Origin: a bacterium
GTDB taxonomy: Bacteria > Hydrothermota > Tepidihabitantia > SM23-42 > JAOAFX01
Length of the DNA: 64,000 nucleotides
Assembly (NCBI GenBank): GCA_036796695.1
Contig: DAIRCK010000015.1
Location: forward strand, 438 to 64,437
Direction: 5' to 3'
Part shown: positions 1 to 64,000 of the stretch, one piece after another
How the letters are laid out: each line of letters begins with the position of its first letter
How positions within the stretch are numbered: position 1 is the first letter of the stretch
Made by a program: the position numbers and the translations under genes
Notes under the pieces: generated by a model
Told to the model about the DNA's origin: nothing
The model's database searches: none
The model's input: only the letters and a program-made list of their open reading frames with translations

Positions 1-218
1 CCTTGAGTAATTTCAAAGCTGGCCTGGCGTTGGGACAACCTTTGAAATATAAAAATCTAATTGTCATATTTAACTACGATTTTTCATAACGGCTTTGCGT
101 ATGAGCGGTGACGGAGTTTAAAGTAATCGCTCGCCAAAATACAGGAGCAATAAGGCAAAGAGCAAACCTTGACACTGCCAAAAACCTGCAATTGCTTACA
201 CACTTCGTTAGGAACAGT

Positions 219-800
219 CTATTTTTCCAATAGTTTTGTTTGAATTTTATCAATCGTCGTTTCAAGTTTATCAAGATTAATGCTATAAGTTTTAGCGCCT
301 GATTTTCTGAGCTGTTCAATATATGAAACAATTCCATTATACCCATCTTCCATTTCCTTTATTTCATCTTTAAAATCATTTCTAAGCTGAACTTGTGAAC
401 CAAGTTTTATTAAAAGCTCAGGTATTTTATCAAATAATTGTTGGTTCAGTTTCTTTTCACTACCCATGTTATTCTTTCTTCTAAGAATTGCTATTTTTAA
501 AGAAGTGGCTATCTGGTATGCTTCAACTTTGCTATTAATTAAGGTCTTTTCAAGTTCATATTTAATATTTAATTCGTTCTTATAATCTTCAATTTTTTTC
601 AAATATTCTAATTTTACCGATTCAACTTTCTGTGTTAGAAGTTCAATATCTTTCCTCGTCGCATTTATTTCGCTTCGCACTTTTACATAAGTTGTCAAAT
701 AAATTATAATTGAGGCTAAAAAAACTTTTAACAAAAAGATAATTATACTTAAAAGACTGACATGTTTCAACTTTGTTATTAAATCTTGAATCAGTTTCAT
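219..800 (-). CDS. hypothetical membrane-anchored coiled-coil protein (193 aa)
   Basis: ATG start at 800 (rc cat 798-800). Hydrophobic N-terminus, then heptad-rich K/E/L sequence. No recognisable catalytic motif. Confidence 0.45.
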   Translation of the reverse strand: MKLIQDLITKLKHVSLLSIIIFLLKVFLASIIIYLTTYVKVRSEINATRKDIELLTQKVESVKLEYLKKIEDYKNELNIKYELEKTLINSKVEAYQIATSLKIAILRRKNNMGSEKKLNQQLFDKIPELLIKLGSQVQLRNDFKDEIKEMEDGYNGIVSYIEQLRKSGAKTYSINLDKLETTIDKIQTKLLEK

Positions 801-840
801 AGTGCTATATTTATTTTAATAATTAGTAGGAATAATGTTT

Positions 841-1014
841 GCGGATAAAGTAAGATACCAAAACGAAGCGTAGGCAATTTGGGTGAGGCTGTGCAAAAGC
901 CGAACCGTTTATCCGCTGTTATGTGCCCCGAGCCGATAGGCGAGAGTGCAACGTGGCAAGGAAGCCGAAGGCTTCCGCAGAGTTCGAAAACCTGCCGTAA
1001 ATTATGTTGTTGCC
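841..1014. repeat. composite structured repeat, copy 1. Module A is a hairpin GCGGATAAA..TTTATCCGCTGTTA with a GGCAATTTGGG loop core. Module B is TTCGAAAACCTGCCGTAAATT..GTTGTTGCC.
   Basis: A 9-bp stem at 841-849/908-916 encloses a loop containing ggcaatttgggtgaggc. Module B at 984-1014 is the reverse complement of 3541-3599. The palindrome ggaagccgaaggcttcc lies between the two modules. Confidence 0.5.
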
Positions 1015-1066
1015 GTAGTTTTTTCTTACTTTCAGTCATCTCATTTTCTCCGTAAGGGCGGGGACT

Positions 1067-2224
1067 TTAATAAATTATTTCTTGAAAAATAAGATTATTA
1101 TCTTCTAACTCATACTCAATATATTTTATAGGCATACAACGATTGTTCTTCTTATTGAATTGTTTGAAACTATCTATAATTCTTGTATAGTTTTCTGATG
1201 TTTTGTTGGATATTTTTTTAGAAATTAAGACCGGCTGTACATCGCTTATTCTATTAGGGATATAATATTGCTCTAACCAATCAACATATCTTTGAATTTG
1301 AATTACATTTTCAGTACTTGCTTCAACGGATTTTAGTTCAATAGGTAATATAATTTTGATATTTCCATTAACCAAAGAAAGCATTACATCTATTCTTTGC
1401 ATTCCTACACCACAAGAAACTTCATTGCCCAGCCATTCGAAACTCAAACCATTAAGCAAACTATTATCCAAACTTTTATTAGTTCCTCTACCAATATTTT
1501 GGACAATATACGCCTGTAAATGAGTTTCAAAAGCTCTATTATCTTTATATTTTTTAATTAATCTCGGAAGAATGTTTATTTTTTCTTTTCTCCCTGAATA
1601 ATTGTGTGTAGTATTGTCCTGATTTATTTCTTGAGTTTGGGCATTAAAAGTAAATTTATCCCCTGAAAGTGTTTGGCGATTATTTTTATCTCTCAACAAT
1701 TTAAAAAGTCTTTCGCTTTCATATATTGTAATCATCGTATTGCCACGATTACCTTTGAGTTTTCTATAAATTAAACTCCAAAGCATTTGATTGGGTGATT
1801 GAATATATTTAATTTCATCTAATGCTTCCCATTCGGTAACACCTTTTGGGTAAACTTCAAAAGGTTCAATTAAAGTTCTGAATGTTAAAGACTTCTTTAG
1901 TTCTTGTTTTAAGAATTGATGTGAGTCGTTGTTGTCCAAAAAGGATAAATCTTCTTTAGCTTTAAAAATTCCATAGAATTTACCCTCCCAAACTTTTTTG
2001 GAGTAATTTTGTTGGAGGTAAAAAATAACAAAATCTCCCTTTCTGATTCTTTGTGAATCAGCAATCATTCCAACCAGATTATTCTCGGTTGTATGATTTA
2101 AGGATGTATCAGGATTGTTATTAAAATCAATAATGTTATCTTTTGCGCCTGTCCCTGCAAAAAGATATTCCAAATGATATTTGAATGTGGTTGTATCTAC
2201 AATAAAAACATGTGTTGTAGTCAT
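1067..2224 (-). CDS. putative restriction endonuclease: N-terminal EVE/PUA-like domain plus C-terminal PD-(D/E)xK nuclease (385 aa)
   Basis: ATG at 2224. The N-terminus has GDFVIFY..VWEGKFYGIFK, which is EVE/PUA-like. The C-terminus has RIDVMLSLVNGNIKIILPIELK, a D..ExK nuclease motif. Its start overlaps the stop of the adjacent methyltransferase (ATGA). Confidence 0.55.
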   Translation of the reverse strand: MTTTHVFIVDTTTFKYHLEYLFAGTGAKDNIIDFNNNPDTSLNHTTENNLVGMIADSQRIRKGDFVIFYLQQNYSKKVWEGKFYGIFKAKEDLSFLDNNDSHQFLKQELKKSLTFRTLIEPFEVYPKGVTEWEALDEIKYIQSPNQMLWSLIYRKLKGNRGNTMITIYESERLFKLLRDKNNRQTLSGDKFTFNAQTQEINQDNTTHNYSGRKEKINILPRLIKKYKDNRAFETHLQAYIVQNIGRGTNKSLDNSLLNGLSFEWLGNEVSCGVGMQRIDVMLSLVNGNIKIILPIELKSVEASTENVIQIQRYVDWLEQYYIPNRISDVQPVLISKKISNKTSENYTRIIDSFKQFNKKNNRCMPIKYIEYELEDNNLIFQEIIY

Positions 2225-3366
2225 TTTTTCACTTTTTTAAATAAAAATATATATTCGTGTTTGAAAATATAAAATCCACCAACCAGAGCCCTATATCTCC
2301 ATAATTCTTTCTGATTCATTTTCCCTTTGGTCTCTTCAAAATTTTTAACTATTATAGACTTTAGTATATACCCTCTTTTTAAAACTTCGTTCATAACATA
2401 AAATCCCAATGGAATCCATTCACCTTGCGAATACTTGTCTCCTATTACTACAGCAAAGTATCTATTTTTATCCAAAATATCATAAGTGTTATCTACAACT
2501 TTACCTAATAAATGTAAAAATTCATCAACACTTTTAGCGTTTGATAAATCTTTATTATTCTTACTAAATTTTATAATATCCCAATAAGGAGGATGCATTA
2601 TCAAAAATTGCACAGATTTAATATTTCTTTTTTCTAATTCCAGCTTAAAATTCAATTCTGTACTATCAGCATTGATAACTTCAATTCTAACATTAAATTT
2701 ATTTTCCTCGTTAGATATGTTTTTATTTGCTATGTCTACTACTTCTGGTGATAATTCAACGCCTACTCCATTTCTGCCTAATCTTTTGCATTCAATTAAA
2801 GTTGTTCCACTTCCAAGAAAAGGATCTAAAACCCATTCACCCTGTTTAGTGTATCTTCGTAAAAATTGGTTTGGAATTTGCGGTATAAAATTACCCCAGT
2901 AACCTGCATTGTGGGCTCCTGATTTGTCTCGTTTATCTAAAATCCATAAGCTTTCTGTCAGTATGTCACTATATTCTTTCCAACGGTTGAGATTTAAATC
3001 GTTTATTTTACTTGTTTTAATTTCTGTTAAACTTTTCTTTAAACGATTAATATAATATTTTGCTCTTTCAATTGTTTGTGCTTCTACTATTTGGTTTAAA
3101 TCTTCCAAAAGTACCTCTTTATTAACTTTCGCGGTGTCACCATTGTGAGAAATATTTAACAACCCAAAATTATCTTTTCTTGGATTTCTAATAATCTCAA
3201 TAATTTTATGTATTTCAAATTTTATTTTATTATTTTCTTGTAAATCTTCAATTTTAGATAAAAACTCTAAAAACATGTTTTGATTTATTATAGTTTCTTT
3301 TCCCCAATCTATTTTTTCATCAAAGCCACTATTAAAATTAAATAAGGTAATATTATTGTCTTTCAT
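2221..3366 (-). CDS. DNA methyltransferase (N6-adenine or N4-cytosine class), 381 aa
   Basis: Motif I VLDPFLGSGTT is followed by motif IV IMHPPYW. There is an N-terminal extra domain of about 150 aa. ATG at 3366. Confidence 0.8.
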   Translation of the reverse strand: MKDNNITLFNFNSGFDEKIDWGKETIINQNMFLEFLSKIEDLQENNKIKFEIHKIIEIIRNPRKDNFGLLNISHNGDTAKVNKEVLLEDLNQIVEAQTIERAKYYINRLKKSLTEIKTSKINDLNLNRWKEYSDILTESLWILDKRDKSGAHNAGYWGNFIPQIPNQFLRRYTKQGEWVLDPFLGSGTTLIECKRLGRNGVGVELSPEVVDIANKNISNEENKFNVRIEVINADSTELNFKLELEKRNIKSVQFLIMHPPYWDIIKFSKNNKDLSNAKSVDEFLHLLGKVVDNTYDILDKNRYFAVVIGDKYSQGEWIPLGFYVMNEVLKRGYILKSIIVKNFEETKGKMNQKELWRYRALVGGFYIFKHEYIFLFKKVKK

Positions 3367-3540
3367 ATTTAGCCACCATTATATAAAGTTAAGAGTTATC
3401 GTTATTATAAATCTTTTTGTTTTTAAGTCCATAAAAAGCCATCGCCCGTGAAAATAAGAAAAAAATTTTGTTTAACTTTCGTTAGATGAAAGTTGCATAG
3501 CAATTTCATTGTCTCTTTTCCTCCTATGAAGTTAAATGAA

Positions 3541-3670
3541 GGCAACAACAACATCATCATAATTTACGGCCTCCTTTCCGTAAAAGGCAGGTTTTCGAAT
3601 TGCACATAACGTCTTGCGGATAAAAGAGGTTGCCGAAGGCAATTTGGGCGAAGCCTTTTATCCGCTGTTA
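3541..3670. repeat. composite structured repeat, copy 2 (module B then module A)
   Basis: 3541-3599 is GGCAACAAC..AATTTACGGC..GGCAGGTTTTCGAA, inverted relative to 984-1014 and carrying two short insertions. 3616-3670 is a hairpin GCGGATAAAAG / CTTTTATCCGC with loop aggttgccgaaggcaatttgggcgaag, then CTGTTA. The orientation of A matches copy 1. Confidence 0.5.
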
Positions 3671-4164
3671 GGCGATGTGCTGCTTGAAGATTCGTGCTTA
3701 CCACTCAACCACTTCCTCAACACCTCTGCCTTCTCTATCCTACCCAGCTTCAGATATGCCTGATATTCATATTCTAAAGAAAGTACGGGTACTTGTATTC
3801 CCTCCAGCTCTATAACCCGTTTGTGTCGCTCCAAATCCACAGGGTTCTCCCAACTTCCATCCTCAAGCCGCTTCTGAATGTCTCCCATAATTTCTACCTT
3901 GATTCCATCAATAATCAGTTCACCAAAGTGCGAGCGGATTCTCTCTGTGGAGAAGAATTTAACCCTTTTGGTCACAAACTCGGAAAAGAGGCGATCAATC
4001 TCATAGGCTCCCTCCCGGTCAGTTTGGATGTCAATGTCATTAGATTCGACAGGCACACCTTGAAGTGCAAAACCGAGGCTGCCTGTGACTACCCAATTCA
4101 CGTTCCTGTCGTTCAGTCGAGCATATATCTTTCGAAGGATGTTAAGGTAGACTGGCTCAATCAT
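3658..4164 (-). CDS. minimal nucleotidyltransferase (Pol-beta superfamily), paralog 1 of 3
   Basis: Has WVVTGSLGFALQG..NDIDIQTD (hG[GS]..DhD). The track ORF runs to 4269 with a GTG start and would translate through palindromic DNA. An internal ATG at 4164 with RBS AGGTGA is the preferred start. The C-terminus overlaps repeat copy 2. Confidence 0.55.
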   Translation of the reverse strand: MIEPVYLNILRKIYARLNDRNVNWVVTGSLGFALQGVPVESNDIDIQTDREGAYEIDRLFSEFVTKRVKFFSTERIRSHFGELIIDGIKVEIMGDIQKRLEDGSWENPVDLERHKRVIELEGIQVPVLSLEYEYQAYLKLGRIEKAEVLRKWLSGKHESSSSTSPNSG

Positions 4165-4303
4165 TCTCTCACCTCTGGTAGCATTTCGCCTAACTCGTTC
4201 ATATCCGAACCTGGTTCGGATATCCTTCCAAAATTGGTGGTATAGACGAACTTGGTTCGGATATACCACCCTCTAACTGAACTTTTGTTTGAAATAATGT
4301 TCC

Positions 4304-5416
4304 TCATGTTTTGTCCCCCTGTTTTTGTTTTAAATCCAGATTGTCCAACGGACTGTTAAATTTACCAATCTGCTTTGTACTAACATGAGTATAAACTTCA
4401 GTGGTTTTGCTACTTTTGTGCCCAAGTATCTCCTTAATATACCTTAAATCTACACCACTCTCCAAAAGATGTGTGGCAAAACTATGGCGCAGGCTATGAA
4501 CTGTTGCCTTTTTTAAAATTTTTGCAGACTCACAGGCATTAGAAAATATCTTTTCAACAGTCCGTGTTGTTATATGCTTTTCTTTTTCTTGTCCTAAAAA
4601 TAACCACTTTCTTGGTCTATATTCCTGCCAGTATTCTCTCAACACCTCCAATGCGGTCTTTGAAAGCATCGTATACCTATCTTTCCGTCCCTTTGACCCT
4701 TTTATGTGTATCAACATCCTTTTACTATCAATATCTTCAGGTCTCAATTTTACTACCTCTCCAACTCTTAATCCAGCAGAGTATACCAGCATAAGAATTG
4801 CCTTGTGTTTGATATTATCCATCGAATCAAGAATTTTTGCAACTTCTTCCTTGCTTAAAACTACAGGAAGTTTTTTATCCTTGCGGGGTCTTTTGACTTC
4901 ATAAACAAATTTCTTTTTTAACATTGTGCCATAGTAAAACTTCAGAGCGTTAATTGCCTGATTTAAAGTAGAGGTTGATGCTTCTTTCTTTTCCGATAAA
5001 TAGACCAGATACTCTTTTATGTCATTATCAGTTATTTCTAATGGGTTTTTGCGAGTAAAATTCCGAAAATCTCTATTGAAGTAAATATAGGCTTTAACGG
5101 TCTTATAACTGTATTTTCTTGAAAGAAGTTCTCTACGGAGGTCTTCAAATTCCCCCTCACCCTTACCCTCTCCCACAAGGGGCGAGGGAAATTCTTTAGT
5201 CTGTAATGCAGGGTCTATGTAGACTTTTTCACCTTCAAAGACCTCCAAAATTTTCTCCAGCGTTCCATTAGAGTTTGGAAAACCCCAATATTTTCCTCCA
5301 GGATGCCATCTGTGCCCTTCTATTGTCCTTATTTTTTCCACAAATTGAGGATTATATGAAAAAGAAACCATTAAATTATTTTCTCTGTCTTTTAGGATTT
5401 TAATTTTCAAATACAT
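4304..5416 (-). CDS. tyrosine site-specific recombinase/integrase (XerC/D-phage integrase family), 370 aa
   Basis: C-terminal HSLRHSFATHLLESGVDLRYIKEILGHKSSKTTEVYTHV gives the R..H..R..Y catalytic tetrad. A SAM-like core-binding domain is present. The N-terminal extension of about 90 aa resembles an arm-type DNA-binding domain. Confidence 0.85.
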   Translation of the reverse strand: MYLKIKILKDRENNLMVSFSYNPQFVEKIRTIEGHRWHPGGKYWGFPNSNGTLEKILEVFEGEKVYIDPALQTKEFPSPLVGEGKGEGEFEDLRRELLSRKYSYKTVKAYIYFNRDFRNFTRKNPLEITDNDIKEYLVYLSEKKEASTSTLNQAINALKFYYGTMLKKKFVYEVKRPRKDKKLPVVLSKEEVAKILDSMDNIKHKAILMLVYSAGLRVGEVVKLRPEDIDSKRMLIHIKGSKGRKDRYTMLSKTALEVLREYWQEYRPRKWLFLGQEKEKHITTRTVEKIFSNACESAKILKKATVHSLRHSFATHLLESGVDLRYIKEILGHKSSKTTEVYTHVSTKQIGKFNSPLDNLDLKQKQGDKT

Positions 5417-5581
5417 AATTTTATTTTATACATTTTTAGTTAAAAGTCAAGGAGAATTTTATTAAATATTCCAGCACAAAAAACACCGTTTGTCAATTAA
5501 CCGAACTTTGTTTAATTCTTATTATTTATACCAATTTTGATACCTTTCTTTGATTTTGAAAGAGAACTTATCTCTGAACTG

Positions 5582-5621
5582 GGAGCACGGTGAAAATTTT
5601 TTCGCGGTTGGAAACCGCTCC
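5582..5621. other. conserved nested hairpin motif, copy 1: GGAGCAC..TCGCGGTT-GGA-AACCGCTCC
   Basis: Nearly identical to 15614-15657. Inner stem is GCGGTT/AACCGC and outer stem is GGAGC/GCTCC. Lies upstream of the integrase and downstream of the 5758-6234 gene. Confidence 0.4.
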
Positions 5622-5757
5622 TAAAGAATTATGTACAATAAAGTGCACCATTTTCGAGCGTCTAAATAAGGAAATTCTTCGTCCGCTAAACTGTGGCGGA
5701 TTCGGATTTGGAATTTGTATAAAAATTTCTTAAAGTCTAATACCTGAACATACTTAT

Positions 5758-6234
5758 TTAAATCTGTGATTTCAGGTATTTTAAATCTTCCAAATCCTTT
5801 GGCCTTTTAAGTATTTCTTTATTCTGGATTAATTCGTTCAGCCCAATATAAAAAATTTCAATGACCTGCTTTTTTACTTTTATCTTCTCAATTTTCTTAT
5901 TTCGCCATGCATCAGAAAAATTTACACCGGTGATTTTGTTCATAAGGTCAATTCTGTTTGGCGGAACACCAAACTGGATTATAATGCCTGGTTCTGCCAA
6001 TTCTTCTTTTCTTTCAATCCCTGGTATCTTTCCTTCCCAAAATTCATTTATGGCTTTAAATAAACAATCAATATTTTCAGGAGTATTCTCAAAAAAGAGA
6101 TCAATATCACCTGTCAGGCGGGCATATCCATAATGAATAACAGCCTCACCTCCGACAATCAGATACTTCACAGAGAATTTGTAAAGAAGATGAAGAAATT
6201 CTAATATATCCTTTGAGAAGTTGCTGACTTTCAT
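5758..6234 (-). CDS. minimal nucleotidyltransferase, paralog 2 (158 aa)
   Basis: Has IVGGEAVIHYGYARLTGDIDLF, the G[GS]..D.D NTase motif. The C-terminus KILKRPKDLEDLKYLK is shared with the other paralogs. Its start overlaps the stop of the upstream small ORF (ATGA). Confidence 0.6.
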   Translation of the reverse strand: MKVSNFSKDILEFLHLLYKFSVKYLIVGGEAVIHYGYARLTGDIDLFFENTPENIDCLFKAINEFWEGKIPGIERKEELAEPGIIIQFGVPPNRIDLMNKITGVNFSDAWRNKKIEKIKVKKQVIEIFYIGLNELIQNKEILKRPKDLEDLKYLKSQI

Positions 6235-6425
6235 TTTTCATTCTGAATGCGTTTTTTAGAAAAAACTCTACTTTCTCTAACATCAGGTCTCTTTCTACCA
6301 TACACCCTGATTTTAATTAGGTATGCAATCTTTTGCCTTTGCTCTGGTGTTAGCGCTCTATGTTGCATTATGTCATATTCTTCTGCGTCTTTAAAATCTT
6401 TTGCCTTATGAACAATTCTTTTCAT
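6231..6425 (-). CDS. small basic partner protein of NTase paralog 2 (64 aa)
   Basis: Translationally coupled to the NTase. Its tail IRVYGRKRPDVRESRVFSKK is homologous to the tail of the 17326-17571 partner. Confidence 0.45.
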   Translation of the reverse strand: MKRIVHKAKDFKDAEEYDIMQHRALTPEQRQKIAYLIKIRVYGRKRPDVRESRVFSKKRIQNEK

Positions 6426-6431
6426 AATTTC

Positions 6432-7976
6432 TCAAAATATCTTCTGTTCTTTGTATTCGCCGTAGACTTTTTTAAGTTCAGTGGTTATTTCACCGACTGT
6501 AGCATAAGCCTTTACACAGTCAAGAATATAAAGCATTAAGTTTTCTCCGCTCTCGGCTGCAGATTTCAAACGAGCAAGCATCTCTCTAACACGATTATTA
6601 TCACGCTCATTCAAAATCTTTTTTAGCCTTCTCAATTGTTTCTGAACAACCTTTGGATTCACCTTCAAAATTTTTTGTTTACTCTCTTCTCCACTTTTGA
6701 ATTTATTTACACCAAGGATACTAATCTCACCACTCTCTACCTTCTTCTGATACTCATACGCACTCTTGTGTATCTCTTTTTGGAAATAACCCTGTTCAAT
6801 TGCCTTTATTGCACCACCCATATTCTCAATCCTTTCAAGGTACTCATTTACTTCGTTTTCAATTTTATTGGTCATCGCTTCAATCGCATAAGAGCCTCCA
6901 AAGGGGTCAATTATCTCAGGAATACCTGTCTCATAACCAATAACCTGCTGGGTTCTTAAAGCAAGTTTTACTGATTCTTCAGTTGGCAGACCAAGTGCCT
7001 CATCATAAGAATTTGTATGGAGGGATTGGGTTCCACCAAAGACTGCAGCAAGTGCCTGATATGCAACCCTGATTGCATTATTCAATGGCTCCTGGGCAGT
7101 TAAAGTGCATCCTGCGGTCTGGGTATGGAATCTCAACATCCAGGACTTAGGATTCTTTGCATTAAATTTATCTTTCATTATCCTTGCCCAGAGTCTCCTT
7201 GCAGAACGGAACTTTGCAACCTCCTCAAGGAAGTTGTTATGGCAATTAAAGAAGAAGGAAAGCCTCGGTGCAAAAGAATCTACATCCATCCCCCTTTTAA
7301 TTGCCTCTGAAACATAGGTGATTGCATTAGCAAATGTGAAGGCAATTTCCTGAACCGCAGTTGCGCCTGCCTCACGAATATGATAACCGCTGATTGAGAT
7401 TGTATTCCATTTTGGTAGATTTTTACTACAGTATTCAATCAAATCTATCGTCAATTTCATTGATGGTTCAGGTGGAAAAATATATGTTCCACGCGCAATA
7501 TACTCTTTTAAAATATCATTCTGGACCGTGCCTTCGAGGACTGCCGGAGACACACTCTGTTTTTCTGCAACTGCAACATACATACATAGGATTATTGAGG
7601 CAGTTGCATTTATCGTCATTGAAGTGCTCACTTTATCGAGTGGTATACCATTGAATAGAATCTCCATATCAGCAAGTGTATCAATTGCCACACCGGTCTT
7701 ACCCACTTCACCTAAAGCCATTGGGTCTGATGAATCATAGCCCATCTGGGTTGGTAGGTCAAATGCTACAGAGAGACCAGTCTGACCATGCTGAAGTAGA
7801 TACTTGTATCGTTTATTGGATTCTTCAGCAGTTCCATAACCTGCATACTGGCGCATCGTCCATAATCTTCCCTTATACATCGTGGAATAAATCCCACGGG
7901 TATATGGGTATTCGCCGGGATTACCTAAATCCCGGTTGTAATCAAAATTAATTAAGTCATCAGGTTTGTATAACAT
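6432..7976 (-). CDS. methylmalonyl-CoA mutase-type large subunit, catalytic (beta/alpha)8 domain only (514 aa)
   Basis: Strong acyl-CoA mutase similarity ([25 protein letters not shown]). Carries the MCM-specific Tyr (RQYAG) and Arg ([12 protein letters not shown]). No fused B12 domain. ATG at 7976. Confidence 0.85.
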
Positions 7977-8121
7977 AATTTCCTATTAAATTCTAAATTC
8001 TAATCTCTAAATCCTAAACAAATTCTAATTTTCAATGTTACAAATCCAAAATAATCTTTAGGACATTAGAATTTGTAAGAAAATTCTTCAGCATTTTATG
8101 CAATATGTGACGCAGAATTTA

Positions 8122-8613
8122 TTACTCTATTACTATCAGTGTATCTTTACTATTAACGGTCTGTCCTTTTTGCACCATTATCTTTTTCACAATACCGTCT
8201 CTTGGTGACTTGAATTCATTCTGCATCTTCATCGCCTCAATTATCAAAAGCCCCTGGCCTTTTTTGACGCTGTCGCCTTCTTTTACTTCAACCTCTATGA
8301 CCAGACCCGGCATAGGTGCAGTGACGATCGCCTCTTTCTTATGTGTTACTTCTGTTCCAGATTTTAATACCTTTGCAACCTGCTCATCAATAACTTCAAA
8401 ATTGTAGAGTTCACCATTTATATTAAACGTGTCATCAGAATCAAGGAATATCTGATATGGTTTATTATCAATTATCAGTGTGATTTTATCTTTATCAGAT
8501 TGTGCAACTTCAACCCGGAATTCCCTTCCATCAAGCAGGACTTTAAAAATATTTCCTGCTTTTGCTATATCAGCTTTGAATTCTTTATCTTCAATTTTTA
8601 TGATATAGGACAT
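8122..8613 (-). CDS. biotin carboxyl carrier / biotinyl-domain protein (163 aa)
   Basis: C-terminal biotinyl domain has the EAMKM biotinylation motif. Confidence 0.8.
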   Translation of the reverse strand: MSYIIKIEDKEFKADIAKAGNIFKVLLDGREFRVEVAQSDKDKITLIIDNKPYQIFLDSDDTFNINGELYNFEVIDEQVAKVLKSGTEVTHKKEAIVTAPMPGLVIEVEVKEGDSVKKGQGLLIIEAMKMQNEFKSPRDGIVKKIMVQKGQTVNSKDTLIVIE

Positions 8614-8743
8614 AGTTAAACACCTAACCTGGATTATTCATACTGTTTTTGGCTAAATTCGCTCAAATGCAGTGCCAGAGCGGGTTTGCGGTATTTTTTG
8701 ATAAAAAATAAACTCCACACATTGTTTTTTCTTTGCCATTGCG

Positions 8744-8840
8744 AGCCCTCGCCCATTATCAATGGGCGGGGCGAAACAATCCGACTTCGTCGTATCAGAG
8801 ATTACCACGCCCACGCCTTCGGCGTATGCTCGCAATGACA
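8744..8840. other. GC-rich structured intergenic element between accC and the BCCP gene
   Basis: A 10-bp outer inverted repeat (CATTGCGAGC / GCTCGCAATG) encloses hairpins CGCCCATTATCAATGGGCG and ACGCCTTCGGCGT. Local GC content is far above that of the surroundings. Confidence 0.35.
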
Positions 8841-8963
8841 TTGAGTATGAATAATGCAGACTAAATACTAAAATGCCTAGCCGAGTAAACTCGGCCACTA
8901 CATTAAATGAACCATCATTCGTCCGAATAAATTTGGACGCTACATTCATAGTAGAGATTATTA

Positions 8964-8992
8964 TGTGCGATAAATCGCACCGCTACATTTTT
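8964..8992. repeat. ATAAAT-loop hairpin motif, copy 1: TGTGCGATAAATCGCACCGCTACATTTTT
   Basis: Aligns with copies at 12081, 25851 and 26986. The palindromic arms covary around a fixed ATAAAT centre. Abuts the accC stop codon. Confidence 0.5.
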
Positions 8993-10485
8993 CTAAGCAT
9001 TGATTGACGGGCAGCGAGTTTCCAGGGACTTATACCTGCAGATGTAGACTTCACTTTATAAATCGTTGCTTTTTGTTCCTGGAGCAATTTTTTAACCATA
9101 GCCGCAATTGCTGCGGTCTGGTAATTCTCTTTTTTGTATTCAATCTTACCAAGTATTCTATCTATAAATGTCGTATCATAATCACCGGCAATGAATTGCG
9201 GATTTTCCATAACAAGTAAATGGAACGGAATTGAGGTTTTAATACCTCTTATCGTATACTCCTTCAATGCCCTTTTCATCCGTTTAATTGCTTCTTCTCT
9301 TGTCGGTGCCCAGACCAATAATTTGGCAATCAATGGGTCGTAGTATATTGGCACTTCAAAACCTTCGTATATTCCACTATCCAAACGCACACCTGGGCCA
9401 CCGGGTTCAATCAATTCTATTACCTTTCCAGTTGATGGCGCAAAATTGTTTTCCGGATCTTCAGCAGTGATACGACATTCAATTGCCGAACCATTTATTT
9501 TTATATCTCCCTTTCTTAATGACAACCTCTCACCTGCAGCAATCTTAAACTGCTCTTTCACAATATCAATTCCGGTGACAAGTTCAGTGACCGGATGTTC
9601 AACCTGCAAACGGGTATTCATCTCAAGAAAATAAAAGTTTCTATCTATATCAACCATAAATTCCACAGTACCGGCATTACTATAGCCTGATGCCTTTACT
9701 GCCTTTATTGCAGCCTCACCCATCTTTTCTCTCAATTCAGGTATCATAATTGCTGAGGGTGATTCCTCTATCAATTTCTGATGCCGACGCTGGATTGAAC
9801 ACTCCCTTTCGCAAAGATGCACAACATTACCGTAATTATCTGCAAGAACCTGGAATTCTATGTGCCGGGGCTGTTCAAGGAACTTTTCTATAAATATCGT
9901 GGGATTTCCAAATGCTGATTGTGCCTCACCAGTCGCCTGTTTTATCGCAGTTGACAAATCTTTTATATCGCGCACAACCCTCATCCCTTTTCCACCACCA
10001 CCACCTGCCGCTTTAATCAGAACCGGTAGACCTATCTTCTCAATGATTTTTAATGCCTCTGCCTCGTCCATTATTGCGCCTTCACTTCCTGGAATCACCG
10101 GTACACCTGCCTTTGTCATCGTAACCTTTGATGCAATCTTATCACCGAGTAATTCAATTGCCCTTGAATTGGGACCAATAAAGACAACACCTGAATCCTC
10201 ACACGCCTTTGCAAATTCAGTATTTTCTGCAAGGAAACCATATCCTGGGTGGATTGCCTCAGCACCACTCTTCTTCGCAATATCAATTATCTTTTCTATC
10301 CTTAAATAACTCTCACTTGCAGGTGAAGGTCCGAGATAATACACCTCATCTGCATATTTAGTATGCAGGGCATTTCGGTCTGCATCTGAATAGACCGTGA
10401 CCGACTTTATGCCCATCTCTCTGCAGGCACGCAGAACACGAACTGCAATCTCTCCCCTGTTGGCTACTAAGATTTTCTTGAACAT
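8983..10485 (-). CDS. accC: biotin carboxylase subunit of an acyl-CoA/pyruvate carboxylase
   Basis: N-terminus MFKKILVANRGEIAVRVLRA is classic AccC. ATP-grasp fold. The track begins at a TTG at 10509; the ATG at 10485 is preferred. Confidence 0.85.
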   Translation of the reverse strand: MFKKILVANRGEIAVRVLRACREMGIKSVTVYSDADRNALHTKYADEVYYLGPSPASESYLRIEKIIDIAKKSGAEAIHPGYGFLAENTEFAKACEDSGVVFIGPNSRAIELLGDKIASKVTMTKAGVPVIPGSEGAIMDEAEALKIIEKIGLPVLIKAAGGGGGKGMRVVRDIKDLSTAIKQATGEAQSAFGNPTIFIEKFLEQPRHIEFQVLADNYGNVVHLCERECSIQRRHQKLIEESPSAIMIPELREKMGEAAIKAVKASGYSNAGTVEFMVDIDRNFYFLEMNTRLQVEHPVTELVTGIDIVKEQFKIAAGERLSLRKGDIKINGSAIECRITAEDPENNFAPSTGKVIELIEPGGPGVRLDSGIYEGFEVPIYYDPLIAKLLVWAPTREEAIKRMKRALKEYTIRGIKTSIPFHLLVMENPQFIAGDYDTTFIDRILGKIEYKKENYQTAAIAAMVKKLLQEQKATIYKVKSTSAGISPWKLAARQSMLRKM

Positions 10486-10515
10486 AGTTTTTAAAAGTTT
10501 AACGTTCAACCATCT

Positions 10516-12063
10516 TTACAATGGTATATTTCCGTGTTTTCGTGGAGGATTTGTATCACGCTTGTTTTCAATCATCTCAAACGCCTCAATTACCCTTGGC
10601 CTTGTCTCGTGCGGTCTAATGACAGCATCAATATAGCCTTTTGACGCAGTCACAAATGGATTGGCAAACTTGTCTGTATATTCATCTATCAGTTTCTTTT
10701 CCAACGCCTTTGGGTCTTTTGCCTCTTTGAGTTCTTTGCGGTATAGAATTTTCACTGCGCCATCAGGCCCCATCACTGCAATCTCAGCACTGGGCCAGGC
10801 AAAATTTATATCCGCGCGAGTATGTTTTGAACTCATAACACAATAGGCACCACCATAAGCCTTTCGAGTAATAACTGTAACACGGGGAACAGTCGCTTCA
10901 CAGAAGGCATATAAAAGTTTTGCCCCGTTCTTTATCACACCACCCCATTCCTGGGCAGTGCCAGGTAAAAATCCTGGAACGTCAACAAAGGTCAAAATTG
11001 GAATATTGAAACAGTCACAAAAACGAACAAATCTTGCACCTTTCATTGCTGAATCACAATCCAGAACACCAGCAAGAACCACAGGCTGATTTGCAACAAT
11101 ACCAATTGACCTGCCGTTTAATCGGGCAAAACCAACAATTAAATTCTTTGCATAATGTTTATGAACCTCAAGAAACTCACCATTATCAACCACCCTTTTT
11201 ATTACCTCGGACATATCATAAGGTTTTGTCGGACTATCCGGAATTATCTCATCAAGTTCTTTGTCCTGACGATTTATATCATCTGTGCAATCAATAGCAG
11301 GTGGGTCCTCAAGGTTATTCTGTGGAATATATGATAATAATTTTTTAATAAGCTCAATACACTCAACTTCGTTTTCTACAGCAAAATGGGCAACACCGGA
11401 TTTTTCATTATGAACCATTGCACCACCGAGTTGCTCAAATGTCACATCCTCATGGGTCGCAGCCTTTACTACATCAGGGCCAGTCAAAAACATATATGAG
11501 CCCTGAACCATTATCACAAAATCAGTCATCGCTGGTGAATAGACTGCACCACCAGCACAGGGCCCCATAATTGCTGAAATCTGTGGCACAACACCTGAAG
11601 ACAGAACATTGCGCAAAAAGACATCGGTATAACCGGCAAGACTATCTACCCCTTCCTGAATGCGTGCCCCACCAGAATCTTTAAGACCAATGATTGGACA
11701 ACCCATCTTCATCGATAAGTCCTGAAGTTTACAAATTTTCTCTGCATACGCTTTGGACAAAGAACCACCAAAGACTGTAAAATCTTCGGCAAAAACACAA
11801 ACCGGTCTGCCATTTATTCTACCATAACCTGTCACCACACCATCTCCAAGAATCTTTTGTTTATTCATATCAAAATCTGTGCAGCGGTGGGTAACAAACA
11901 TATCGGTCTCACGAAATGTGCCTTTATCAAGTAGCAAATCTATGCGCTCACGGGCAGTGAGTCTTCCTTTGTCATGCTGTGCCTTAATCCTTGCCTCTCC
12001 CCCACCAAGTAATGCCTGTTTTTCAAGCTCTTCGAGATGTTTCAATTTGTCTTTTATCTTCAT
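10516..12063 (-). CDS. pccB: acyl-CoA carboxylase carboxyltransferase subunit (PccB/MmdA, 12S family)
   Basis: Carboxyltransferase domain similarity throughout. The track start is a TTG at 12087. An ATG at 12063 preceded by GGGAGG is the likely start. Confidence 0.85.
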
Positions 12064-12080
12064 GAATCCTCCCAAATTAT

Positions 12081-12110
12081 TGTGCAATAAATTGCACCGC
12101 TACAAATTTT
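12081..12110. repeat. ATAAAT-loop hairpin motif, copy 2: TGTGCAATAAATTGCACCGCTACAAATTTT
   Basis: Lies in the 45-nt gap between the MBL gene stop and the pccB RBS. The arms covary with the other copies (TGCAAT/ATTGCA). Confidence 0.5.
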
Positions 12111-12990
12111 AATCCGAAATTGGTTGTAATACCGGCTTCCCATCTTTTTCTTTAATGAAGGCGAAGATCACCTTCGGGTCGTGTTCAAAAATCAATAACC
12201 AGTTTTCTGCAATCGCCTGTTTCAGAAATTTCTTTTTCAATTCTATCAATTCCAGAGGATAAAGGTCAAAACTTGTATGATAGGGTATTCTTATATGGGC
12301 TGAAGTGGGCATAAGATCACCCCAGAATATCGCCTTTTTACCTTCAGATTCAATCATTATTGATTGGTGTCCCTTTGTATGACTAATTGTATTTATAACT
12401 TTTATTCCAGGAATAATTTCGTATTCACCTTCTACCAGTATCAATTGTCCGGAGTTTTCAAGGGGAATGAAATTTTCTTTTAAATAGCTCGCCCTGGTTC
12501 GCTCATTAGGATGGGTTGCGTCATACCATTCCTGCTTTTGAATTATGTATTTTGCACGAGGAAAGGTGGAAATAATCTCATTGTTTCCAGACATAGGTCT
12601 ACCACTACTATCTGTGGCATTAAACTCTGGCTTATAGATTGTATTCCAGCCACAATGATCAAAATGGAGATGGGTATTTATGACAAAATCTATATCTTCA
12701 AGTTTTAATCCAAGATTTTTTAACCCAGTCTCAAGATCCGGTGGTTGTTTAACCGAATATATCTCACGAAATTTTTCATCAAGTTTATTTCCAATTCCAG
12801 TATCCAGGAGTATATTTGCATTCGGGGCCTTTATCAAAAGGCAGTTCAGGGGTATTTCAACGCGATTTAAATTATCAGGTTCAACAATTTTAGACCATAA
12901 CAATTTGGGCACAACCCCAAACATCGTTCCGCCATCAAGATAGAATGAACCATCTGATATTGGTATCAAATCAAATTTGCCGAGTTTCAA
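12109..12990 (-). CDS. MBL-fold metallo-hydrolase (293 aa)
   Basis: Has the HLHFDHCGWN zinc-binding motif. Apparent TTG start with an AGGAG RBS. Confidence 0.75.
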   Translation of the reverse strand: MKLGKFDLIPISDGSFYLDGGTMFGVVPKLLWSKIVEPDNLNRVEIPLNCLLIKAPNANILLDTGIGNKLDEKFREIYSVKQPPDLETGLKNLGLKLEDIDFVINTHLHFDHCGWNTIYKPEFNATDSSGRPMSGNNEIISTFPRAKYIIQKQEWYDATHPNERTRASYLKENFIPLENSGQLILVEGEYEIIPGIKVINTISHTKGHQSIMIESEGKKAIFWGDLMPTSAHIRIPYHTSFDLYPLELIELKKKFLKQAIAENWLLIFEHDPKVIFAFIKEKDGKPVLQPISD

Positions 12991-12993
12991 ATC

Positions 12994-13209
12994 CTACTCC
13001 TGCTTTTCTGTTTTATTCAATTTTTTCTCAATCGGATTTAGGAATTGTTCAATGGTAATATAAGGATTTACCTTCATCAATTTCTCAAGTATTTTTTTCC
13101 GTTCTTCATCAGTTTTTGCATTTAAATATTTTATTCGTAAAATATTTGTTTTTTCCCTTCTTTTTGCTCTTTTATGTAATTCAGATTGTCTGATTTGTCC
13201 TTTTCTCAT
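12994..13209 (-). CDS. small basic hypothetical protein (71 aa)
   Basis: ATG at 13209 with a strong RBS (GGAGGTG). Lys/Arg-rich. Function unknown. Confidence 0.5.
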   Translation of the reverse strand: MRKGQIRQSELHKRAKRREKTNILRIKYLNAKTDEERKKILEKLMKVNPYITIEQFLNPIEKKLNKTEKQE

Positions 13210-13321
13210 TTACACCTCCTCATTAAAAAGTTAACGGATAATGGTTTATGGGCATTGCAGCCCGTGAAAAAGAATTTTTAATTATCATTTGCTTTGAAAA
13301 GTCTATATTTCCGTATACCGT

Positions 13322-13762
13322 TCATTTTCGCTTCTTTGGTTTCTTCTGGTTTGCCTTTGTAATTTTAACTTCCTTTTTCACATTATTGTTTATCCAGTCA
13401 ACAATTTCACTCGTTGGGGTTCCTGGACCAAAAAGTTTCTTCACACCCATCTTTTCAAGTTTTTTCATATCATCCAGCGGAATTATTCCGCCACCAATGA
13501 CAGGGATATCCGCTTTCTTCTCTTTAAGTAGTTTCAATATCTTCGGGAATATTGTCATATGCGCACCAGAAAGAATAGAAAGTCCGATGACATCCACATC
13601 TTCCTGTATTGCGGCTTCCACGATTGCCTCACAGGTTTGATGAAGTCCTGTATAAATAACTTCCATTCCTGCATCACGCAGGGCTGCTGCAACAACCTTT
13701 GCCCCACGGTCATGGCCATCAAGACCGGGTTTACCGATTAAGACGCGAATTTTTTTATCCAT
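13322..13762 (-). CDS. acyl-CoA mutase B12-binding small subunit (146 aa)
   Basis: Has [12 protein letters not shown], the DxHxxG cobalamin-binding motif. Rossmann-like B12 domain. RBS GGAGGT. Confidence 0.85.
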
Positions 13763-13783
13763 ACTACCTCCTAAAAAAGCAGG

Positions 13784-13836
13784 AATCGCAGTATCATTAC
13801 ATTCGCAGTATCGTGCCTATCGGCACTCGCAGTATC
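13784..13836. repeat. three direct repeats of TCGCAGTATC between the B12-subunit gene and the icmA-like gene
   Basis: Copies at about 13786, 13803 and 13827. Related inverted units TTCTGCGAA lie at about 13859 and 13893. Confidence 0.4.
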
Positions 13837-13938
13837 GCATTCGGTTCATAAAACCGTTTTCTGCGAATCTGCCGACGGTGATGATACTGGGTCTTCTGCG
13901 AACACGCCAAACGGTGTGGCGGGCGATCCTGCACTTTC

Positions 13939-15579
13939 TTAAAAAATGATTGGTTCATGATACACACCGAATTCTTCTTTCAAAGTAGAACACATCTCTC
14001 CAAGTGTAGCATATGCGCGGACACACTCAAGGATTCTGGGCATCAAGTTTTCACCATTTGCTGCTGCCTTACGCAGGTCTTTCAATTTTTCTTTTACTTT
14101 TGCGTTATTTCTTTCTTTCTTAACCTTCTTCAAACTCTTTATCTGTTCAATCTCAACTTCAGGCGGGATTTTTAAAATCTCAATATCTGGTTTTTCTTCT
14201 TCTTCAAAGATATTTATCCCCACATGGTATTTTTCTCTTTTTTCAATTGCCTGCTGATATTCATAGGCACTGCGAGCAATCTCTTTCTGGAAGAATCCTT
14301 TTTCAATTGCTGGCAATACACCGCCCAGTGCATTTATTTTATCAAAATACTCATAAGCCTTTTTCTCCATTTCATTTGTAAGGTATTCAACATAGTATGA
14401 ACCACCGAGTGGGTCAATTACATTTGCTACACCTGTTTCATAGGCAATGAGTTGTTGAGTTCGTAGAGCAATCTTCACTGCCTTTTCAGTAGGTAAAGCA
14501 TATGTCTCATCCATTGAATTCGTATGTAACGATTGAGTTCCACCGAGGACTGCGGCAAGTGCCTGGAATGCAGTTCGCACGATATTATTTTCTGGTTGCT
14601 GGGCAGTCAATGTGCATCCTGCAGTCTGGGTATGGAATCGCATAAGCCAGGAGCGAGGGTCCTGGGCATTATATTTTTCGCGCATCAATTTTGCCCATAT
14701 CCTTCGTGCCGCACGATATTTAGCAATCTCTTCAAAAAAATCAAGATGGGAATTAAAGAAAAAAGAAAGACGAGGTGCGAATTTATCAACCGGTAATCCC
14801 GCCTTTATTCCATATTCAACATAGGTAAATCCATTGGCAAGGGTAAAGGCGAGTTCCTGGATTGCAGTTGCACCGGCTTCACGAATATGGTATCCGGAGA
14901 TTGAAATTGTATTCCACTTTGGCACATTGTCTGAGCAAAAAGCAAGAATATCAGTTATTATTCTCATTGAGGGTCCAGGTGGATAAATCCAGGTTTTCTG
15001 TGCCTGGTATTCCTTTAACATATCATTCTGGATTGTGCCGGTAAGCATATGCGAAGGAACACCCTGCTTTTCACCAACTACAATATACATAGCAAGTAAC
15101 ATTGCTGCAGGTGGATTGATGGTCATTGAGGTAGAGATTTTATCAAGGGGAATTCCATCAAATATTATTTCCATATCCCTCAATGTATCAACTGCAACCC
15201 CGCATTTACCAACTTCACCGTGGGAGAATGGATCATCAGAATCTCTACCGTAAAGTGTAGGAAAATCAAAGGCAACAGAAAGACCTGTCTGTCCGTGCTT
15301 TAATAAATATTTATATCTCTTATTCGTATCCTTTGGTGTGCCCATTCCAGAAAACTGGCGCATTGTCCAGAGCCTGCCCCGATACATTGTAGTTTGAACA
15401 CCTCTGGTAAATGGGTATTCACCTGGATATCCGAGATCGCGTTCATAAACAAAATCAGGTATATCATCAGGGGTATATAGTGGGTTTAGTGGAATACCAG
15501 AAATTGTTGTAAATTTGTGGTCTCGCTCATTGCAAGTTTTATACTTTTGTTCCCATTGCTCTTTTTGCTTCTTAGACAT
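13939..15579 (-). CDS. icmA: isobutyryl-CoA-mutase-type acyl-CoA mutase large subunit (catalytic domain only)
   Basis: Paralog of 6432-7976. It has Phe (RQFSG) and Gln ([12 protein letters not shown]) where MCM has Tyr and Arg; this is the known ICM-versus-MCM signature. ATG at 15579 with RBS AAGGAGGT. The track start is a TTG at 15594. Confidence 0.8.
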
Positions 15580-15613
15580 TGCACCTCCTTTCAATCTTTT
15601 CAGAAACTGTAGA

Positions 15614-15657
15614 GGAGCACCCAGTCCTTAATAGTATCGCGGTTAGGAAACCGCTCC
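15614..15657. other. conserved nested hairpin motif, copy 2, in the icmA leader
   Basis: GGAGCACCCAGTCC..TCGCGGTTAGGAAACCGCTCC. Shares both stems with 5582-5621. Lies between meaB and icmA. Confidence 0.4.
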
Positions 15658-15731
15658 AACTTTAGTTTTGCTACATAAAATCCATGGATAATCACTAATC
15701 AGAACACAGATTTCCGCAGAAAAATTTAATA

Positions 15732-16667
15732 TCATTTTTTATTAATTAAACTTCTTAATATTTTCTTTGCTACTTTATATGGGCTCAATTTTCTTTCAAA
15801 AATTCTTTCTACAAATCTATCAAGTTCTTTGTCGTCAATTACTGATTCGTGCAAATGTCTTCTTATTTCTGATTCTATAAACTCATGTATTTGATTTAAA
15901 ATGCGCAATTTTCTAATTTTCTTTAATTCGCCGCTATTTTTGAGATGATCTTCGTGCATCTTTAATGCCTTAATAAATTCATCAATGCCTGATTCATCTG
16001 TAGCAATTGTCTTCAAAATGGGTACACGCCAGGAAGTCTTAGGTCTTAAATCAAAAGCGAATTTCAATTCCATTAAAAGTGCATCACTCCCTTCGCGGTC
16101 TGCCTTATTTACCACTACGATATCTGCGATCTCCAACAATCCTGCCTTCATTGTCTGTATAGAATCACCTGATTCTGGAACAAGCACCACAACTTTTGTA
16201 TCACAGACCTGGGCAATATCAAGTTCTATTTGACCAACTCCAACGGTTTCGATGAGAATATAATCCATCCCTGCGGCATCAAGAACCAGAGCCACATCCT
16301 TTGTCTTCTTTGAAAGACCACCGAGGCTTCCCCTTGTTGCCATACTGCGGATAAAGACATTCTTCTGGAGTGCCAAATCGCCCATTCTTATTCTATCACC
16401 AAGCAATGCACCACCAGAAAATGGTGATGTTGGGTCAACGGCAATAATACCAATTTTGTGATTTTCTTTAAGCAATTTTTTTGCAATTGCATTGACCAGA
16501 GTTGACTTCCCCGCACCAGGAGGACCGGTAATACCAATTTGATATGCCCTGCCTGTATAAGGGGAAATTTTATCAAGGATATCTACTCCTGTATCATTTT
16601 CAACCAAACTGATTATCTTTGCAATACTGATTTTATCGCCTTTTAGAAGATTTCTTATCAAATCCAT
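15732..16667 (-). CDS. meaB: MeaB/ArgK-type G-protein chaperone of acyl-CoA mutase
   Basis: P-loop GITGPPGAGKST and VNKADREG (NKxD). Confidence 0.9.
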   Translation of the reverse strand: MDLIRNLLKGDKISIAKIISLVENDTGVDILDKISPYTGRAYQIGITGPPGAGKSTLVNAIAKKLLKENHKIGIIAVDPTSPFSGGALLGDRIRMGDLALQKNVFIRSMATRGSLGGLSKKTKDVALVLDAAGMDYILIETVGVGQIELDIAQVCDTKVVVLVPESGDSIQTMKAGLLEIADIVVVNKADREGSDALLMELKFAFDLRPKTSWRVPILKTIATDESGIDEFIKALKMHEDHLKNSGELKKIRKLRILNQIHEFIESEIRRHLHESVIDDKELDRFVERIFERKLSPYKVAKKILRSLINKK

Positions 16668-16829
16668 TTAAAACACCAATTTATTTTTAATATCTTCGGG
16701 AATTAATGCAATCGATCTCTTGTCTGCGTCAATAAAAGGAATCTTCTTTTCCTTAAGTATCCTCGTAAATTCCTGTAATAAATCTTTCTTCTCTTTTGCC
16801 ACTCTTTTAACAAATTCTTTTTTAGTCAT
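16668..16829 (-). CDS. possible small ORF (53 aa) translationally abutting meaB
   Basis: Reads MTKKEFVKRVAKEKKDLLQEFTRILKEKKIPFIDADKRSIALIPEDIKNKLVF. Its TAA stop is immediately followed by the meaB ATG. No clear RBS. Confidence 0.3.
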   Translation of the reverse strand: MTKKEFVKRVAKEKKDLLQEFTRILKEKKIPFIDADKRSIALIPEDIKNKLVF

Positions 16830-16855
16830 AATTTTGAAATGCAGAATGTAATTGC

Positions 16856-17350
16856 CTATTGGCCAAAATTTCTTTTCTTTAACTTATTTAACCAATATAC
16901 ATCTGCTCTATCTCTTTCTCGGAATGAGTTTTTTTTTGTGGCTATGAGTTTATTAATACTTAATACTGGAATTTTAATGTTACCTATCTCCTTAATTATC
17001 ATATCTTTGCTTGCCTCTTCATAATCTAATTGCCATAATTTTGAGATAAGGTCTATTTCAATTTCACCCGCAATTTTTACAGTCTGGTATTTTTTAATGT
17101 CACTCAATCTCAATTTTTTTATTTCAGGATTTATTGACTTTAAGGAATCTTTTATTTTTTTGGCATTCTCAATAGAAGGTTCAACAATAAAATCATAATC
17201 AATGGTTAACCTTTCTTGACCAGAAATTTCTTCAATTCCATGTAGTTTGCAGGCGTAGGCACCACAAACAACATATTTTACTTCATATTCATTAAACCTT
17301 TGGCAAATTTCTACGAATTGTTTATCTATCTTTTTATTAGTCCATCCCAT
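16856..17350 (-). CDS. minimal nucleotidyltransferase, paralog 3 (164 aa)
   Basis: Has VVCGAYACKLHGIEE..TIDYDFIV, a G[GS]..D.D-like motif. The C-terminus RERDRADVYWLNKLKK is shared with the other paralogs. Confidence 0.6.
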   Translation of the reverse strand: MGWTNKKIDKQFVEICQRFNEYEVKYVVCGAYACKLHGIEEISGQERLTIDYDFIVEPSIENAKKIKDSLKSINPEIKKLRLSDIKKYQTVKIAGEIEIDLISKLWQLDYEEASKDMIIKEIGNIKIPVLSINKLIATKKNSFRERDRADVYWLNKLKKRNFGQ

Positions 17351-17571
17351 GAGAACATTACCCTTTTAAATTCATCTTCATTCTTCTCTTTTATAGTCTT
17401 GAACCGATATATTCCTGAAGGATATGCCTTTACTCTCAGACGAATCCACTCAAATCGGTCAAAATCTTCTACCTTTTCACCTTTTTCTAATCGGTTTATC
17501 AGCTCCCATCCGCTCTGCTCCTCAATTGTTTTGAACCTAATAATACGGTCTTTCTTCTTTTTGAATTTCAT
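17326..17571 (-). CDS. small partner protein of NTase paralog 3 (about 81 aa from the ATG at 17571)
   Basis: Overlaps the NTase start. Its LRVKAYPSGIYRFKTIKEK tail is homologous to the 6231-6425 protein. Its ATG shares one base with the GNAT stop codon (TGATG). Confidence 0.45.
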   Translation of the reverse strand: MKFKKKKDRIIRFKTIEEQSGWELINRLEKGEKVEDFDRFEWIRLRVKAYPSGIYRFKTIKEKNEDEFKRVMFSWDGLIKR

Positions 17572-18125
17572 CACCAAACTTCTTTGGTCTTCCTTTTCTT
17601 TATAAAATCTTTCTTTAACAAACCAAACATTAGCACATCAACAAAATTTCTTCCATCAAAATATGCCTTGCGTCTTACGCCTTCTTTTTTAAAACCCAGC
17701 GATTTTAACAAATAGTAACTTACTTTATTAAACTCATAGACTTCTGCATCAACACGATGAGCGCCTTTTTTAAACAGGAAATTTAAGAAACATATCAGCG
17801 CTTCCTTTGCATAACCTTTGTCCCGCTCTTCGCCTAAAGCAAATCTCAACCAAGCAAGACGGTGTGCGTAGCCAAACCAATTGATACGAATATAACCAAT
17901 TGGCTTGTCTGTTTTTTTAATAACAATTATGCTATATAAATCGGATTTTGATTTCAGTGCCCTCTTAATATCATCTCTCTGATTTCTTAATGATATCTTC
18001 ATATCTGGGCTGAGTGCCATCTTCTTTACAAGCGGGTCTTTTTTCCATTTTGTAATAATCTTCGATTCTGATATTTTAACTTCTCTTATATAGATTCTAT
18101 TGTTTTTAAAAATAATATTTGACAT
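17571..18125 (-). CDS. GNAT family N-acetyltransferase (184 aa)
   Basis: Acetyl-CoA binding core RINWFGYAHRLAWLRFALGEE..KGYAKEAL. Confidence 0.75.
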   Translation of the reverse strand: MSNIIFKNNRIYIREVKISESKIITKWKKDPLVKKMALSPDMKISLRNQRDDIKRALKSKSDLYSIIVIKKTDKPIGYIRINWFGYAHRLAWLRFALGEERDKGYAKEALICFLNFLFKKGAHRVDAEVYEFNKVSYYLLKSLGFKKEGVRRKAYFDGRNFVDVLMFGLLKKDFIKKRKTKEVW

Positions 18126-18156
18126 TAGTGTCTATAAATTGAATTATGCTAATTTA

Positions 18157-20318
<2,162 letters not shown>

Positions 20319-20531
20319 AATATGGTTAAATGGTTAAATGTTTTAATCACGGTTTTCACATTGATAAAATTTTTTACGAGATTCTTAAAAAAACGATTAA
20401 TTCCCTCTATTCGCGGTTCTTTCCCTATCCAATCCAGTTTTTTTTTGATTCAACCTTAGTACACATTATTCATAGTAATGACAGGCGTAGAAGAGAGATT
20501 GCCACGAATTAAGAATCATAGAAGGCTACTA

Positions 20532-21707
20532 CTACTTGAGCGATTCCCACAGTATCTCTGAAACATCCATTACCTTTATCTCAGAATTCATTGATTTCAG
20601 TGTCTCTTCAAACATCTGGAGACAATAAGGGCAAGCAACAGCAATCACTTCTGCACCAGTATTTAACAATTGTTTCAATCGCAAATTCGCAAGCCTCTCT
20701 TCATTTGCATATTCACGCCATAATCCCATTGAACCAGCACCACAGCAAATACTATTTTTCCGGTTAAAGAATGGGACTTCAACGAGTTTCAATTCTGGAA
20801 TAGATTTTAATATCTCTCTTGGCTCTTCATAAATACCACTCTGCCTTCCGAGAGTGCAAGGGTCATGATAAACAACAGTCTTATTGAATGGATTTCTTGG
20901 TTTTATTTTACCTGTTTTTATCTGCTCAAAGATGACCTGTGTATAGTGGAATGGCTGGATATTATGATAATTTTTATACTCGTTATTGAAAATCGTATAA
21001 CAATGGGATGAAATTGTAATTGTATTTTTCACATTTAAATCTCTGAACATTTTGAGATTGCTATCAAAGAGTTGCCTGAACACCTTTTCTCCACCAGCCC
21101 GACGCACCGCCTCACCACAACAAACCTCTTTATCGCCATCTATTCCAAACTTTATTTCTGCCTTCTGAAGTACCTGTGCTATGGAATATGCTACACTCTT
21201 TGCCCTTGTATCATAAGCAGTTATACAACAGACAAAAAGAAGATAATCAAGTTCTCCAGTAAATTTTGGTATTGTTAGTCCATCTGCCCAACCCTTTCTC
21301 TTATCCTGTGATTCACCCAGGGGATTACCATTGCTACTCAACCTTAGGAATAAACTCTTCAACTCCTGTGGATATGAACCAAAATCAATCATTATTCTGC
21401 GTGCAGAACGAAGAATATTGGATATATTCACTTTTCTCGGGCACTCATAAAGGCAACTATCACAGCCAACACACCGAAAGACCTCATTGGTTTCCTGACA
21501 GATTGCATCTTTTTCTTCACTGCAAAGAATCGCTCCCAATCTTATTAAATCAGGGAATTGGTAAGTTGTATAGTTCACACTATCAACCATATTCCAGGGA
21601 CAGGCAGCCATACATCTGCCGCACTCATAACATTTTAATGCATCTTCTGCTCCCTGTTCAAGGAGCAGTTCACGGATTTCAGGATTGAGTTTGATTATGC
21701 TGGACAT
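20532..21707 (-). CDS. (Fe-S)-binding oxidoreductase of the HdrD/GlcF/GlpC family with two CCG domains (391 aa)
   Basis: Two 4Fe-4S ferredoxin motifs (CYECGRCMAACP, CVGCDSCLYECP). Two CCG motifs (VCCGEAV, ICCGAGS). No TM helices seen. Confidence 0.8.
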   Translation of the reverse strand: MSSIIKLNPEIRELLLEQGAEDALKCYECGRCMAACPWNMVDSVNYTTYQFPDLIRLGAILCSEEKDAICQETNEVFRCVGCDSCLYECPRKVNISNILRSARRIMIDFGSYPQELKSLFLRLSSNGNPLGESQDKRKGWADGLTIPKFTGELDYLLFVCCITAYDTRAKSVAYSIAQVLQKAEIKFGIDGDKEVCCGEAVRRAGGEKVFRQLFDSNLKMFRDLNVKNTITISSHCYTIFNNEYKNYHNIQPFHYTQVIFEQIKTGKIKPRNPFNKTVVYHDPCTLGRQSGIYEEPREILKSIPELKLVEVPFFNRKNSICCGAGSMGLWREYANEERLANLRLKQLLNTGAEVIAVACPYCLQMFEETLKSMNSEIKVMDVSEILWESLK

Positions 21708-21759
21708 AATTTGGTTATTTGGTTAATAGTTTAAATGACGTACGTATTTTTTGTAATTC

Positions 21760-22161
21760 TTAAGAATTCTTTTCTAATATCTCCACAATTTCATCAGCAA
21801 CATCCTTAGCGGATTTGTCCGTTATATCAACCTCTACTTTTGTTTTCTCTTTCCAGCGCCCAGCCTCTTTTTCTTTAAAGATAATAAGAACTTTTTGTTC
21901 AGCCATCTTCTCCGGTGAGATATCCAGGCGGACACTTTTATTATTTTTGTCACTTTTTAACATCATTTCAAAACTAACAATTTCTTTTTCTATTTCTTTA
22001 TCCCAACCTTTGGTGGGAACGGTATATTTTGACCCGATTTTCTTTATTATTGCATCTTCCAATTTCGCTTTTTCTTCTCTATACCTCTGTATGGCATCTC
22101 TTATCGTCTCTATATTTTTCAGAAAAAATTTGCTGAATTCCCCAAAAATTGGTCCTTCCAT
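21760..22161 (-). CDS. hypothetical protein (133 aa)
   Basis: ATG with RBS AAGGAGGT. Charged, soluble. No motif recognised. Confidence 0.45.
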   Translation of the reverse strand: MEGPIFGEFSKFFLKNIETIRDAIQRYREEKAKLEDAIIKKIGSKYTVPTKGWDKEIEKEIVSFEMMLKSDKNNKSVRLDISPEKMAEQKVLIIFKEKEAGRWKEKTKVEVDITDKSAKDVADEIVEILEKNS

Positions 22162-22162
22162 T

Positions 22163-23125
22163 TTAACCTCCTTGGCATGATAATATTCTAAATCTCCTCA
22201 GGTTATTTTCTATGTGTTTCCGATTTTCACCATTGAAAAATTTAATCAACTTGGTTATAATCTGTGTAATAAATTGTGCTATAGCAAATTTAAAATATGG
22301 ATTTATAGTCTTATTATTTTCAATTTCCACATATAATTCCGAAATCAATAAAATGAGTCTCCACCAATCCATTACTTTCCATTCATCTGAACTGAGTTTG
22401 ATTTGATTGTCTTTATTCGGATCAGGATTTAATTTAGGATCTAAATATATTTTAAATTGCCTAGGTCTGTTTAATTTAGAATTGTTTAAAGCCTCATCGT
22501 ATCTTTTTAATTGATTTCTGCCTTCTTTTGTGCGAATTTTCATTTCTATTGCACAAAAAAATTTATCAGACACAATGAGCAAATCAATTCCATATTTTTC
22601 CCGTTGAACTATAGTGTTTGTAAAATCATCATCAGAAAATGGGGTTTTATCTTCGTTTTGGTCACCACAAGTTTTTACGATATAATTTACAAAGATTTTG
22701 GTAAATAAATTTCCTAAAGCATGGCAAGAATTTGAATTAAGAAGCCAAGCTAGAAAATCGCGATAATGTCCTTCTTGGATGTCAAAATATTCAAATAAAT
22801 TAATTTTGCATTCATTCATACTTAGAATTTCAAAAACTTTTCTTTCTCTTGGGTCTAAATTTCTAATTTCATCAACAATCATCTCACAATATTGTTTTAA
22901 AAATTTTTTAAATTCCTCTTCCTTTTCCTTCATAAGTTTTTTGTATCCATAAAGGAAAACATGGAACTTCTTTGCTCTATTATCCTCTGCCTCTCTCAAA
23001 TATTGCTTATATTGCTCCACAAAATTAGTTAATAAAGCTAAATTGTGATAGTGATAGTTGTTTATCATTTGTGTGTATTCCTGAACAAATTTGTTAAATT
23101 TTTCTATGAGCGAGAAATCACTCAT
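22163..23125 (-). CDS. hypothetical protein with a possible PD-(D/E)xK nuclease core (320 aa)
   Basis: IDLLIVSDKFFCAIEMKIRTKE fits a D-x13-E-x-K pattern. Otherwise unassignable. Confidence 0.4.
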   Translation of the reverse strand: MSDFSLIEKFNKFVQEYTQMINNYHYHNLALLTNFVEQYKQYLREAEDNRAKKFHVFLYGYKKLMKEKEEEFKKFLKQYCEMIVDEIRNLDPRERKVFEILSMNECKINLFEYFDIQEGHYRDFLAWLLNSNSCHALGNLFTKIFVNYIVKTCGDQNEDKTPFSDDDFTNTIVQREKYGIDLLIVSDKFFCAIEMKIRTKEGRNQLKRYDEALNNSKLNRPRQFKIYLDPKLNPDPNKDNQIKLSSDEWKVMDWWRLILLISELYVEIENNKTINPYFKFAIAQFITQIITKLIKFFNGENRKHIENNLRRFRILSCQGG

Positions 23126-23161
23126 AAGACTCCACTGTCTTTGATTCTTCGGATAAATTTA

Positions 23162-23407
23162 TTATTCCCATGTATCATAAAACATGCCTTCCTTAAAACA
23201 GTTTGTTAAGAAAGAGGAGAATTCATCATCTACCCATATAGCACGCCAATCTTCTAAATCTTCTACGCTACATTCTACCCAATTAATTCTCCTGCCTTTT
23301 GTAGATTCCATTCTTATTGATACTGCTGAGGGAAAATGAATCGCTTCGTATCCAGGCTGGTATACAACTTCGAATCCAACTTCCATTTCTAACTTAACGC
23401 AATTCAC
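23162..23407 (-). CDS. hypothetical protein (81 aa)
   Basis: ORF only. Confidence 0.3.
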   Translation of the reverse strand: MNCVKLEMEVGFEVVYQPGYEAIHFPSAVSIRMESTKGRRINWVECSVEDLEDWRAIWVDDEFSSFLTNCFKEGMFYDTWE

Positions 23408-23465
23408 ATAGGGTTTTTTGAATAATGTGGGGGCAATTTGATTAAACTGTGCAAGAGCCGATGCT

Positions 23466-24431
23466 TCAAATAATGATAAGGCAGCACCGACCCCCCCATA
23501 ATTTTCCGGCTTTTATACAGGCCTGGCGTGCTTTTTTGCTCATAGCGTAAGAAATAGTTACAGTGCTATCTTTATACTCAACTGAAACAGATCCTCTTTT
23601 CACATCGGCTGTTTGGGTCCATACCTTCTCTATAATCTTAAGAATTTTTGCTTCAAGTTCTTTTCTCTCTCGTTCCAACTTTGCTAATCTTATTTCTTCC
23701 TGCTTCTTTGCTTCTTCAAATTTATTAAATAACGTAATAAATGAGGATGGTATCGTAAGTTCTTGTTTAACCGTAGGTTCGTCTGCTAATTTAACCAGAA
23801 AGTTTATTTCTGCTTTTTCTGGACATAATTTTATAATGCTATCCGCAGGAATACTGATTACGCCCAATGAGTCAGTTTTTAGGACTAATGAATATGGAGT
23901 CTCATTGATTTCTACAGTTATGTATTTATAATGAAGAGGGATAGGAGTAAAATCGATATCGTCATCAAATTTTTTCTGAGTTTTAATATATTTTTTATGC
24001 TGACCCAAAAACAATGCTGAAACAACCCCGATGCTACCCACGCCAATTAAATCTCTACCAAGCGCAATATAACCGGTGGTCGCATTTGTATCAAGTAATA
24101 GGTAACAGCCCACTCCCCCTAAAACACAGCCGCTAATCCCCATAGTCCATGCGGCGATTGGATGTAAATACTTTTCATAAGTAATTATAGAATTATAATT
24201 ATGCCTTTCCCGAATAAGTTCCTGAAAACGTAAAACGAAATTAGGGTCAACCTTTGAATAAGCATTCAATTCTTCACTCGGCTCCAGGTCAAAATGTGGA
24301 GATGAGACCAATTTAATTTCTATTTTTCGTTCAATTCTTTCATCACCTAATGGCACTCTTTCTGTGCCGACTTTTATTGTTGCACAATGAATAAGCAAAA
24401 GGCTAAAAACCACTATCTTTATGTTGTTCAT
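23466..24431 (-). CDS. secreted/membrane protein with a C-terminal coiled coil (321 aa)
   Basis: N-terminal signal-like segment MNNIKIVVFSLLLIHC, internal TM helices, and a KQEEIRLAKLERERKELEAK coiled coil. Confidence 0.5.
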   Translation of the reverse strand: MNNIKIVVFSLLLIHCATIKVGTERVPLGDERIERKIEIKLVSSPHFDLEPSEELNAYSKVDPNFVLRFQELIRERHNYNSIITYEKYLHPIAAWTMGISGCVLGGVGCYLLLDTNATTGYIALGRDLIGVGSIGVVSALFLGQHKKYIKTQKKFDDDIDFTPIPLHYKYITVEINETPYSLVLKTDSLGVISIPADSIIKLCPEKAEINFLVKLADEPTVKQELTIPSSFITLFNKFEEAKKQEEIRLAKLERERKELEAKILKIIEKVWTQTADVKRGSVSVEYKDSTVTISYAMSKKARQACIKAGKLWGGRCCLIII

Positions 24432-24642
24432 TTTCGCTCCTTTTTTGAAAATACATCAAGCGCAAATCCCTAGCCATCTATTTGCAATTGAAGTGTTTTT
24501 TTTCGCATTGTCAGTTCACCTCTGATATTATTTTGTATTTGTTTTTCCCCGTATTTAAAAAATTTCATTTATCAACGGAGACTCTTCCTTAAAGTAAATA
24601 AAGAATTTATTTTAGCGCTTCTTGATAATAAATCAGGTTTAT

Positions 24643-25101
24643 TCACGGTCTTATTTTTATTATACGAAGCCCATCGTCATCATCTGCAACATAGGCATAA
24701 GAACCACAAACATAGACATCGTTTGCATAGTCCGGGGTATCATAATAGCCAACCTCAGTGGGAAGACTCTTAACTATTGTAGAATCAGTTTTGCGCCAGT
24801 TGCCTGCAACATCAAAGGCTTTAGCCCATATGGTATGCATAGAACCATCCATAATCCTCTGCCATTGATAAGAGAATGGTTTACTGTTAAGTGTGGTAAG
24901 AAGCGTATCGTCAGCGTAGAGTTCAACTTTTTCAACATTTTTATTGTCATCTACTTGAAGAACTATTTCGACTTTCTCCGAAATAAAAGAACCTTCCTCA
25001 GGCGAAATTATTTTAACCTCAGGCGGTTCTATGTCAAAAATAAAATCGCATTTTACCAGACCGATTACAAGTAAACTTATTATTAGAGGAGTTAAACGCA
25101 T
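24643..25101 (-). CDS. small secreted protein (152 aa)
   Basis: Signal peptide [18 protein letters not shown]. Predicted beta-rich. Confidence 0.5.
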
Positions 25102-25153
25102 TATTCACCCCCTTTATTTAAAATGCTGACATTGTTTATCAGAAAATATTTAA

Positions 25154-25411
25154 TCATTTTATTTTTACAACATTATACTCATTGAAAAGGTTATTTTTTA
25201 CCCAAGCATCCGCCGATTTCATTACTTTTTTAATGTCGGATTCTATGGATAAAGGATACAATATAGGAATTACTTCAGTAGGACTTCTTTTGAAAAAGAG
25301 AATAGAACAATAGTAATTTAGAAAGTCTCCATATCTACTAATGATTAACCGACAACAATCTTTACCATCCCGGGCTATAAACCTATAGATGAAAGTTTCT
25401 ATTTTAATCAT
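25154..25411 (-). CDS. hypothetical protein (85 aa)
   Basis: ORF only. Confidence 0.3.
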   Translation of the reverse strand: MIKIETFIYRFIARDGKDCCRLIISRYGDFLNYYCSILFFKRSPTEVIPILYPLSIESDIKKVMKSADAWVKNNLFNEYNVVKIK

Positions 25412-25850
25412 TTCAAGTAGTTATAGCAAAGAATAAAAGAAAGTCAATATCCAGGCTAATGAGCTTTATCTTTCTACCCTATCGAGCATTCGCGAAAGAC
25501 CTTTTAAGTATCTTGTAACTATACCTACGATTACTAATCTCTGTAATAAACTCTTCCAACAATGTCTTCATTTTAAGACAACCCAGTAAGTCCGACAAAA
25601 TATAGCAAAGTCATGAGTTCTATTCGGTGTTTCACCTTTGTTCTCTTCATTTTTTGCCTCGTATACTTTTCCAGAACGAAATGGCACATAAAGACTTTGT
25701 AGATATACGCACCAGTGTTAAACATATGTGAGGCAGTATCAAACTCATAAATTGTAGAATCTAACAAGTTCTGAGGTTTGATTTCATCGGTGATTAACAA
25801 ATTCTATTAAAAAATACCGTAAGGCAATATCACTATTTACTACTATCTTT

Positions 25851-25882
25851 TGTGCGATAAATTGTAACGTTACAATTTCTTG
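25851..25882. repeat. ATAAAT-loop hairpin motif, copy 3: TGTGCGATAAATTGTAACGTTACAATTTC
   Basis: Aligns with copies 1 and 2. Has an additional perfect palindrome AAATTGTAACGTTACAATTT. Lies downstream of etfA. Confidence 0.45.
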
Positions 25883-25955
25883 TTTTTGAATTTGGAATTT
25901 TTATCATTGGTGCTTGTTTAGAATTTAGGTTTTAGTGCTTAGGATTTCATTCTTT

Positions 25956-26936
25956 TTATTTTGCTTGTTTTAACTCAAGTATCTTATTCTTCAAAACCGG
26001 CACGACTTTGAACAGATCTTCAACAATTCCGTAATCTGCTTCGTTGAATATTGGTGCATTCGGGTCTTTATTCACAGCAATAATTGTATCAGAATTTTTC
26101 ATTCCCATTATATGTTGAAATGCACCAGAGATTCCAAGTGCGATGTATAACTTCGGTTTCACTGTCTTTCCTGATGAACCGACCTGATGTTCTTTTGGTA
26201 ACCAGCCTGCATCAACTACCGGTCTTGTGCATCCGAGAACACCGCCAATTGCCTTTGCAAAATCTTCTATTACTGGCAGATTAGCTTTATCTTTTATACC
26301 TCTTCCCACAGAGACAATTATGTCTGCCTTAGTAATATCAACTGCACCAACCGCTGCCTCAATGTATTCAATAAATTTCCGATATTCAGGTTGGGAATTC
26401 AGCGGTGTCTCTAATTTAACAACTTCTGCCTCAAGATTTCCAGTTTCTACCGGTATACTGCCGCTACGATAAGTCACAAGATACGATGGATTCTCTTTCA
26501 ATAAAATTCTTGCATTCAACTTTCCATCATACATTGACCTTATGACCCTTAATTTACCATCAAAAACCTGAACATCTATACAATCAGTGGAAAATGGAAT
26601 ATTCAATTGTGTAGCAAGAGATGGTCCTAAATCCATACCCATTGCAGTGTGGCCAATAATTGTGAGAAATGGATTTTCTTTTTTCAATATCTCATTTAAG
26701 GCAATCTGATAACTCTCCGCATTGAAATCCTTAAAAATCGCATTTTCCATCACGATAATCCTGTGGGCACTATTTTTCAACTGCCCGATAAATTTTTCTG
26801 TATTGTCAGAAAGTAAGACTGCACTGCACTGGGTATTTAAAGTTTGAGCAAGTTTTCTTCCCAGAGTTAAAAGTTCAAATGTAATATCCCTTATCACACC
26901 CTGACGGTGTTCAACCAAAGCAAAAATTCCATTCAT
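25956..26936 (-). CDS. etfA: electron transfer flavoprotein alpha subunit
   Basis: Etf alpha FAD-binding domain (VSVGRGI, PKLYIALGISGAFQH). 326 aa. No N-terminal ferredoxin domain. Confidence 0.9.
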   Translation of the reverse strand: MNGIFALVEHRQGVIRDITFELLTLGRKLAQTLNTQCSAVLLSDNTEKFIGQLKNSAHRIIVMENAIFKDFNAESYQIALNEILKKENPFLTIIGHTAMGMDLGPSLATQLNIPFSTDCIDVQVFDGKLRVIRSMYDGKLNARILLKENPSYLVTYRSGSIPVETGNLEAEVVKLETPLNSQPEYRKFIEYIEAAVGAVDITKADIIVSVGRGIKDKANLPVIEDFAKAIGGVLGCTRPVVDAGWLPKEHQVGSSGKTVKPKLYIALGISGAFQHIMGMKNSDTIIAVNKDPNAPIFNEADYGIVEDLFKVVPVLKNKILELKQAK

Positions 26937-26985
26937 AGTGGCTCCTTAGTCAATAATTGTAGTTGTCTGATTCATCAGATATGTT

Positions 26986-27012
26986 TGATAAATCAAACCG
27001 CTACATTGGAAC
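26986..27012. repeat. ATAAAT-loop hairpin motif, copy 4: TTTGATAAATCAAACCGCTACATTGG
   Basis: Lies between etfB and etfA. The arms covary (TTTGAT/ATCAAA). Confidence 0.45.
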
Positions 27013-27159
27013 TACTGAAAAAACTATAAACCATACTATTCGTCATGCTGAACCTTATCCTGGATTTAGTTCAGGATTGTTTAAGCATCCTATTAGACCC
27101 TGAAATAAATTCAGGGTGACAGAATACTTTTTCAGCAATTGCGCATAGATTATTCGGCA

Positions 27160-27930
27160 TTAAAGTAATCCCTTTTCCTTTATTATTCCGGCAAGTTTTG
27201 TTGCAACTTCATCAGCACTGCCTGTGAGTATTTCTGCCCTTTTTCCAACAGGTGGCAAGAAAAGTTCCTCAAGTGTAGTATTTGAAATAACATCTAAACC
27301 AATATCAGATTTCCCTATTGTCTTTATCTCCTTGCTTGCAGCCCTTCTGATTGCAATAAGAGATGCAAAACGCGGAGTGTTTATCCCAGTCTGTATTGTA
27401 ACCAATGCCGGAAGGTTTAGTTCAAGATGTTCAAGTAACCCACCTTCAAGTTCACGATAGACCTGTGCCTTATTGTTTGCAATATCAAATTTTGTAACGA
27501 GTGAGGCGTGTGGGATTCCTAATAACTCTGCCAATGTCTGTCCCACCATTGAATAGGCATCATCGGTTGACATACAACCAGTGAGGATCAAATCATAAGG
27601 TAATCCTTTTATCACCGAGTTTAATATTACTGCAGTCTTATAACCATCTATCTCGCCAAAATCCTCAGCCTTAATTCTTACTGCTGAATCACCACCTTTT
27701 GCCAGTGCAATCCTTAAGGTATCCTCGGTATCTGGATAACCAAGACTCACCACAGTAACAGTTCCACCATATTTCTCCTTTAATAAAATAGCCTCTTCAA
27801 GTGCATAACTATCAGATTCATTCATATCAAAGGCAAGACGGTCTTTTACAATATCCTTGCCCGTTGAATCAATCTTTACATCCGCCTCTGCGGTTTGAGG
27901 CACCCGTTTGATGCAGACGATAATATTCAA
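27160..27930 (-). CDS. etfB: electron transfer flavoprotein beta subunit
   Basis: Etf beta family throughout (MNIIVCIKRVPQT..). TTG start with RBS GGAGG. Confidence 0.9.
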   Translation of the reverse strand: MNIIVCIKRVPQTAEADVKIDSTGKDIVKDRLAFDMNESDSYALEEAILLKEKYGGTVTVVSLGYPDTEDTLRIALAKGGDSAVRIKAEDFGEIDGYKTAVILNSVIKGLPYDLILTGCMSTDDAYSMVGQTLAELLGIPHASLVTKFDIANNKAQVYRELEGGLLEHLELNLPALVTIQTGINTPRFASLIAIRRAASKEIKTIGKSDIGLDVISNTTLEELFLPPVGKRAEILTGSADEVATKLAGIIKEKGLL

Positions 27931-28004
27931 ATTGCCTCCTTATCTATAAAGGAAAAATTGATGCATACAAATTTAAGCAAATTCAGACGGATTAAGTATC
28001 CGTT

Positions 28005-28030
28005 TGCATCCGCAATCATCAGTTTGAATC
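28005..28030. promoter_or_regulatory. acd/etf upstream box, copy a (reverse orientation): TGCATCCGCAATCATCAGTTTGAATC
   Basis: Shares the two-half-site consensus seen at 29194, 29676 and 32421. Confidence 0.4.
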
Positions 28031-29173
28031 TTACTTAAGTAATTCCCTTGCAATCACAATCTTCTGGATCTCGCTTGTTCCTTCATAGAGTTCAAGAATC
28101 TTGGCATCGCGGTAGAATCGTTCAACTGCGTAGTCTTTTGTATAACCATAACCACCAAATATCTGCACAGCCTTACGTGTTACATCAACCGCAATTGTCG
28201 CAGCGTAGTATTTGCACATTGCTGATTCCTTAGAAAATCTTGGCATACCTTTATCTTTACAATAACCAGCATAATATACGAGCAATCTTGCTGCATGGAT
28301 CTGGGTCGCCATCTCTGCGAGCATTGATTGTATCATTTCAAATTCGCATATTGGCTGTCCAAATGCCTTTCGTTCTTTTGAATATTTTACTGCGGCCTCA
28401 AGGGCTGCCTGGGAAATTCCCACAGCCTGGGCACCAATATCCACCCTTGAAACATCGAGTGTATTCATACAGATCTTAAAACCTTCCCCTTCTTTACCAA
28501 GGAGATTTTCTTTTGGAACACGGCAATCCTCAAATATCAACTCACAATTACCACTTGCCCTTATACCCATAAGGTCTTCGTGTTTGCCCAGGGAAAATCC
28601 TGGTGTGCCGCGTTCCACAATAAAAGCACTCATCCCTTTGTGTTTAAGTTCTTTATTGGTATAAGCAAATACTACATAAATTCCGGCCTCTGTTCCATTA
28701 GTGATAAACCTCTTTGTTCCATTTAAAATATAATAATCACCATCAAGTTTTGCGGTCGTTTCCATACCTGCAACATCACTACCTGCATTGGGTTCGGTGA
28801 TACCAATTGCACCGATCTTTTCGCCACTACATAATAACGGCAGATATTTTTGTTTCTGTTCCTCAGTTCCAAAAGTCAAAATAGGGTAGGTACACAATGA
28901 GTTGTTCACAGCAACAACTACGCCCGTAGTTGCACAAACACGGGAAATTTCTTCAATGGCAATTGCCAGAGAAACAAAATCAAGACCTGAACCACCATAT
29001 TTTTCCGGCACAACAATGCCTAACAACCCCTGCTTTGCACATTTTTTTATGTTATTCCAGGGGAATTGTCCTGTTTTATCAATCTCCGGTGCTACAGGCG
29101 CAAGTTCTGCTTCGGCAAATTTGCGCACCTGGTCCTGTAGCATCTTTTGCTCAGATGTCAGATCAAAGTTCAT
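28031..29173 (-). CDS. acyl-CoA dehydrogenase (short/medium-chain, Bcd-like)
   Basis: ACAD N, middle and C domains with the catalytic Glu region (YEGTSEIQ). ATG at 29173 with RBS AAAGGAGG. The track's TTG start at 29200 would read through the upstream motif. Confidence 0.9.
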   Translation of the reverse strand: MNFDLTSEQKMLQDQVRKFAEAELAPVAPEIDKTGQFPWNNIKKCAKQGLLGIVVPEKYGGSGLDFVSLAIAIEEISRVCATTGVVVAVNNSLCTYPILTFGTEEQKQKYLPLLCSGEKIGAIGITEPNAGSDVAGMETTAKLDGDYYILNGTKRFITNGTEAGIYVVFAYTNKELKHKGMSAFIVERGTPGFSLGKHEDLMGIRASGNCELIFEDCRVPKENLLGKEGEGFKICMNTLDVSRVDIGAQAVGISQAALEAAVKYSKERKAFGQPICEFEMIQSMLAEMATQIHAARLLVYYAGYCKDKGMPRFSKESAMCKYYAATIAVDVTRKAVQIFGGYGYTKDYAVERFYRDAKILELYEGTSEIQKIVIARELLK

Positions 29174-29193
29174 ATTACCTCCTTTAACTATTA

Positions 29194-29219
29194 GATTCAA
29201 ACAGATTTATGCGGATTCA
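29194..29219. promoter_or_regulatory. acd/etf upstream box, copy b: GATTCAAACAGATTTATGCGGATTCA
   Basis: Lies 20-45 nt upstream of the acd start at 29173. Confidence 0.45.
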
Positions 29220-29272
29220 CACTGATTATTATTCGTTCACATCCCCAGCTCATCTTTTTGAATTCATATTTT

Positions 29273-29663
29273 TTATACAGACTTACGCCTTACTAAGCGA
29301 ATATACTCTAATTCAGGACTTCCAAAATTCACAAGCAACCCCACTTCGTAAGGCGAAGCCTTTAATTGAGAAATTAACTGTTCACGGAAAACTTTCGGTA
29401 AAAATTCAACCGCTTTCAATTCAAGAATAACTTTACCATCTATCACCAAATCAAGAAGAAATTTCCCAATTATCTTATTGTTATATTTGATATTTATCAC
29501 TTTCTCTTTTTTCGTACGGTATTTTTTGCTCATTTAATTCAATCTCTATCGCTCGCTGGTAAACCTTTTCGGGGAAACCACAACCAAGTGTTTTATGAAC
29601 CTTAAATAATATTCCAATTATTTTATATGTTAAATCTTTATAAAGCAATTTATCTGAATGCAT
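29273..29663 (-). pseudogene. GxxExxY-family protein gene split by a frameshift
   Basis: Two overlapping ORFs (29481-29663 and 29273-29533). Together they cover a GxxExxY protein (GCGFPEKVYQRAIEIEL .. LELKAV .. GLLVNFG). The frame changes in an A/T homopolymer near 29480-29530. Confidence 0.5.
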
Positions 29664-29675
29664 TATTTATCCGTT

Positions 29676-29703
29676 TGAATTCGCTAAAATCTGTTTGAAT
29701 CGG
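29676..29703. promoter_or_regulatory. acd/etf upstream box, copy c: TGAATTCGCTAAAATCTGTTTGAATCGG
   Basis: Lies downstream of acd 29713-30834, in opposite orientation to copies b and d. Confidence 0.4.
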
Positions 29704-29712
29704 TAGTATTTT

Positions 29713-30834
29713 TTATTTTCCCAGCACCTGTCTTGCAATAACAATTTTTTGAATCTCGCTCGTGCCTTCACCAATTTCCATCAGTTTTTCATCGCGCAAA
29801 AATCGTTCTACAGGGTATTCATCTGTTATTCCAAACAATCCATGTATATCAATCGCCAGACTCGTTGCCTTCATCCCGATTGTTGATGCATAATATTTTG
29901 CCATTGCCGATTCTTTAACATAAGGCAAACCAGCATCTTTTAATTGTGCTGCGTTGTAGATCAATAACCTCGCAGCTTCAATCTCAGTTGACATCTCAGC
30001 AATCCTTGATTGTATCGATTGTTCTTTGTGGAGATTATTCTCTTTAACAAACTTTATTGAGGCATCAAGTGCACCCTGGGCAATTCCCAAGGCAAGGGCA
30101 CCTATAGAAATCCTGCCACCATCAAGGGTTTCCATAAATATCTTAAAACCATCACCCTCTTTTCCCAGAAGATTTTCTTTTGGAATTACACAATCCTCAA
30201 ATATTAATTCCGATGTTATTGAACCACGAAGTCCGAGTTTATCCTCTTCCCTGCCTGGTGTAAATCCTGGAGTTCCTTTTTCCACAACGAATGCGGAAAT
30301 TCCTTTGTAACCCAATGATGGATCACTGGTCGCGGTAAAAATAATCACATCGGCAATATGGCCTGAGGTAATAAACCTCTTCGTCCCATTGATGATATAC
30401 TTATCACCGACCAATTTAAATCTTGTCTGGGTTCCAGCTGCGTCACTACCTGCATTAGGTTCGGTCAGACCAAATGAACCAATCTTTTCACCCCTTGCAA
30501 GGGGTATGAGCCACTTTTTTTTCTGTTCTTCAGTCCCGGCATAGTATATCGGAAACACCCCAAGTGAAGAATGGGCAGCAAGAAAAATGCCGGTAGAACC
30601 GCAAACCCTGCCAATCTCTTCTACCGCTATTGCATAAGAAAGAACATCAAGGCCTGCACCGCCATATTCTTCAGGCACATAAAGGGCAAGGAGTTTTAAC
30701 TCTGCCATCCTTTTCACTAAATCCCAGGGGAATTCACCCTTCTTATCTATCTCCTTTGCCCTGGGTGCAACCTCATTATCTGCAAAAGAGCGAACCATAT
30801 CTCTAAATTCTTTGTGTCTTTCACTCAAAATCAT
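29713..30834 (-). CDS. acyl-CoA dehydrogenase
   Basis: ACAD family. Roughly 50 percent identical to 28031-29173 by eye (LTEPNAGSD, GEGTSEIQ). Confidence 0.9.
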   Translation of the reverse strand: MILSERHKEFRDMVRSFADNEVAPRAKEIDKKGEFPWDLVKRMAELKLLALYVPEEYGGAGLDVLSYAIAVEEIGRVCGSTGIFLAAHSSLGVFPIYYAGTEEQKKKWLIPLARGEKIGSFGLTEPNAGSDAAGTQTRFKLVGDKYIINGTKRFITSGHIADVIIFTATSDPSLGYKGISAFVVEKGTPGFTPGREEDKLGLRGSITSELIFEDCVIPKENLLGKEGDGFKIFMETLDGGRISIGALALGIAQGALDASIKFVKENNLHKEQSIQSRIAEMSTEIEAARLLIYNAAQLKDAGLPYVKESAMAKYYASTIGMKATSLAIDIHGLFGITDEYPVERFLRDEKLMEIGEGTSEIQKIVIARQVLGK

Positions 30835-30939
30835 GATTCACCGCCTTTTTATCTTTTAAAAATCTCCCTCTTTAATTTCAAGGTGTGCCTCCTGTTAGGT
30901 AAAACCTCTTGGTAAGATAATCCTCTTTTGAAAAGAGAT

Positions 30940-31176
30940 TTAGAATCGTTTTCTGCTCTGTACTAAGAATTTTCTCTTCCTGGGCCATAACAAAAATTCC
31001 AAAAATCTTTTTGTCTCGGGGTCCATAAAAAGTTTCTTCCAGTATTTTCTGACTAATCTCTCGCTCAGTTTTTCACCACCCAATCCATAGTTAATCATCT
31101 GCTGGATCTTCCAGATTTTATACCCTTCCGGGTCTTCTTTTTTGAATTTCTTTTCATCAACAGACCAGTTATACAT
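30940..31176 (-). CDS. hypothetical small protein (78 aa)
   Basis: ORF only. Confidence 0.3.
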   Translation of the reverse strand: MYNWSVDEKKFKKEDPEGYKIWKIQQMINYGLGGEKLSERLVRKYWKKLFMDPETKRFLEFLLWPRKRKFLVQSRKRF

Positions 31177-31298
31177 AATTTCTCAATAGTGATTATTAAT
31201 GTAATGGTTTACACTGCATTTCGTTCCAGTTAAAGATACTCATTACCTTTAAATTTTATATATATTTGCCGAAAAAAATATTCAATTTTAAAATGATA

Positions 31299-32387
31299 TT
31301 AACCGAGTAATTCTCTTGCGATTTTCTCTTTCAAGACAAAGTTAGGTAGTCCCAAGACCTGGATTGTCTTTGCATCCCGCAGATAACGTTCCACTGGGTA
31401 ATCCTTTGTATAACCATAACCACCAAAAATCTGAACTCCCTTAATCCCGCAATAGAATGCGGCCTCGGTGTTTGAAACAAAAGCAAGTTTAACTGCCATT
31501 TTGTAGTCTTCTTTTGAATCATACCTATTTGCTGCATCATATAAAAGATTCCTTGATGATTCAATCTTTATCTTCATCTCTGCAAGCATCTCTTGAACCA
31601 TTGGAAATTCACAGATTGGTCTATTAAACTGCCGACGCTCTTTTGCATATTTTGTTGAAGCATCTAATGATGCCTGGGCAATGCCAAGACCTACTGCGGA
31701 AAGGCAGAGATTAAAATAATCTCTTATCTCCTTTGTAGCAGTATCATATTCCGGATTATCAAGTAAACAAAAACCATCAGGAATTTCGAAATTTTCAAAC
31801 GAGATATCAGCAACCCCTGAAGACCTCATCCCCAGTAGATAAGGATTTGTAACTCTGAATTTGTCAGAAGATTCAATGAGATATAGACTCCGGCCATTTT
31901 CAGTTTTTATATCTAATAACAAAAATTTTGCAAATGCACCATTTAAGACAAAACGGCTTCTACAATCTATCTTCAAAGGATTGTGGGAGATAATCTGAAG
32001 ATTCTTATCAAAGTCAATATCAATTCCACCCAGTTCACCATTACCAAGGCGTTTAAGATAAGTTTTTGATTTTTCATTTTGGGATTTCATCAAAGAATAG
32101 GCAACGAGACCATTATTTACCGCAATAACCAGTCCGACTGAAGCACAGACCTTTGACAACTCCTCAATTATTATGCATAAACTTGTGGTGTCAAATCCTG
32201 CTCCACCAAATTCTTGAGGAATTATTGGCGATAATATGCCGAGTTCATTTAGTTTCCTAAAAATCACTTCAGGGATACTTGCATTTTTTTCTATTTCCTG
32301 AACAATCGGCTCTATCTCCTGAAGGGTAAATTTCTTCACTTCATTCTGAATCATCTTCTGCTCATTGTTAAGATTGATTAAACCCAT
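31299..32387 (-). CDS. divergent acyl-CoA dehydrogenase-like protein (362 aa)
   Basis: Has the ACAD fold signature (GGYGYTKDYPVERYLRDAK) but a divergent N-terminus and middle domain. ATG with RBS AGGAG. Confidence 0.75.
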   Translation of the reverse strand: MGLINLNNEQKMIQNEVKKFTLQEIEPIVQEIEKNASIPEVIFRKLNELGILSPIIPQEFGGAGFDTTSLCIIIEELSKVCASVGLVIAVNNGLVAYSLMKSQNEKSKTYLKRLGNGELGGIDIDFDKNLQIISHNPLKIDCRSRFVLNGAFAKFLLLDIKTENGRSLYLIESSDKFRVTNPYLLGMRSSGVADISFENFEIPDGFCLLDNPEYDTATKEIRDYFNLCLSAVGLGIAQASLDASTKYAKERRQFNRPICEFPMVQEMLAEMKIKIESSRNLLYDAANRYDSKEDYKMAVKLAFVSNTEAAFYCGIKGVQIFGGYGYTKDYPVERYLRDAKTIQVLGLPNFVLKEKIARELLG

Positions 32388-32420
32388 AGTACTCCTTTTT
32401 GATTTAATGTCTAAAAAACG

Positions 32421-32446
32421 GATTCAAACAGATTTTAGCGGATTCA
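32421..32446. promoter_or_regulatory. acd/etf upstream box, copy d: GATTCAAACAGATTTTAGCGGATTCA
   Basis: Lies 35-60 nt upstream of the acd-like start at 32387. Confidence 0.45.
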
Positions 32447-32621
32447 TACGGATAAGGGTTGCCCGCGCTATCGCTTGACATTTGTGGGGAAAATTGGTGC
32501 AGGCTACCGCCCTTGTCAGTTACAGAGTCACCCATAACTGAACCCAAAAATACCAGATGCAATGAAGATTAATAATCATTACTATTATATAGAAATTAGA
32601 ATTAATGTCAATAAATTATAA

Positions 32622-32650
32622 TATTGACAGGGGCTTAAAAATCCCTATAA
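32622..32650 (+). promoter_or_regulatory. sigma70-like promoter (TTGACA-16-TATAAT) abutting the kinase start
   Basis: ttgacaggggcttaaaaatccctataat. The -10 ends 7 nt before the first ATG, which implies a leaderless or very short-leader transcript. Confidence 0.45.
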
Positions 32651-34630
32651 TTGGTAGTAATGAAACGCCGCTTTTTCCCCTTACAAACAAAGTTGATTTT
32701 AAGTTTCTCCACAGTTATAATTATCGGGATATTCTTATCGACCTTTACCGGCATACAGATAATTGGGAATACAATAGTGGCACAGGGACAGGAAAAGGTT
32801 AAACTTGATTTAAATACTGCAAGAGAAGTTCTTGAAGAGGAAAAAAGGACGATAAAAAACATACTCAGATTGACCGCGAGCCGTTATTTTGTAAAGGATG
32901 CCCTTATTAAAAGAGATCGCATTTTTTTATTAAAAGAATTGAGAACGGTTAAAACTGATGAAAACCTGGATATATTAAATATCACAGACAATCTCGGCCG
33001 TATAATACTACGCGTGGAAAATCCAGAATATTGTAATGATTTTCCGGAAAATGAAATTTTAAAAAAAGTCTTAAAACAAAAAGAAAGCATATATGGAGTT
33101 CTAATAATATCCGAAGAAGAACTTAAAAAAGAAAGCGAGAAACTTGCTGAACGAGCAAAAATTAAAATACTACCCACACCCAAGGCAAAACCCCGTAATG
33201 ATACATTAGAAACATCCGGGTTGATTATTATTGCCGGGGCACCGATCTTTGATGATAATGGTAATCTCATCGGTGTTGTCTATGGTGGTAGATTATTAAA
33301 CAGGAATTTTGACATTGTAGATAAAATAAAGGATATTGTTTATAAAGAAGAAAAATTTAGAAAAAAAGAGATTGGCACAGCAACGATCTTCCTCAAGGAC
33401 CTTCGAATAACAACAAATGTTCGTGATATCACCGGACAAAGGGCTATCGGCACAAGGGTATCAGAAGAAGTATACAACCAGGTTTTAGTAAATGGCAGAC
33501 CCTGGGTCGGCAGGGCGTTTGTGGTAAATGACTGGTTTATTACGGCATACGAACCGATCCGGGATATAAATAATCAGATCGTTGGTATCCTGTATGTTGG
33601 AATGCTTGAGGCACCTTATGTATATCTAAAGAACCGTGTTATCTCAATATTCATTCTTATTGCAGTTCTAAGCATTATTGCGCTTGCAATAATTTCGTTC
33701 GTTACAGTAAAACGTATCACCAGACCGATAAATGAATTATATCAACTTACTGAAAGGGTTTCAAAGGGTGACCTCTCAGCACGAGCGAAGATTAGTTCAG
33801 ATGATGAAATTGGAGAATTGATAAAATCATTTAATCAAATGATTGATTCCCTTCAAAATGTTACCGAAGGCTACGTCAATCTTACCAAAACCCTTGAACA
33901 GAAGGTTCAGGAAAAGACAAACGAACTGGAAAAGGCAATGGAACAGTTAATCCAGAATGAAAAATTATCCGCCCTTGGCAGGCTTGCTGCAGGTATTGCC
34001 CACGAAATCAATAATCCGCTGACCGCAATCCTAATCAATGGCCATCTGATAAAAGAAAAGGTAAAAGGAGATACCAAACTATCAGAAAAACTTGATATGA
34101 TTATTGATGAGACACAACGGTGTGCAAAGATTGTAAGCGGACTTTTGGAATTTTCACGCCAGACACCACCTGAAATGAAACTTATCTCTATAAATGAAGT
34201 TATTAATAAAACACTCATCCTCTTTGAAAGCGTTTTTCTTGCCAATAATGTGAAAGTTGAAATCTCCCTTGATAAAAATCTATCTCAAATTATGGCGGAT
34301 GAGAGTAAAATAAAACAAGTATTGACGAATATTCTACTAAATGCACTTGACGCAATGCCCAACGGCGGGATTCTAAAAATTTATTCTCAACTTTCTTTAG
34401 ACAATAAATTTGTAGAAATAGAAATCGAAGACTCGGGTATAGGCATACCAGAGGAAAATCTGGATCGCATATTTGACCCTTTCTTTACAACAAAAAAATC
34501 AAAAGGAACAGGACTTGGGTTATCAATAAGTTATGGTATTATCCAGCAACATAATGGAAGTATTGAAGTAAATAGTGAAGTCAATAAAGGAACAAAAGTT
34601 AAAATAAAATTGCCTATATTAGAAAATTGA
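32651..34630 (+). CDS. sensor histidine kinase with a periplasmic Cache-like domain, HAMP, HisKA and HATPase (659 aa)
   Basis: Two TM helices flank a periplasmic region of about 290 aa. H-box AHEINNPL. The N box and G1/G2 boxes are present in the C-terminal ATPase (DSGIGIP, GTGLGLS). Confidence 0.85.
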   Translation: MVVMKRRFFPLQTKLILSFSTVIIIGIFLSTFTGIQIIGNTIVAQGQEKVKLDLNTAREVLEEEKRTIKNILRLTASRYFVKDALIKRDRIFLLKELRTVKTDENLDILNITDNLGRIILRVENPEYCNDFPENEILKKVLKQKESIYGVLIISEEELKKESEKLAERAKIKILPTPKAKPRNDTLETSGLIIIAGAPIFDDNGNLIGVVYGGRLLNRNFDIVDKIKDIVYKEEKFRKKEIGTATIFLKDLRITTNVRDITGQRAIGTRVSEEVYNQVLVNGRPWVGRAFVVNDWFITAYEPIRDINNQIVGILYVGMLEAPYVYLKNRVISIFILIAVLSIIALAIISFVTVKRITRPINELYQLTERVSKGDLSARAKISSDDEIGELIKSFNQMIDSLQNVTEGYVNLTKTLEQKVQEKTNELEKAMEQLIQNEKLSALGRLAAGIAHEINNPLTAILINGHLIKEKVKGDTKLSEKLDMIIDETQRCAKIVSGLLEFSRQTPPEMKLISINEVINKTLILFESVFLANNVKVEISLDKNLSQIMADESKIKQVLTNILLNALDAMPNGGILKIYSQLSLDNKFVEIEIEDSGIGIPEENLDRIFDPFFTTKKSKGTGLGLSISYGIIQQHNGSIEVNSEVNKGTKVKIKLPILEN

Positions 34631-34673
34631 TTTTAAAATCTATTTCTGTGATAAAATAAAAAAGGGGGTATAA

Positions 34674-35429
34674 ATGGATCAAAAGAAATTTAAAATTTTG
34701 GTTGTTGATGATGAGATAACTGTATGTAAAAGTATTACAAGTGCCCTTGAAGATTTTGACTATGTAGTCGATATGGCACTGAGTGGTGAAGAAGCAACTT
34801 TTAAACATAATAAAAACCATTATGATTTGGTCATTGCAGATTTAATGATGCCGGATATAACAGGCATTGAATTGCTGAAAAGAATAAAAGCAACAACTCC
34901 TGAGGTTCAGTTTATTCTCATAACCGGTTATCCATCAATAAAAACTGCTGTTGAGGCTATAAAATTCGGGGCATTTGATTATATACCAAAACCATTCACG
35001 CCTGATGAATTAAGAAGTATAATAAATCGCGCCCTTGATTATTATAAAAAGGAAAAAATTGAACTAATGCCCGTGCCTGCAGACTATTACTGCATAACAG
35101 ATAATTCCTGGGCAGAAATTGAAAAAGATGGCAATGTCAGAATTGGTGCCCATGAAAGACTGGTTAAAGGAATTAAAGAAATCTCAATGTTAGAATTTCC
35201 ATCCATTGGTGAAATGCGATATCAGGGTGAAGCCTGCGCAAGGATAAATACGGGTGCTAATCAAATATACAGGGTATGGACTCCAGTTTCCGGAAAAATA
35301 ATTAAAATAAATCAAGACCTTAATAAGAACTACAGTAAATTAATTACTGACCCCTATAATGAAGGCTGGTTGTTGATAATACAACCAACAAACTTAGAAT
35401 CGGATTTAAAAAATCTGACCAGATGCTAA
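34674..35429 (+). CDS. response regulator: REC domain fused to a glycine-cleavage-H-protein-like domain (251 aa)
   Basis: REC has VVDDE and the phospho-acceptor Asp in VIADLMMP. The C-terminal region of about 120 aa (VRIGAHERLVKG..GEACARINTGANQIY..DPYNEGWLLI) aligns with GcvH/lipoyl-fold proteins. The lipoyl-lysine position is not Lys. No HTH. Confidence 0.8.
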   Translation: MDQKKFKILVVDDEITVCKSITSALEDFDYVVDMALSGEEATFKHNKNHYDLVIADLMMPDITGIELLKRIKATTPEVQFILITGYPSIKTAVEAIKFGAFDYIPKPFTPDELRSIINRALDYYKKEKIELMPVPADYYCITDNSWAEIEKDGNVRIGAHERLVKGIKEISMLEFPSIGEMRYQGEACARINTGANQIYRVWTPVSGKIIKINQDLNKNYSKLITDPYNEGWLLIIQPTNLESDLKNLTRC

Positions 35430-35430
35430 A

Positions 35431-38400
35431 TTGAATTCATTCGATATTGAAAAATTATTTAAAAAAATTCAGCTCTTACTTAAAAATTATGATTGCTATG
35501 ATGTTTATTTCTTAGATAACAAAGGCAAATGGAATAAAAACCCAGAGACCCTTAAAGACATAATCTCAAGTGAAGTCTGGTTCCGTATATGGGCATCATC
35601 TCGTTGTTCTAATAATGAAGAAACCCTTGATCTTTTTAAGCCCATCTTAAATAATGCCTATTTTCAAGACTTAATGAGTAAATTCACAAATATTGCAGAT
35701 GGAATGGAAATTGATATAACCGACACGCTAATTACCTTTGAAATCTTATACGTCCTAATTGAATACCAGATATACATATTGAATACTGAAAAATATATTC
35801 CGGATTGGAATTATCAAGAAAAGAAAATACAGAATGAATATCTTATAAGATTGGATAATTTTAAGAAAAATCTAAAAAATATTTTGAGTGATCCGATATT
35901 GTTTGATAGTTTTTTTCACATTCATAAAGAATTAACAAAGAACAACCTCTTCAATTCCATTTCAGTAACAATCAATGAAGAAATCAAATTTTATGAACAA
36001 CAGATTTTACATAAAGCAAAACTTGAAGAACCAAGAAAAATCACTCAAATTTATAATTTTTTGAGTAATAAAATAGATTTTGATATCGCTTCTGCTGTAA
36101 CCAAGAAACAGGCTCTTATCAGACCATTTTTAAGAGCACTAAATGATGCTACAAATCTTGTTCCAGTTGGTTTACAATTTGAAATTGTCTCAATCCTTGG
36201 TGCGTTAAAAGATCCGAGGTGTGCAAGAACCCTGTTCAACCTTTTGAAAAATACGAGTCTTGAATATATAAATCTCATATCAAATATTATATACACATTA
36301 GGAAATCTCCAGTTTAACGAGATGTCTGAATATTTAAAAATGATTCTCCAGTTACCTGATTACATTGATCTTTCTTCAGGATACAAACAGCCTATTTACG
36401 ATATAAAATCCGAAACGATTTGGTCTACCGGCAAACTTGGCATCTCAGGAATAAATCTCATCAATGAAATGGTAAAATACATATCTCACAAGGATAATAT
36501 AATAAAAATCGCGCTTGCCTGGGCAATGGCAATGATTGGTATAAAAGAGAAGAAAGAAGAAGGTGTCGTTGATCTTGAAATTCTCACAACTTTATTAGGA
36601 CTCCTGAAAGATAAAGATAAAAAGGTATTTGAAGAATCTATCTATGGTTTAAAAGTCTTAGGATTTTATGAACTCATTGATAATCTGAATCTAAACAATA
36701 TTCCAGCAACACCCATACTCGCTCTCAAGCCAAGCAGTATTGGTCTTTATGAACTCTCTGAAACTATTTATCATCTTGTTAATCTGAAAAAACCTGTTGT
36801 TATAGCAGTCACTGGAGATTCGGGCACAGGAAAGACTTATTTTTGTGAATCAATCAGATATGGTTTTGGTGACATTTCAAAAGATGATATACTTTATCTA
36901 ATGAGGGATAATCCTGCTCACCGAACAATATTCAGCAGGATGATTGATAAAAAATTCACAAAAGATTTTCTCGATCCACAATATTATACCATTGAAACAA
37001 TGGATGAAAGAAATCTTGAACCGTTTCAGGGTTTTTTTGACTTCATAAGACAAAATAGCCACAAGAAATTAATTATCCTTGATGGCTGGCTTGATGAGAT
37101 ATATTTTTATCAGGTTCTTAAGACTTTTTACATATATAGCTATCTTGATTGTATAATAAACTTCAGGGCAACATATTCAACAAGGAGAATCAATCTGGAG
37201 GAAAGAGAAGGAATCCTGGAACGGGTCAGAGATTGTTTAAGGTTTGTTGAGAATCCACCTATCGAAGAAACTGAATTTTATCGCAATGGTGATGTCTTTG
37301 TTTATAATCTTGATAACTCTATTGGTTCACGCCTCAGTGCTGATGAAATCAAAGAAGTCTTCAGTAGAAAAAAGGTCAGATTATGGGCCGAGCATATCCG
37401 AATTGGAAATTTTGAAAAGGAACTGAGAGAATTAAAAATCACAGAAGAAACTTTGAACAGACGGACCGAAGATTTTGTAATACAAAATGACGGTAAAATA
37501 GAAAGCGAAGAAGAAGCAATAGAAATATATAACGAACATTTTTTTAGAATAATTAATAGTGATATAGTTGAAAAGCCGATCCTGCTTCAGAAAATAAGAT
37601 TAAAAAAATCCATTCCAGAAAAAATATCGCGTTATGCACCAGGTGTAATTGCCTACCATAATACTAATGGCATTGTCGGTATATTAACTGGAATTAATGA
37701 CCAGAATTATTTTACGCAGATTAAAGAAAATAAAATCTATGATCACTGCATTTATAATGATTTGTTCTTTGCAATTGGAGAGGAAAGTAAAATCTATGCG
37801 TTTGATTTTAGTAAAAATCTTTTGAGAACCTTAAAAATATCAGCCTCTCCCCTATCTGCAATTGCTACCGACCGGAATAATATCATTGCCACCGGACATC
37901 AGGATGGAACAATAAGATTATGGGATATTAACTCAGAGATGACGTACCTGCTCAAAGGACATAAGAATTCAATAATCAGTATCGTGATTGATAAGAAAGG
38001 TATAATTGTATCAAATAGTAGTGATGGCGAATTGAGATTATGGAATTTACATAAAAATTCAATAAAAATATACAATAATATGAATTTTAACACCAACCTG
38101 ATAGGTCTGGAACGACCCTCAGGTAACATAATTTTTGTTAAAAGAAATAATGTTGTAAGATTAGACCCAGAAAATGAAACAGTAAAAATAATTTCTTTAC
38201 CGAATTACATTGAACCAATTGCATTCTGTCCCTATTATGACGGCAGAATATTCGCAGGTTATAGAAAAGAAGATAGAACATATTTTATCGTTATTGAATT
38301 TAAAAAAGACAAAGGATTTTACAATACCATCAGGATTGATATAAATAAAATTAATGGTATAACGGCAATGGGACCCAGGATTATCATATCTGGTATGGAC

Positions 38401-38520
38401 AACGATGGAGCAATCATAGAGATTCTGGGTAGTGAAGACTATGTCCGGGGCGAGATTGAAAAACTAAAGATTCTCAAGAATTCAAAACGTCGTTTTCAAT
38501 ACCATAGTATGATATTCTGA
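35431..38520 (+). CDS. large multidomain protein: HEAT-like repeats, PRK/uridine-kinase-like P-loop domain and a WD40 beta-propeller (1029 aa)
   Basis: HEAT/PBS-lyase-like repeats (ALAWAMAMIGIKEK..LLGLLKDKDKK). Walker A VIAVTGDSGTGKTYF matches the PRK/UK family; hhhhDG at KLIILDGWLD. WD repeats (GHQDGTIRLWDINS, SDGELRLWNLH). TTG start 2 nt after the regulator stop. Confidence 0.7.
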   Translation: MNSFDIEKLFKKIQLLLKNYDCYDVYFLDNKGKWNKNPETLKDIISSEVWFRIWASSRCSNNEETLDLFKPILNNAYFQDLMSKFTNIADGMEIDITDTLITFEILYVLIEYQIYILNTEKYIPDWNYQEKKIQNEYLIRLDNFKKNLKNILSDPILFDSFFHIHKELTKNNLFNSISVTINEEIKFYEQQILHKAKLEEPRKITQIYNFLSNKIDFDIASAVTKKQALIRPFLRALNDATNLVPVGLQFEIVSILGALKDPRCARTLFNLLKNTSLEYINLISNIIYTLGNLQFNEMSEYLKMILQLPDYIDLSSGYKQPIYDIKSETIWSTGKLGISGINLINEMVKYISHKDNIIKIALAWAMAMIGIKEKKEEGVVDLEILTTLLGLLKDKDKKVFEESIYGLKVLGFYELIDNLNLNNIPATPILALKPSSIGLYELSETIYHLVNLKKPVVIAVTGDSGTGKTYFCESIRYGFGDISKDDILYLMRDNPAHRTIFSRMIDKKFTKDFLDPQYYTIETMDERNLEPFQGFFDFIRQNSHKKLIILDGWLDEIYFYQVLKTFYIYSYLDCIINFRATYSTRRINLEEREGILERVRDCLRFVENPPIEETEFYRNGDVFVYNLDNSIGSRLSADEIKEVFSRKKVRLWAEHIRIGNFEKELRELKITEETLNRRTEDFVIQNDGKIESEEEAIEIYNEHFFRIINSDIVEKPILLQKIRLKKSIPEKISRYAPGVIAYHNTNGIVGILTGINDQNYFTQIKENKIYDHCIYNDLFFAIGEESKIYAFDFSKNLLRTLKISASPLSAIATDRNNIIATGHQDGTIRLWDINSEMTYLLKGHKNSIISIVIDKKGIIVSNSSDGELRLWNLHKNSIKIYNNMNFNTNLIGLERPSGNIIFVKRNNVVRLDPENETVKIISLPNYIEPIAFCPYYDGRIFAGYRKEDRTYFIVIEFKKDKGFYNTIRIDINKINGITAMGPRIIISGMDNDGAIIEILGSEDYVRGEIEKLKILKNSKRRFQYHSMIF

Positions 38521-38753
38521 TGGCTTAATGACTTGTCAAAATACCGTTTTGCAGGATTTATGGTATTTGTGCGAGATGAAAATAGTTGATTTTTTATTAA
38601 TTTTATATATAATTATCTATTGGACTCTGAGATCACTTTTACCAAAAAATTTGCCTTCTCAGGCAATTAGTATCAAAGAGTATCTTCTCGGTTTGGTTTT
38701 TAATAAATAAATTATTAATGAGATGAACAGCAAAATCGAAAGGGGGCAAAAAC

Positions 38754-40040
38754 ATGGCTCAAACAAAAATTAATCCTTACCAGATGGCGCAACGTCAGTT
38801 TGATGAAGTTGCTGATCTTCTGGGGCTTTCAAAATCAGTAAGGGCAATTTTACGGGAACCAATAAGAGAATATCATTTTAACATTCCCGTAAAAATGGAT
38901 AACGGTGAGATCAAAGTTTTTAGAGGTTTTAGGGTTCAACATAATGATGCCCGGGGACCGGCAAAAGGTGGCATCCGCTTTGCCGCCAATGAAACAATAG
39001 ACACGGTCAGGGCACTCGCAATGTGGATGACCTGGAAATGTGCAGTAGCTGATATTCCCCTTGGTGGTGGAAAAGGTGGCGTGGTTGTTGACCCTGCTGA
39101 ACTTTCATCTGGTGAGCAGGAAAGGCTGTGTCGCGGCTGGATTGACCAGATGTGGAAGAATGTTGGTCCACTTATGGATGTTCCAGCACCCGATGTAGGA
39201 ACAAATTCACAAATGATGGCGTGGATGATGGATGAATATATAAAGCTCAAAGGCGAGTATTATCCTGGTGTCATTACTGGAAAACCAATCTCTATAGGCG
39301 GATCACTGGGTAGAACCGAAGCAACGGGATTTGGGGTAGTTTTTACTATTAGAGAGGCACTAAAACATCTTAATCTGAAACCTGAAAAATGCACTGCATC
39401 AATTATGGGATTTGGAAATGTTGCTCAGTATGCGGCAATTGGCTTTAAAAATCTTGGTGGAAAAGTTGTCGCTGTTTCCTGCTGGAATCGTAATGACAAA
39501 AAATCCTATACAATTTCAAAACCTGATGGTATAGACCCGGTATTTCTCCAATCAATTACTGATATTTATGGCACCATAGATAATGAAAAGGCAAAAAAAG
39601 AAGGTTACAAGATTGAAGATGGAGATGCCTGGTTAAAGAAAGAAGTTGATATCTTAATACCTTCAGCAATTGAAGGTGTATTGACAAAAGAAACAATAGA
39701 AGAGATCAGTCCCAGTGTAAAATTGATTGCCGAAGGCGCCAATGGTCCAACCACCCCGGAGGCAGATGAGGTTATTAAGAAAAAGAAAATATTTGTAATC
39801 CCTGATTTTCTATGCAATGCGGGTGGTGTAATCTGTTCATACTTTGAAGGGGTTCAAAATAATATGAATTACTACTGGTCTAAAGAAGAAGTTCTTAAAA
39901 GGCTTGATGAAAAAATGACGAATGCGTTCAACAAAGTATTACAGATGGCACAAGAAAAGAGTGTATATACCCGTAATGCCGCCTATATGGTTGCAATAGA
40001 CAGTGTAGTCAACGCAATGAAACTGCGGGGCTGGATTTAA
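38754..40040 (+). CDS. gdhA: glutamate dehydrogenase (Glu/Leu/Phe/Val dehydrogenase family)
   Basis: Has KGGIRF. Glycine-rich NAD(P) site GFGNVAQYAA. RBS AGGGGG. 428 aa. Confidence 0.9.
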   Translation: MAQTKINPYQMAQRQFDEVADLLGLSKSVRAILREPIREYHFNIPVKMDNGEIKVFRGFRVQHNDARGPAKGGIRFAANETIDTVRALAMWMTWKCAVADIPLGGGKGGVVVDPAELSSGEQERLCRGWIDQMWKNVGPLMDVPAPDVGTNSQMMAWMMDEYIKLKGEYYPGVITGKPISIGGSLGRTEATGFGVVFTIREALKHLNLKPEKCTASIMGFGNVAQYAAIGFKNLGGKVVAVSCWNRNDKKSYTISKPDGIDPVFLQSITDIYGTIDNEKAKKEGYKIEDGDAWLKKEVDILIPSAIEGVLTKETIEEISPSVKLIAEGANGPTTPEADEVIKKKKIFVIPDFLCNAGGVICSYFEGVQNNMNYYWSKEEVLKRLDEKMTNAFNKVLQMAQEKSVYTRNAAYMVAIDSVVNAMKLRGWI

Positions 40041-40057
40041 AAAACTTAATAACAATA

Positions 40058-40088
40058 AAAAGGGCACGCAGTTGCGTGCCCTTTTTTC
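40058..40088 (+). terminator. rho-independent terminator after gdhA
   Basis: GGGCACGCAGTTGCGTGCCC followed by TTTTTT. Confidence 0.7.
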
Positions 40089-40139
40089 TGCAGTGCTATT
40101 GACTTTCAATTATAATTCAATTATAATAAATTTAGTAAT

Positions 40140-40511
40140 ATGAATCTTTCTAATATTAAAGAAATCCTTAATGCAAAAATTCTTACCAATTATGTTTCGC
40201 TGGAGATTGATGTTAAAAATGTAATTGCATCAGACCTGATGAGCGATGTCTTAAATAGTAAGAATCCTGCGGATTTACTCTTAACCGGATTGATTAATAC
40301 CCAGGCTATAAGGACCTGTGAGATTGCAGGGATAAAGGCAATTCTGTTTGTTAAAGGTAAAACCCCAGATGAAGAGACGATAAAACTTGCTGAATCCTGT
40401 AATATTCCATTGCTTTCCTGTTCTCTCTCTATGTTTGAAGCCTGCGGGATATTATATTCATATGGTCTCATCTACCCTGATTCAAAGAATGGAAACAGAA
40501 ATAATCCTTAA
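40140..40511 (+). CDS. DRTGG-domain protein (123 aa)
   Basis: Similar to the 42193-42543 protein and to DRTGG domains (LLLTGL..AIRTCE..AILFVKG). Confidence 0.6.
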   Translation: MNLSNIKEILNAKILTNYVSLEIDVKNVIASDLMSDVLNSKNPADLLLTGLINTQAIRTCEIAGIKAILFVKGKTPDEETIKLAESCNIPLLSCSLSMFEACGILYSYGLIYPDSKNGNRNNP

Positions 40512-40932
40512 TGAGGAGTTTGAAATTACCGGTGGTGATTTCATAAATGGTGGAGCTGCCTCCTGCAGGGTTAAGAATATTCTTAAAGAGATCGGACTTG
40601 CACCAGAAATCATCCGCAGGGTTGCAATCGCATCTTATGAAGCAGAAATGAATGTTGTAATGTATGCAAAAAAAGGAATAATGAAACTTATTCTGACATC
40701 TGATAAAATAATCATAAAGGTTGATGATGAAGGACCAGGGATACCCGATATAGAGTTAGCAATGCAACCCGGGTATTCAACTGCGACGCCAGAAATAAGA
40801 GAGATGGGCTTTGGTGCAGGAATGGGTTTACCAAATATAAAGAAGAACGCTGATATTTTTAATATAAATTCTACGGTTGATAAAGGAACAAACCTTGAAA
40901 TAATTATAAACCTGAATACCAAAAATGACTGA
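40489..40932 (+). CDS. small histidine-kinase-like ATPase (anti-sigma-factor/Ser-protein-kinase type)
   Basis: HATPase_c-like (DDEGPGIP, GFGAGMGL). The internal ATG at 40489 is the preferred start; the track begins at 40387. Confidence 0.6.
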   Translation: METEIILNEEFEITGGDFINGGAASCRVKNILKEIGLAPEIIRRVAIASYEAEMNVVMYAKKGIMKLILTSDKIIIKVDDEGPGIPDIELAMQPGYSTATPEIREMGFGAGMGLPNIKKNADIFNINSTVDKGTNLEIIINLNTKND

Positions 40933-42196
40933 ACCAATATACCATTCAATTAAAATAAACGAAACAAAATGCATTGGCTGTGTCGTATGTATGAAAGCCT
41001 GCCCGACCAAGGCAATTAGAATCAAACAGAGGAAGGCACGGGTTATTGCTGAACGTTGCATTGATTGTGGTGAATGTCTCAGGGTCTGTCCATATAATGC
41101 AATAACCCCTTTAACCACCCAGTCTTCAGATATCAATCGTTTTAAAATGAAGATTGCCCTACCCAGTCCGGTAATCTATTCACAATTTGGTTCTGAGGTT
41201 ATGCCCTATCAAATTCTCAATGCATTAAAAGAGCTGGGTTTTGACTATGCCTTTGACGAAGCACTTGCCTGTGAGATGGTATCTATCGCTATACAGGAGT
41301 ATCTTGTAAGAAATCCCCTGCCAAGACCAATAATTTCATCAACCTGCCCGGTCGTGGTCCGACTTATACAGAGATTATTCCCGGGTCTCGTATCATTGAT
41401 AATCAAAATGGAACCACCAAGGGAGATTGCAGCCAAAAATTTAAGAAAAGAATTATCCAGGGAATATAAAATTCCTGAGTCTGATCTCGGTATATTCCAT
41501 ATTACACCCTGTCCTGCAAAGATGGTTTCTATAAACAGGCCTGAAACTATGGAAAAATCATATCTTGATGGTGCAATTTCAATAAAAGAAATTTATAACC
41601 AGGTGATGGCACGTTTAAAAAAGAAAGAAAAAAAATTTTTGTTGCATACACAGAGCCAGGTTAGCGGTATTGGTATTGGTTGGGCAATCTCAGGTGGTGA
41701 GATAAGGGGTATAAAGGGTGATTCTGTGGTTTCAGTTTCTGGTGTCTATGATACAATAAAAATTCTGAGTGATGTAGAAAGTGGAAAGATAAAGAATATT
41801 GATTACCTTGAATGCCTCATCTGTCCTGACGGTTGTATTGGTGGACCTTTAACAGTAGAAAATAGATTCCTGGCAAAAAGCACCATTCTCAGCCTGATTA
41901 GACAGTTTGGCGGAAAAAACCGGATTGATACCAATTATGTCCGACAACTATACGAGAAAAATTTCTTTTCGTTTGAAAGGGATATAAAACCAAAACCATT
42001 CCCGCCCCTTGACCCAAATAAAAATGAAGCGATAAAAAAACTGAAAAAGAAAGAAAAAATACTAAAAAACCTGCCCGGCATCAACTGTGGGGTCTGTGGT
42101 TCACCAGATTGTGAATCATTTGCCGAAGACCTTGTCCGCAATGAACAGGGACTTACAGTTGGTAGGTGTGTATTCTTAGGAGAATCAAATCTATGA
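40925..42196 (+). CDS. [FeFe]-hydrogenase-like protein (putative sensory, HfsB/HydS type) with an N-terminal 2x[4Fe-4S] ferredoxin and a C-terminal extra Cys cluster
   Basis: Ferredoxin motifs CIGCVVCMKACP and CIDCGECLRVCP. H-domain motifs L1 ISSTCP (canonical TSCCP), L2 ITPCPAKM (MPCxxK) and L3 ECLICPDGCIGGP (ExMACxGGCxxGGGQP). C-terminal CGVCGSPDC..C. Confidence 0.75.
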   Translation: MTEPIYHSIKINETKCIGCVVCMKACPTKAIRIKQRKARVIAERCIDCGECLRVCPYNAITPLTTQSSDINRFKMKIALPSPVIYSQFGSEVMPYQILNALKELGFDYAFDEALACEMVSIAIQEYLVRNPLPRPIISSTCPVVVRLIQRLFPGLVSLIIKMEPPREIAAKNLRKELSREYKIPESDLGIFHITPCPAKMVSINRPETMEKSYLDGAISIKEIYNQVMARLKKKEKKFLLHTQSQVSGIGIGWAISGGEIRGIKGDSVVSVSGVYDTIKILSDVESGKIKNIDYLECLICPDGCIGGPLTVENRFLAKSTILSLIRQFGGKNRIDTNYVRQLYEKNFFSFERDIKPKPFPPLDPNKNEAIKKLKKKEKILKNLPGINCGVCGSPDCESFAEDLVRNEQGLTVGRCVFLGESNL

Positions 42197-42543
42197 AGAT
42201 ATTAAAACTTGCCGAAATAATAAAAAATTTAAACCTGAAGATAGAATATGGTGAAAAATATAAAGACCGCGATGTTAGCGGTGGATATGTGAGCGACCTC
42301 TTGAGTGATGTAATGGCAAATGCGAAAAAGGGTGATATATGGATTACTTTGCAGACACATCCTAATATCGTAGCAGTTGCAGTTTTAAAAGAAATATCTG
42401 GGATCATTATTGTTGGCAATCGCAAACCTGAACCTGAAACTTTAAAAAAAGCAGAACAGGAAAAAATCCCGATAATGACGACCGAATTATCCGGCTTTGA
42501 GATTGTAGGAAGATTGTATGAGATGGGCATAGGTGCGACCTGA
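42193..42543 (+). CDS. DRTGG-domain protein (about 116 aa)
   Basis: Has a DRDVSGGYVSDLLSDVM motif. Its ATG overlaps the stop of the hydrogenase-like gene (ATGA). Confidence 0.6.
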   Translation: MKILKLAEIIKNLNLKIEYGEKYKDRDVSGGYVSDLLSDVMANAKKGDIWITLQTHPNIVAVAVLKEISGIIIVGNRKPEPETLKKAEQEKIPIMTTELSGFEIVGRLYEMGIGAT

Positions 42544-42557
42544 TAACCATTAGCAAT

Positions 42558-43403
42558 ATGCTAAAATGTTACCGTGCCGACCTCCATATCCATACCTGCC
42601 TCTCACCCTGTGCAGATTTGACGATGTCACCGAAAAGATTGGTAGAAAGGGCAAAGGTTAAGATGCTGGATATCATTGGGATATGTGATCATAACTCGGC
42701 TGAGAATATCCAATATGCTATAAATGCTGTAAGAACGCCTCACCTTAATCCTTTTCCTGTTAAAACGGGGAGAGAGAAGGATGGGGGGATGGACTGCAGG
42801 CACAGTCAGCCATTTCGTATGGCGGATTTTCCCTGTCCGTCTTTAACAGTGCTTCCTGGTATGGAAATCTGCACAAAAGAAGAGGTTCATATTCTCGGGA
42901 TCTTTGATGAACTAAGTGCAGTGTTGAAATTGCAGGAACTCGTTTATCAGTCATTACCAGAAGAAAAAAATAATCCTGAATTATTTGGCGAACAGATTAT
43001 TGCCAACGAGTTTGACGAGGTTGAAGGTTATAATGAAAGGTTGCTTATAGGTGCATCCAGTTTATCCATAAAAGAGGTTGTTGATGAAATACATAGACTC
43101 AGAGGTATAGCAATCGCCTCACATATTGACCGTGAGAGTTTTAGTGTTATCAGTCAACTGGGATTTATTTCTGAGGAATTAAATTTTGATGCCTTAGAAA
43201 TCTCCCCAAATATTACAATAGAAGAAGCAAATAGAAAATTTCCTGAAATCAAAAAATTTCCCATAATACAAAATTCTGATGCCCATTTCCTTGAAGATAT
43301 TGGAAAGGCGAACACTGATTTTTATATTCAAGAGCCAACAATAGAAGAAATAAGAATGGCATTACTCAATGAAAAAGGCAGGAGGATAAGTTACCAATGC
43401 TAA
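42558..43403 (+). CDS. PHP-domain phosphoesterase (281 aa)
   Basis: N-terminal ADLHIHTCLSPCAD and GICDHNS form the PHP His-rich metal site. Confidence 0.8.
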   Translation: MLKCYRADLHIHTCLSPCADLTMSPKRLVERAKVKMLDIIGICDHNSAENIQYAINAVRTPHLNPFPVKTGREKDGGMDCRHSQPFRMADFPCPSLTVLPGMEICTKEEVHILGIFDELSAVLKLQELVYQSLPEEKNNPELFGEQIIANEFDEVEGYNERLLIGASSLSIKEVVDEIHRLRGIAIASHIDRESFSVISQLGFISEELNFDALEISPNITIEEANRKFPEIKKFPIIQNSDAHFLEDIGKANTDFYIQEPTIEEIRMALLNEKGRRISYQC

Positions 43404-43605
43404 ATTCTAAATCCCAAATTCTAATCCACCGAACTGTGTGGTGGACTAAACAAATTCCAATTATCAAACTTTACAATTTCCCAAACATTTTTAAATATTG
43501 GAATTTAGGATTTAAATATTGTTTAGAAATTGGTGCTTGGTCCGCCACTCTTCCGCCAATCAGTGTGGTGAATGGTGGTTTGGAATTTAAATTTTTGGGT
43601 GTCTG

Positions 43606-44157
43606 ATGCAGGACTTATCTCTCCATATCTTAGATATTGTGGAAAATTCCATAGATGCAGGAGCAACGAAGATTGAAATTATGATTGATGAAGATATTGA
43701 ACATAATCAATTGAAAATCAAAATAAAGGACAATGGCAAGGGAATGGATAAAGAAACATTGAAAAAGGTTCTCGACCCATTTTACACGACAAAGACCGTA
43801 CGTCGGGTAGGAATGGGGTTATCACTATTTGCCCAAACAATCCAGGAGGCAGAAGGTAAGATTGTAATAAAATCTAAACTTAAAAAAGGAACATCGGTCA
43901 GTGCCACATTAAAGTATAACCATATAGACCGGAAACCAATGGGCAATATGATAGAAACAATAATGGCACTATTAGCAACAAAGGCACACGACATAGACTT
44001 TATATATGTTCACAGAAAAAATAAAGAGGAGTTTATATTGAATACAAAAGAGATAAAGAAAGAACTGGATGGTGTTATGATAAATGAACCTGAGGTTCTA
44101 AAATTTTTAAGAACCCAAATTAAAAAGGGTTTGAAGGAAATAGGTGTGGCGGTATGA
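43606..44157 (+). CDS. stand-alone histidine-kinase-like ATPase (183 aa)
   Basis: N box HILDIVENSIDAGA, G1 DNGKGMD, G2 GMGLSL. Confidence 0.7.
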   Translation: MQDLSLHILDIVENSIDAGATKIEIMIDEDIEHNQLKIKIKDNGKGMDKETLKKVLDPFYTTKTVRRVGMGLSLFAQTIQEAEGKIVIKSKLKKGTSVSATLKYNHIDRKPMGNMIETIMALLATKAHDIDFIYVHRKNKEEFILNTKEIKKELDGVMINEPEVLKFLRTQIKKGLKEIGVAV

Positions 44158-44798
44158 ATAAGGCGCTGGAAAACAGAATTAGCGGACAACCACAAGGGTT
44201 GTCCCTACATAATAAAATCCCCAATGTAGGGACAGGGTTTATCCCTGTCCGAATTAAAAAAAGCAATGTAGGGACAGGGCTTGTCCCTGTCCGAAAAAAC
44301 GGACAGCCACAAGGGCTGCCCCTACATAATAATATTTATCCAAAACGAAAAAACCCACGACTAAAAGGCTTTGACTATGCCTTACCTTATGCATATTTTA
44401 TTACAATTTGTGCCTTTAATAAAAATAATTACTTTGTTAAAAAAAACTTAAATACAAAAATAGTAGATTGCCTTGTCTATGAAAAAAACAGAAGGAATTT
44501 TATTATCTTTGCCTATTGTCTAATGCCTAATCATCTACATTTGCTTGTTTCACCTGGAAATTCAAAAATTAGCGTATCAAAATTCATTGGGGGATTTAAA
44601 AGCAAAACAACACGTATCGCCTGGGATAATGGCATTAAAAAATTATGGCAAGACAGGTTTTATGACCATATTTTACGGAAAAACGAGGATTTAAGGGAAA
44701 TTGCCTATTACATTTTGAACAATCCTGTGAGAAAGAGACTGGTTAAATCTTTCGAAGAATATGAGTTTTGCGGAGTGATAGATGAGATACCGATATAA
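44154..44798 (+). CDS. REP-associated tyrosine transposase (RAYT, IS200/IS605-like Y1 HUH family)
   Basis: HUH motif CLMPNHLHLLV. C-terminal REIAYYILNNPVRKRLV is the Tyr-helix of RAYTs. The N-terminal 57 codons of the track ORF read through the REP array. The functional start is probably near 44334, possibly non-ATG. Confidence 0.7.
   Translation: MNKALENRISGQPQGLSLHNKIPNVGTGFIPVRIKKSNVGTGLVPVRKNGQPQGLPLHNNIYPKRKNPRLKGFDYALPYAYFITICAFNKNNYFVKKNLNTKIVDCLVYEKNRRNFIIFAYCLMPNHLHLLVSPGNSKISVSKFIGGFKSKTTRIAWDNGIKKLWQDRFYDHILRKNEDLREIAYYILNNPVRKRLVKSFEEYEFCGVIDEIPI
44183..44325. repeat. REP (repetitive extragenic palindrome) cluster, 5' side of the RAYT gene
   Basis: Four palindromes, each bounded by GTAG: CGGACAACCACAAGGGTTGTCCCTAC; GTAGGGACAGGGTTTATCCCTGTCCGAA; GTAGGGACAGGGCTTGTCCCTGTCCGAA; CGGACAGCCACAAGGGCTGCCCCTAC. 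Confidence 0.7.
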
Positions 44799-44801
44799 AA
44801 A

Positions 44802-44905
44802 TGTAGGGACAGGGTTTATCCCTGTCCGAATTAAAAAAAGCAATGTAGGGACAGGGCTTGTCCCTGTCCGAAAAAACGGACAACCACAAGGGTTGTCCCT
44901 GCTGA
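44802..44905. repeat. REP cluster, 3' side of the RAYT gene
   Basis: The same three palindromes as the 5' cluster, in the same order. Confidence 0.7.
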
Positions 44906-44940
44906 AATCAGTAAAATAAAAATAGAAAAAGGAGAGAACA

Positions 44941-45324
44941 ATGAAAAAACTTAAGATTGGTGACCTTGAAAAAATAAGGGAAAAGGTCGCCCGAACAAAG
45001 GTCTTGAGAGAAGGTAAAGCAAGGGCGCGGATAACGGTTCATATGGGAACCTGTGGTATTGCTGCAGGTGCCCGGGATATCTTAAGTGCCATAATGGAAG
45101 AAATTGAAAAGAAGAAAATAACAGATGTTATCGTCACGACTTCTGGATGTGCTGGACTATGCAGTCGTGAGCCAATGGCGACTGTAGAACTTGTTGATAA
45201 ACCACCGGTCAAATATGTGGATTTGACTCCGGAAAAGATAAGAAAGATATTCGCCGAACATATTCTTAAAGGGAATATCGTGACCGAATATGCCCTTGCT
45301 GTAGGAAGTGAGACAACACATTAA
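44941..45324 (+). CDS. thioredoxin-like [2Fe-2S] ferredoxin (NuoE/HndA-like), 127 aa
   Basis: Cys pattern GTCGIAAGA .. TSGCAGLCSREP. RBS AAAGGAG. Confidence 0.7.
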   Translation: MKKLKIGDLEKIREKVARTKVLREGKARARITVHMGTCGIAAGARDILSAIMEEIEKKKITDVIVTTSGCAGLCSREPMATVELVDKPPVKYVDLTPEKIRKIFAEHILKGNIVTEYALAVGSETTH

Positions 45325-45449
45325 AAATATCAAACAAACAAGTTATCAGGTATTGGTTTCTGCCTGATATTAAAGAAGTTTTTTTGCCCTGCAGGGTTAC
45401 CGGTTCATTTACAAGTTTAAACAGTAACTTGCTTAATAACCATTGATTT

Positions 45450-47111
45450 TTATCTAAATATATCAATCTTTCTCGCCAGAACTGCCTTACCACGATATTC
45501 GGGAAATAAAATCGGTGCCTTTCGTGTCGTAATTATGCCTGCCTCTGCCATCATCTTTTTATATTTTTTAAGATGTTCAAGTGTTAGTTTACCAAACTGC
45601 GGATTTGACTTCAAATATTCTGCAGTTGATATGCCTGCTCTCCTACCAAAAACAAGACAGTCAAGTGTAGAGTTACCCATCAATCTATTTTTTCCATGCA
45701 CACCACCAGAGACCTCACCTGCAACCCATAACCCTTCTATATTCGTCCTTCCCCAGGGATCGGTTTCAACACCACCGTTCTGATAATGTAAAGTTGGAAA
45801 TACAAGCACAGGATCTTTTCTTATATCAATGTCAAATCTTTTATATAGACGGAGCATCCCAGGAAATGCCTTTTCTATCGTTCCAGGACCATTTTTCAGA
45901 TCAATCAACGGAGTATCAAGCCAGACCCCACGCATCCCTGTTGGCGTAACAATCCCTTTACCATTAACATAACATTCCTTGATAAACGAAGCTGCCTCAA
46001 CATCCCTTGGTTCAAGCGGATATACAAATGCCTCACCATCAATATTTATTGGCTGGGCACCCATACCCCTTAATTTCTCTGTCAATAATAATCCTATTAT
46101 CTGTTGTGGATATGCAGCACCTGTGGGATGATACTGGACCGTATCAGTATCCCTGAGTTTTGCACCAACACGATAAGCAAGGACAATTCCATCTGCTGTT
46201 GCACCGTAATGATTGGTCGTTGGAAATCCCCTTATATGCAATCTGCCAAAACCACCCGTGGCAAGTATAATTGCCTTTGCCTGGACTATTTTATAATCAC
46301 CTGTTTCAAGATTATAAAGAATTGCACCAGTTACTCGATTACCATCAGTTAAAAATTCAATCACGGGATAAAATTCAATATATGGTATCTGGCGACACCT
46401 GAATTCATCTCTTAAGACCCGCAACTCTTCCAGACCAGTATAATCTTTACAGGCATGCATTCTCAATCTTGAACCGCCCCCAAATGCCTTTTCTACAAAA
46501 CTACCGTCCGGATTTCTATCGAGCATCGCACCAAGATTACAGAGCCACTCCATCACAAAAGGTGCATCATTTACCAGTGCCTCTACAACCTCTGGTTTAT
46601 TCGCAAAATGACCACCACCGATAGTATCTATGTAATGAATCAACGGCGAATCATTCTCTCTATCCGCAGCCTGAGTTCCACCTTCAGCCATCATTGAATT
46701 CGAATCACCATGGCGCAACTTGTTTACCAATAGAATATTTTCTGCCTTTACACCATTGTCATTAGCAAGTAATGCTGCTGCTGTTCCAGCAAGTCCACCA
46801 CCGATTATTAAAAGATCAACAGCATAATCAGGGTTGGTTATGGTGAATTGTTCGGGGTCGATCAATGGATTTGCCTCTATGAGATCTACTACTTCATTGG
46901 GTGCAAGGTCTCCTGCATTCGGTCCAAATAATAGTTGTCTTTTTCCACCAGGTGCATAATCAGGATGGCACAATTTCAAGACCTCTTCCCTTTCTGCCAT
47001 AGACATTGCTTTAGGTGTATAATCCTTTCTCTGCGGCCTTGTTTTATTCACCACATCAATGAGTTTGCGCATATATTCAGGATAACCACCGATAAATTTT
47101 AGTTCTGCCAT
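45450..47111 (-). CDS. fumarate reductase/succinate dehydrogenase-family flavoprotein, non-covalent FAD type, with a 95-aa N-terminal extension
   Basis: Dinucleotide fold DLLIIGGGLAGTAAAL. Active-site residues QYHPTG and LHYQNGGV. GGVHGKNRLMGNSTLDCLVFG present. Asn replaces the FAD-linking His (NSMMAEGG). RBS AGGAGG. Confidence 0.75.
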   Translation of the reverse strand: MAELKFIGGYPEYMRKLIDVVNKTRPQRKDYTPKAMSMAEREEVLKLCHPDYAPGGKRQLLFGPNAGDLAPNEVVDLIEANPLIDPEQFTITNPDYAVDLLIIGGGLAGTAAALLANDNGVKAENILLVNKLRHGDSNSMMAEGGTQAADRENDSPLIHYIDTIGGGHFANKPEVVEALVNDAPFVMEWLCNLGAMLDRNPDGSFVEKAFGGGSRLRMHACKDYTGLEELRVLRDEFRCRQIPYIEFYPVIEFLTDGNRVTGAILYNLETGDYKIVQAKAIILATGGFGRLHIRGFPTTNHYGATADGIVLAYRVGAKLRDTDTVQYHPTGAAYPQQIIGLLLTEKLRGMGAQPINIDGEAFVYPLEPRDVEAASFIKECYVNGKGIVTPTGMRGVWLDTPLIDLKNGPGTIEKAFPGMLRLYKRFDIDIRKDPVLVFPTLHYQNGGVETDPWGRTNIEGLWVAGEVSGGVHGKNRLMGNSTLDCLVFGRRAGISTAEYLKSNPQFGKLTLEHLKKYKKMMAEAGIITTRKAPILFPEYRGKAVLARKIDIFR

Positions 47112-47121
47112 TTTACTCCTC

Positions 47122-47880
47122 CTATTCCTTCTCTATGTCGCGAGAAGTATAGATTTTCCTCAATTCTTCAATCGGGGCAGTCATCAATCTCTTAAGTTCT
47201 GATTCGTATTTTCCCTGTTTTAATTCTTCAAGCCTTTTTTTAAGATGTTCAGGGATTGGCATTCCATATTTACCAAACAATCTCCTTCCTAACTGGGCAT
47301 AATTATATTGTGCGAGTTCAGCAGGACAACGAATTGAGCATAATCCACACATTATACAATCAAATGAAATCTCAGCCATCTTTTCAACATCCCCTCTTTT
47401 TCCGCAGGCAATATATTCCATCACATCAATATCCTGAGGACAGGCTTTGGTACAGGTATTACAACCAAGACACTTTAATATTTCTGGATAAACCTTTAAA
47501 AATGCCTCAATTCCCGGGCTCAACTGGTTTATATCATAATTTGCACGCTGGGCAGGGGTAAAAGGAATCTGGACAAGATACATTCCGTCCTCAGCCCGGG
47601 TTTGACAGGCGAGTGCAGTTTTCAATCGGTAATCACCTTCAATTCTATAAACTGTGGTGCAGGCACCGCAGAATCCTGCACGGCAACCACAGGACCTTAT
47701 AAATCTATATCCTGCAAATTCCATTGCCTGCATAATAGTTAAACCTGCAGGCACGCGATACTTTTTTCCCATAATTGAAATATTTATCCAATGTTGAATA
47801 TCTTTCTCATCAATCCCGGTCACTACAGACTTATTCGCCTCAGCAATTTCATCCATAATATTCTTTTTTTCCTCAGCCAT
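47122..47880 (-). CDS. fumarate reductase/succinate dehydrogenase-type iron-sulfur subunit (252 aa)
   Basis: SdhB-like [2Fe-2S] motif CRAGFCGAC. Two CxxCxxCxxxCP motifs. RBS AAGGAGG. Confidence 0.75.
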   Translation of the reverse strand: MAEEKKNIMDEIAEANKSVVTGIDEKDIQHWINISIMGKKYRVPAGLTIMQAMEFAGYRFIRSCGCRAGFCGACTTVYRIEGDYRLKTALACQTRAEDGMYLVQIPFTPAQRANYDINQLSPGIEAFLKVYPEILKCLGCNTCTKACPQDIDVMEYIACGKRGDVEKMAEISFDCIMCGLCSIRCPAELAQYNYAQLGRRLFGKYGMPIPEHLKKRLEELKQGKYESELKRLMTAPIEELRKIYTSRDIEKE

Positions 47881-48069
47881 TTAAACCTCCTTTTTAAAGA
47901 GCCGTTTATAGGTAAAGGGTTACGATGCCCCTATTAATTAATCGTCGAAAGGTTATGGCTGTTAAAACCAAAAGTTACCTTTATCAACGAATCTGGCTTC
48001 AATTTCGTATCCCTTTAACAAATTTCTAAATACTACCTGCAACCACATTATATTTAAAAATCCTGTGCT

Positions 48070-48105
48070 GTCAACTGTTGACTTTGAATTACATTTAAGT
48101 ATAAT
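48070..48105 (+). promoter_or_regulatory. promoter with an overlapping perfect palindrome upstream of the Wza-like gene
   Basis: GTCAACTGTTGAC (13-bp palindrome) overlaps a TTGACT -35. A 16-nt spacer leads to TATAAT. The ATG lies 5 nt downstream, so the mRNA is leaderless. Confidence 0.45.
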
Positions 48106-48110
48106 ACTTT

Positions 48111-49364
48111 ATGAAGGTATTTTTAACAATTTCTTTTTTCCTTTTAATCTCTACTTCGACCTTTTTTTATGCACAACAGAATTTAGCATCAACTGCCCCA
48201 GGGCTTGAAAAACCTATAGTTTCTGAAGAATACATATTGATGCCAGGAGATTCATTACTTGTAACGATCACTGGTGCGACCAATTATTCATATAAGACCG
48301 GGATAACATATGAAGGTAAAATCACTATAAATATGCCTGTTGCTTCTTTACCAAGTACCCAGGGTATTTATATCCCTCAATATGATGTAGTCGCAGCGAT
48401 TCCTATTTATGGTCTAAGTTTGAAATCCGCACGGGATTCACTATCACAGGTATTTGCCAGATATTACAGGAATATAAATGTCGATCTAACCCTTCTCGGT
48501 ATGCGCACATTTTTCGTCTATGTTGCAGGTGAAGTGAAAAATCCAGGAAGTGTATATGCCTATCCGATTGACCGTGTATCTGAAGTAATAAAAAGGGTTG
48601 GTGGCACAACCTCCATCGGTTCAAGGACAATGATTGAATTGAGAAGAAAAAACCAACTCTATAAGACCGTAAACCTTGAAGAATTTGAAAGATTGGGTAT
48701 TACTGAAAATAATCCTTTTGTCCAGGATGGTGATTTGATATTTGTTCCCAAAATGAAGAAATCAGTGATTGTAAAGGGTGCGGTATTTGGGAAAATGGGC
48801 TATGAACTAAAGGTCTCACAACTCACGGCCGCAATGGAAAGGACGAGCGAAGGTCTATATGAGTTAATTGAAGGTGAAAAGATATCAGACCTGATAAGTA
48901 AGGCAGGCGGTGTTACACCCTGGGCTGATTTGAAAAGTTGCTATGTTCAAAGAAGTAATAAAAGGATAGAAACGAACCTTCAAGAAATATTAACCAATGA
49001 AAGTTCTGAAGCGAATATTGAATTAGAAGATGGCGACATTCTGGTCGTGCCTTCCCTCAATTCAGTAGTTTATGTCCAGGGTCAGGTAGTTAATCCAGGA
49101 CCTTTCCCTTTCCAGCCCAATCTAAAAGCGAGCGATTATATAGGACTGGCTGGTGGCCCACTTGCTGAAGCAAGTATGTCAGGTGCCTATGTATTGAGAG
49201 GTAAAAAAAGGATTGCAGTTAAAAAAGACCCGATAATAATGGAAGGTGACAGAATTATGGTACCGAGACAGGTATTCAAATTCTGGCAGGATTATGTTGA
49301 GATAGGATCTGTTGTAGCATCGCTTCTGATAAGTTATTTGACTTTAAGGACCGCAACAAAATAG
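48111..49364 (+). CDS. polysaccharide export protein (Wza-like, SLBB domains), 417 aa
   Basis: Signal peptide. Repeated GD-L/I-V-VP beta-grasp (SLBB) segments (GDLIFVP, GDILVVP, GDRIMVP). C-terminal TM helix. Confidence 0.6.
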   Translation: MKVFLTISFFLLISTSTFFYAQQNLASTAPGLEKPIVSEEYILMPGDSLLVTITGATNYSYKTGITYEGKITINMPVASLPSTQGIYIPQYDVVAAIPIYGLSLKSARDSLSQVFARYYRNINVDLTLLGMRTFFVYVAGEVKNPGSVYAYPIDRVSEVIKRVGGTTSIGSRTMIELRRKNQLYKTVNLEEFERLGITENNPFVQDGDLIFVPKMKKSVIVKGAVFGKMGYELKVSQLTAAMERTSEGLYELIEGEKISDLISKAGGVTPWADLKSCYVQRSNKRIETNLQEILTNESSEANIELEDGDILVVPSLNSVVYVQGQVVNPGPFPFQPNLKASDYIGLAGGPLAEASMSGAYVLRGKKRIAVKKDPIIMEGDRIMVPRQVFKFWQDYVEIGSVVASLLISYLTLRTATK

Positions 49365-49505
49365 TGGTTGGAATAAGCGCTGAATTCAAAATTCTAAGTC
49401 CCGAAAGAATATTAAAACTGAAGTTGCAAAACCGCGTGGAGTCAATCTTTTGCTATTTTTAGAAATTTAAATAAAATTTTGAAATTGAATTGTGAAGGAG
49501 GTGTT

Positions 49506-50333
49506 ATGCATATAATTTTGCTAATGATTGCCAGTGAAGGCAGTCAATCATCAGGGGTGCAGATTTTCAATATTGCGCGATTAAATATTCTTATCGCGCT
49601 AATAATTTATGGTGCACTACTTTTATGGTTCATATATCACGCACGAAAAGGAAAACAATTGTTTATACGAAAAATAAGCGGTCTTGATGCCCTTGATGAA
49701 GCAGTAGGAAGGGCAACAGAGATGGGAAAACCAGTGCTTTATGTGCCCGGTCTGGCAACGATTGATGTTATCTCTACTATTGCCTCTATGAATATCCTAT
49801 CACAGGTTGCGAAAAAGACTGCACAATATAACACCACACTCCTCGTTCCCAATCGGGACCCGGTTGTCTATACCGTAGCAAGGGAAGTTGTGAAAGAAGC
49901 ATATACAGATGCAGGAAGGCCTGATGCCTTCAATCCTGATAATGTCTATTTTTTAACCCAGGACCAGTTTGGTTATACTTCAGCAGTCTGCGGAACAATG
50001 GTTAGAGACAAACCTGCAACAAATCTATTTGTTGGATATTTCTGGGCTGAATCATTGGTCCTTGCTGAGACCGGTGCAACAACCGGTGCAATTCAAATTG
50101 CTGGAACCGATTCCATTTTCCAGTTACCATTTTTCATTGTTGCCTGTGATTATACGCTCATCGGTGAAGAATTATATGCGGCAAGTGCCTATCTCTCGCG
50201 TGAACCATTGTTATTAGGTTCTCTAAAGGGCCAGGACTGGGGCAAAATGATAATCCTTGTTGTGCTAATTCTGAGTTCAATATTAGCACTTTTAGGCTGG
50301 GAAAAGGTCGTTTCGCTGTTTAATATAGGATGA
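49506..50333 (+). CDS. hypothetical integral membrane protein (operon gene 1 of 4)
   Basis: ATG at 49506 with RBS GGAGG. The track starts 27 nt upstream. N- and C-terminal TM helices with a soluble middle. Confidence 0.5.
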   Translation: MHIILLMIASEGSQSSGVQIFNIARLNILIALIIYGALLLWFIYHARKGKQLFIRKISGLDALDEAVGRATEMGKPVLYVPGLATIDVISTIASMNILSQVAKKTAQYNTTLLVPNRDPVVYTVAREVVKEAYTDAGRPDAFNPDNVYFLTQDQFGYTSAVCGTMVRDKPATNLFVGYFWAESLVLAETGATTGAIQIAGTDSIFQLPFFIVACDYTLIGEELYAASAYLSREPLLLGSLKGQDWGKMIILVVLILSSILALLGWEKVVSLFNIG

Positions 50334-50457
50334 ATATACCTGAATTACCTAAATACTTAAAGATAAAAAAATGCCTGAAAAAGATTGAAATGTCTCCTAT
50401 AAATTTTAGGTATTTAGGAATTTTGGACTTTTAGGTATTTCCTTTCCGGGAGGTTTT

Positions 50458-51084
50458 ATGAAAAAACAAATTCCTTTATTTATATGTATGTTGATGGGTT
50501 TTATAATGATTATCCAGTTCTTTATCGGACATCCGATCAGTACCCAGGCAAACGAACATATCAACAACTGGGCAATAGTGGTCTCTGCCTTCAGTATTAT
50601 CCTGGGTATAGGTAGTCTCATTGACCATCATACTGACCGACTGAGGAGAAAAAGTGAAGGCTGGCAATTCAGCATTGTAGTCCTATTTAGTCTGGTGACG
50701 ATGGCTGTAATTGGGCTATTCGGTGGTATAAAAAGCGGCACATTCTTTATGACCATATACTCAAATGTCATATTACCACTGGGTGCAAGTATGTTTGCTA
50801 TCCTTGCATTCTATATGGCATCTGCTGCTTATCGGGCATTCCGTGCCAGAACATTTGAGGCAACATTACTCCTTCTCGCTGCATTCATTGTAATGCTCGG
50901 GTTTGTTCCATTTGGTTATTTTATCCATCCCAAATTATCAGAGATTGCTGAATGGTTGTTAAAGGTTCCAAATATGGCAGCAAAAAGGGGTATTATGTTC
51001 GGCGTTGCCTTAGGTGTGGTTTCCACCTCTTTAAAGATAATCCTGGGCATTGAACGTTCCTGGCTTGGTGGAGGAGGTAAATAA
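50458..51084 (+). CDS. hypothetical polytopic membrane protein (operon gene 2 of 4)
   Basis: 5-6 predicted TM helices. RBS GGGAGG. Stop overlaps the next start (TAATG). Confidence 0.5.
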
Positions 51085-51926
51085 TGAACTTTGCAGAAAA
51101 AATTGCAAAAATTCCAAGACAGATCATTTATGTTATAATTGCACTTGCAATAATTATCCCGCTCATTGTTCCTATTGGAATGGCGATAAATGTAATGCCC
51201 CAGACCCAGAAATTGATAGATGCAATAGAATCACTACCCCCTGATTCCAAACCGGTTTTGATTTCCTGTGATTTTGACCCCCAATCAATGCCTGAACTCT
51301 ATCCAATGCTTGAAGCAGCACTCAATCATTGCTTTAATAAAGGAATTAAGGTTCTCGTTCTTGCCTTATGGCCCCAGGGTGCGGGTATGGCTGAGATAGC
51401 ATTAAAGAAAGTGCCAGAGGTATACAACAAAACATATGGTGAAGATTATGTTTTTTTAGGATATAAGGCAGGTGCTGCTGCAGTAGTCCTTGGACTTGGT
51501 GATAATTTTAAAAATGTTTTTCCTGCTGACTATTACAACACACCCCTTGATTCACTGCCATTGACTGCGAATATAAAAAATTATAATGACATAAGTCTCG
51601 TTATAAGTTTTTCTGCGGGTGACCCTGGTTATAGAACCTGGCTTTTATATGGACAGTCAAAATTTGGTTTTAAATTGGGAACCGGTGTTACAGCAGTATC
51701 TGCTGCTGACACATATCCATATTTAAACAGCGGTCAGCTCACCGGGGTCTTTGCCGGGATGAAGGGTGCGGCAGAATATGAAACTGCCCTGGCAAAAAAG
51801 GGTTATACATTAACAAGCAGAAATGCTACAAAGGCGATGGATGCCCAATCTTTAGGCCATTTCTTTATAATGGTCTTTATCATAATTGGCAATGTTGGTT
51901 ATTTTCTTTTAAGGAGGAAGAAATGA
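51084..51926 (+). CDS. hypothetical membrane-anchored protein with a periplasmic domain (operon gene 3 of 4)
   Basis: N-terminal TM, soluble domain of about 200 aa, C-terminal TM. Confidence 0.5.
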   Translation: MNFAEKIAKIPRQIIYVIIALAIIIPLIVPIGMAINVMPQTQKLIDAIESLPPDSKPVLISCDFDPQSMPELYPMLEAALNHCFNKGIKVLVLALWPQGAGMAEIALKKVPEVYNKTYGEDYVFLGYKAGAAAVVLGLGDNFKNVFPADYYNTPLDSLPLTANIKNYNDISLVISFSAGDPGYRTWLLYGQSKFGFKLGTGVTAVSAADTYPYLNSGQLTGVFAGMKGAAEYETALAKKGYTLTSRNATKAMDAQSLGHFFIMVFIIIGNVGYFLLRRKK

Positions 51927-52552
51927 ATTTATCACAAGACATATTAGTCTGGATTTCTTCACTTCTTACCCTGTTTATATTTTCATTTATCTTCAGGGAT
52001 AATCCATTCTATCGGTTTGCTGAGCACCTCTTTGTTGGGACATCTGCCGGTTATTTTATTGCGCTCCAATATCATAATGTCGTTTATCCCAATCTTATCG
52101 TGCCTTTGTTCAAAGAAGGACAGTTTCTATATGTCATACCATTGATACTCGGAGTATTATACATTACGAGATTCATACCTCAATTATCCTGGATGATAAG
52201 AATTCCCATCGCATTCCTTTTAGGCTGGGGCTCGGGTGTGGCGATTCCAGCAGCACTCCAGGCAGATGTGGTAAAACAGATTCAGGGGACAATGTTAACA
52301 AGGTCTGTTTTTCAACGCTGGGATAATGGTTTATGGGCAGTAATAATTTTGATTGGTGTTATTGCCACATTGATATTTTTCTTCTTTTCAAGGGAAAGAA
52401 AAGGTATATTTAAACCGATCGCAAGTTTGGGGATAATATTTATTATGCTGGGATTCGGCGCCTCATTTGGCTATACAGTTATGGCAAGAATCAGTCTATT
52501 GATTGGGAGATTTCAGTTTCTGCTCGGAGACTGGCTGGGGATCATTAAATAA
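51923..52552 (+). CDS. hypothetical polytopic membrane protein (operon gene 4 of 4)
   Basis: 5-6 TM helices. Start overlaps the previous stop. Confidence 0.5.
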   Translation: MNLSQDILVWISSLLTLFIFSFIFRDNPFYRFAEHLFVGTSAGYFIALQYHNVVYPNLIVPLFKEGQFLYVIPLILGVLYITRFIPQLSWMIRIPIAFLLGWGSGVAIPAALQADVVKQIQGTMLTRSVFQRWDNGLWAVIILIGVIATLIFFFFSRERKGIFKPIASLGIIFIMLGFGASFGYTVMARISLLIGRFQFLLGDWLGIIK

Positions 52553-52612
52553 GTATTGGTTAAATTGTTAAATGGTTAAATAAAAATTATTATTTAACCT
52601 ATTACAATCTTA

Positions 52613-53446
52613 CTATAACATTTTTCTTATCTGTCTTACAAGGTCAATGGCATTTGCATATTTACCAATCGGGATGACATAAAAACCATCCACATAATTC
52701 TTTAATTTTTTTGCGGTTTCAAGGAGTAATTCGGTTTCATCAACCTCTTCTATTTTTGTAATATATTCATAAGGGATACCCAAAAATTTCATTAATGAAA
52801 ATGCCCTCTTTTTTGTGTATAAAAAAGAGAGCCCTGCAATGATTTTAATATCTGGTTGACGTCTACGCAACTCCTTTAATGTTTCAATAAATCTTTCCGA
52901 CTGGAACACAGGCTGGGTAAAAAAGACCTCTGCCCCACATCGGCACTTCTCCCCTGCCTTTATCAACTCACCCTGGATATTCAAAACATTCGGATTGAAA
53001 CTCGTGCATAAGCAGAAATCAACCGGTGCTATCGTCTTCCTTGCTGAAGTTAGACCCTGTCTCAAATTTTTTGCAACATCCAGTAATTTTGAAGAATTCA
53101 ATTCAAACATACTCCTGCCTTCAACCGGAGAATCACCCGTAACACACAAGATGTTTTCTACTCCCAGTGCCTTGGCACCAAGCAACTGACTCTCAAATGA
53201 TAAAAGTGTAAAATGTCGTGCTACAAAGTGTGGTATGGTTTCTATTTTTAGTCTTTCCTGTAAGATATGAGCAAAACACAGGGAATCAGGTCTTAATTTT
53301 CCCAATGGATTTGAAGGAATATTTACTGCATCAATGTATTCCCTGAATACCTGCAGTTCTTTTATGAGGTTTTCTATATCAACACTCGTAGGCAAAAGAA
53401 CCTCAAGTGTGATAATCTTCTTAAGTTTCAATTTATCTCTTATCAT
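52613..53446 (-). CDS. metF: methylenetetrahydrofolate reductase-like protein
   Basis: MTHFR TIM-barrel similarity (LEVLLP, VTGDSP). Lies adjacent to metH. Confidence 0.7.
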   Translation of the reverse strand: MIRDKLKLKKIITLEVLLPTSVDIENLIKELQVFREYIDAVNIPSNPLGKLRPDSLCFAHILQERLKIETIPHFVARHFTLLSFESQLLGAKALGVENILCVTGDSPVEGRSMFELNSSKLLDVAKNLRQGLTSARKTIAPVDFCLCTSFNPNVLNIQGELIKAGEKCRCGAEVFFTQPVFQSERFIETLKELRRRQPDIKIIAGLSFLYTKKRAFSLMKFLGIPYEYITKIEEVDETELLLETAKKLKNYVDGFYVIPIGKYANAIDLVRQIRKML

Positions 53447-53507
53447 ATTCCTTTAAGATTCCTGTATGAAACTAAAATCTCTATTTCATTGAACTCTGTT
53501 TCAAACA

Positions 53508-55898
53508 TTATGCAATACCCTTTATTATTTTCAAACCATCAAATGCATTCCTTGCTGCTGCATAGGCACCTATCTTTTTTGCAAACCCTTCGCTTACATT
53601 TGGGCCACCAATTATAACCGGTGTATCAAGACCATTCTTTCTCAATAATTTTATTACATTTTCCATTTCTAACATCGTCGTTGTAAGAAGTGCACTCAGT
53701 CCTAATGCAACAGGATTATATCTTCTCACCGCCTCAACAATTTTAATCGCCTCCACATCCTTGCCCAGGTCTATAACCTCATAACCTGCAGATTCGAATA
53801 CCATTGAAACAATATTCTTGCCGATATCGTGTATATCACCTTTTACAGTAGCGAGCACGACCCTCTTCTTTTTTACTGGTTCATTAGAAACACCGATGTG
53901 CTGCTCCATTCTTTTTTTAATTACCCTTAGAACTGCCTTTGTGGCATCAGCAGATTTCAGCAAATCAGGGATGAAAAATATTCCTTTTTCATAATTTTCT
54001 CCAACCTTTTTCATTCCATTAAAGACATAGTAATCAATTATCTTTTCAGGTGGCACATTGGAATCAAGTAATTTTTTTGTCTCATCAAGCGCCAATTTTA
54101 TATTACCATCAATAATCGCCTTTATCAATCCTTCAGCATTAGATGTCTCTGTCTCCTCTTTTTTAATATCAATCTTTACAGGAACAACATTTTTCCGGGA
54201 ATATTCCTTTACCCGTTTTATATATTCATTCACTTCTTTTTTAAGAATTGCAGATACTGACCAAAAACTTTCCATCACCCTCTGATCAAGCGGATTGATA
54301 ATAAGAAAATTAACTCCGGAATTGATTGCAAGCGTGACGAGTGTAGAATTTAATAAACTCCTTTCGGGCAGACCAAAAGAGACGTTGGAAATACCCAATA
54401 TCGTATTCAATCCCATTTTGTGTAATTCTTTAACGGTCTTAAGAGTTTCATTAACCTGTTCTGGTTCAGTTGCCGTAGAAAAGACAAGTGGGTCAAATAT
54501 CATATCCTCTACTGGAAATTTTAATCTTTTTGCAATTTTTATTGCGAGTTTAACATTTTTCATCCTTTCCGTGAATGTTTTCGGAATCTTCTCACCGACA
54601 AGAGAGATAACTGCCTTAAATCCAAATTTCCTAACAAGCGGCAGAAATCTTTTTAATTCCTTTTCTCGTGAGGGGATTGAGTTGTAAACTCCAATACCTG
54701 GATAGATAGCCATTGCCTTTTCTGCTGCATAAAAATTCTGGGTATCAATGAATACCGGAAGTTTACAGTTTTTTATAACTTCATAAAGGCAATTTAATAA
54801 AATTTCTTCCTCATTAATCTCAGGCACAAAGGCATTTACATCAATAGCATGGGCACCTGCATCTTCCTGAGATTTCGCTTCAGTGCCATAGATTGTATAA
54901 TCATTATTAATAAGACTCTCTTTCAATTTTTTTCTGCCTGAAGGATTCAATCGCTCACCGACAATGATTGTGGAATCTGTATCGATTTTTATATACCTTT
55001 GAGGAGAGGCAAGAAAAGATATATTTGGGGGGCGCACCCTGAAACTTATATCTACATCTTTATTTCTGGATATCAATTCTATATACCGTGGTGTTGTTCC
55101 ACAACAACCACCGATCAGGCGTGCGCCTGATTTGACAAATTCTTTAAAATAACCTGCCAGTTCCTTATCTGAAATGGAATTCTTTACTCTATTATCTTCT
55201 ATTGCTACCTTTCCTGCATTAGGCTTGGCAATAAGAGGCAAATCCGTAACCAAAGACATCCTCTTCAAAACTTCTAATGCAATATCAGGTTCTGTGCAAT
55301 TCACACCAATCGCCTTTGCACCAAGTTTATCAAAAGTAATCGCAATCGATTCAGGTGTATCCCCAAATATCGTCCGGTAATTATCCTGAAAAGTAAAACT
55401 TACAAGTATATTCTCGGAAAATTCTTTACCGGCAAGAAATGCAGTCTTTGCCTCAATCATAGAATTAAATGTTTCAATCAAAAATGTTTTAATGCCATAA
55501 AAATAAAAAACCCTGAAAATTTCACGATAAATTTTACAGGTCTCTTCAAAATCACCATCCCCATAGGGCTTTATCAAAATTCCAAGTGGTCCAATATCTC
55601 CGAAAATTAACTTTTTATCCCCTGCTGCACTGCGGGCAATCTTTATAGCACTTTTTATCACGTCTTTATATCTATCACCCTTAAAATTTATAGGATTGGC
55701 ACTGAATGTGTTCGTCAGTATTACATCACTACCTGCATCAATATATCTTTTCTCCAACTCATATACCGCTTCAGGATTTTTCAAATTTAAATTCGCTGGT
55801 GGTTCTCCGGGTAGCAAACCTTTTTCAAAAAGATTCGTGCCTGTAGCACCATCAAGTATAAGAATTCTTTTCTTGAGCAACCTTTTAAGAATATTCAT
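53508..55898 (-). CDS. metH: cobalamin-dependent methionine synthase lacking the C-terminal reactivation domain (796 aa)
   Basis: Hcy-binding and pterin-binding barrels. B12-binding DxHxxG (GDIHDIGKNIV). The protein ends after the B12 domain. Confidence 0.85.
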   Translation of the reverse strand: MNILKRLLKKRILILDGATGTNLFEKGLLPGEPPANLNLKNPEAVYELEKRYIDAGSDVILTNTFSANPINFKGDRYKDVIKSAIKIARSAAGDKKLIFGDIGPLGILIKPYGDGDFEETCKIYREIFRVFYFYGIKTFLIETFNSMIEAKTAFLAGKEFSENILVSFTFQDNYRTIFGDTPESIAITFDKLGAKAIGVNCTEPDIALEVLKRMSLVTDLPLIAKPNAGKVAIEDNRVKNSISDKELAGYFKEFVKSGARLIGGCCGTTPRYIELISRNKDVDISFRVRPPNISFLASPQRYIKIDTDSTIIVGERLNPSGRKKLKESLINNDYTIYGTEAKSQEDAGAHAIDVNAFVPEINEEEILLNCLYEVIKNCKLPVFIDTQNFYAAEKAMAIYPGIGVYNSIPSREKELKRFLPLVRKFGFKAVISLVGEKIPKTFTERMKNVKLAIKIAKRLKFPVEDMIFDPLVFSTATEPEQVNETLKTVKELHKMGLNTILGISNVSFGLPERSLLNSTLVTLAINSGVNFLIINPLDQRVMESFWSVSAILKKEVNEYIKRVKEYSRKNVVPVKIDIKKEETETSNAEGLIKAIIDGNIKLALDETKKLLDSNVPPEKIIDYYVFNGMKKVGENYEKGIFFIPDLLKSADATKAVLRVIKKRMEQHIGVSNEPVKKKRVVLATVKGDIHDIGKNIVSMVFESAGYEVIDLGKDVEAIKIVEAVRRYNPVALGLSALLTTTMLEMENVIKLLRKNGLDTPVIIGGPNVSEGFAKKIGAYAAARNAFDGLKIIKGIA

Positions 55899-56016
55899 AC
55901 AGATATTCTATATAATTTATCTATTATGTCAATAATAGTAAATAACAGTGCCACATATAAAAAATTGACCTATACTTTTTCGTTGACACCATCAATAATA
56001 TCAATATAATCACAAA

Positions 56017-57573
56017 ATGGCAGATATAACCAGGGGTGTCCGCTCATTCACACTTGGAACTGCGGTCAGCCGTGTCACAGGTCTAATCAGGGAAATGGTA
56101 TTTGCCTATCTTTATGGAGCAAACACCTCTACTGACGCATTCCAGGCATCATTCCGTCTGCTTGATCTATTAAGAGACCTCTTTGCCGAAACAACCCTGT
56201 CATCAGCGATAATACCAATTTTGACCGAAGAAAAAAGCAAGGGTCGAAAGAATCAGAATCTGCTTGCCAGTAATATCTTTAATCTGCTTTTCATAGTCGT
56301 TGGTATCATCACAATATTATGTATAATTTTTGCACCGTATCTGGTCCGTGTCATTGCCTTTGGATTTGCAAATATCCCTGGTAAATTTGACCTCACTGCC
56401 CGACTTGCGCAAATCATTCTTCCATTTCTTTTATTCGTTGCCTTTGCTGCGTGGGCTATGAGTTATCTCAATACTGAAAATAAATTTTTTATTCCTTCTG
56501 TGGCACCTGCCTGGTTCAATATCTTCTCAATCCTTGTTCCAATTATGTTATACAAATATTTAATAAACAAAGGAATAGACCCCATCTTTGGTATGGCATA
56601 TGGTGTTCTGGCTGGTGGTCTGATGCAATTTGGTTCTCAAATCCCGGGACTTGTTAAAAATGGATTCCGTTACCATTTCTATCTGAACCTCAAAGAACCT
56701 GCTTTGAAAAAGGTGATATTTTTATTCATTCCCGTTGCATTGGGGCTTGCAAGTTCAAGAATAAATGTAATGGTAGATACGATAATGGTGTCTTTCCTTG
56801 AAGAAAGGAGTATGACCTGGCTACATTATGCCTTCAGAGTTATGCATTTGCCTTTAGGACTTTTTGGAATTGCAGTCGGCGCAGTTGCCCTACCCTCCCT
56901 TTCAAAGCTTGTTGTTGAAACAAAATTTGAAGAACTGCGTAAAACATTAATTGATTCATTAAGACTCGTATTTTTACTGACAATTTTCAGTTCAGTTTTT
57001 ATTATCTTTTTCTCCCATCCAATTACAAGAATTATTTATGAACGGGGCAAATTCACTTCTTTTGATACATCAGCCACTGCCTCGGCATTGATTTTTTACA
57101 TAATCGGTGTTCCTTTTGCCTCAGGATTGCGCAATGTGGCATCTGGATTCTATGCCTTAAAAGATTCAAAAACACCGATGTATGTAAGCCTCGGAATGAT
57201 CGGTGTCAATGTTTGTTTAAATTACATTTTAATGAAACTTATGAGTTTCCGTGGCATTGCCCTTGCCACATCGATATCTGCATTTTTTAACTTTATCATA
57301 TTATTCAGCATACTTCCCAAAAAAGTGGGAAACCTTGAGGTCAAAGGATTAATAAAATATGTATTATTGATTACGCTCGGCTCAATAATTACCAGTCTTA
57401 TTGGAATAATAATTTTTAATTATCTTATCAAGACCTTTCATCCCAATCTAATGATCCAGGTCATCGCCCTGGTCGTTATGTGTTTTTCTGTCCTGTTTAT
57501 TTTCTATCTCTTCTGCAAAATATCTAAGATCAATGATGCTACGAGAATTTTAAAGCAACTTTTTAAACGATAA
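56017..57573 (+). CDS. murJ: lipid II flippase MurJ/MviN
   Basis: N-terminus RSFTLGTAVSRVTGLIREMVFAYLYGA is typical of MurJ. 14 TM helices predicted. Confidence 0.85.
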   Translation: MADITRGVRSFTLGTAVSRVTGLIREMVFAYLYGANTSTDAFQASFRLLDLLRDLFAETTLSSAIIPILTEEKSKGRKNQNLLASNIFNLLFIVVGIITILCIIFAPYLVRVIAFGFANIPGKFDLTARLAQIILPFLLFVAFAAWAMSYLNTENKFFIPSVAPAWFNIFSILVPIMLYKYLINKGIDPIFGMAYGVLAGGLMQFGSQIPGLVKNGFRYHFYLNLKEPALKKVIFLFIPVALGLASSRINVMVDTIMVSFLEERSMTWLHYAFRVMHLPLGLFGIAVGAVALPSLSKLVVETKFEELRKTLIDSLRLVFLLTIFSSVFIIFFSHPITRIIYERGKFTSFDTSATASALIFYIIGVPFASGLRNVASGFYALKDSKTPMYVSLGMIGVNVCLNYILMKLMSFRGIALATSISAFFNFIILFSILPKKVGNLEVKGLIKYVLLITLGSIITSLIGIIIFNYLIKTFHPNLMIQVIALVVMCFSVLFIFYLFCKISKINDATRILKQLFKR

Positions 57574-57574
57574 A

Positions 57575-58372
57575 TCAGGGAGTAAATTTAATCCCAATCT
57601 GATGGGCATTTGAAAATTGTGTGTATACAAACGAATAGCCAAGTTCATATTCATCAAAAGTAATCGTCAGACCACCTGAAAAATGGCAATCAGATAAAGA
57701 AACCTTTTCAATATAAGTGGAAGGTTTGATATATTTCATACCCGCAAAAATTTTTAAATTCTCATAATTATACATCAAACCACTACTCAATTCAAAACCC
57801 CTGCCCCTTGCCTCAATAAAAATTTCAAAATCTTCAAAGAAAGTATATTTAACCCCGGTTGCAAAAATCAATGGCACATCTACTCTATGAACGAACTCAC
57901 CTCCGATATTATCAATCTTTGCACCGATTGAAAATTTCCCTGAATTAATCATTAAACCAGTGCCTATTGCAATCCCGATAAATGTGACCGAATCAATCCT
58001 TGATTGAAAATTTTTAATAGATATGCCCAATGGACCAAAATTTCTGGCAATACCGATATTCAAATCATAGGGTGAAAATCTATTTGTGGGAACACCGTAG
58101 TCATCATAACCCTGGATATCTCCATAATCAAGATAATAAAGACCAAAGGCATTATTTTTATATGAAGCACCTGCTGTCATTACATTCGTTCCATAAAGCC
58201 ATCTACCGATTATAAAATTGAATGTAGTCTTAAAATTTACTGCTGGATTGTGGAAAACTGATAATCCTTCATCTACAAGTGTTGTTATCCCGCCCAGTCC
58301 ATTTGATTGAATGCCCGCAAACAATTTTGTGGAATTATCAATATAAATATTCAAGATAAAGAATAGTATCAT
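57575..58372 (-). CDS. outer-membrane beta-barrel protein, possibly T9SS-associated (PorQ/PorV-like), 265 aa
   Basis: Alternating amphipathic beta-strands. C-terminal aromatic residue. Neighbours T9SS cargo genes. Confidence 0.4.
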   Translation of the reverse strand: MILFFILNIYIDNSTKLFAGIQSNGLGGITTLVDEGLSVFHNPAVNFKTTFNFIIGRWLYGTNVMTAGASYKNNAFGLYYLDYGDIQGYDDYGVPTNRFSPYDLNIGIARNFGPLGISIKNFQSRIDSVTFIGIAIGTGLMINSGKFSIGAKIDNIGGEFVHRVDVPLIFATGVKYTFFEDFEIFIEARGRGFELSSGLMYNYENLKIFAGMKYIKPSTYIEKVSLSDCHFSGGLTITFDEYELGYSFVYTQFSNAHQIGIKFTP

Positions 58373-59619
58373 TTCACAACCGCAAGTTTGGTCCGATAAT
58401 AATGCTCACCATATTTTGTTTGAATCTGGATATGGACAAAATAGATACCGACATTTAATTTATCATTACTTATAGAAACGGCATAAGGGTTAAAACTTTC
58501 AGTTTCATAAACCCTTTGCCCTATAATATTTGTTATGGTAATCTTAGCCCTTTGAAAATCATCAAGGTGGGGTAATTTTATATAAGCCTGTTTGTGCATT
58601 GGGTTGGGATATATTGCCAGTTCTTTTATCTCTGTTTTATTAGTATAGCCATCCATAACGACCACAGAAACTGGTAGATGGTCTGATGCATAATAGAGTG
58701 CCCGTGCTATTTCATCAGGCACAGCATAATTAATACCACTATTTATTGATTTATTAAAATGTTTTCCATCATTTCCAAATACTGTATAAGATTCTACAGG
58801 CAGAAAGAGTCCGGCAGTATCTATAAGATTTGGCGAACATAAGATAAGGTCAAATCGATCATCAAGCCCACCAGTTGAACCCATATCAGGCAACGCCTCA
58901 TTTCGTGTTGACTGGGTATGTGCATAGGCATATGTATAATTGTCATGCCAGACACCGGAAAATGCCAATGGGTCTCGCAAGCCCCTTGAATTAGTCTGGA
59001 TACTATCTATGAGTTTGAGATAACCAGATTCATTATAGTAGAAATTAAAATCACCCATAACAATATATTCTGTAGAATCAGGAAGAGAATCAAGATGATT
59101 GCGTAACCTAATCGCCTCCTGGAGTCTTATTAGCTCAGATTCAGCACCTGCCTTTAGATGAACAGAAAAGATATAGAACTCCCTCTTTGAATCCTTCATT
59201 CTTATTTTATATCTTGCTATGTCCCGGTTTGAAGTCGGAATGTATATAGCATCAATGAATTCAGATTTTGAGCGTCGATAAAATAAGCCATTATCTGTAT
59301 CAGGACCATCATTAAAAGGTGCAATTGAAAAATCATTCTGTTTATAGTTCAGAACTGAATCCCGGAACAATTCCATTCCAAATTCACTTTGCATTTCCTG
59401 GACAACGAGAACATCCGGCTTTATATAATCCATTATCTGCCGGTAATATTTAATCCGTTCATAACCCATTGTGTTGGGAAAATTTAAAAGATTATAGGTA
59501 GCAACCTTTAGTTGACCCGCATTTGCTATGGGAAATAAAAGAACTGATTGTAATATTATCCTTAGAATAATTCTATTTGCGAGAAACATCAATAATTCTG
59601 CCCTCGACATCCTTTTCAA
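58369..59619 (-). CDS. endonuclease/exonuclease/phosphatase-family hydrolase with a T9SS C-terminal sorting domain
   Basis: EEP motifs VATYNLLNFPN..LVVQEMQ. C-terminal LAIYPNPMHKQAYIKL..VGIYFVHIQ matches the Por secretion tail. Track start is a TTG at 59619; an ATG lies at 59610. Confidence 0.7.
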   Translation of the reverse strand: MKRMSRAELLMFLANRIILRIILQSVLLFPIANAGQLKVATYNLLNFPNTMGYERIKYYRQIMDYIKPDVLVVQEMQSEFGMELFRDSVLNYKQNDFSIAPFNDGPDTDNGLFYRRSKSEFIDAIYIPTSNRDIARYKIRMKDSKREFYIFSVHLKAGAESELIRLQEAIRLRNHLDSLPDSTEYIVMGDFNFYYNESGYLKLIDSIQTNSRGLRDPLAFSGVWHDNYTYAYAHTQSTRNEALPDMGSTGGLDDRFDLILCSPNLIDTAGLFLPVESYTVFGNDGKHFNKSINSGINYAVPDEIARALYYASDHLPVSVVVMDGYTNKTEIKELAIYPNPMHKQAYIKLPHLDDFQRAKITITNIIGQRVYETESFNPYAVSISNDKLNVGIYFVHIQIQTKYGEHYYRTKLAVVK

Positions 59620-61078
59620 TCGGCGTATGCCTTCTTATGTAATCAGCAATTATATTACGTAGATATGTAAATGTCTCCTGAATTTCCTTCCCTCCCTTAA
59701 AAATAGCATAATCCCCGCCACCTCCAGCAAGAAATGAATTGGTGACAAGCAGATATTCTTTTTCAGGGTTTAACAAACTACCATCTGACAAACGAACTTC
59801 AAGGACCCTTTCATTTATTGGTTTCTTAGAATTATATTTAAATTTTATTCCTGAGACCTGGAATATTGCATGTCTGCCATTGACTCCAACCTCAAGCACC
59901 TTTAATATCTGTGCGCCTGTCATTTTCATAAGAACCGCAGTATTGGAAAGTGCATCAACATAATAGCAATCCCGATAAGTTATCTCCCCTTTTGCAAGAT
60001 TTGCCCTTATCCCTCCTGAATTATGTATGGCAATATCAGCATTAAAGTATTCACGCATTGCATCAGTGATTAAATTACCCATTGGTGACTCTTCAAAGCC
60101 CGCACGGGTTAAATCCTTTTTTGCATAACCGATGACTTCATCAAACCCCTTTTTGGTATCCTGTTCCCACTTGTATAACAAATTAAGAAGTATTGTATCA
60201 AGTTCAATCTCGTCACTCAAAAGGTCGATCAATTCACCGCGATACCCTTTAATCTTTTTTGTCGTGGGGTCAATCATCAAATCAAGAAATCCTATGCTTG
60301 TGAGATGACTATAATTCTGGCAGATTATTGTATGATTTATTGAATCTTCATAGGGCACTTCAAGTGCGGTTGAACTGTGGGACCCAAAAATTACATCAAT
60401 TCCTGGAGTATTTTCTGCAAGCCTTTTATCACGACGTAAGCCAATTCCGGTCATTGCAAATATCAAATCCACACCTTTTGTTTTCAATGTATCAACATAT
60501 CTCCTTGCTGTTTCAAGCTCGGGTAAAACTATATGATTTTTAAAACGTTCAGGGGTTGTCATTCCTTTCATATATTCAGTAAGCAATCCAAAAACACCAA
60601 TCTTTAAATCACCAAATTCTACAATTGTATATGGTTTGAGATATTCAACATTTTCCTTTGTATCTTCATAGACGATGTTACTACATATAAACTGTGCCTT
60701 TACACTCGCAACAAAATCCTTGAATACATCCACACCCATATCATAATCGTGATTACCTGGAGAGAGCAAATCATAACCACAATAGTTGAAGTAATCAACC
60801 ACTGCCTTGCCCTTAGAAAATTCGCCTATGGGCGAGCCAATGAACATATCACCGGTATCAAGCAGAAGAAATCCATAACCAAGACTGTCTGCCTCTTTTT
60901 TCTTTTCTTTTATTAAAGTGGCTGCGCCTGCTGCATTACCAATGGGTGGAGGAAAATATGGATTCATCCACCAGGCAGTGCTCGGAAGAAGACCTCCTTC
61001 TATGTCATTTGTATAAAGAATATAGATGTGCTCGGGTGCACCTGCAAAAAGAATATAAGTTAGTAAACAAAATAACAT
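59573..61078 (-). CDS. bifunctional metallophosphatase/5'-nucleotidase (501 aa)
   Basis: Calcineurin-like GNHDYD motif and a C-terminal 5'-nucleotidase substrate-binding domain. Confidence 0.8.
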   Translation of the reverse strand: MLFCLLTYILFAGAPEHIYILYTNDIEGGLLPSTAWWMNPYFPPPIGNAAGAATLIKEKKKEADSLGYGFLLLDTGDMFIGSPIGEFSKGKAVVDYFNYCGYDLLSPGNHDYDMGVDVFKDFVASVKAQFICSNIVYEDTKENVEYLKPYTIVEFGDLKIGVFGLLTEYMKGMTTPERFKNHIVLPELETARRYVDTLKTKGVDLIFAMTGIGLRRDKRLAENTPGIDVIFGSHSSTALEVPYEDSINHTIICQNYSHLTSIGFLDLMIDPTTKKIKGYRGELIDLLSDEIELDTILLNLLYKWEQDTKKGFDEVIGYAKKDLTRAGFEESPMGNLITDAMREYFNADIAIHNSGGIRANLAKGEITYRDCYYVDALSNTAVLMKMTGAQILKVLEVGVNGRHAIFQVSGIKFKYNSKKPINERVLEVRLSDGSLLNPEKEYLLVTNSFLAGGGGDYAIFKGGKEIQETFTYLRNIIADYIRRHTPIEKDVEGRIIDVSRK

Positions 61079-62157
61079 TACAATTTAAATCCAAGTGAAA
61101 GAATGTAATGGATATTTGTCTCATCAAATATATATTTCTCTTCTATACCCAATCCACCAAAATCAGTATTTGCATAGTCCCTTTTGCCAAAAGAGAAACC
61201 TACATCAAAATAATAGTTCTTGAATTGCCCACCAAGACCAAGGGTTATGTTTGTTGTCCATACTGCAGGTTGGTTATAATCAGAATAAAGACTGAATCCA
61301 TATCTAAGAGCATAATTATAAAGGACCGTATGCTCAACCCCAAATTTATAACAATATATTGGTTCATCCCATATTCTATAATTGAATTCTATGACAAATT
61401 TAGTTGGTATGCGGTATGGTGGCTGGTAATAAAAACCGAAATTGTGGCATACTGGATATTCAATTGTATCATTTCCAGTATAAACTTTAAATTTATTTTC
61501 AAAGAAATAAGCAACCCTTACATAGATTGATGGTGCATAAATAATTCCAGATTTAAACCCATTACCTGAAAGATTTTTCTTATCACTCTTTACTGAATCT
61601 CCAGCAGAAGGATAGATTGTTTTTAATTCACTCTTTATTGAACCATACATAAAGCCAGTCTCAAAACCTATGTTCACCCCTTTATAACTGATTCCAATTA
61701 TCGGTGCAAGTGAATTGAGTGCACCATCATAGGTATTATCAACAGTCTTTATAATCTGATAAAAATAGTCACGGTAGGTATGATGGAAATAGTAACCAAA
61801 ATCATACAATCGATAATTTCTAATACCAAACCTGAAAATTTTAATCGGCACCACCAGACTCACAGGACCAAGGTCTAAAAATGAGGTCTGACACACAGAA
61901 ATGGTTGATATCCCAATATTATTTCCATAGGAATCGTAAACCCTTAAACCCCTCTTTTCTGTTCCTTCGTATAAAAAACCACTTAGATTGAGATGTATTT
62001 TTTCATTCAAACATATCGTTGCAGGATTGAAGGTATTCTCAATAACAGTTCCATTTCCACCCAATCCAAGAGAACGGGCATCATAATAAAAAACAGGGTC
62101 ACCCTGGAATGAAACACCCGGTAAAGTAAAATTAAGAATAAAAAATAATAGCATCAA
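61078..62157 (-). CDS. outer-membrane beta-barrel protein, PorV/PorQ-like (359 aa)
   Basis: N-terminal ARSLGLGG-like segment and beta-strand periodicity. ATG at 62154 just inside the TTG track start. Confidence 0.4.
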   Translation of the reverse strand: MMLLFFILNFTLPGVSFQGDPVFYYDARSLGLGGNGTVIENTFNPATICLNEKIHLNLSGFLYEGTEKRGLRVYDSYGNNIGISTISVCQTSFLDLGPVSLVVPIKIFRFGIRNYRLYDFGYYFHHTYRDYFYQIIKTVDNTYDGALNSLAPIIGISYKGVNIGFETGFMYGSIKSELKTIYPSAGDSVKSDKKNLSGNGFKSGIIYAPSIYVRVAYFFENKFKVYTGNDTIEYPVCHNFGFYYQPPYRIPTKFVIEFNYRIWDEPIYCYKFGVEHTVLYNYALRYGFSLYSDYNQPAVWTTNITLGLGGQFKNYYFDVGFSFGKRDYANTDFGGLGIEEKYIFDETNIHYILSLGFKL

Positions 62158-62163
62158 TCCATT

Positions 62164-62709
62164 TTACGGAACCAGAACCGCTGCTGCGATCACCGTTGTC
62201 CAGAGTCCATATTTATCTCCGATTGCAGTCTGGGTTATATTCATCGTTTTAACGATTTTGGTTGAAATTTTCCACAATTCTTTCCTCTCATCATAACTTG
62301 TATCCGGGTCAAAAGGCACACCAAGGGTTGTAGCAAGCATCTGTGCAGCAAGATCTTCAGCCTTATCCCCTGCCTTATTTTCAGTCTCACCATATGAATG
62401 ATATTCAGAAAGATAGCCATACTGATTTCTATCAGCCGGCACCGCAACACCTATGCTTGCGGCAATCAATCTGTGCGGTTCATTTGTGCTACATTCTGAT
62501 ACAACAACATAAACAATCTCGCCCGGTGATAGATATTGTAATCCCTTTGCCTTTGAAACAAGTTTTGCCCCTGGTGGTAAAATACTTGAAACCCGCACGA
62601 TATTAAAAGGCGCAATACCAGCATCCCTCAATGCAGACTCAAAACTTGCTAATTTTTCTTTATGCCTTCCAACACCTTTTGTTAAAAACACCCTTTTTGG
62701 TATTATCAT
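62164..62709 (-). CDS. pdaD: pyruvoyl-dependent arginine decarboxylase
   Basis: [15 protein letters not shown] matches the PdaD self-cleavage region (Ser-Ser). Length fits. Confidence 0.8.
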
Positions 62710-62724
62710 TTTTTCTTCCTCATC

Positions 62725-62797
62725 TGGAGCAGACCAGAGTCGAACTGGCGACCTTCTCGCTGCGAACGAGACGCTCTCCCAACTGAGCTACTGCCCC
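62725..62797 (-). tRNA. tRNA-Ala (anticodon CGC)
   Basis: Minus-strand sequence GGGGCAGTAGCTCAGTTGGGAGAGCGTCTCGTTCGCAGCGAGAAGGTCGCCAGTTCGACTCTGGTCTGCTCCA. Cloverleaf with a G3:U70 Ala identity pair, anticodon loop TTCGCAG, and a T-loop TTCGACT. CCA is not encoded. Confidence 0.85.
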
Positions 62798-62868
62798 ATT
62801 AAAATTTTAATGATTATAACAAAAATTTTTTAAATGTCAATAATAAAAATTGTTATTCCTAAACAAAA

Positions 62869-62896
62869 AGCCCCTCTTTTAAAAGAGGGGCTCAAG
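62869..62896 (-). terminator. rho-independent terminator downstream of the T9SS-CTD protein gene
   Basis: AGCCCCTCTTTT/AAAAGAGGGGCT hairpin followed by a T-run on the minus strand. Confidence 0.6.
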
Positions 62897-62910
62897 AAAT
62901 TAATTGTGCT

Positions 62911-64000
62911 CTATTGTAACAGTATCGCCTTCTGGCTGATCATAATATTGCCATCTGTGATTCTCAAGACATATATCCCTGCAGGCAATTTCCTGCCCTG
63001 TTTGTCAGTCGCATTCCAGGCGATGGATGTAGTATTAACATTAATTGAATTTGCAGCAATCAATTTTCCTGTGAGATCATAGACATTCAAGGTCAAATTC
63101 TTGCCTTTTAATTCAGGATTCAGATCAATCGTAACCTTATCCTTGAATGGATTCGGATACAACCTTAATTTGCCGAATTTTCTGATATTGGATTCGCTGA
63201 TGCCAATGGGTGCATTCCTTCTTGAGGCATATATCTCTATTCCATCGGTTCCTTGATTTCTTGTATCCTCCCATACAGAATGGAAATAAGCAGGTGTCCA
63301 CAAAAGTGCAGTTGAATGATAGCCAGAATTTGCCGATGCGTTATCAGTAACAACCTCTGGAGTTGGTTGCCAGGTTCCATCCTGTCCATTCAAGACAGAA
63401 AAATTATGCCTGACAGTGGTAGTTTGGTAAAGATAATTGCAACCGATTGTTGTAGAAAAACCATGTAACCTTGGATAGGTTTCATTTGCAGAATTGGTAT
63501 TGGTAATGTTAATCAGTGTTCCATTCCAGGTAGCACCGTAATCAGTCGAGTAATTGAATAAAATATCATTAAGACCACCAGCCCCAGAAATTGCTGACTG
63601 GAAAGCCACATAGGCATATCCCTGGGTGCAGAAAACAGACGGATAACGGTCATCAAGGGTATTGTTTGTGACCCAACCATAAAGACGCCATATACTCAAA
63701 GTATCAATGTACCAAACCACATCATAATCACTGCCTGTGGCATCAAAGTATTCAACAGCGTGGATGAGAATTGTATCAGGAGTTGGATCCGCAGGACCTA
63801 TTGTTAATCCGATTGAGGTCATTAATGGTGCACCCCCTGATGGTCTAAACCTTACGCTAGTCCAACTTACTGTGTCCCGCGTGAGCAGAACTTGAACAGA
63901 ATCATAATCAGTACCGGTCCGATCGATTGTATATTGAACAACACACAAGCCATTACCAGGCCCGTGTGTAATACATTCGGGATATAAACGGTAAGATCTT
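62911..64000 (-). CDS. secreted protein with a T9SS C-terminal sorting domain (5'-partial; the N-terminus lies beyond the window)
   Basis: C-terminal LRLYPNPFKDKVTIDL..NVYDLTGKLI..GIYVLRI matches the Por secretion tail. The reading frame stays open to position 64000. Confidence 0.7.
   Translation of the reverse strand, partial: RSYRLYPECITHGPGNGLCVVQYTIDRTGTDYDSVQVLLTRDTVSWTSVRFRPSGGAPLMTSIGLTIGPADPTPDTILIHAVEYFDATGSDYDVVWYIDTLSIWRLYGWVTNNTLDDRYPSVFCTQGYAYVAFQSAISGAGGLNDILFNYSTDYGATWNGTLINITNTNSANETYPRLHGFSTTIGCNYLYQTTTVRHNFSVLNGQDGTWQPTPEVVTDNASANSGYHSTALLWTPAYFHSVWEDTRNQGTDGIEIYASRRNAPIGISESNIRKFGKLRLYPNPFKDKVTIDLNPELKGKNLTLNVYDLTGKLIAANSINVNTTSIAWNATDKQGRKLPAGIYVLRITDGNIMISQKAILLQ

Follow-up and report, generated by a model that had tools for sequence, protein, structure and literature searches.

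Two-component signalling is least understood where the output of a response regulator is neither DNA binding nor any known enzyme activity. RssB consists of a receiver and a catalytically dead PP2C domain acting as an adaptor, and many receiver-containing proteins act as phosphate sinks. The H-protein of glycine cleavage (GcvH) belongs to a different field, and its fold is usually seen as a dedicated lipoyl swinging arm. In true H-proteins, a cavity shelters the lipoamide arm, and lipoyl ligases recognise the E-S-V-K context of the acceptor lysine on a protruding beta-hairpin. The Simiate/Abitram proteins are not known to have a lipoyl function.

GcvH relatives working outside glycine cleavage have been described several times. 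LbpA of the sHdr sulfur-oxidation system is a lipoylated GcvH paralogue outside glycine cleavage (PMC6067878), and GcvH-L of S. aureus is a lipoylated GcvH paralogue with a role outside the glycine cleavage system (PMC5049849, PMC12440151). The term 'GcvH-like' led only to these two proteins in the literature. For the eukaryotic Simiate/Abitram (FAM206A), GcvH has been named as the likely ancestor (PMC3859600). No description of a receiver fused to a GcvH-like domain (REC-GcvH) was found in a literature search that omitted most subscription journals, so that this absence is not proof, and no dedicated NCBIfam model for the architecture was found. The fusion is already visible in automated annotation and is not new as a sequence object. 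What appears to be undescribed is the loss of the lipoyl-lysine, its family-wide nature, and the conserved three-gene module in which the fusion is found.

The stretch of DNA analysed here (the window) comprises 64,000 nucleotides from a bacterium (GCA_036796695.1 DAIRCK010000015.1:438-64437). Its G+C content is 37 %.

The response regulator and its receiver domain

The regulator gene encodes a protein of two domains joined by a short linker:

34674..35429, + strand: response regulator gene, REC followed by a lysine-less GcvH-like domain, 251 aa (ATG start, TAA stop)
34695..35024, + strand: receiver (REC) domain, aa 8-117 (Pfam Response_reg, E 6e-30)
34839..34841, + strand: codon of the phospho-acceptor D56 (receiver motif)
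35025..35078, + strand: inter-domain linker, aa 118-135, the end of helix alpha5 and a variable segment (pLDDT, conservation)
35079..35426, + strand: GcvH-like barrel-sandwich-hybrid domain, aa 136-251 (Pfam GCV_H at aa 141-248)

The residues of phosphorylation chemistry, namely the acidic pair D12 and D13, the acceptor D56, T84 and K106, are invariant among 41 aligned family members. In the AlphaFold2 (AF2) model, the receiver forms five beta-alpha units, and Foldseek matched it to many receivers at 1.0-1.5 Å, with those of NtrC1, LuxO, RssB and NtrX close in fold. The linker is the block of lowest pLDDT (75) in the model and has no conserved residue in the family alignment. The closest copy among the database matches listed has 93 % identity and comes from a candidate division WOR-3 bacterium. 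Judged by its invariant residues, the receiver is an intact phospho-switch, and on every criterion that can be tested from sequence the protein is a true response regulator.

The top NCBIfam matches of the receiver are ZraR, AtoC and NtrC, all of them covering at most aa 1-146 and scoring far under the cut-offs. An NtrC-family sigma-54 activator was ruled out, as the protein has neither the AAA+ (GAFTGA) domain nor the C-terminal HTH; Sigma54_activat and HTH_8 of Pfam gave no match in the regulator. Neither Pfam nor NCBIfam revealed a DNA-binding, enzymatic or other further domain in the 251 aa.

Homology and fold of the GcvH-like domain

The output domain is a genuine GcvH homologue, with a similarity far above chance. 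GCV_H of Pfam matches aa 141-248 at E 5.4e-14 and 52.6 bits (gathering cut-off 22.2). When aa 127-251 were searched against PDB chains with phmmer, only H-proteins were found, the best being 3tzu (E 5e-13). Profile-profile comparison with hhalign, using 18 family domains against 10 canonical GcvH sequences, gave a probability of 99.8 % and an E of 6e-30 over 120 columns. The NCBIfam GcvH model PRK01202 also matches the C-terminal half (E 2.4e-17), but at 62.9 bits it stays below its curated cut-off of 117.

The structural evidence agrees with this. The AF2 model, built from an alignment of 41 family members, is confident (pLDDT 92.6, pTM 0.88) and has the GcvH fold in its C-terminal half. Foldseek superposed this half on E. 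coli H-protein (3a8j_E, 3a7a_B, 3ab9) with a target-normalised TM of 0.83-0.85 and an rmsd of 1.6 Å over about 118 columns; the structures matched include E. coli H-protein solved in complex with T-protein and with LplA. The core motifs of GcvH are kept, including W146, the V-R-I-G strand, P-V-S-G, D-P-Y-x-x-G-W and the C-terminal helix, and 15 positions of the domain are invariant among members at 45-82 % identity.

An initial annotation of the window had assigned a GcvH-like fold to the output domain and named VRIGAHERL and DPYNEGWLLI as retained H-protein signatures. The fold is borne out by Pfam, by hhalign and by the predicted structure (TM 0.84), which leaves no ground for calling the similarity spurious. 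Both signatures are in place, at aa 155-163 and aa 226-235.

The former lipoyl hairpin and the lost lysine

The site at which a true H-protein carries lipoate lies in a hairpin that can be located in the regulator:

35229..35279, + strand: former lipoyl hairpin, aa 186-202, EACARINTGANQIYRVW (alignments, AF2 model)
35259..35261, + strand: codon of N196, at the lipoyl-lysine position (three alignments)

In all three alignments made (phmmer against PDB, MAFFT with E. coli GcvH, and hhalign), the lipoyl-lysine of the E-S-V-K motif falls on N196, and each of them places a one-residue insertion in the strand before the hairpin tip. The AF2 model places the hairpin strands at aa 187-193 and aa 198-202, with the tip formed by G194-A195-N196-Q197. 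Inspection of the translation showed no Lys between aa 169 and 207. The hairpin that had been read in the initial annotation as EACARINTGAN is thus found at aa 186-196, and correct alignment brings no Lys to its lipoylation position.

Variation across the family leads beyond the single protein. In the 120 close homologues listed, the lipoyl column holds G in 27, K in 23, D in 20, N in 19, E in 13, and other residues in the remainder. The tip is variable in this set while the base of the hairpin is invariant at Q184, G185, W202 and P204, and E186 is kept in 119 of the 120. Distant relatives were taken as 50 %-identity representatives retrieved with a profile of the domain; of those with the size of a REC-GcvH protein, 4 of 66 have K at the column, as against 21 of 42 stand-alone proteins, which are the ones with the canonical ESVKA motif. 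The lysine is invariant in the 10 canonical GcvH sequences. Loss of the lysine is a family trait, not confined to the window protein.

Because the lipoyl column varies freely across the family, the domain is not expected to be a lipoyl carrier, and since the lysine is lost, swinging-arm carriage would be impossible for it. As far as sequence logic goes, the term non-lipoylatable is justified. The protein cannot be counted as a functional GcvH: it has the fold and the homology, and it lacks the lysine, a score above the curated cut-off and, in the flanks examined, neighbouring gcvT/gcvP or lipoate ligase/synthase genes.

The sensor kinase and the downstream protein

The regulator lies between a sensor kinase gene and the gene of a very large protein, here called BIG:

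32651..34630, + strand: sensor histidine kinase, 659 aa, TM, Cache_3, HAMP, HisKA and HATPase_c (Pfam)
35431..38520, + strand: BIG, 1029 aa, HEAT-like repeats, P-loop NTPase/kinase-like domain and WD40 (Pfam, motifs)

The kinase gene ends 43 nt before the regulator start. Its Cache region is of the sCache_3_3 / Cache_3-Cache_2 type (Pfam), and its core is closest to AtoS/ZraS (NCBIfam). When ORFs were called and clustered in 23 loci with a full-length REC-GcvH gene, an orthologous Cache3-HAMP kinase (39-59 % identity) stood directly upstream of that gene in 18. The Cache3 kinase is the putative cognate sensor of the regulator, with phosphotransfer predicted from residues and gene order. Genes for acyl-CoA dehydrogenases and ETF lie upstream in the window, divergently transcribed, and in two other loci (L003, L007) an acetyl-CoA hydrolase/transferase gene stands between kinase and regulator. 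These neighbours give weak hints that the signal of the kinase is linked to organic-acid metabolism.

BIG has N-terminal HEAT-like repeats, a central P-loop region (GDSGTGKT, LIILDGW) whose core is strongly conserved, and a C-terminal WD40 propeller. In the window its start codon lies 1 nt past the regulator stop, and L088 shows a 4-nt overlap between the two genes; from such spacing, regulator and BIG are probably translationally coupled. A BIG gene (about 1,030-1,075 aa) is found directly downstream of the regulator in the window and in L001, L003, L007, L008 and L010-L014, and the BIG-linked loci span WOR-3, Eisenbacteria, Gemmatimonadota, Aminicenantes and others. The association also holds in the reverse direction. 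Starting from BIG, all three distant homologues followed up (30-32 % identity; L087, L088 and L089) are preceded by a Cache3 kinase and a REC-GCV_H gene, and for 11 further pairs of regulator and BIG clusters the longest contigs are equal in size across the two search tables. In a neighbour-joining tree of 25 regulators, the BIG-linked ones form one clade. BIG is adjacent in 12 of the 16 sampled loci of that clade, and the four without an adjacent BIG (L002, L005, L009, L015) are nested inside it.

For the 145 matches of the BIG family, annotation goes no further than hypothetical, HEAT or WD40 repeat proteins. The central domain gives sub-threshold Pfam matches to AAA_18, PRK, NACHT and nSTAND3 (E 1e-2 to 1e-5) and matches PDB profiles at the level of the Walker A motif only. 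Its AF2 model is mediocre (pLDDT 69), and the likeness of that model to adenylate, UMP-CMP and uridine kinases in Foldseek is weak (TM 0.4-0.5). On these matches the central domain can be called P-loop NTPase/kinase-like and nothing more specific.

Two further assignments of BIG were rejected. A STAND/NLR-like NTPase would have to be built on sub-threshold P-loop matches, and an anti-phage defence protein agrees neither with its constant length and housekeeping-type synteny nor with PADLOC, which returned nothing specific, only a 60-aa Walker-A match to LmuB.

Size and spread of the family

A word-indexed search with the regulator matched 1875 proteins at E ≤ 1e-3, and PF00072 and PF01597 occur together in 120 of the 120 matches listed. 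The homologous REC-GcvH fusions whose existence and partners had been raised in the initial annotation are thus numerous, and the partners encoded next to them are mostly the Cache3 kinase and, in the clade of the window, BIG. A profile of the domain alone retrieved 6828 representatives at E ≤ 1e-3 and 1512 at E ≤ 1e-10 among 1.84 billion, both counts including canonical GcvH. Contigs were scanned with receiver-derived peptide patterns, and the 80 loci obtained are mostly receiver-only, with only about 20 holding a full-length REC-GcvH.

At least 12 phyla, nearly all of them uncultured, contain full-length copies. The MAGs concerned are assigned to WOR-3, Eisenbacteria, Gemmatimonadota, Aminicenantes, Bacteroidota and Caldithrix, and further to Lysobacterales/Gammaproteobacteria, Sumerlaeota, Zixibacteria, Nitrospirota and Thermodesulfobacteriota; one MAG labelled 'Clostridiales' and one labelled 'Heimdallarchaeota' have copies as well. 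The fusion is carried by complete genomes too, CP070705.1 among them. The source labels of these proteins are 'response regulator' or 'CheY-like chemotaxis protein/glycine cleavage system H lipoate-binding protein'. The latter, a JGI name, wrongly implies lipoate binding.

Proposed mechanism

The GcvH-like domain very probably serves a non-carrier role in signalling. In the mechanism considered here, the membrane-bound Cache3-HAMP kinase would sense an extracytoplasmic ligand, for which the acyl-CoA and acetyl-CoA neighbour genes alone suggest an organic or short-chain acid. It would then phosphorylate D56 of the receiver, a transfer consistent with the residues and the gene pairing observed. 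Phosphorylation may alter the presentation or exposure of the effector, which would be a degenerate copy of the H-protein that has kept the barrel-sandwich-hybrid fold and lost the lipoyl-lysine. The surface of this domain could bind the probably co-translated BIG; the linkage of the two genes is observed, and binding and its direction are predicted from it. In the last step, the NTPase/kinase-like activity or the assembly of BIG would be switched by the regulator. Because BIG carries both HEAT and WD40 repeats, which classically serve as scaffolds for protein binding, its P-loop activity or its assembly could be under regulator control.

We give about even chances to the reading in which the receiver, once phosphorylated, acts on BIG through the pseudo-carrier domain as its protein-binding output. 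Reading the domain as an interaction module is favoured because the receiver is intact, no DNA-binding or catalytic domain is present, and the BIG gene is tightly, and probably translationally, coupled to that of the regulator. A phospho-regulated interaction module with BIG as candidate partner is plausible on these grounds. The initial annotation had proposed that a swinging-arm carrier fold was repurposed as such a module; its fold and its lysine loss stand, and the module itself fits the evidence as a proposal.

Several observations speak against binding to BIG. Gene adjacency may reflect co-regulation only, and four loci inside the BIG-linked clade have no BIG next to the regulator. In addition, relatives of the domain occur in a kinase N-terminus and in HdrC/HdrD-like Fe-S fusions, which would point towards sensing or redox docking.

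Alternative roles of the domain

The main rival of an output acting on BIG starts from these relatives; the remaining rivals are weaker. It holds that the GcvH-like domain is a second input, which binds a ligand, a cofactor or a redox partner and so integrates phosphorylation with a metabolic or redox signal, either through the cavity that would otherwise house the lipoamide arm or by docking to Fe-S/Hdr-like or cytochrome complexes. Pfam shows three architectures that agree with it. In P0360, a closely scoring lysine-less GCV_H follows a Cys-rich N-terminus and precedes HisKA and HATPase_c, at the usual sensor position of a kinase. P0257 continues a REC and GCV_H pair with an HdrC-like Fer4_8 domain (2x[4Fe-4S]), and P0244 places three GCV_H copies before a GlcD-like FAD oxidase (FAD_binding_4/FAD-oxidase_C), Fer4_8 and two CCG domains, the arrangement being HdrD-like. 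Two more proteins, P0338 and P0324, combine a TM segment, GCV_H and a helical extension. None of the five has K at the lipoyl column, and the lysine-less GcvH can for this reason be regarded as a broad module of signalling and redox proteins.

A second clade of REC-GcvH loci adds to this picture. It includes L016-L021, L050, L081 and others, L020 being placed there by locus content only, as it is not in the 25-regulator tree. No BIG is found in this clade, which excludes BIG as a universal target of the GcvH-like domain. Most of its loci contain instead genes for a TAT-signal Fe-S protein and an NrfD-type membrane protein, joined in L018 and L019 by a multihaem cytochrome c gene. The gene order in L016-L019 is kinase, soluble REC-GcvH (about 263 aa), and membrane-anchored TM-REC-GcvH (about 385 aa); in L021 these genes recur in another order, and L020 has the membrane-anchored form only. 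Soluble and membrane-anchored REC-GcvH forms beside such redox genes count in favour of a second input.

Three points count against a second input in the window protein. No ligand-binding residues can be named in the domain. The regulator has no Fe-S motif, and C188, its sole well-conserved Cys in the domain (C in 105 of the 120 listed homologues), is also present in E. coli GcvH. Moreover, the conserved partner in the clade of the window is a scaffold/NTPase, not a redox enzyme. Given the kinase and the Fe-S/Hdr-like fusions, the domain may nevertheless sense or dock redox partners instead of being a pure output, but as an account of the regulator a second input is considered unlikely.

Still less probable, and rated as quite unlikely, is a role of the domain only in dimerisation or as a structural appendage, with the regulator serving as a phosphate sink or a feedback partner of the kinase and BIG being merely co-transcribed. 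Such a role would be in line with the general frequency of sinks among receiver-containing proteins and with the extra stand-alone REC encoded between regulator and BIG in L087. In L028, L043, L053, L056 and L075, homologous Cache3 kinases are followed by REC-HisKA-HATPase or REC-x-REC proteins, from which Cache3 systems seem prone to branched phosphorelays. However, an appendage would hardly account for the strong conservation of the GcvH-like domain with its 15 invariant positions, for its retention in 12 phyla or more, a sign of a specific function, or for a linkage to BIG that persists down to about 30 % identity.

The preserved shape of an H-protein (1.6 Å rmsd, including structures with T-protein and LplA) could also suit a decoy, which would exert phosphorylation-dependent control on the T, P and L proteins of glycine cleavage or on LplA, LipB, LipA or LipL. 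One Spirochaetota MAG (L028) has a Cache3 kinase three genes upstream of gcvH-gcvPA-gcvPB, but this locus has no REC-GcvH fusion. In all 26 REC-GcvH loci examined, gcv and lipoylation genes are absent within about 7-10 kb of the regulator, and the hairpin recognised by those enzymes is the most variable part of the domain; a decoy is very improbable on this evidence. Least credible of all is lipoylation or acylation on another lysine, such as K246 (D-L-K-N-L motif, kept in at least 90 % of members), or on a minority hairpin lysine like the K of the canonical column in 23 of the 120 listed homologues, as K246 lies in the C-terminal helix and not on a protruding beta-hairpin, the E-S-V-K context is absent, a column that is freely G, D, N or E is incompatible with an essential modification, and the window protein has no Lys in the hairpin region.

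Significance

An output of the regulator on BIG gives this family a clear candidate partner, a conserved giant HEAT/P-loop/WD40 protein, that can be tested. A wider reading is offered more tentatively, at somewhat less than even likelihood: REC-GcvH with BIG would form an undescribed output branch of two-component signalling, widespread in the uncultured FCB group and its neighbours (WOR-3, Eisenbacteria, Gemmatimonadota, Aminicenantes, Zixibacteria, Bacteroidota, Caldithrix), with a pseudo-lipoyl-carrier domain serving, under control of phosphorylation, as the ligand of a large NTPase scaffold, and lysine-less GcvH would be a general, so far unrecognised, signalling or redox-docking module. 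The H-protein fold has been recruited many times without its lysine, into regulators, a kinase, membrane proteins and Hdr-like redox enzymes. Once identified, the binding partner of the domain would annotate thousands of 'hypothetical' or mis-named proteins.

Comparison with known systems

The closest described relative of the output domain is GcvH itself (PF01597; E. coli, PDB 3ab9 / 3a8j), to which it is homologous and with which it shares the barrel-sandwich-hybrid fold (TM 0.84). It differs from GcvH in having N196 and a one-residue insertion where the E-S-V-K motif is replaced, and in being fused behind a receiver, whereas GcvH is a stand-alone protein of about 130 aa. The genes flanking REC-GcvH also differ, as they include no gcvT, gcvP or lipoylation genes in the loci examined.

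Like LbpA, some relatives of the domain (P0244, P0257) are linked to Hdr-like Fe-S enzymes. LbpA and GcvH-L have kept the lysine and are lipoate carriers; in REC-GcvH, in contrast, the lysine is gone and the fusion is to signalling domains. Simiate resembles the REC-GcvH domain in its likely derivation from GcvH and in having a function outside the glycine cleavage system, for which it serves as a precedent. However, it is a stand-alone eukaryotic protein with no relation to two-component signalling.

On the signalling side, the receiver and the kinase core resemble NtrC/AtoC/ZraR and AtoS/ZraS, respectively. Unlike in those regulators, the sigma-54 AAA+ domain and the Fis-type HTH are wholly replaced by the GcvH-like domain. 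The receiver is also near that of P. aeruginosa RssB (3f7a, 37 % identity in Foldseek). As in RssB, a receiver is followed by a degenerate fold of normally chemical function, with a presumed protein-binding output. The C-terminal fold is GcvH-like in the one and PP2C-like in the other, and the proposed target is BIG in place of sigma-S/ClpXP. The likeness to RssB may best be taken as a working analogy in mechanism and not as family membership.

The large protein downstream of the regulator

The REC-GcvH regulator, in which a receiver is joined to a GcvH-like domain, is directly followed in the window by the gene for a large protein, referred to here as BIG:

35431..38520, + strand: BIG, a HEAT-like / P-loop / WD40 protein of 1029 aa with the P-loop motifs GDSGTGKT and LIILDGW

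The BIG family is wholly uncharacterised, and each of its 145 database matches is named "hypothetical", "HEAT" or "WD40 repeat". In the loci sampled, BIG is always preceded by the Cache3 kinase and the REC-GcvH regulator. In one lineage, an additional stand-alone receiver gene (135 aa; database locus L087, 5559..5966) is located between REC-GcvH and BIG. A paralogous kinase/REC-GcvH pair without BIG is found in L005, from the same assembly type as L087.

The complete kinase / REC-GcvH / BIG module is also present on a 5.9-kb contig labelled as a Candidatus Heimdallarchaeota MAG (L008, DXJL01000014.1). The regulator encoded there shares 55 % identity with the bacterial one of the window, so this contig probably derives from a bacterium and was wrongly assigned to an archaeal MAG during binning.

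Loci without BIG and exchange of kinase partners

As opposed to the BIG-linked clade of the window, a second clade of REC-GcvH loci (L016, L017, L018, L019, L020, L021 and L050) lacks BIG. Most of these loci encode a 4Fe-4S protein with a TAT signal as well as a membrane protein of the NrfD type, with a multihaem cytochrome c additionally in L018 and L019 and a sigma-54 activator without a receiver in L018 and L050. In L016-L019 and L021, a soluble regulator of ~263 aa is paired with a membrane-anchored TM-REC-GcvH protein of ~385 aa, adjoining the kinase.

The kinase family has repeatedly exchanged its downstream partners. Orthologues of the window kinase in L043, L053, L056, L075 and related loci are accompanied not by REC-GcvH but by REC-HisKA-HATPase hybrids (~355 aa) or by REC / Cys-rich linker / REC proteins (~405-418 aa). 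In a Spirochaetota MAG (L028, 4103..11824), a homologous Cache3 kinase is followed by a REC-HisKA-HATPase protein, a B12-radical SAM gene and then a canonical gcvH-gcvPA-gcvPB cluster, whose gcvH retains the lysine. This layout, a single case, may be a clue to the origin of the receiver-gcvH gene fusion.

The GcvH-like domain in other architectures

Relatives of the GcvH-like domain occur in differing architectures among the domain-search representatives. These include 3x GCV_H with a GlcD-like FAD oxidase, Fer4 and 2x CCG (HdrD-like), REC + GCV_H with an HdrC-like Fer4_8, Cys-rich + GCV_H + HisKA + HATPase_c, and TM + GCV_H with a helical extension. The lipoyl lysine is absent from five of the six representatives (P0244, P0257, P0360, P0338 and P0324), P0357 being the sole exception. 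Many of these relatives share the C-terminal extension "D/E-L-K/R-N-L ... G..A..WY..E ... QDGG".

Genomic neighbours

An acetyl-CoA hydrolase/transferase gene lies between the kinase and REC-GcvH in L003 (6623..7918) and L007 (5571..6866), which come from one Eisenbacteria MAG and one Gemmatimonadota MAG. In the window, the following genes are transcribed divergently, upstream of the kinase and regulator genes:

~25956..32387, - strand: three acyl-CoA dehydrogenases and ETF alpha/beta

These neighbours hint at short-chain acyl or organic acids as a possible stimulus of the kinase.

Two further features are found elsewhere in the window:

40387..44157, + strand: HATPase_c_2 protein, [FeFe]-hydrogenase-like protein, PHP-family protein and second HATPase_c protein
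44154..44798: IS200-type Y1 transposase, after the hydrogenase-like cluster

The [FeFe]-hydrogenase-like protein has 423 aa (domains Fer4, Fe_hyd_lg_C and FeS). The 40387..44157 cluster as a whole resembles a sensory-hydrogenase signalling cluster.

Follow-up and report, generated by a model that had tools for sequence, protein, structure and literature searches.

The region described here comes from an uncultured WOR-3 bacterium and holds a gene cassette built around a 'sensory-type' iron hydrogenase. The cassette is of a known kind whose mechanism is unsolved, and this copy is well preserved. Within the 64,000 nt stretch of DNA that was analysed (the window), it probably represents a group D signalling cassette together with the 'hisK-hydD' pair that accompanies Bfu-type electron-bifurcating enzymes. 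The gene order and domains claimed in an earlier note for positions 40140-45324 were borne out by Pfam, with all genes on the + strand, and the features are as follows.

40057..40086, no strand: terminator-like hairpin with a 13-bp stem, 3' of the glutamate dehydrogenase (GDH) gene, which it parts from the cassette
40099..40127, + strand: promoter-like site TTGACT-17-TATAAT, 11/12 consensus matches, 13 nt 5' of the first cassette gene
40140..40511, + strand: DRTGG-domain protein 1, 123 aa (Pfam PF07085, E 2e-6)
40489..40932, + strand: SpoIIAB/RsbW-like GHKL ATPase, HATPase_c_2 (Pfam), 147 aa, putative serine kinase
40925..42196, + strand: HydS, group D [FeFe]-hydrogenase-like protein, 423 aa (Fer4 x2, Fe_hyd_lg_C and PF04060 FeS)
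42193..42543, + strand: DRTGG-domain protein 2, 116 aa (Pfam PF07085, E 9e-8; Hpr_kinase_N, E 3e-5)
42558..43403, + strand: PHP-family phosphoesterase, 281 aa (Pfam PHP and PHP_C), metal-binding motifs intact
42795..42839, + strand: REP-derived sequence within the PHP gene, a split member of the REP family found in the RAYT arrays
43404..43605, no strand: variable stretch separating PHP from the second ATPase gene; it contains hairpins and short repeats and is weakly conserved in close relatives
43606..44157, + strand: GHKL ATPase, HATPase_c (Pfam E 5e-18), 183 aa, without a HisKA domain, in a conserved position
44154-44798 (core 44337..44798), + strand: RAYT ORF, Y1_Tnp (Pfam; NCBIfam NF047646)
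44183..44327, no strand: left REP array of four hairpins that differ in orientation (44183-44208, 44226-44251, 44268-44293, 44300-44325)
44803..44902, no strand: right REP array, three hairpins
44941..45324, + strand: thioredoxin-like [2Fe-2S] ferredoxin, HydD-type, 127 aa (Pfam 2Fe-2S_thioredx)

All seven cassette ORFs are intact, catalytic and ligand motifs included. The promoter-like site is a consensus match only, and such sites are not commoner in the region than in shuffled sequences; Rfam returned only sub-threshold matches at the terminator-like hairpin. The SpoIIAB-like ATPase gene overlaps its two neighbours by 23 and 8 nt, both relatives and an independent assembly support its 147-aa start, and the N, G1 and G2 boxes can be read directly in the sequence. 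Its top PDB match was the anti-sigma F factor SpoIIAB (E 6e-6), while the NCBIfam spIIAB model gave 48.8 bits, below its cutoff. The gene for DRTGG protein 2 overlaps the stop codon of HydS (ATGA) and its position is conserved in relatives; that of DRTGG protein 1 is kept in 80 loci. The best matches of the PHP protein were Endonuclease Q and the TrlF and Ppl PHP domains, and alignment with relatives revealed an in-frame insertion of ~36 aa.

HydS very probably belongs to group D (M2e, TamHydS-type), a putatively sensory family. It matches TamHydS through the C-terminal cluster domain (40% identity, 413 aa, E 7e-110), whereas group A structures gave only a partial match (E ~1e-19) and the NCBIfam catalytic-hydrogenase models fell below every cutoff. 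The earlier note had proposed a phylogeny of the H-domain; in an NJ tree, whose references exclude group B and PAS-type group C, HydS fell in the TamHydS clade and was split from group A in 100/100 bootstraps. As that note had stated, L1 reads SSTCP where the D. desulfuricans hydrogenase has TSCCP, so that the proton-relay C299 is replaced by T141, and the extra C-terminal four-Cys motif is present (Cx2Cx4Cx18C). M353 is replaced by T194 and M497 by Leu; K358 and 4/4 H-cluster Cys are kept, and these five residues are strictly conserved across phyla. The N-terminus has two [4Fe-4S] motifs with the relay intact, and Pfam found no PAS domain in HydS. The group D residues R30/R32/K35/R42/E392/D393 (set per PMC13104023) correspond to R32/K34/K37/R44/E401/D402, and of the four residues in the alternative proton path of TamHydS, HydS keeps three (S256, E259, E296). 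Residues, tree and published work (Land 2020, PMC8163306) thus support a non-catalytic, putatively sensory type, as group D/M2e.

TamHydS, from Thermoanaerobacter mathranii (Land 2020, PMC8163306; Schumann 2026, PMC13104023), shares with HydS a common architecture of two [4Fe-4S] clusters, H-domain and C-terminal four-Cys motif without PAS. Both lack C299 and have a hydroxyl residue for M353 and Leu for M497. They differ at the C299 position itself (Thr in the window, Ala in TamHydS), in the spacing of the last Cys (Cx18C against Cx16C) and at D378 and D403 of TamHydS, which are N and R in the window. The flanks of clostridial loci L084 and L085 are those of the window (DRTGG, ATPase, PHP, ATPase, Trx-ferredoxin), but where the TamHydS locus has HydABC downstream the window has no partner at all. 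The earlier label 'Hfs-type' is wrong. The hfsABCD cluster comprises HfsA, the PAS-containing HfsB (group C), the PP2C-type serine phosphatase HfsC and the catalytic hydrogenase HfsD (PMC11837493, PMC5707799), and we reject the label because none of these hallmarks (PAS-hydrogenase, PP2C phosphatase, catalytic hydrogenase) is found in the window cassette. As in the window, the hydrogenase-like proteins of the Thermoanaerobacterium saccharolyticum hfsABCD, RaHydS and TmHydS systems lack the proton-relay Cys and have an extra C-terminal cluster, and H2 sensing that governs fermentation has been proposed for both. However, group C systems have a PAS domain and linked PP2C phosphatases or Ser/Thr kinases with a catalytic hydrogenase (HfsD/HydA2), and the window has none of these.

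When 80 related genomes or loci were compared, with sub-counts limited to loci with enough flank, the full six-gene cassette was present in 51/60, spread over many phyla. The cassette almost always adjoins NuoEF-type (Bfu) bifurcating enzymes, often non-hydrogenase ones: a NuoF-type gene lies within 10 kb in 33/38 loci, and the remaining five well-flanked loci, from other lineages, have none. Which effector lies next to the cassette varies between loci: HydA, Fdh-like, NfnA-like or NuoF::GltD with GltB-like. Clostridial cassettes adjoin a full HydA. The neighbouring Bfu enzyme lacks an H-cluster domain in WOR-3, Aminicenantes and other loci, leaving HydS as the sole hydrogenase-like gene there. 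The partner in WOR-3 relatives, a NuoF::GltD/GltB-like enzyme, is unlike that of the TamHydS locus, and NuoE lies upstream of the cassette rather than inside it. DRTGG 1 is fused to HATPase_c_2 in two loci (L031, L033) and to HydS in a third (L059). Relative to genomes that are 85-90% identical, the window lacks NuoE, NuoF::GltD, Fer2/Fer4, the GltB-like gene and a second GDH, and no Bfu, HydA or HydEFG gene occurs anywhere in its 64 kb. This absence of NuoE/NuoF-type genes, present in nearly all relatives, had been overlooked in the earlier note. In L067, the relative whose flanking genes are closest to those of the window (85-96% identical), the cassette is fragmented and fragments of the effector genes remain; in L013 the cassette is followed, as in the window, by a fumarate-reductase-like pair, and the effector operon is kept nearby.

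The ferredoxin had been called NuoE-like, but it resembles the N-terminal domain of HydD/BfuB and not true NuoE/BfuC: its top PDB matches were to NfnB/HydB (BfuB) subunits, in their N-terminal domains (E 4e-15), and Cys38, Cys70, Cys74 and His107 are invariant in 46/46 homologues. With the second GHKL ATPase, the counterpart of the 'hisK' gene in Bfu operons, it recalls the 'hisK-hydD' pair of those operons and the HydD of HydABCD, namely a HisKA-less GHKL ATPase followed by a small Trx-like [2Fe-2S] protein, a pair that has been reported outside the holoenzyme (Schut 2022, PMC9304861). Unlike in Bfu operons, the pair in the window has no adjoining bfuABC and is split by the REP-RAYT unit.

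That a RAYT with flanking REP arrays parts the last ATPase gene from the ferredoxin gene was correctly noted earlier. The two genes are normally adjacent: HATPase is directly followed by Trx-ferredoxin in 32/56 related loci. The RAYT scored 104 bits with NCBIfam NF047646 'REP-associated tyrosine transposase' (curated cutoff 80), and both the HUH (HLH) motif and the catalytic Tyr motif lie in its core. The reading frame is open as far back as 44154, with the core at 44337-44798, and its first ~60 codons come from read-through of REPs and conserved intergenic sequence. Seven REP hairpins flank the RAYT, where none is expected by chance (0/100 shuffles with a match); the stems are 8 bp each, 3/4 tested fold at -8 to -9 kcal/mol, and 44800-44900 (101 nt) is 97% identical to 44223-44323. 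REPtrons of Escherichia coli and Pseudomonas likewise have a single Y1 (HUH) transposase gene amid arrays of short palindromes in both orientations with 5' GTAG. Differences are the WOR-3 host, the RAYT ORF that continues open through the upstream REP array with no obvious canonical start, and the REP copy tolerated in-frame inside a coding gene; at the place homologous to this PHP-internal remnant, L008 has a perfect REP. The earlier suggestion that the insertion may be recent needs qualifying. The 89-90% identical relatives have one solitary REP between the HATPase and ferredoxin genes and nothing more, but a RAYT (~56-62% identical over the whole ORF) occupies the same junction in L010 and L012 (81% identity). 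The site is therefore old or recurrent, and the insertion is polymorphic among lineages and not clearly recent.

In the explanation that we favour, Thr in place of Cys299 would block the proton relay of the H-cluster, so that HydS would be slow with H2, stay reduced and report H2 pressure rather than turn over. The DRTGG proteins, fused to HydS or to the ATPase in some genomes, and the SpoIIAB-like kinase would read its conformational state, with PHP as the opposing phosphoesterase in a partner-switching-like phospho-switch. Such H2 sensing is plausible while falling somewhat short of probable. In its favour, TamHydS combines high affinity for H2 with slow turnover and changes structure in response to H2 (PMC8163306, PMC13104023). 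Against it, to our knowledge signalling has been shown biochemically for no group D enzyme and phosphorylation for no DRTGG protein, and PHP proteins can be nucleases. SpoIIAB-SpoIIAA-SpoIIE and RsbW-RsbV-RsbU also combine a small HATPase_c_2 kinase-like protein, single-domain partners and a dedicated phosphoesterase, but the partners here are DRTGG rather than STAS and the phosphoesterase PHP rather than PP2C, and every similarity score is below curated cutoffs. The analogy is loose because STAS, PP2C, sigma-factor and DNA-binding partners are all missing from the cassette. As the cassette has no DNA-binding domain, its output would not be transcription. It might instead act post-translationally on Bfu enzymes linked to NADH and ferredoxin, which in WOR-3 would be the NuoF::GltD/GltB-like enzyme and glutamate dehydrogenase, although we regard this output as doubtful. 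The missing effector genes and the decaying cassette in L067 count against our explanation, as does the C-terminal cluster of TamHydS, which did not respond to H2 in a 2026 study (PMC13104023). The H-cluster in HydS is, moreover, assumed, since maturase genes were sought in the 64-kb window only and were not found there.

TamHydS interconverts H+ and H2 reversibly (PMC8163306). HydS might accordingly be a working low-rate metabolic hydrogenase that exchanges electrons with the Trx-like ferredoxin and Bfu enzymes in trans, coupling NADH/ferredoxin-linked glutamate or formate chemistry to H2 where the Bfu enzyme itself lacks an H-domain, with the ATPases and PHP for assembly or maintenance. The intact two-cluster relay, the three retained residues of the alternative path and the loci where HydS is the only hydrogenase-like gene agree with this, but the canonical proton relay is absent, measured TamHydS rates are low, a second catalytic unit would be redundant beside the clostridial HydA, and HydS is constantly linked with two GHKL ATPases, two DRTGG proteins and a phosphoesterase, a setting better suited to signalling than to electron transfer; we consider this reading unlikely. 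Less likely still is a HydS that lacks the [2Fe] subcluster in vivo and serves as a scaffold or as an iron-sulfur sensor of redox state (the ferredoxin pool), for which eukaryotic Nar1-type hydrogenase-like proteins, which do not act as hydrogenases, offer a parallel. The cassette tracks NADH/ferredoxin enzymes generally rather than hydrogenases, and no hydE/F/G was found within the 64-kb window. However, the absence of maturases from 64 kb is uninformative on the genome, TamHydS binds the [2Fe] cofactor (PMC8163306, PMC13104023), and the four Cys and K358 are strictly kept.

The same low probability attaches to the cassette being a functionless remnant, decaying since the NuoE and NuoF::GltD/GltB operon was deleted, with REPs and the RAYT now colonising it. 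The genes missing relative to close relatives, the fragments in L067 and the REP sequences inside PHP and between two genes would fit decay. Against it, motifs are retained in all seven intact ORFs, dN/dS lies at 0.05-0.21 in every one of them, and lineage-specific changes are not in excess (30 in the window, 27 and 28 in effector-keeping relatives). Five well-flanked loci of other lineages also hold the cassette with no nearby NuoF gene, and L013 has the same arrangement with its effector operon still nearby. The substitution patterns show purifying selection on the window cassette despite the loss of its partner genes.

As a group D signalling cassette whose cis-linked effector genes were apparently deleted in this lineage, it would act in trans or on another target. 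The locus is an ordinary example of its family that provides useful comparative context.

The locus holds the six cassette genes, a transposase ORF and a thioredoxin (Trx)-like ferredoxin gene. All eight forward-strand genes in 40140-45324 have the order and domains listed in the earlier note, as judged with Pfam.

Features of the window locus
40057-40086: terminator-like hairpin 3' of the upstream glutamate dehydrogenase (GDH) gene (consensus match only)
40099-40127: promoter-like site before the first cassette gene (11/12 consensus matches; consensus match only)
40140-40511, +: DRTGG protein 1 (Pfam)
from 40489, +: small HATPase_c_2 ATPase, 147-aa form (Pfam; start as in relatives and an independent assembly)
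40925-42196, +: HydS, 423 aa, with two ferredoxin-type [4Fe-4S] motifs, an H-domain and a C-terminal PF04060 Fe-S motif (Pfam)
42193-42543, +: DRTGG protein 2 (Pfam)
42558-43403, +: PHP phosphoesterase (Pfam)
43606-44157, +: HATPase_c protein, 183 aa, lacking a HisKA domain (Pfam)
44154-44798, +: Y1 transposase ORF (Pfam)
44941-45324, +: thioredoxin-like [2Fe-2S] protein, 127 aa (Pfam)

Several adjacent cassette genes overlap by 4-23 nt. The best PDB match of the SpoIIAB-like ATPase is SpoIIAB, and its NCBIfam score is under the curated cutoff; the second DRTGG protein (42193-42543) had no match by sequence in the PDB. An AT-rich spacer (43404-43605) separates PHP from the second ATPase; it contains short direct repeats (AAATTCTAAATCCCAAATTCTAATCC) and a second type of GC hairpin (TCCACC...GGTGGA, TCCGCC...). 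The spacer was considered as a conserved RNA or regulatory element and rejected because it is poorly conserved even among relatives of 85-90% identity. An Rfam scan of 38.5-48.2 kb found nothing above threshold and sub-threshold matches only at the GDH terminator.

The H-domain of HydS matches Pfam Fe_hyd_lg_C (E 6e-28). HydS aligns with solved group A enzymes over only part of its length (E about 1e-19), and is far under the cutoff of every NCBIfam catalytic hydrogenase model. Alignment to DdH and HydA sequences gave L1 as SSTCP versus TSCCP, L2 as TPCPAK versus MPCxxK, and L3 as ECLICPDGC. The H-cluster cysteine ligands (CpI C300, C355, C499 and C503) are all present, in SSTCP, TPCPAK and CPDGC, and from this alignment they and Lys358 are retained. 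T141 lies at the position of C299, where the proton relay starts, T194 at that of M353, and Met497 is replaced by Leu. The replacement of the relay cysteine by threonine in L1, and an additional C-terminal four-Cys motif, had both been noticed earlier and were confirmed; the latter is a PF04060 motif, Cx2Cx4Cx18C, with a two-residue insertion relative to Cx2Cx4Cx16C that is common to the 89% relative. Pfam found no PAS domain in HydS. Group D (M2e) proteins lack Cys299, have a hydroxyl residue (Ser/Thr) at 353, N-terminal clusters and a C-terminal Cx2Cx4Cx16C motif, and lack a PAS domain (PMC8163306; PMC13104023).

The sequence of TamHydS, the group D protein of Thermoanaerobacter mathranii, was rebuilt from the OCR-damaged coding sequence in the supplement of PMC13104023/PMC8163306, and its numbering reproduces the published C20, D378, C379, E392, D393, D403 and C404. 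HydS and this protein share 40% identity across 413 residues (E 7e-110), in an alignment that extends through the C-terminal cluster domain, and the conserved group D residues R30/R32/K35/R42/E392/D393 correspond to R32/K34/K37/R44/E401/D402 in the window protein. A neighbour-joining tree of 251 H-domain columns, with split support counted as bipartitions over 100 bootstraps, included TamHydS, cassette proteins of eight phyla, three clostridial HydA (A3), a DdH fragment and a HisKA-fused relative. In this tree, which lacks PAS-type group C and group B references, HydS falls in one clade with TamHydS and is split from group A in 100/100 bootstraps. The suggestion of a sensory (group C/D) protein can thus be narrowed to group D by residues, TamHydS identity and the tree. 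We conclude that HydS is very probably a group D (M2e, TamHydS-type) putative sensory [FeFe]-hydrogenase, the sequence evidence being decisive for the family. To our knowledge, no solved structure of a group D [FeFe]-hydrogenase exists.

The earlier description of the cluster as Hfs-type did not survive comparison. The hfs operon encodes HfsA (partial hydrogenase-like), HfsB (a PAS-containing hydrogenase homologous to Ruminococcus albus HydS), the serine phosphatase HfsC (PP2C-type) and HfsD, a ferredoxin-linked catalytic hydrogenase (PMC11837493, PMC5707799). In the window cluster, Pfam detected neither a PAS nor a PP2C domain and only one Fe_hyd_lg_C domain, and we reject the assignment because the PAS-hydrogenase, PP2C phosphatase and catalytic hydrogenase that define hfs are all missing. 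The proper comparison is with the cassette upstream of hydABC(D) in Thermoanaerobacter-like Clostridia. SpoIIAB/RsbW partner-switching modules also comprise a STAS antagonist, PP2C phosphatase and sigma factor. Pfam found none of these three in the cluster; the window shares only the kinase-like HATPase_c_2 protein with such modules, and the likeness is one of functional analogy only.

The ferredoxin (44941-45324) had been called NuoE-like. That it is a Trx-like [2Fe-2S] protein stands, but its best structural relatives in the PDB are the N-terminal domains of NfnB/HydB subunits, and Cys38, Cys70, Cys74 and His107 are invariant in 46/46 homologues; the protein has three cysteines in total. With these relatives and three invariant Cys and one His, it is HydD-like, not NuoE-like. 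The invariant residues suggest Cys3His ligation of the cluster, or a metal site, in a HydD-like Trx-fold protein.

The RAYT with flanking REP arrays reported between the last ATPase and ferredoxin genes was verified. The RAYT scores 104 bits against the NCBIfam NF047646 equivalog (cutoff 80), and the HUH (HLH) and Tyr motifs can be read from its sequence. It is flanked by seven REP copies in both orientations (0 expected by chance), which belong to two related palindromes, GTAGGGACAGGGYTTRTCCCTGTCCG, found four times, and an inverted variant, CGGACARCCACAAGGGYTGYCCCTRC, found three times. The hairpins have 8-bp stems and 5-nt loops; of the four that were folded, three fall between -8 and -9 kcal/mol (z about -4.7), and the fourth, at 44300-44325, is weaker (-5.8 kcal/mol, z -2.5). 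A 101-nt block is present as a direct repeat, 97% identical, on both sides of the RAYT. An ATG overlapping the stop codon of the ATPase gene opens the RAYT reading frame. This start is only putative, because relatives without a RAYT have the ATG and the following ~25 nt conserved as intergenic sequence.

Comparison with related loci supports an insertion here, while 'recent', as had been suggested, is unproven. The 89-90% relatives have a gap of 43-97 bp between ATPase and ferredoxin with one REP inside. Two related loci whose HydS is 81% identical, L010 and L012, carry REP arrays and a RAYT between these two genes; identity to the window is 56-62% for the RAYT ORF and about 70% for the flanking ATPase. 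From the single REP in the 89-90% relatives and the RAYT in L010/L012, we infer that the junction is either an old REP/RAYT site or one used repeatedly, with the unit present in some lineages and absent from others. Apart from a remnant in PHP, all REP copies of the window lie at this locus. Among relatives, the REP recurs at other places: in L012 (4942-5125), L008 (inside PHP) and L041. The PHP gene has an in-frame insertion of ~36 aa (42732-42839) derived from the REP family that flanks the RAYT, with a split REP copy at 42795-42839; the copy at the homologous site in L008 is perfect. The insertion is restricted to the closest relatives, among which its length varies, and is absent from more distant ones.

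The names attached to the closest homologues place the organism in candidate division WOR-3. To put the cassette in context, 86 related loci were compared and labelled by phmmer using the window's own proteins and the adjoining genes of relatives as queries; a genome scan supplied 80 of these loci, and exact-protein look-ups for the two closest homologues the other 6. The DRTGG-ATPase-HydS-DRTGG-PHP-ATPase order is kept in 51/60 loci with enough flank, and cassettes were found in WOR-3, Stahlbacteria, TA06, Aminicenantes, Coatesbacteria, Gemmatimonadota, Thermodesulfobacteriota and Clostridia. In 33/38 well-flanked loci, a NuoF-type gene is found no more than 10 kb away. According to Pfam, the clostridial loci (L084, L085) have NuoE, ATPase, Trx-ferredoxin and NuoF, then a full group A3 HydA; L036 and L068 have a molybdopterin Fdh-like BfuA and a GltD-like protein; L032 has an NfnA-type subunit; and WOR-3 and Aminicenantes loci encode a NuoF::GltD fusion (1025 aa) together with a Fer2/Fer4 protein (229 aa) and a GltB-like protein (527 aa), and GDH genes often stand at one or both ends. 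Because the neighbouring enzyme varies by lineage, the cassette goes with NuoEF-type bifurcating enzymes of the Bfu family and not just with hydrogenases. In the literature searched, we found no statement linking the cassette to non-hydrogenase bifurcating enzymes, and a search on DRTGG and hydrogenase returned nothing relevant. 'hisK' and 'hydD' occur in Bfu operons, outside the holoenzyme (Schut et al. 2022, PMC9304861), and correspond to the last ATPase and ferredoxin of the window.

DRTGG::HATPase_c_2 fusions in L031 (6555-7388) and L033 (3122-3901) and a DRTGG::HydS fusion in L059 (9581-11254) support physical association of DRTGG, ATPase and HydS. A second, paralogous mini-cassette adjoins the main one in L031 and L033, and in L050 (2066-4153) a HydS-like protein is fused to HisKA-HATPase_c. 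Long PHP and HydS fusions in Aminicenantes loci were rejected as ORF-extension artefacts in high-GC DNA. In L002 (14313-20110) and many other WOR-3/Aminicenantes loci, NuoE, NuoF::GltD, a small Fer2/Fer4 protein and a GltB-like protein (Glu_synthase domain) are bracketed by GDH. The set resembles a Bfu-type enzyme with a link to glutamate metabolism; we found no description of it in the Bfu literature searched.

Elsewhere in the window, 32651-38520, upstream of the cassette, encodes an sCache/HAMP histidine kinase, a response regulator::glycine-cleavage H-protein fusion (34674-35429) and a 1029-aa protein annotated as WD40 beta-propellers in relatives; the same trio precedes the cassette in L001/L002 and L067. 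As H-protein is implicated in assembly of the H-cluster bridging ligand (PMC11736057), the fusion may be of interest for the H-cluster. The convergent minus-strand pair at 45450-47880 encodes a 553-aa FAD_binding_2 flavoprotein, most similar in NCBIfam to TfrA/SdhA/NadB but under cutoffs, and a 252-aa Fer2_4 and 4Fe-4S protein. The pair is a constant right-hand neighbour in WOR-3 and is 92-96% identical in L013 and L067. Low GC (about 0.32), a tyrosine integrase, a DNA methylase and an aminoglycoside-2''-adenylyltransferase-family gene mark 219-5416 as possibly an integrated mobile element; no tRNA adjoins it, the only one in the window being tRNA-Ala at 62724-62798. Genes for methylmalonyl-CoA mutase, MeaB, carboxyltransferase, biotin carboxylase, ETF and three acyl-CoA dehydrogenases (6432-16667 and 25956-32387) fit an amino-acid- or propionate-type fermenter whose catabolism would be H2-sensitive.

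Relatives with 79-90% identical HydS have NuoE upstream of the cassette, and 3' of the ferredoxin NuoF::GltD, Fer2/Fer4, GltB-like and a second GDH, with the convergent fumarate-reductase-like flavoprotein and Fe-S pair beyond. In the window, GDH directly abuts the first DRTGG gene without NuoE, and the convergent pair starts 125 bp after the ferredoxin gene without NuoF::GltD, Fer2/Fer4, GltB-like or second GDH. NuoE, NuoF, HydA and HydEFG were not found by Pfam among about 50 ORFs in the 64-kb window. Bfu/HydABC genes are thus absent next to HydS here, in contrast to the 33/38 related loci with NuoF nearby, and such a neighbour is the typical context of group D HydS, not a defining property. 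Both junctions (38520-40140, 45324-45450) were compared with L001/L002, L013 and L067. L067 has the window's flanking genes at 85-96% identity, a truncated HydS and second ATPase, and fragments of NuoF::GltD, GltB and GDH. L013 has an effector operon plus a second cassette without NuoE, then directly the flavoprotein pair found in the window, an arrangement that is duplicated and split.

The cassette could be a remnant in early decay, as truncated in L067, but we consider this improbable as selection data argue against it. All its motifs are intact, dN/dS is 0.05-0.21 for all seven window genes (versus the two closest relatives), showing purifying selection, and 30 lineage-specific substitutions at otherwise conserved positions compare with 27 and 28 in effector-keeping relatives. 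'Orphan' cassettes were also found in other lineages (5/38 well-flanked loci). On these sequence measures, the cassette appears not to be decaying.

TamHydS binds H2 with high affinity, turns over slowly and is stabilised in a reduced state; H2 induces a change in its secondary structure, and the redox state of its C-terminal cluster does not report H2 (PMC8163306, PMC13104023). A conformational change in HydS would report H2, or a coupled ferredoxin/NADH poise, and be read out by the DRTGG proteins and SpoIIAB-like ATPase, with PHP phosphoesterase as the reset. As the cassette lacks a DNA-binding domain, the output would be post-translational control of Bfu enzymes. The PHP protein may instead be a nuclease-type enzyme, judging from its best matches, and with this and the missing STAS, PP2C and sigma factor the signalling steps are hypotheses. 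We put H2 sensing by HydS through a phospho-switch at a little short of an even chance, and the stated output is more tentative. HydS might otherwise be a slow metabolic hydrogenase serving Bfu enzymes that lack an H-domain, which we regard as unlikely, or a redox sensor using its clusters only, which is more doubtful still. Extending the H2-sensing reading, the HydS cassette might act on all Bfu enzymes (HydABC, NfnABC, Fdh-like and NuoF::GltD/GltB-like glutamate-linked) as a general post-translational switch that responds to H2 or redox state, with DRTGG and the SpoIIAB-like ATPase as direct HydS partners; in this WOR-3 lineage it would be a free-standing H2 sensor tuning glutamate/amino-acid fermentation in trans. 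We offer this speculatively.

The group D hydrogenase family was already known, and the value of the window feature is comparative, lying in partner candidates and the link to non-hydrogenase bifurcating enzymes. The 2026 TamHydS paper explicitly calls for interaction partners (PMC13104023). Testable candidates come from the comparison prompted by the window, not from the window itself: the occurrence of one six-gene cassette in eight or more phyla, the fusions of DRTGG to the ATPase and to HydS, and linkage to non-hydrogenase Bfu enzymes. The window adds that the cassette can persist under selection without neighbouring enzyme genes, and that REP elements can settle inside it, even in-frame within a coding region.
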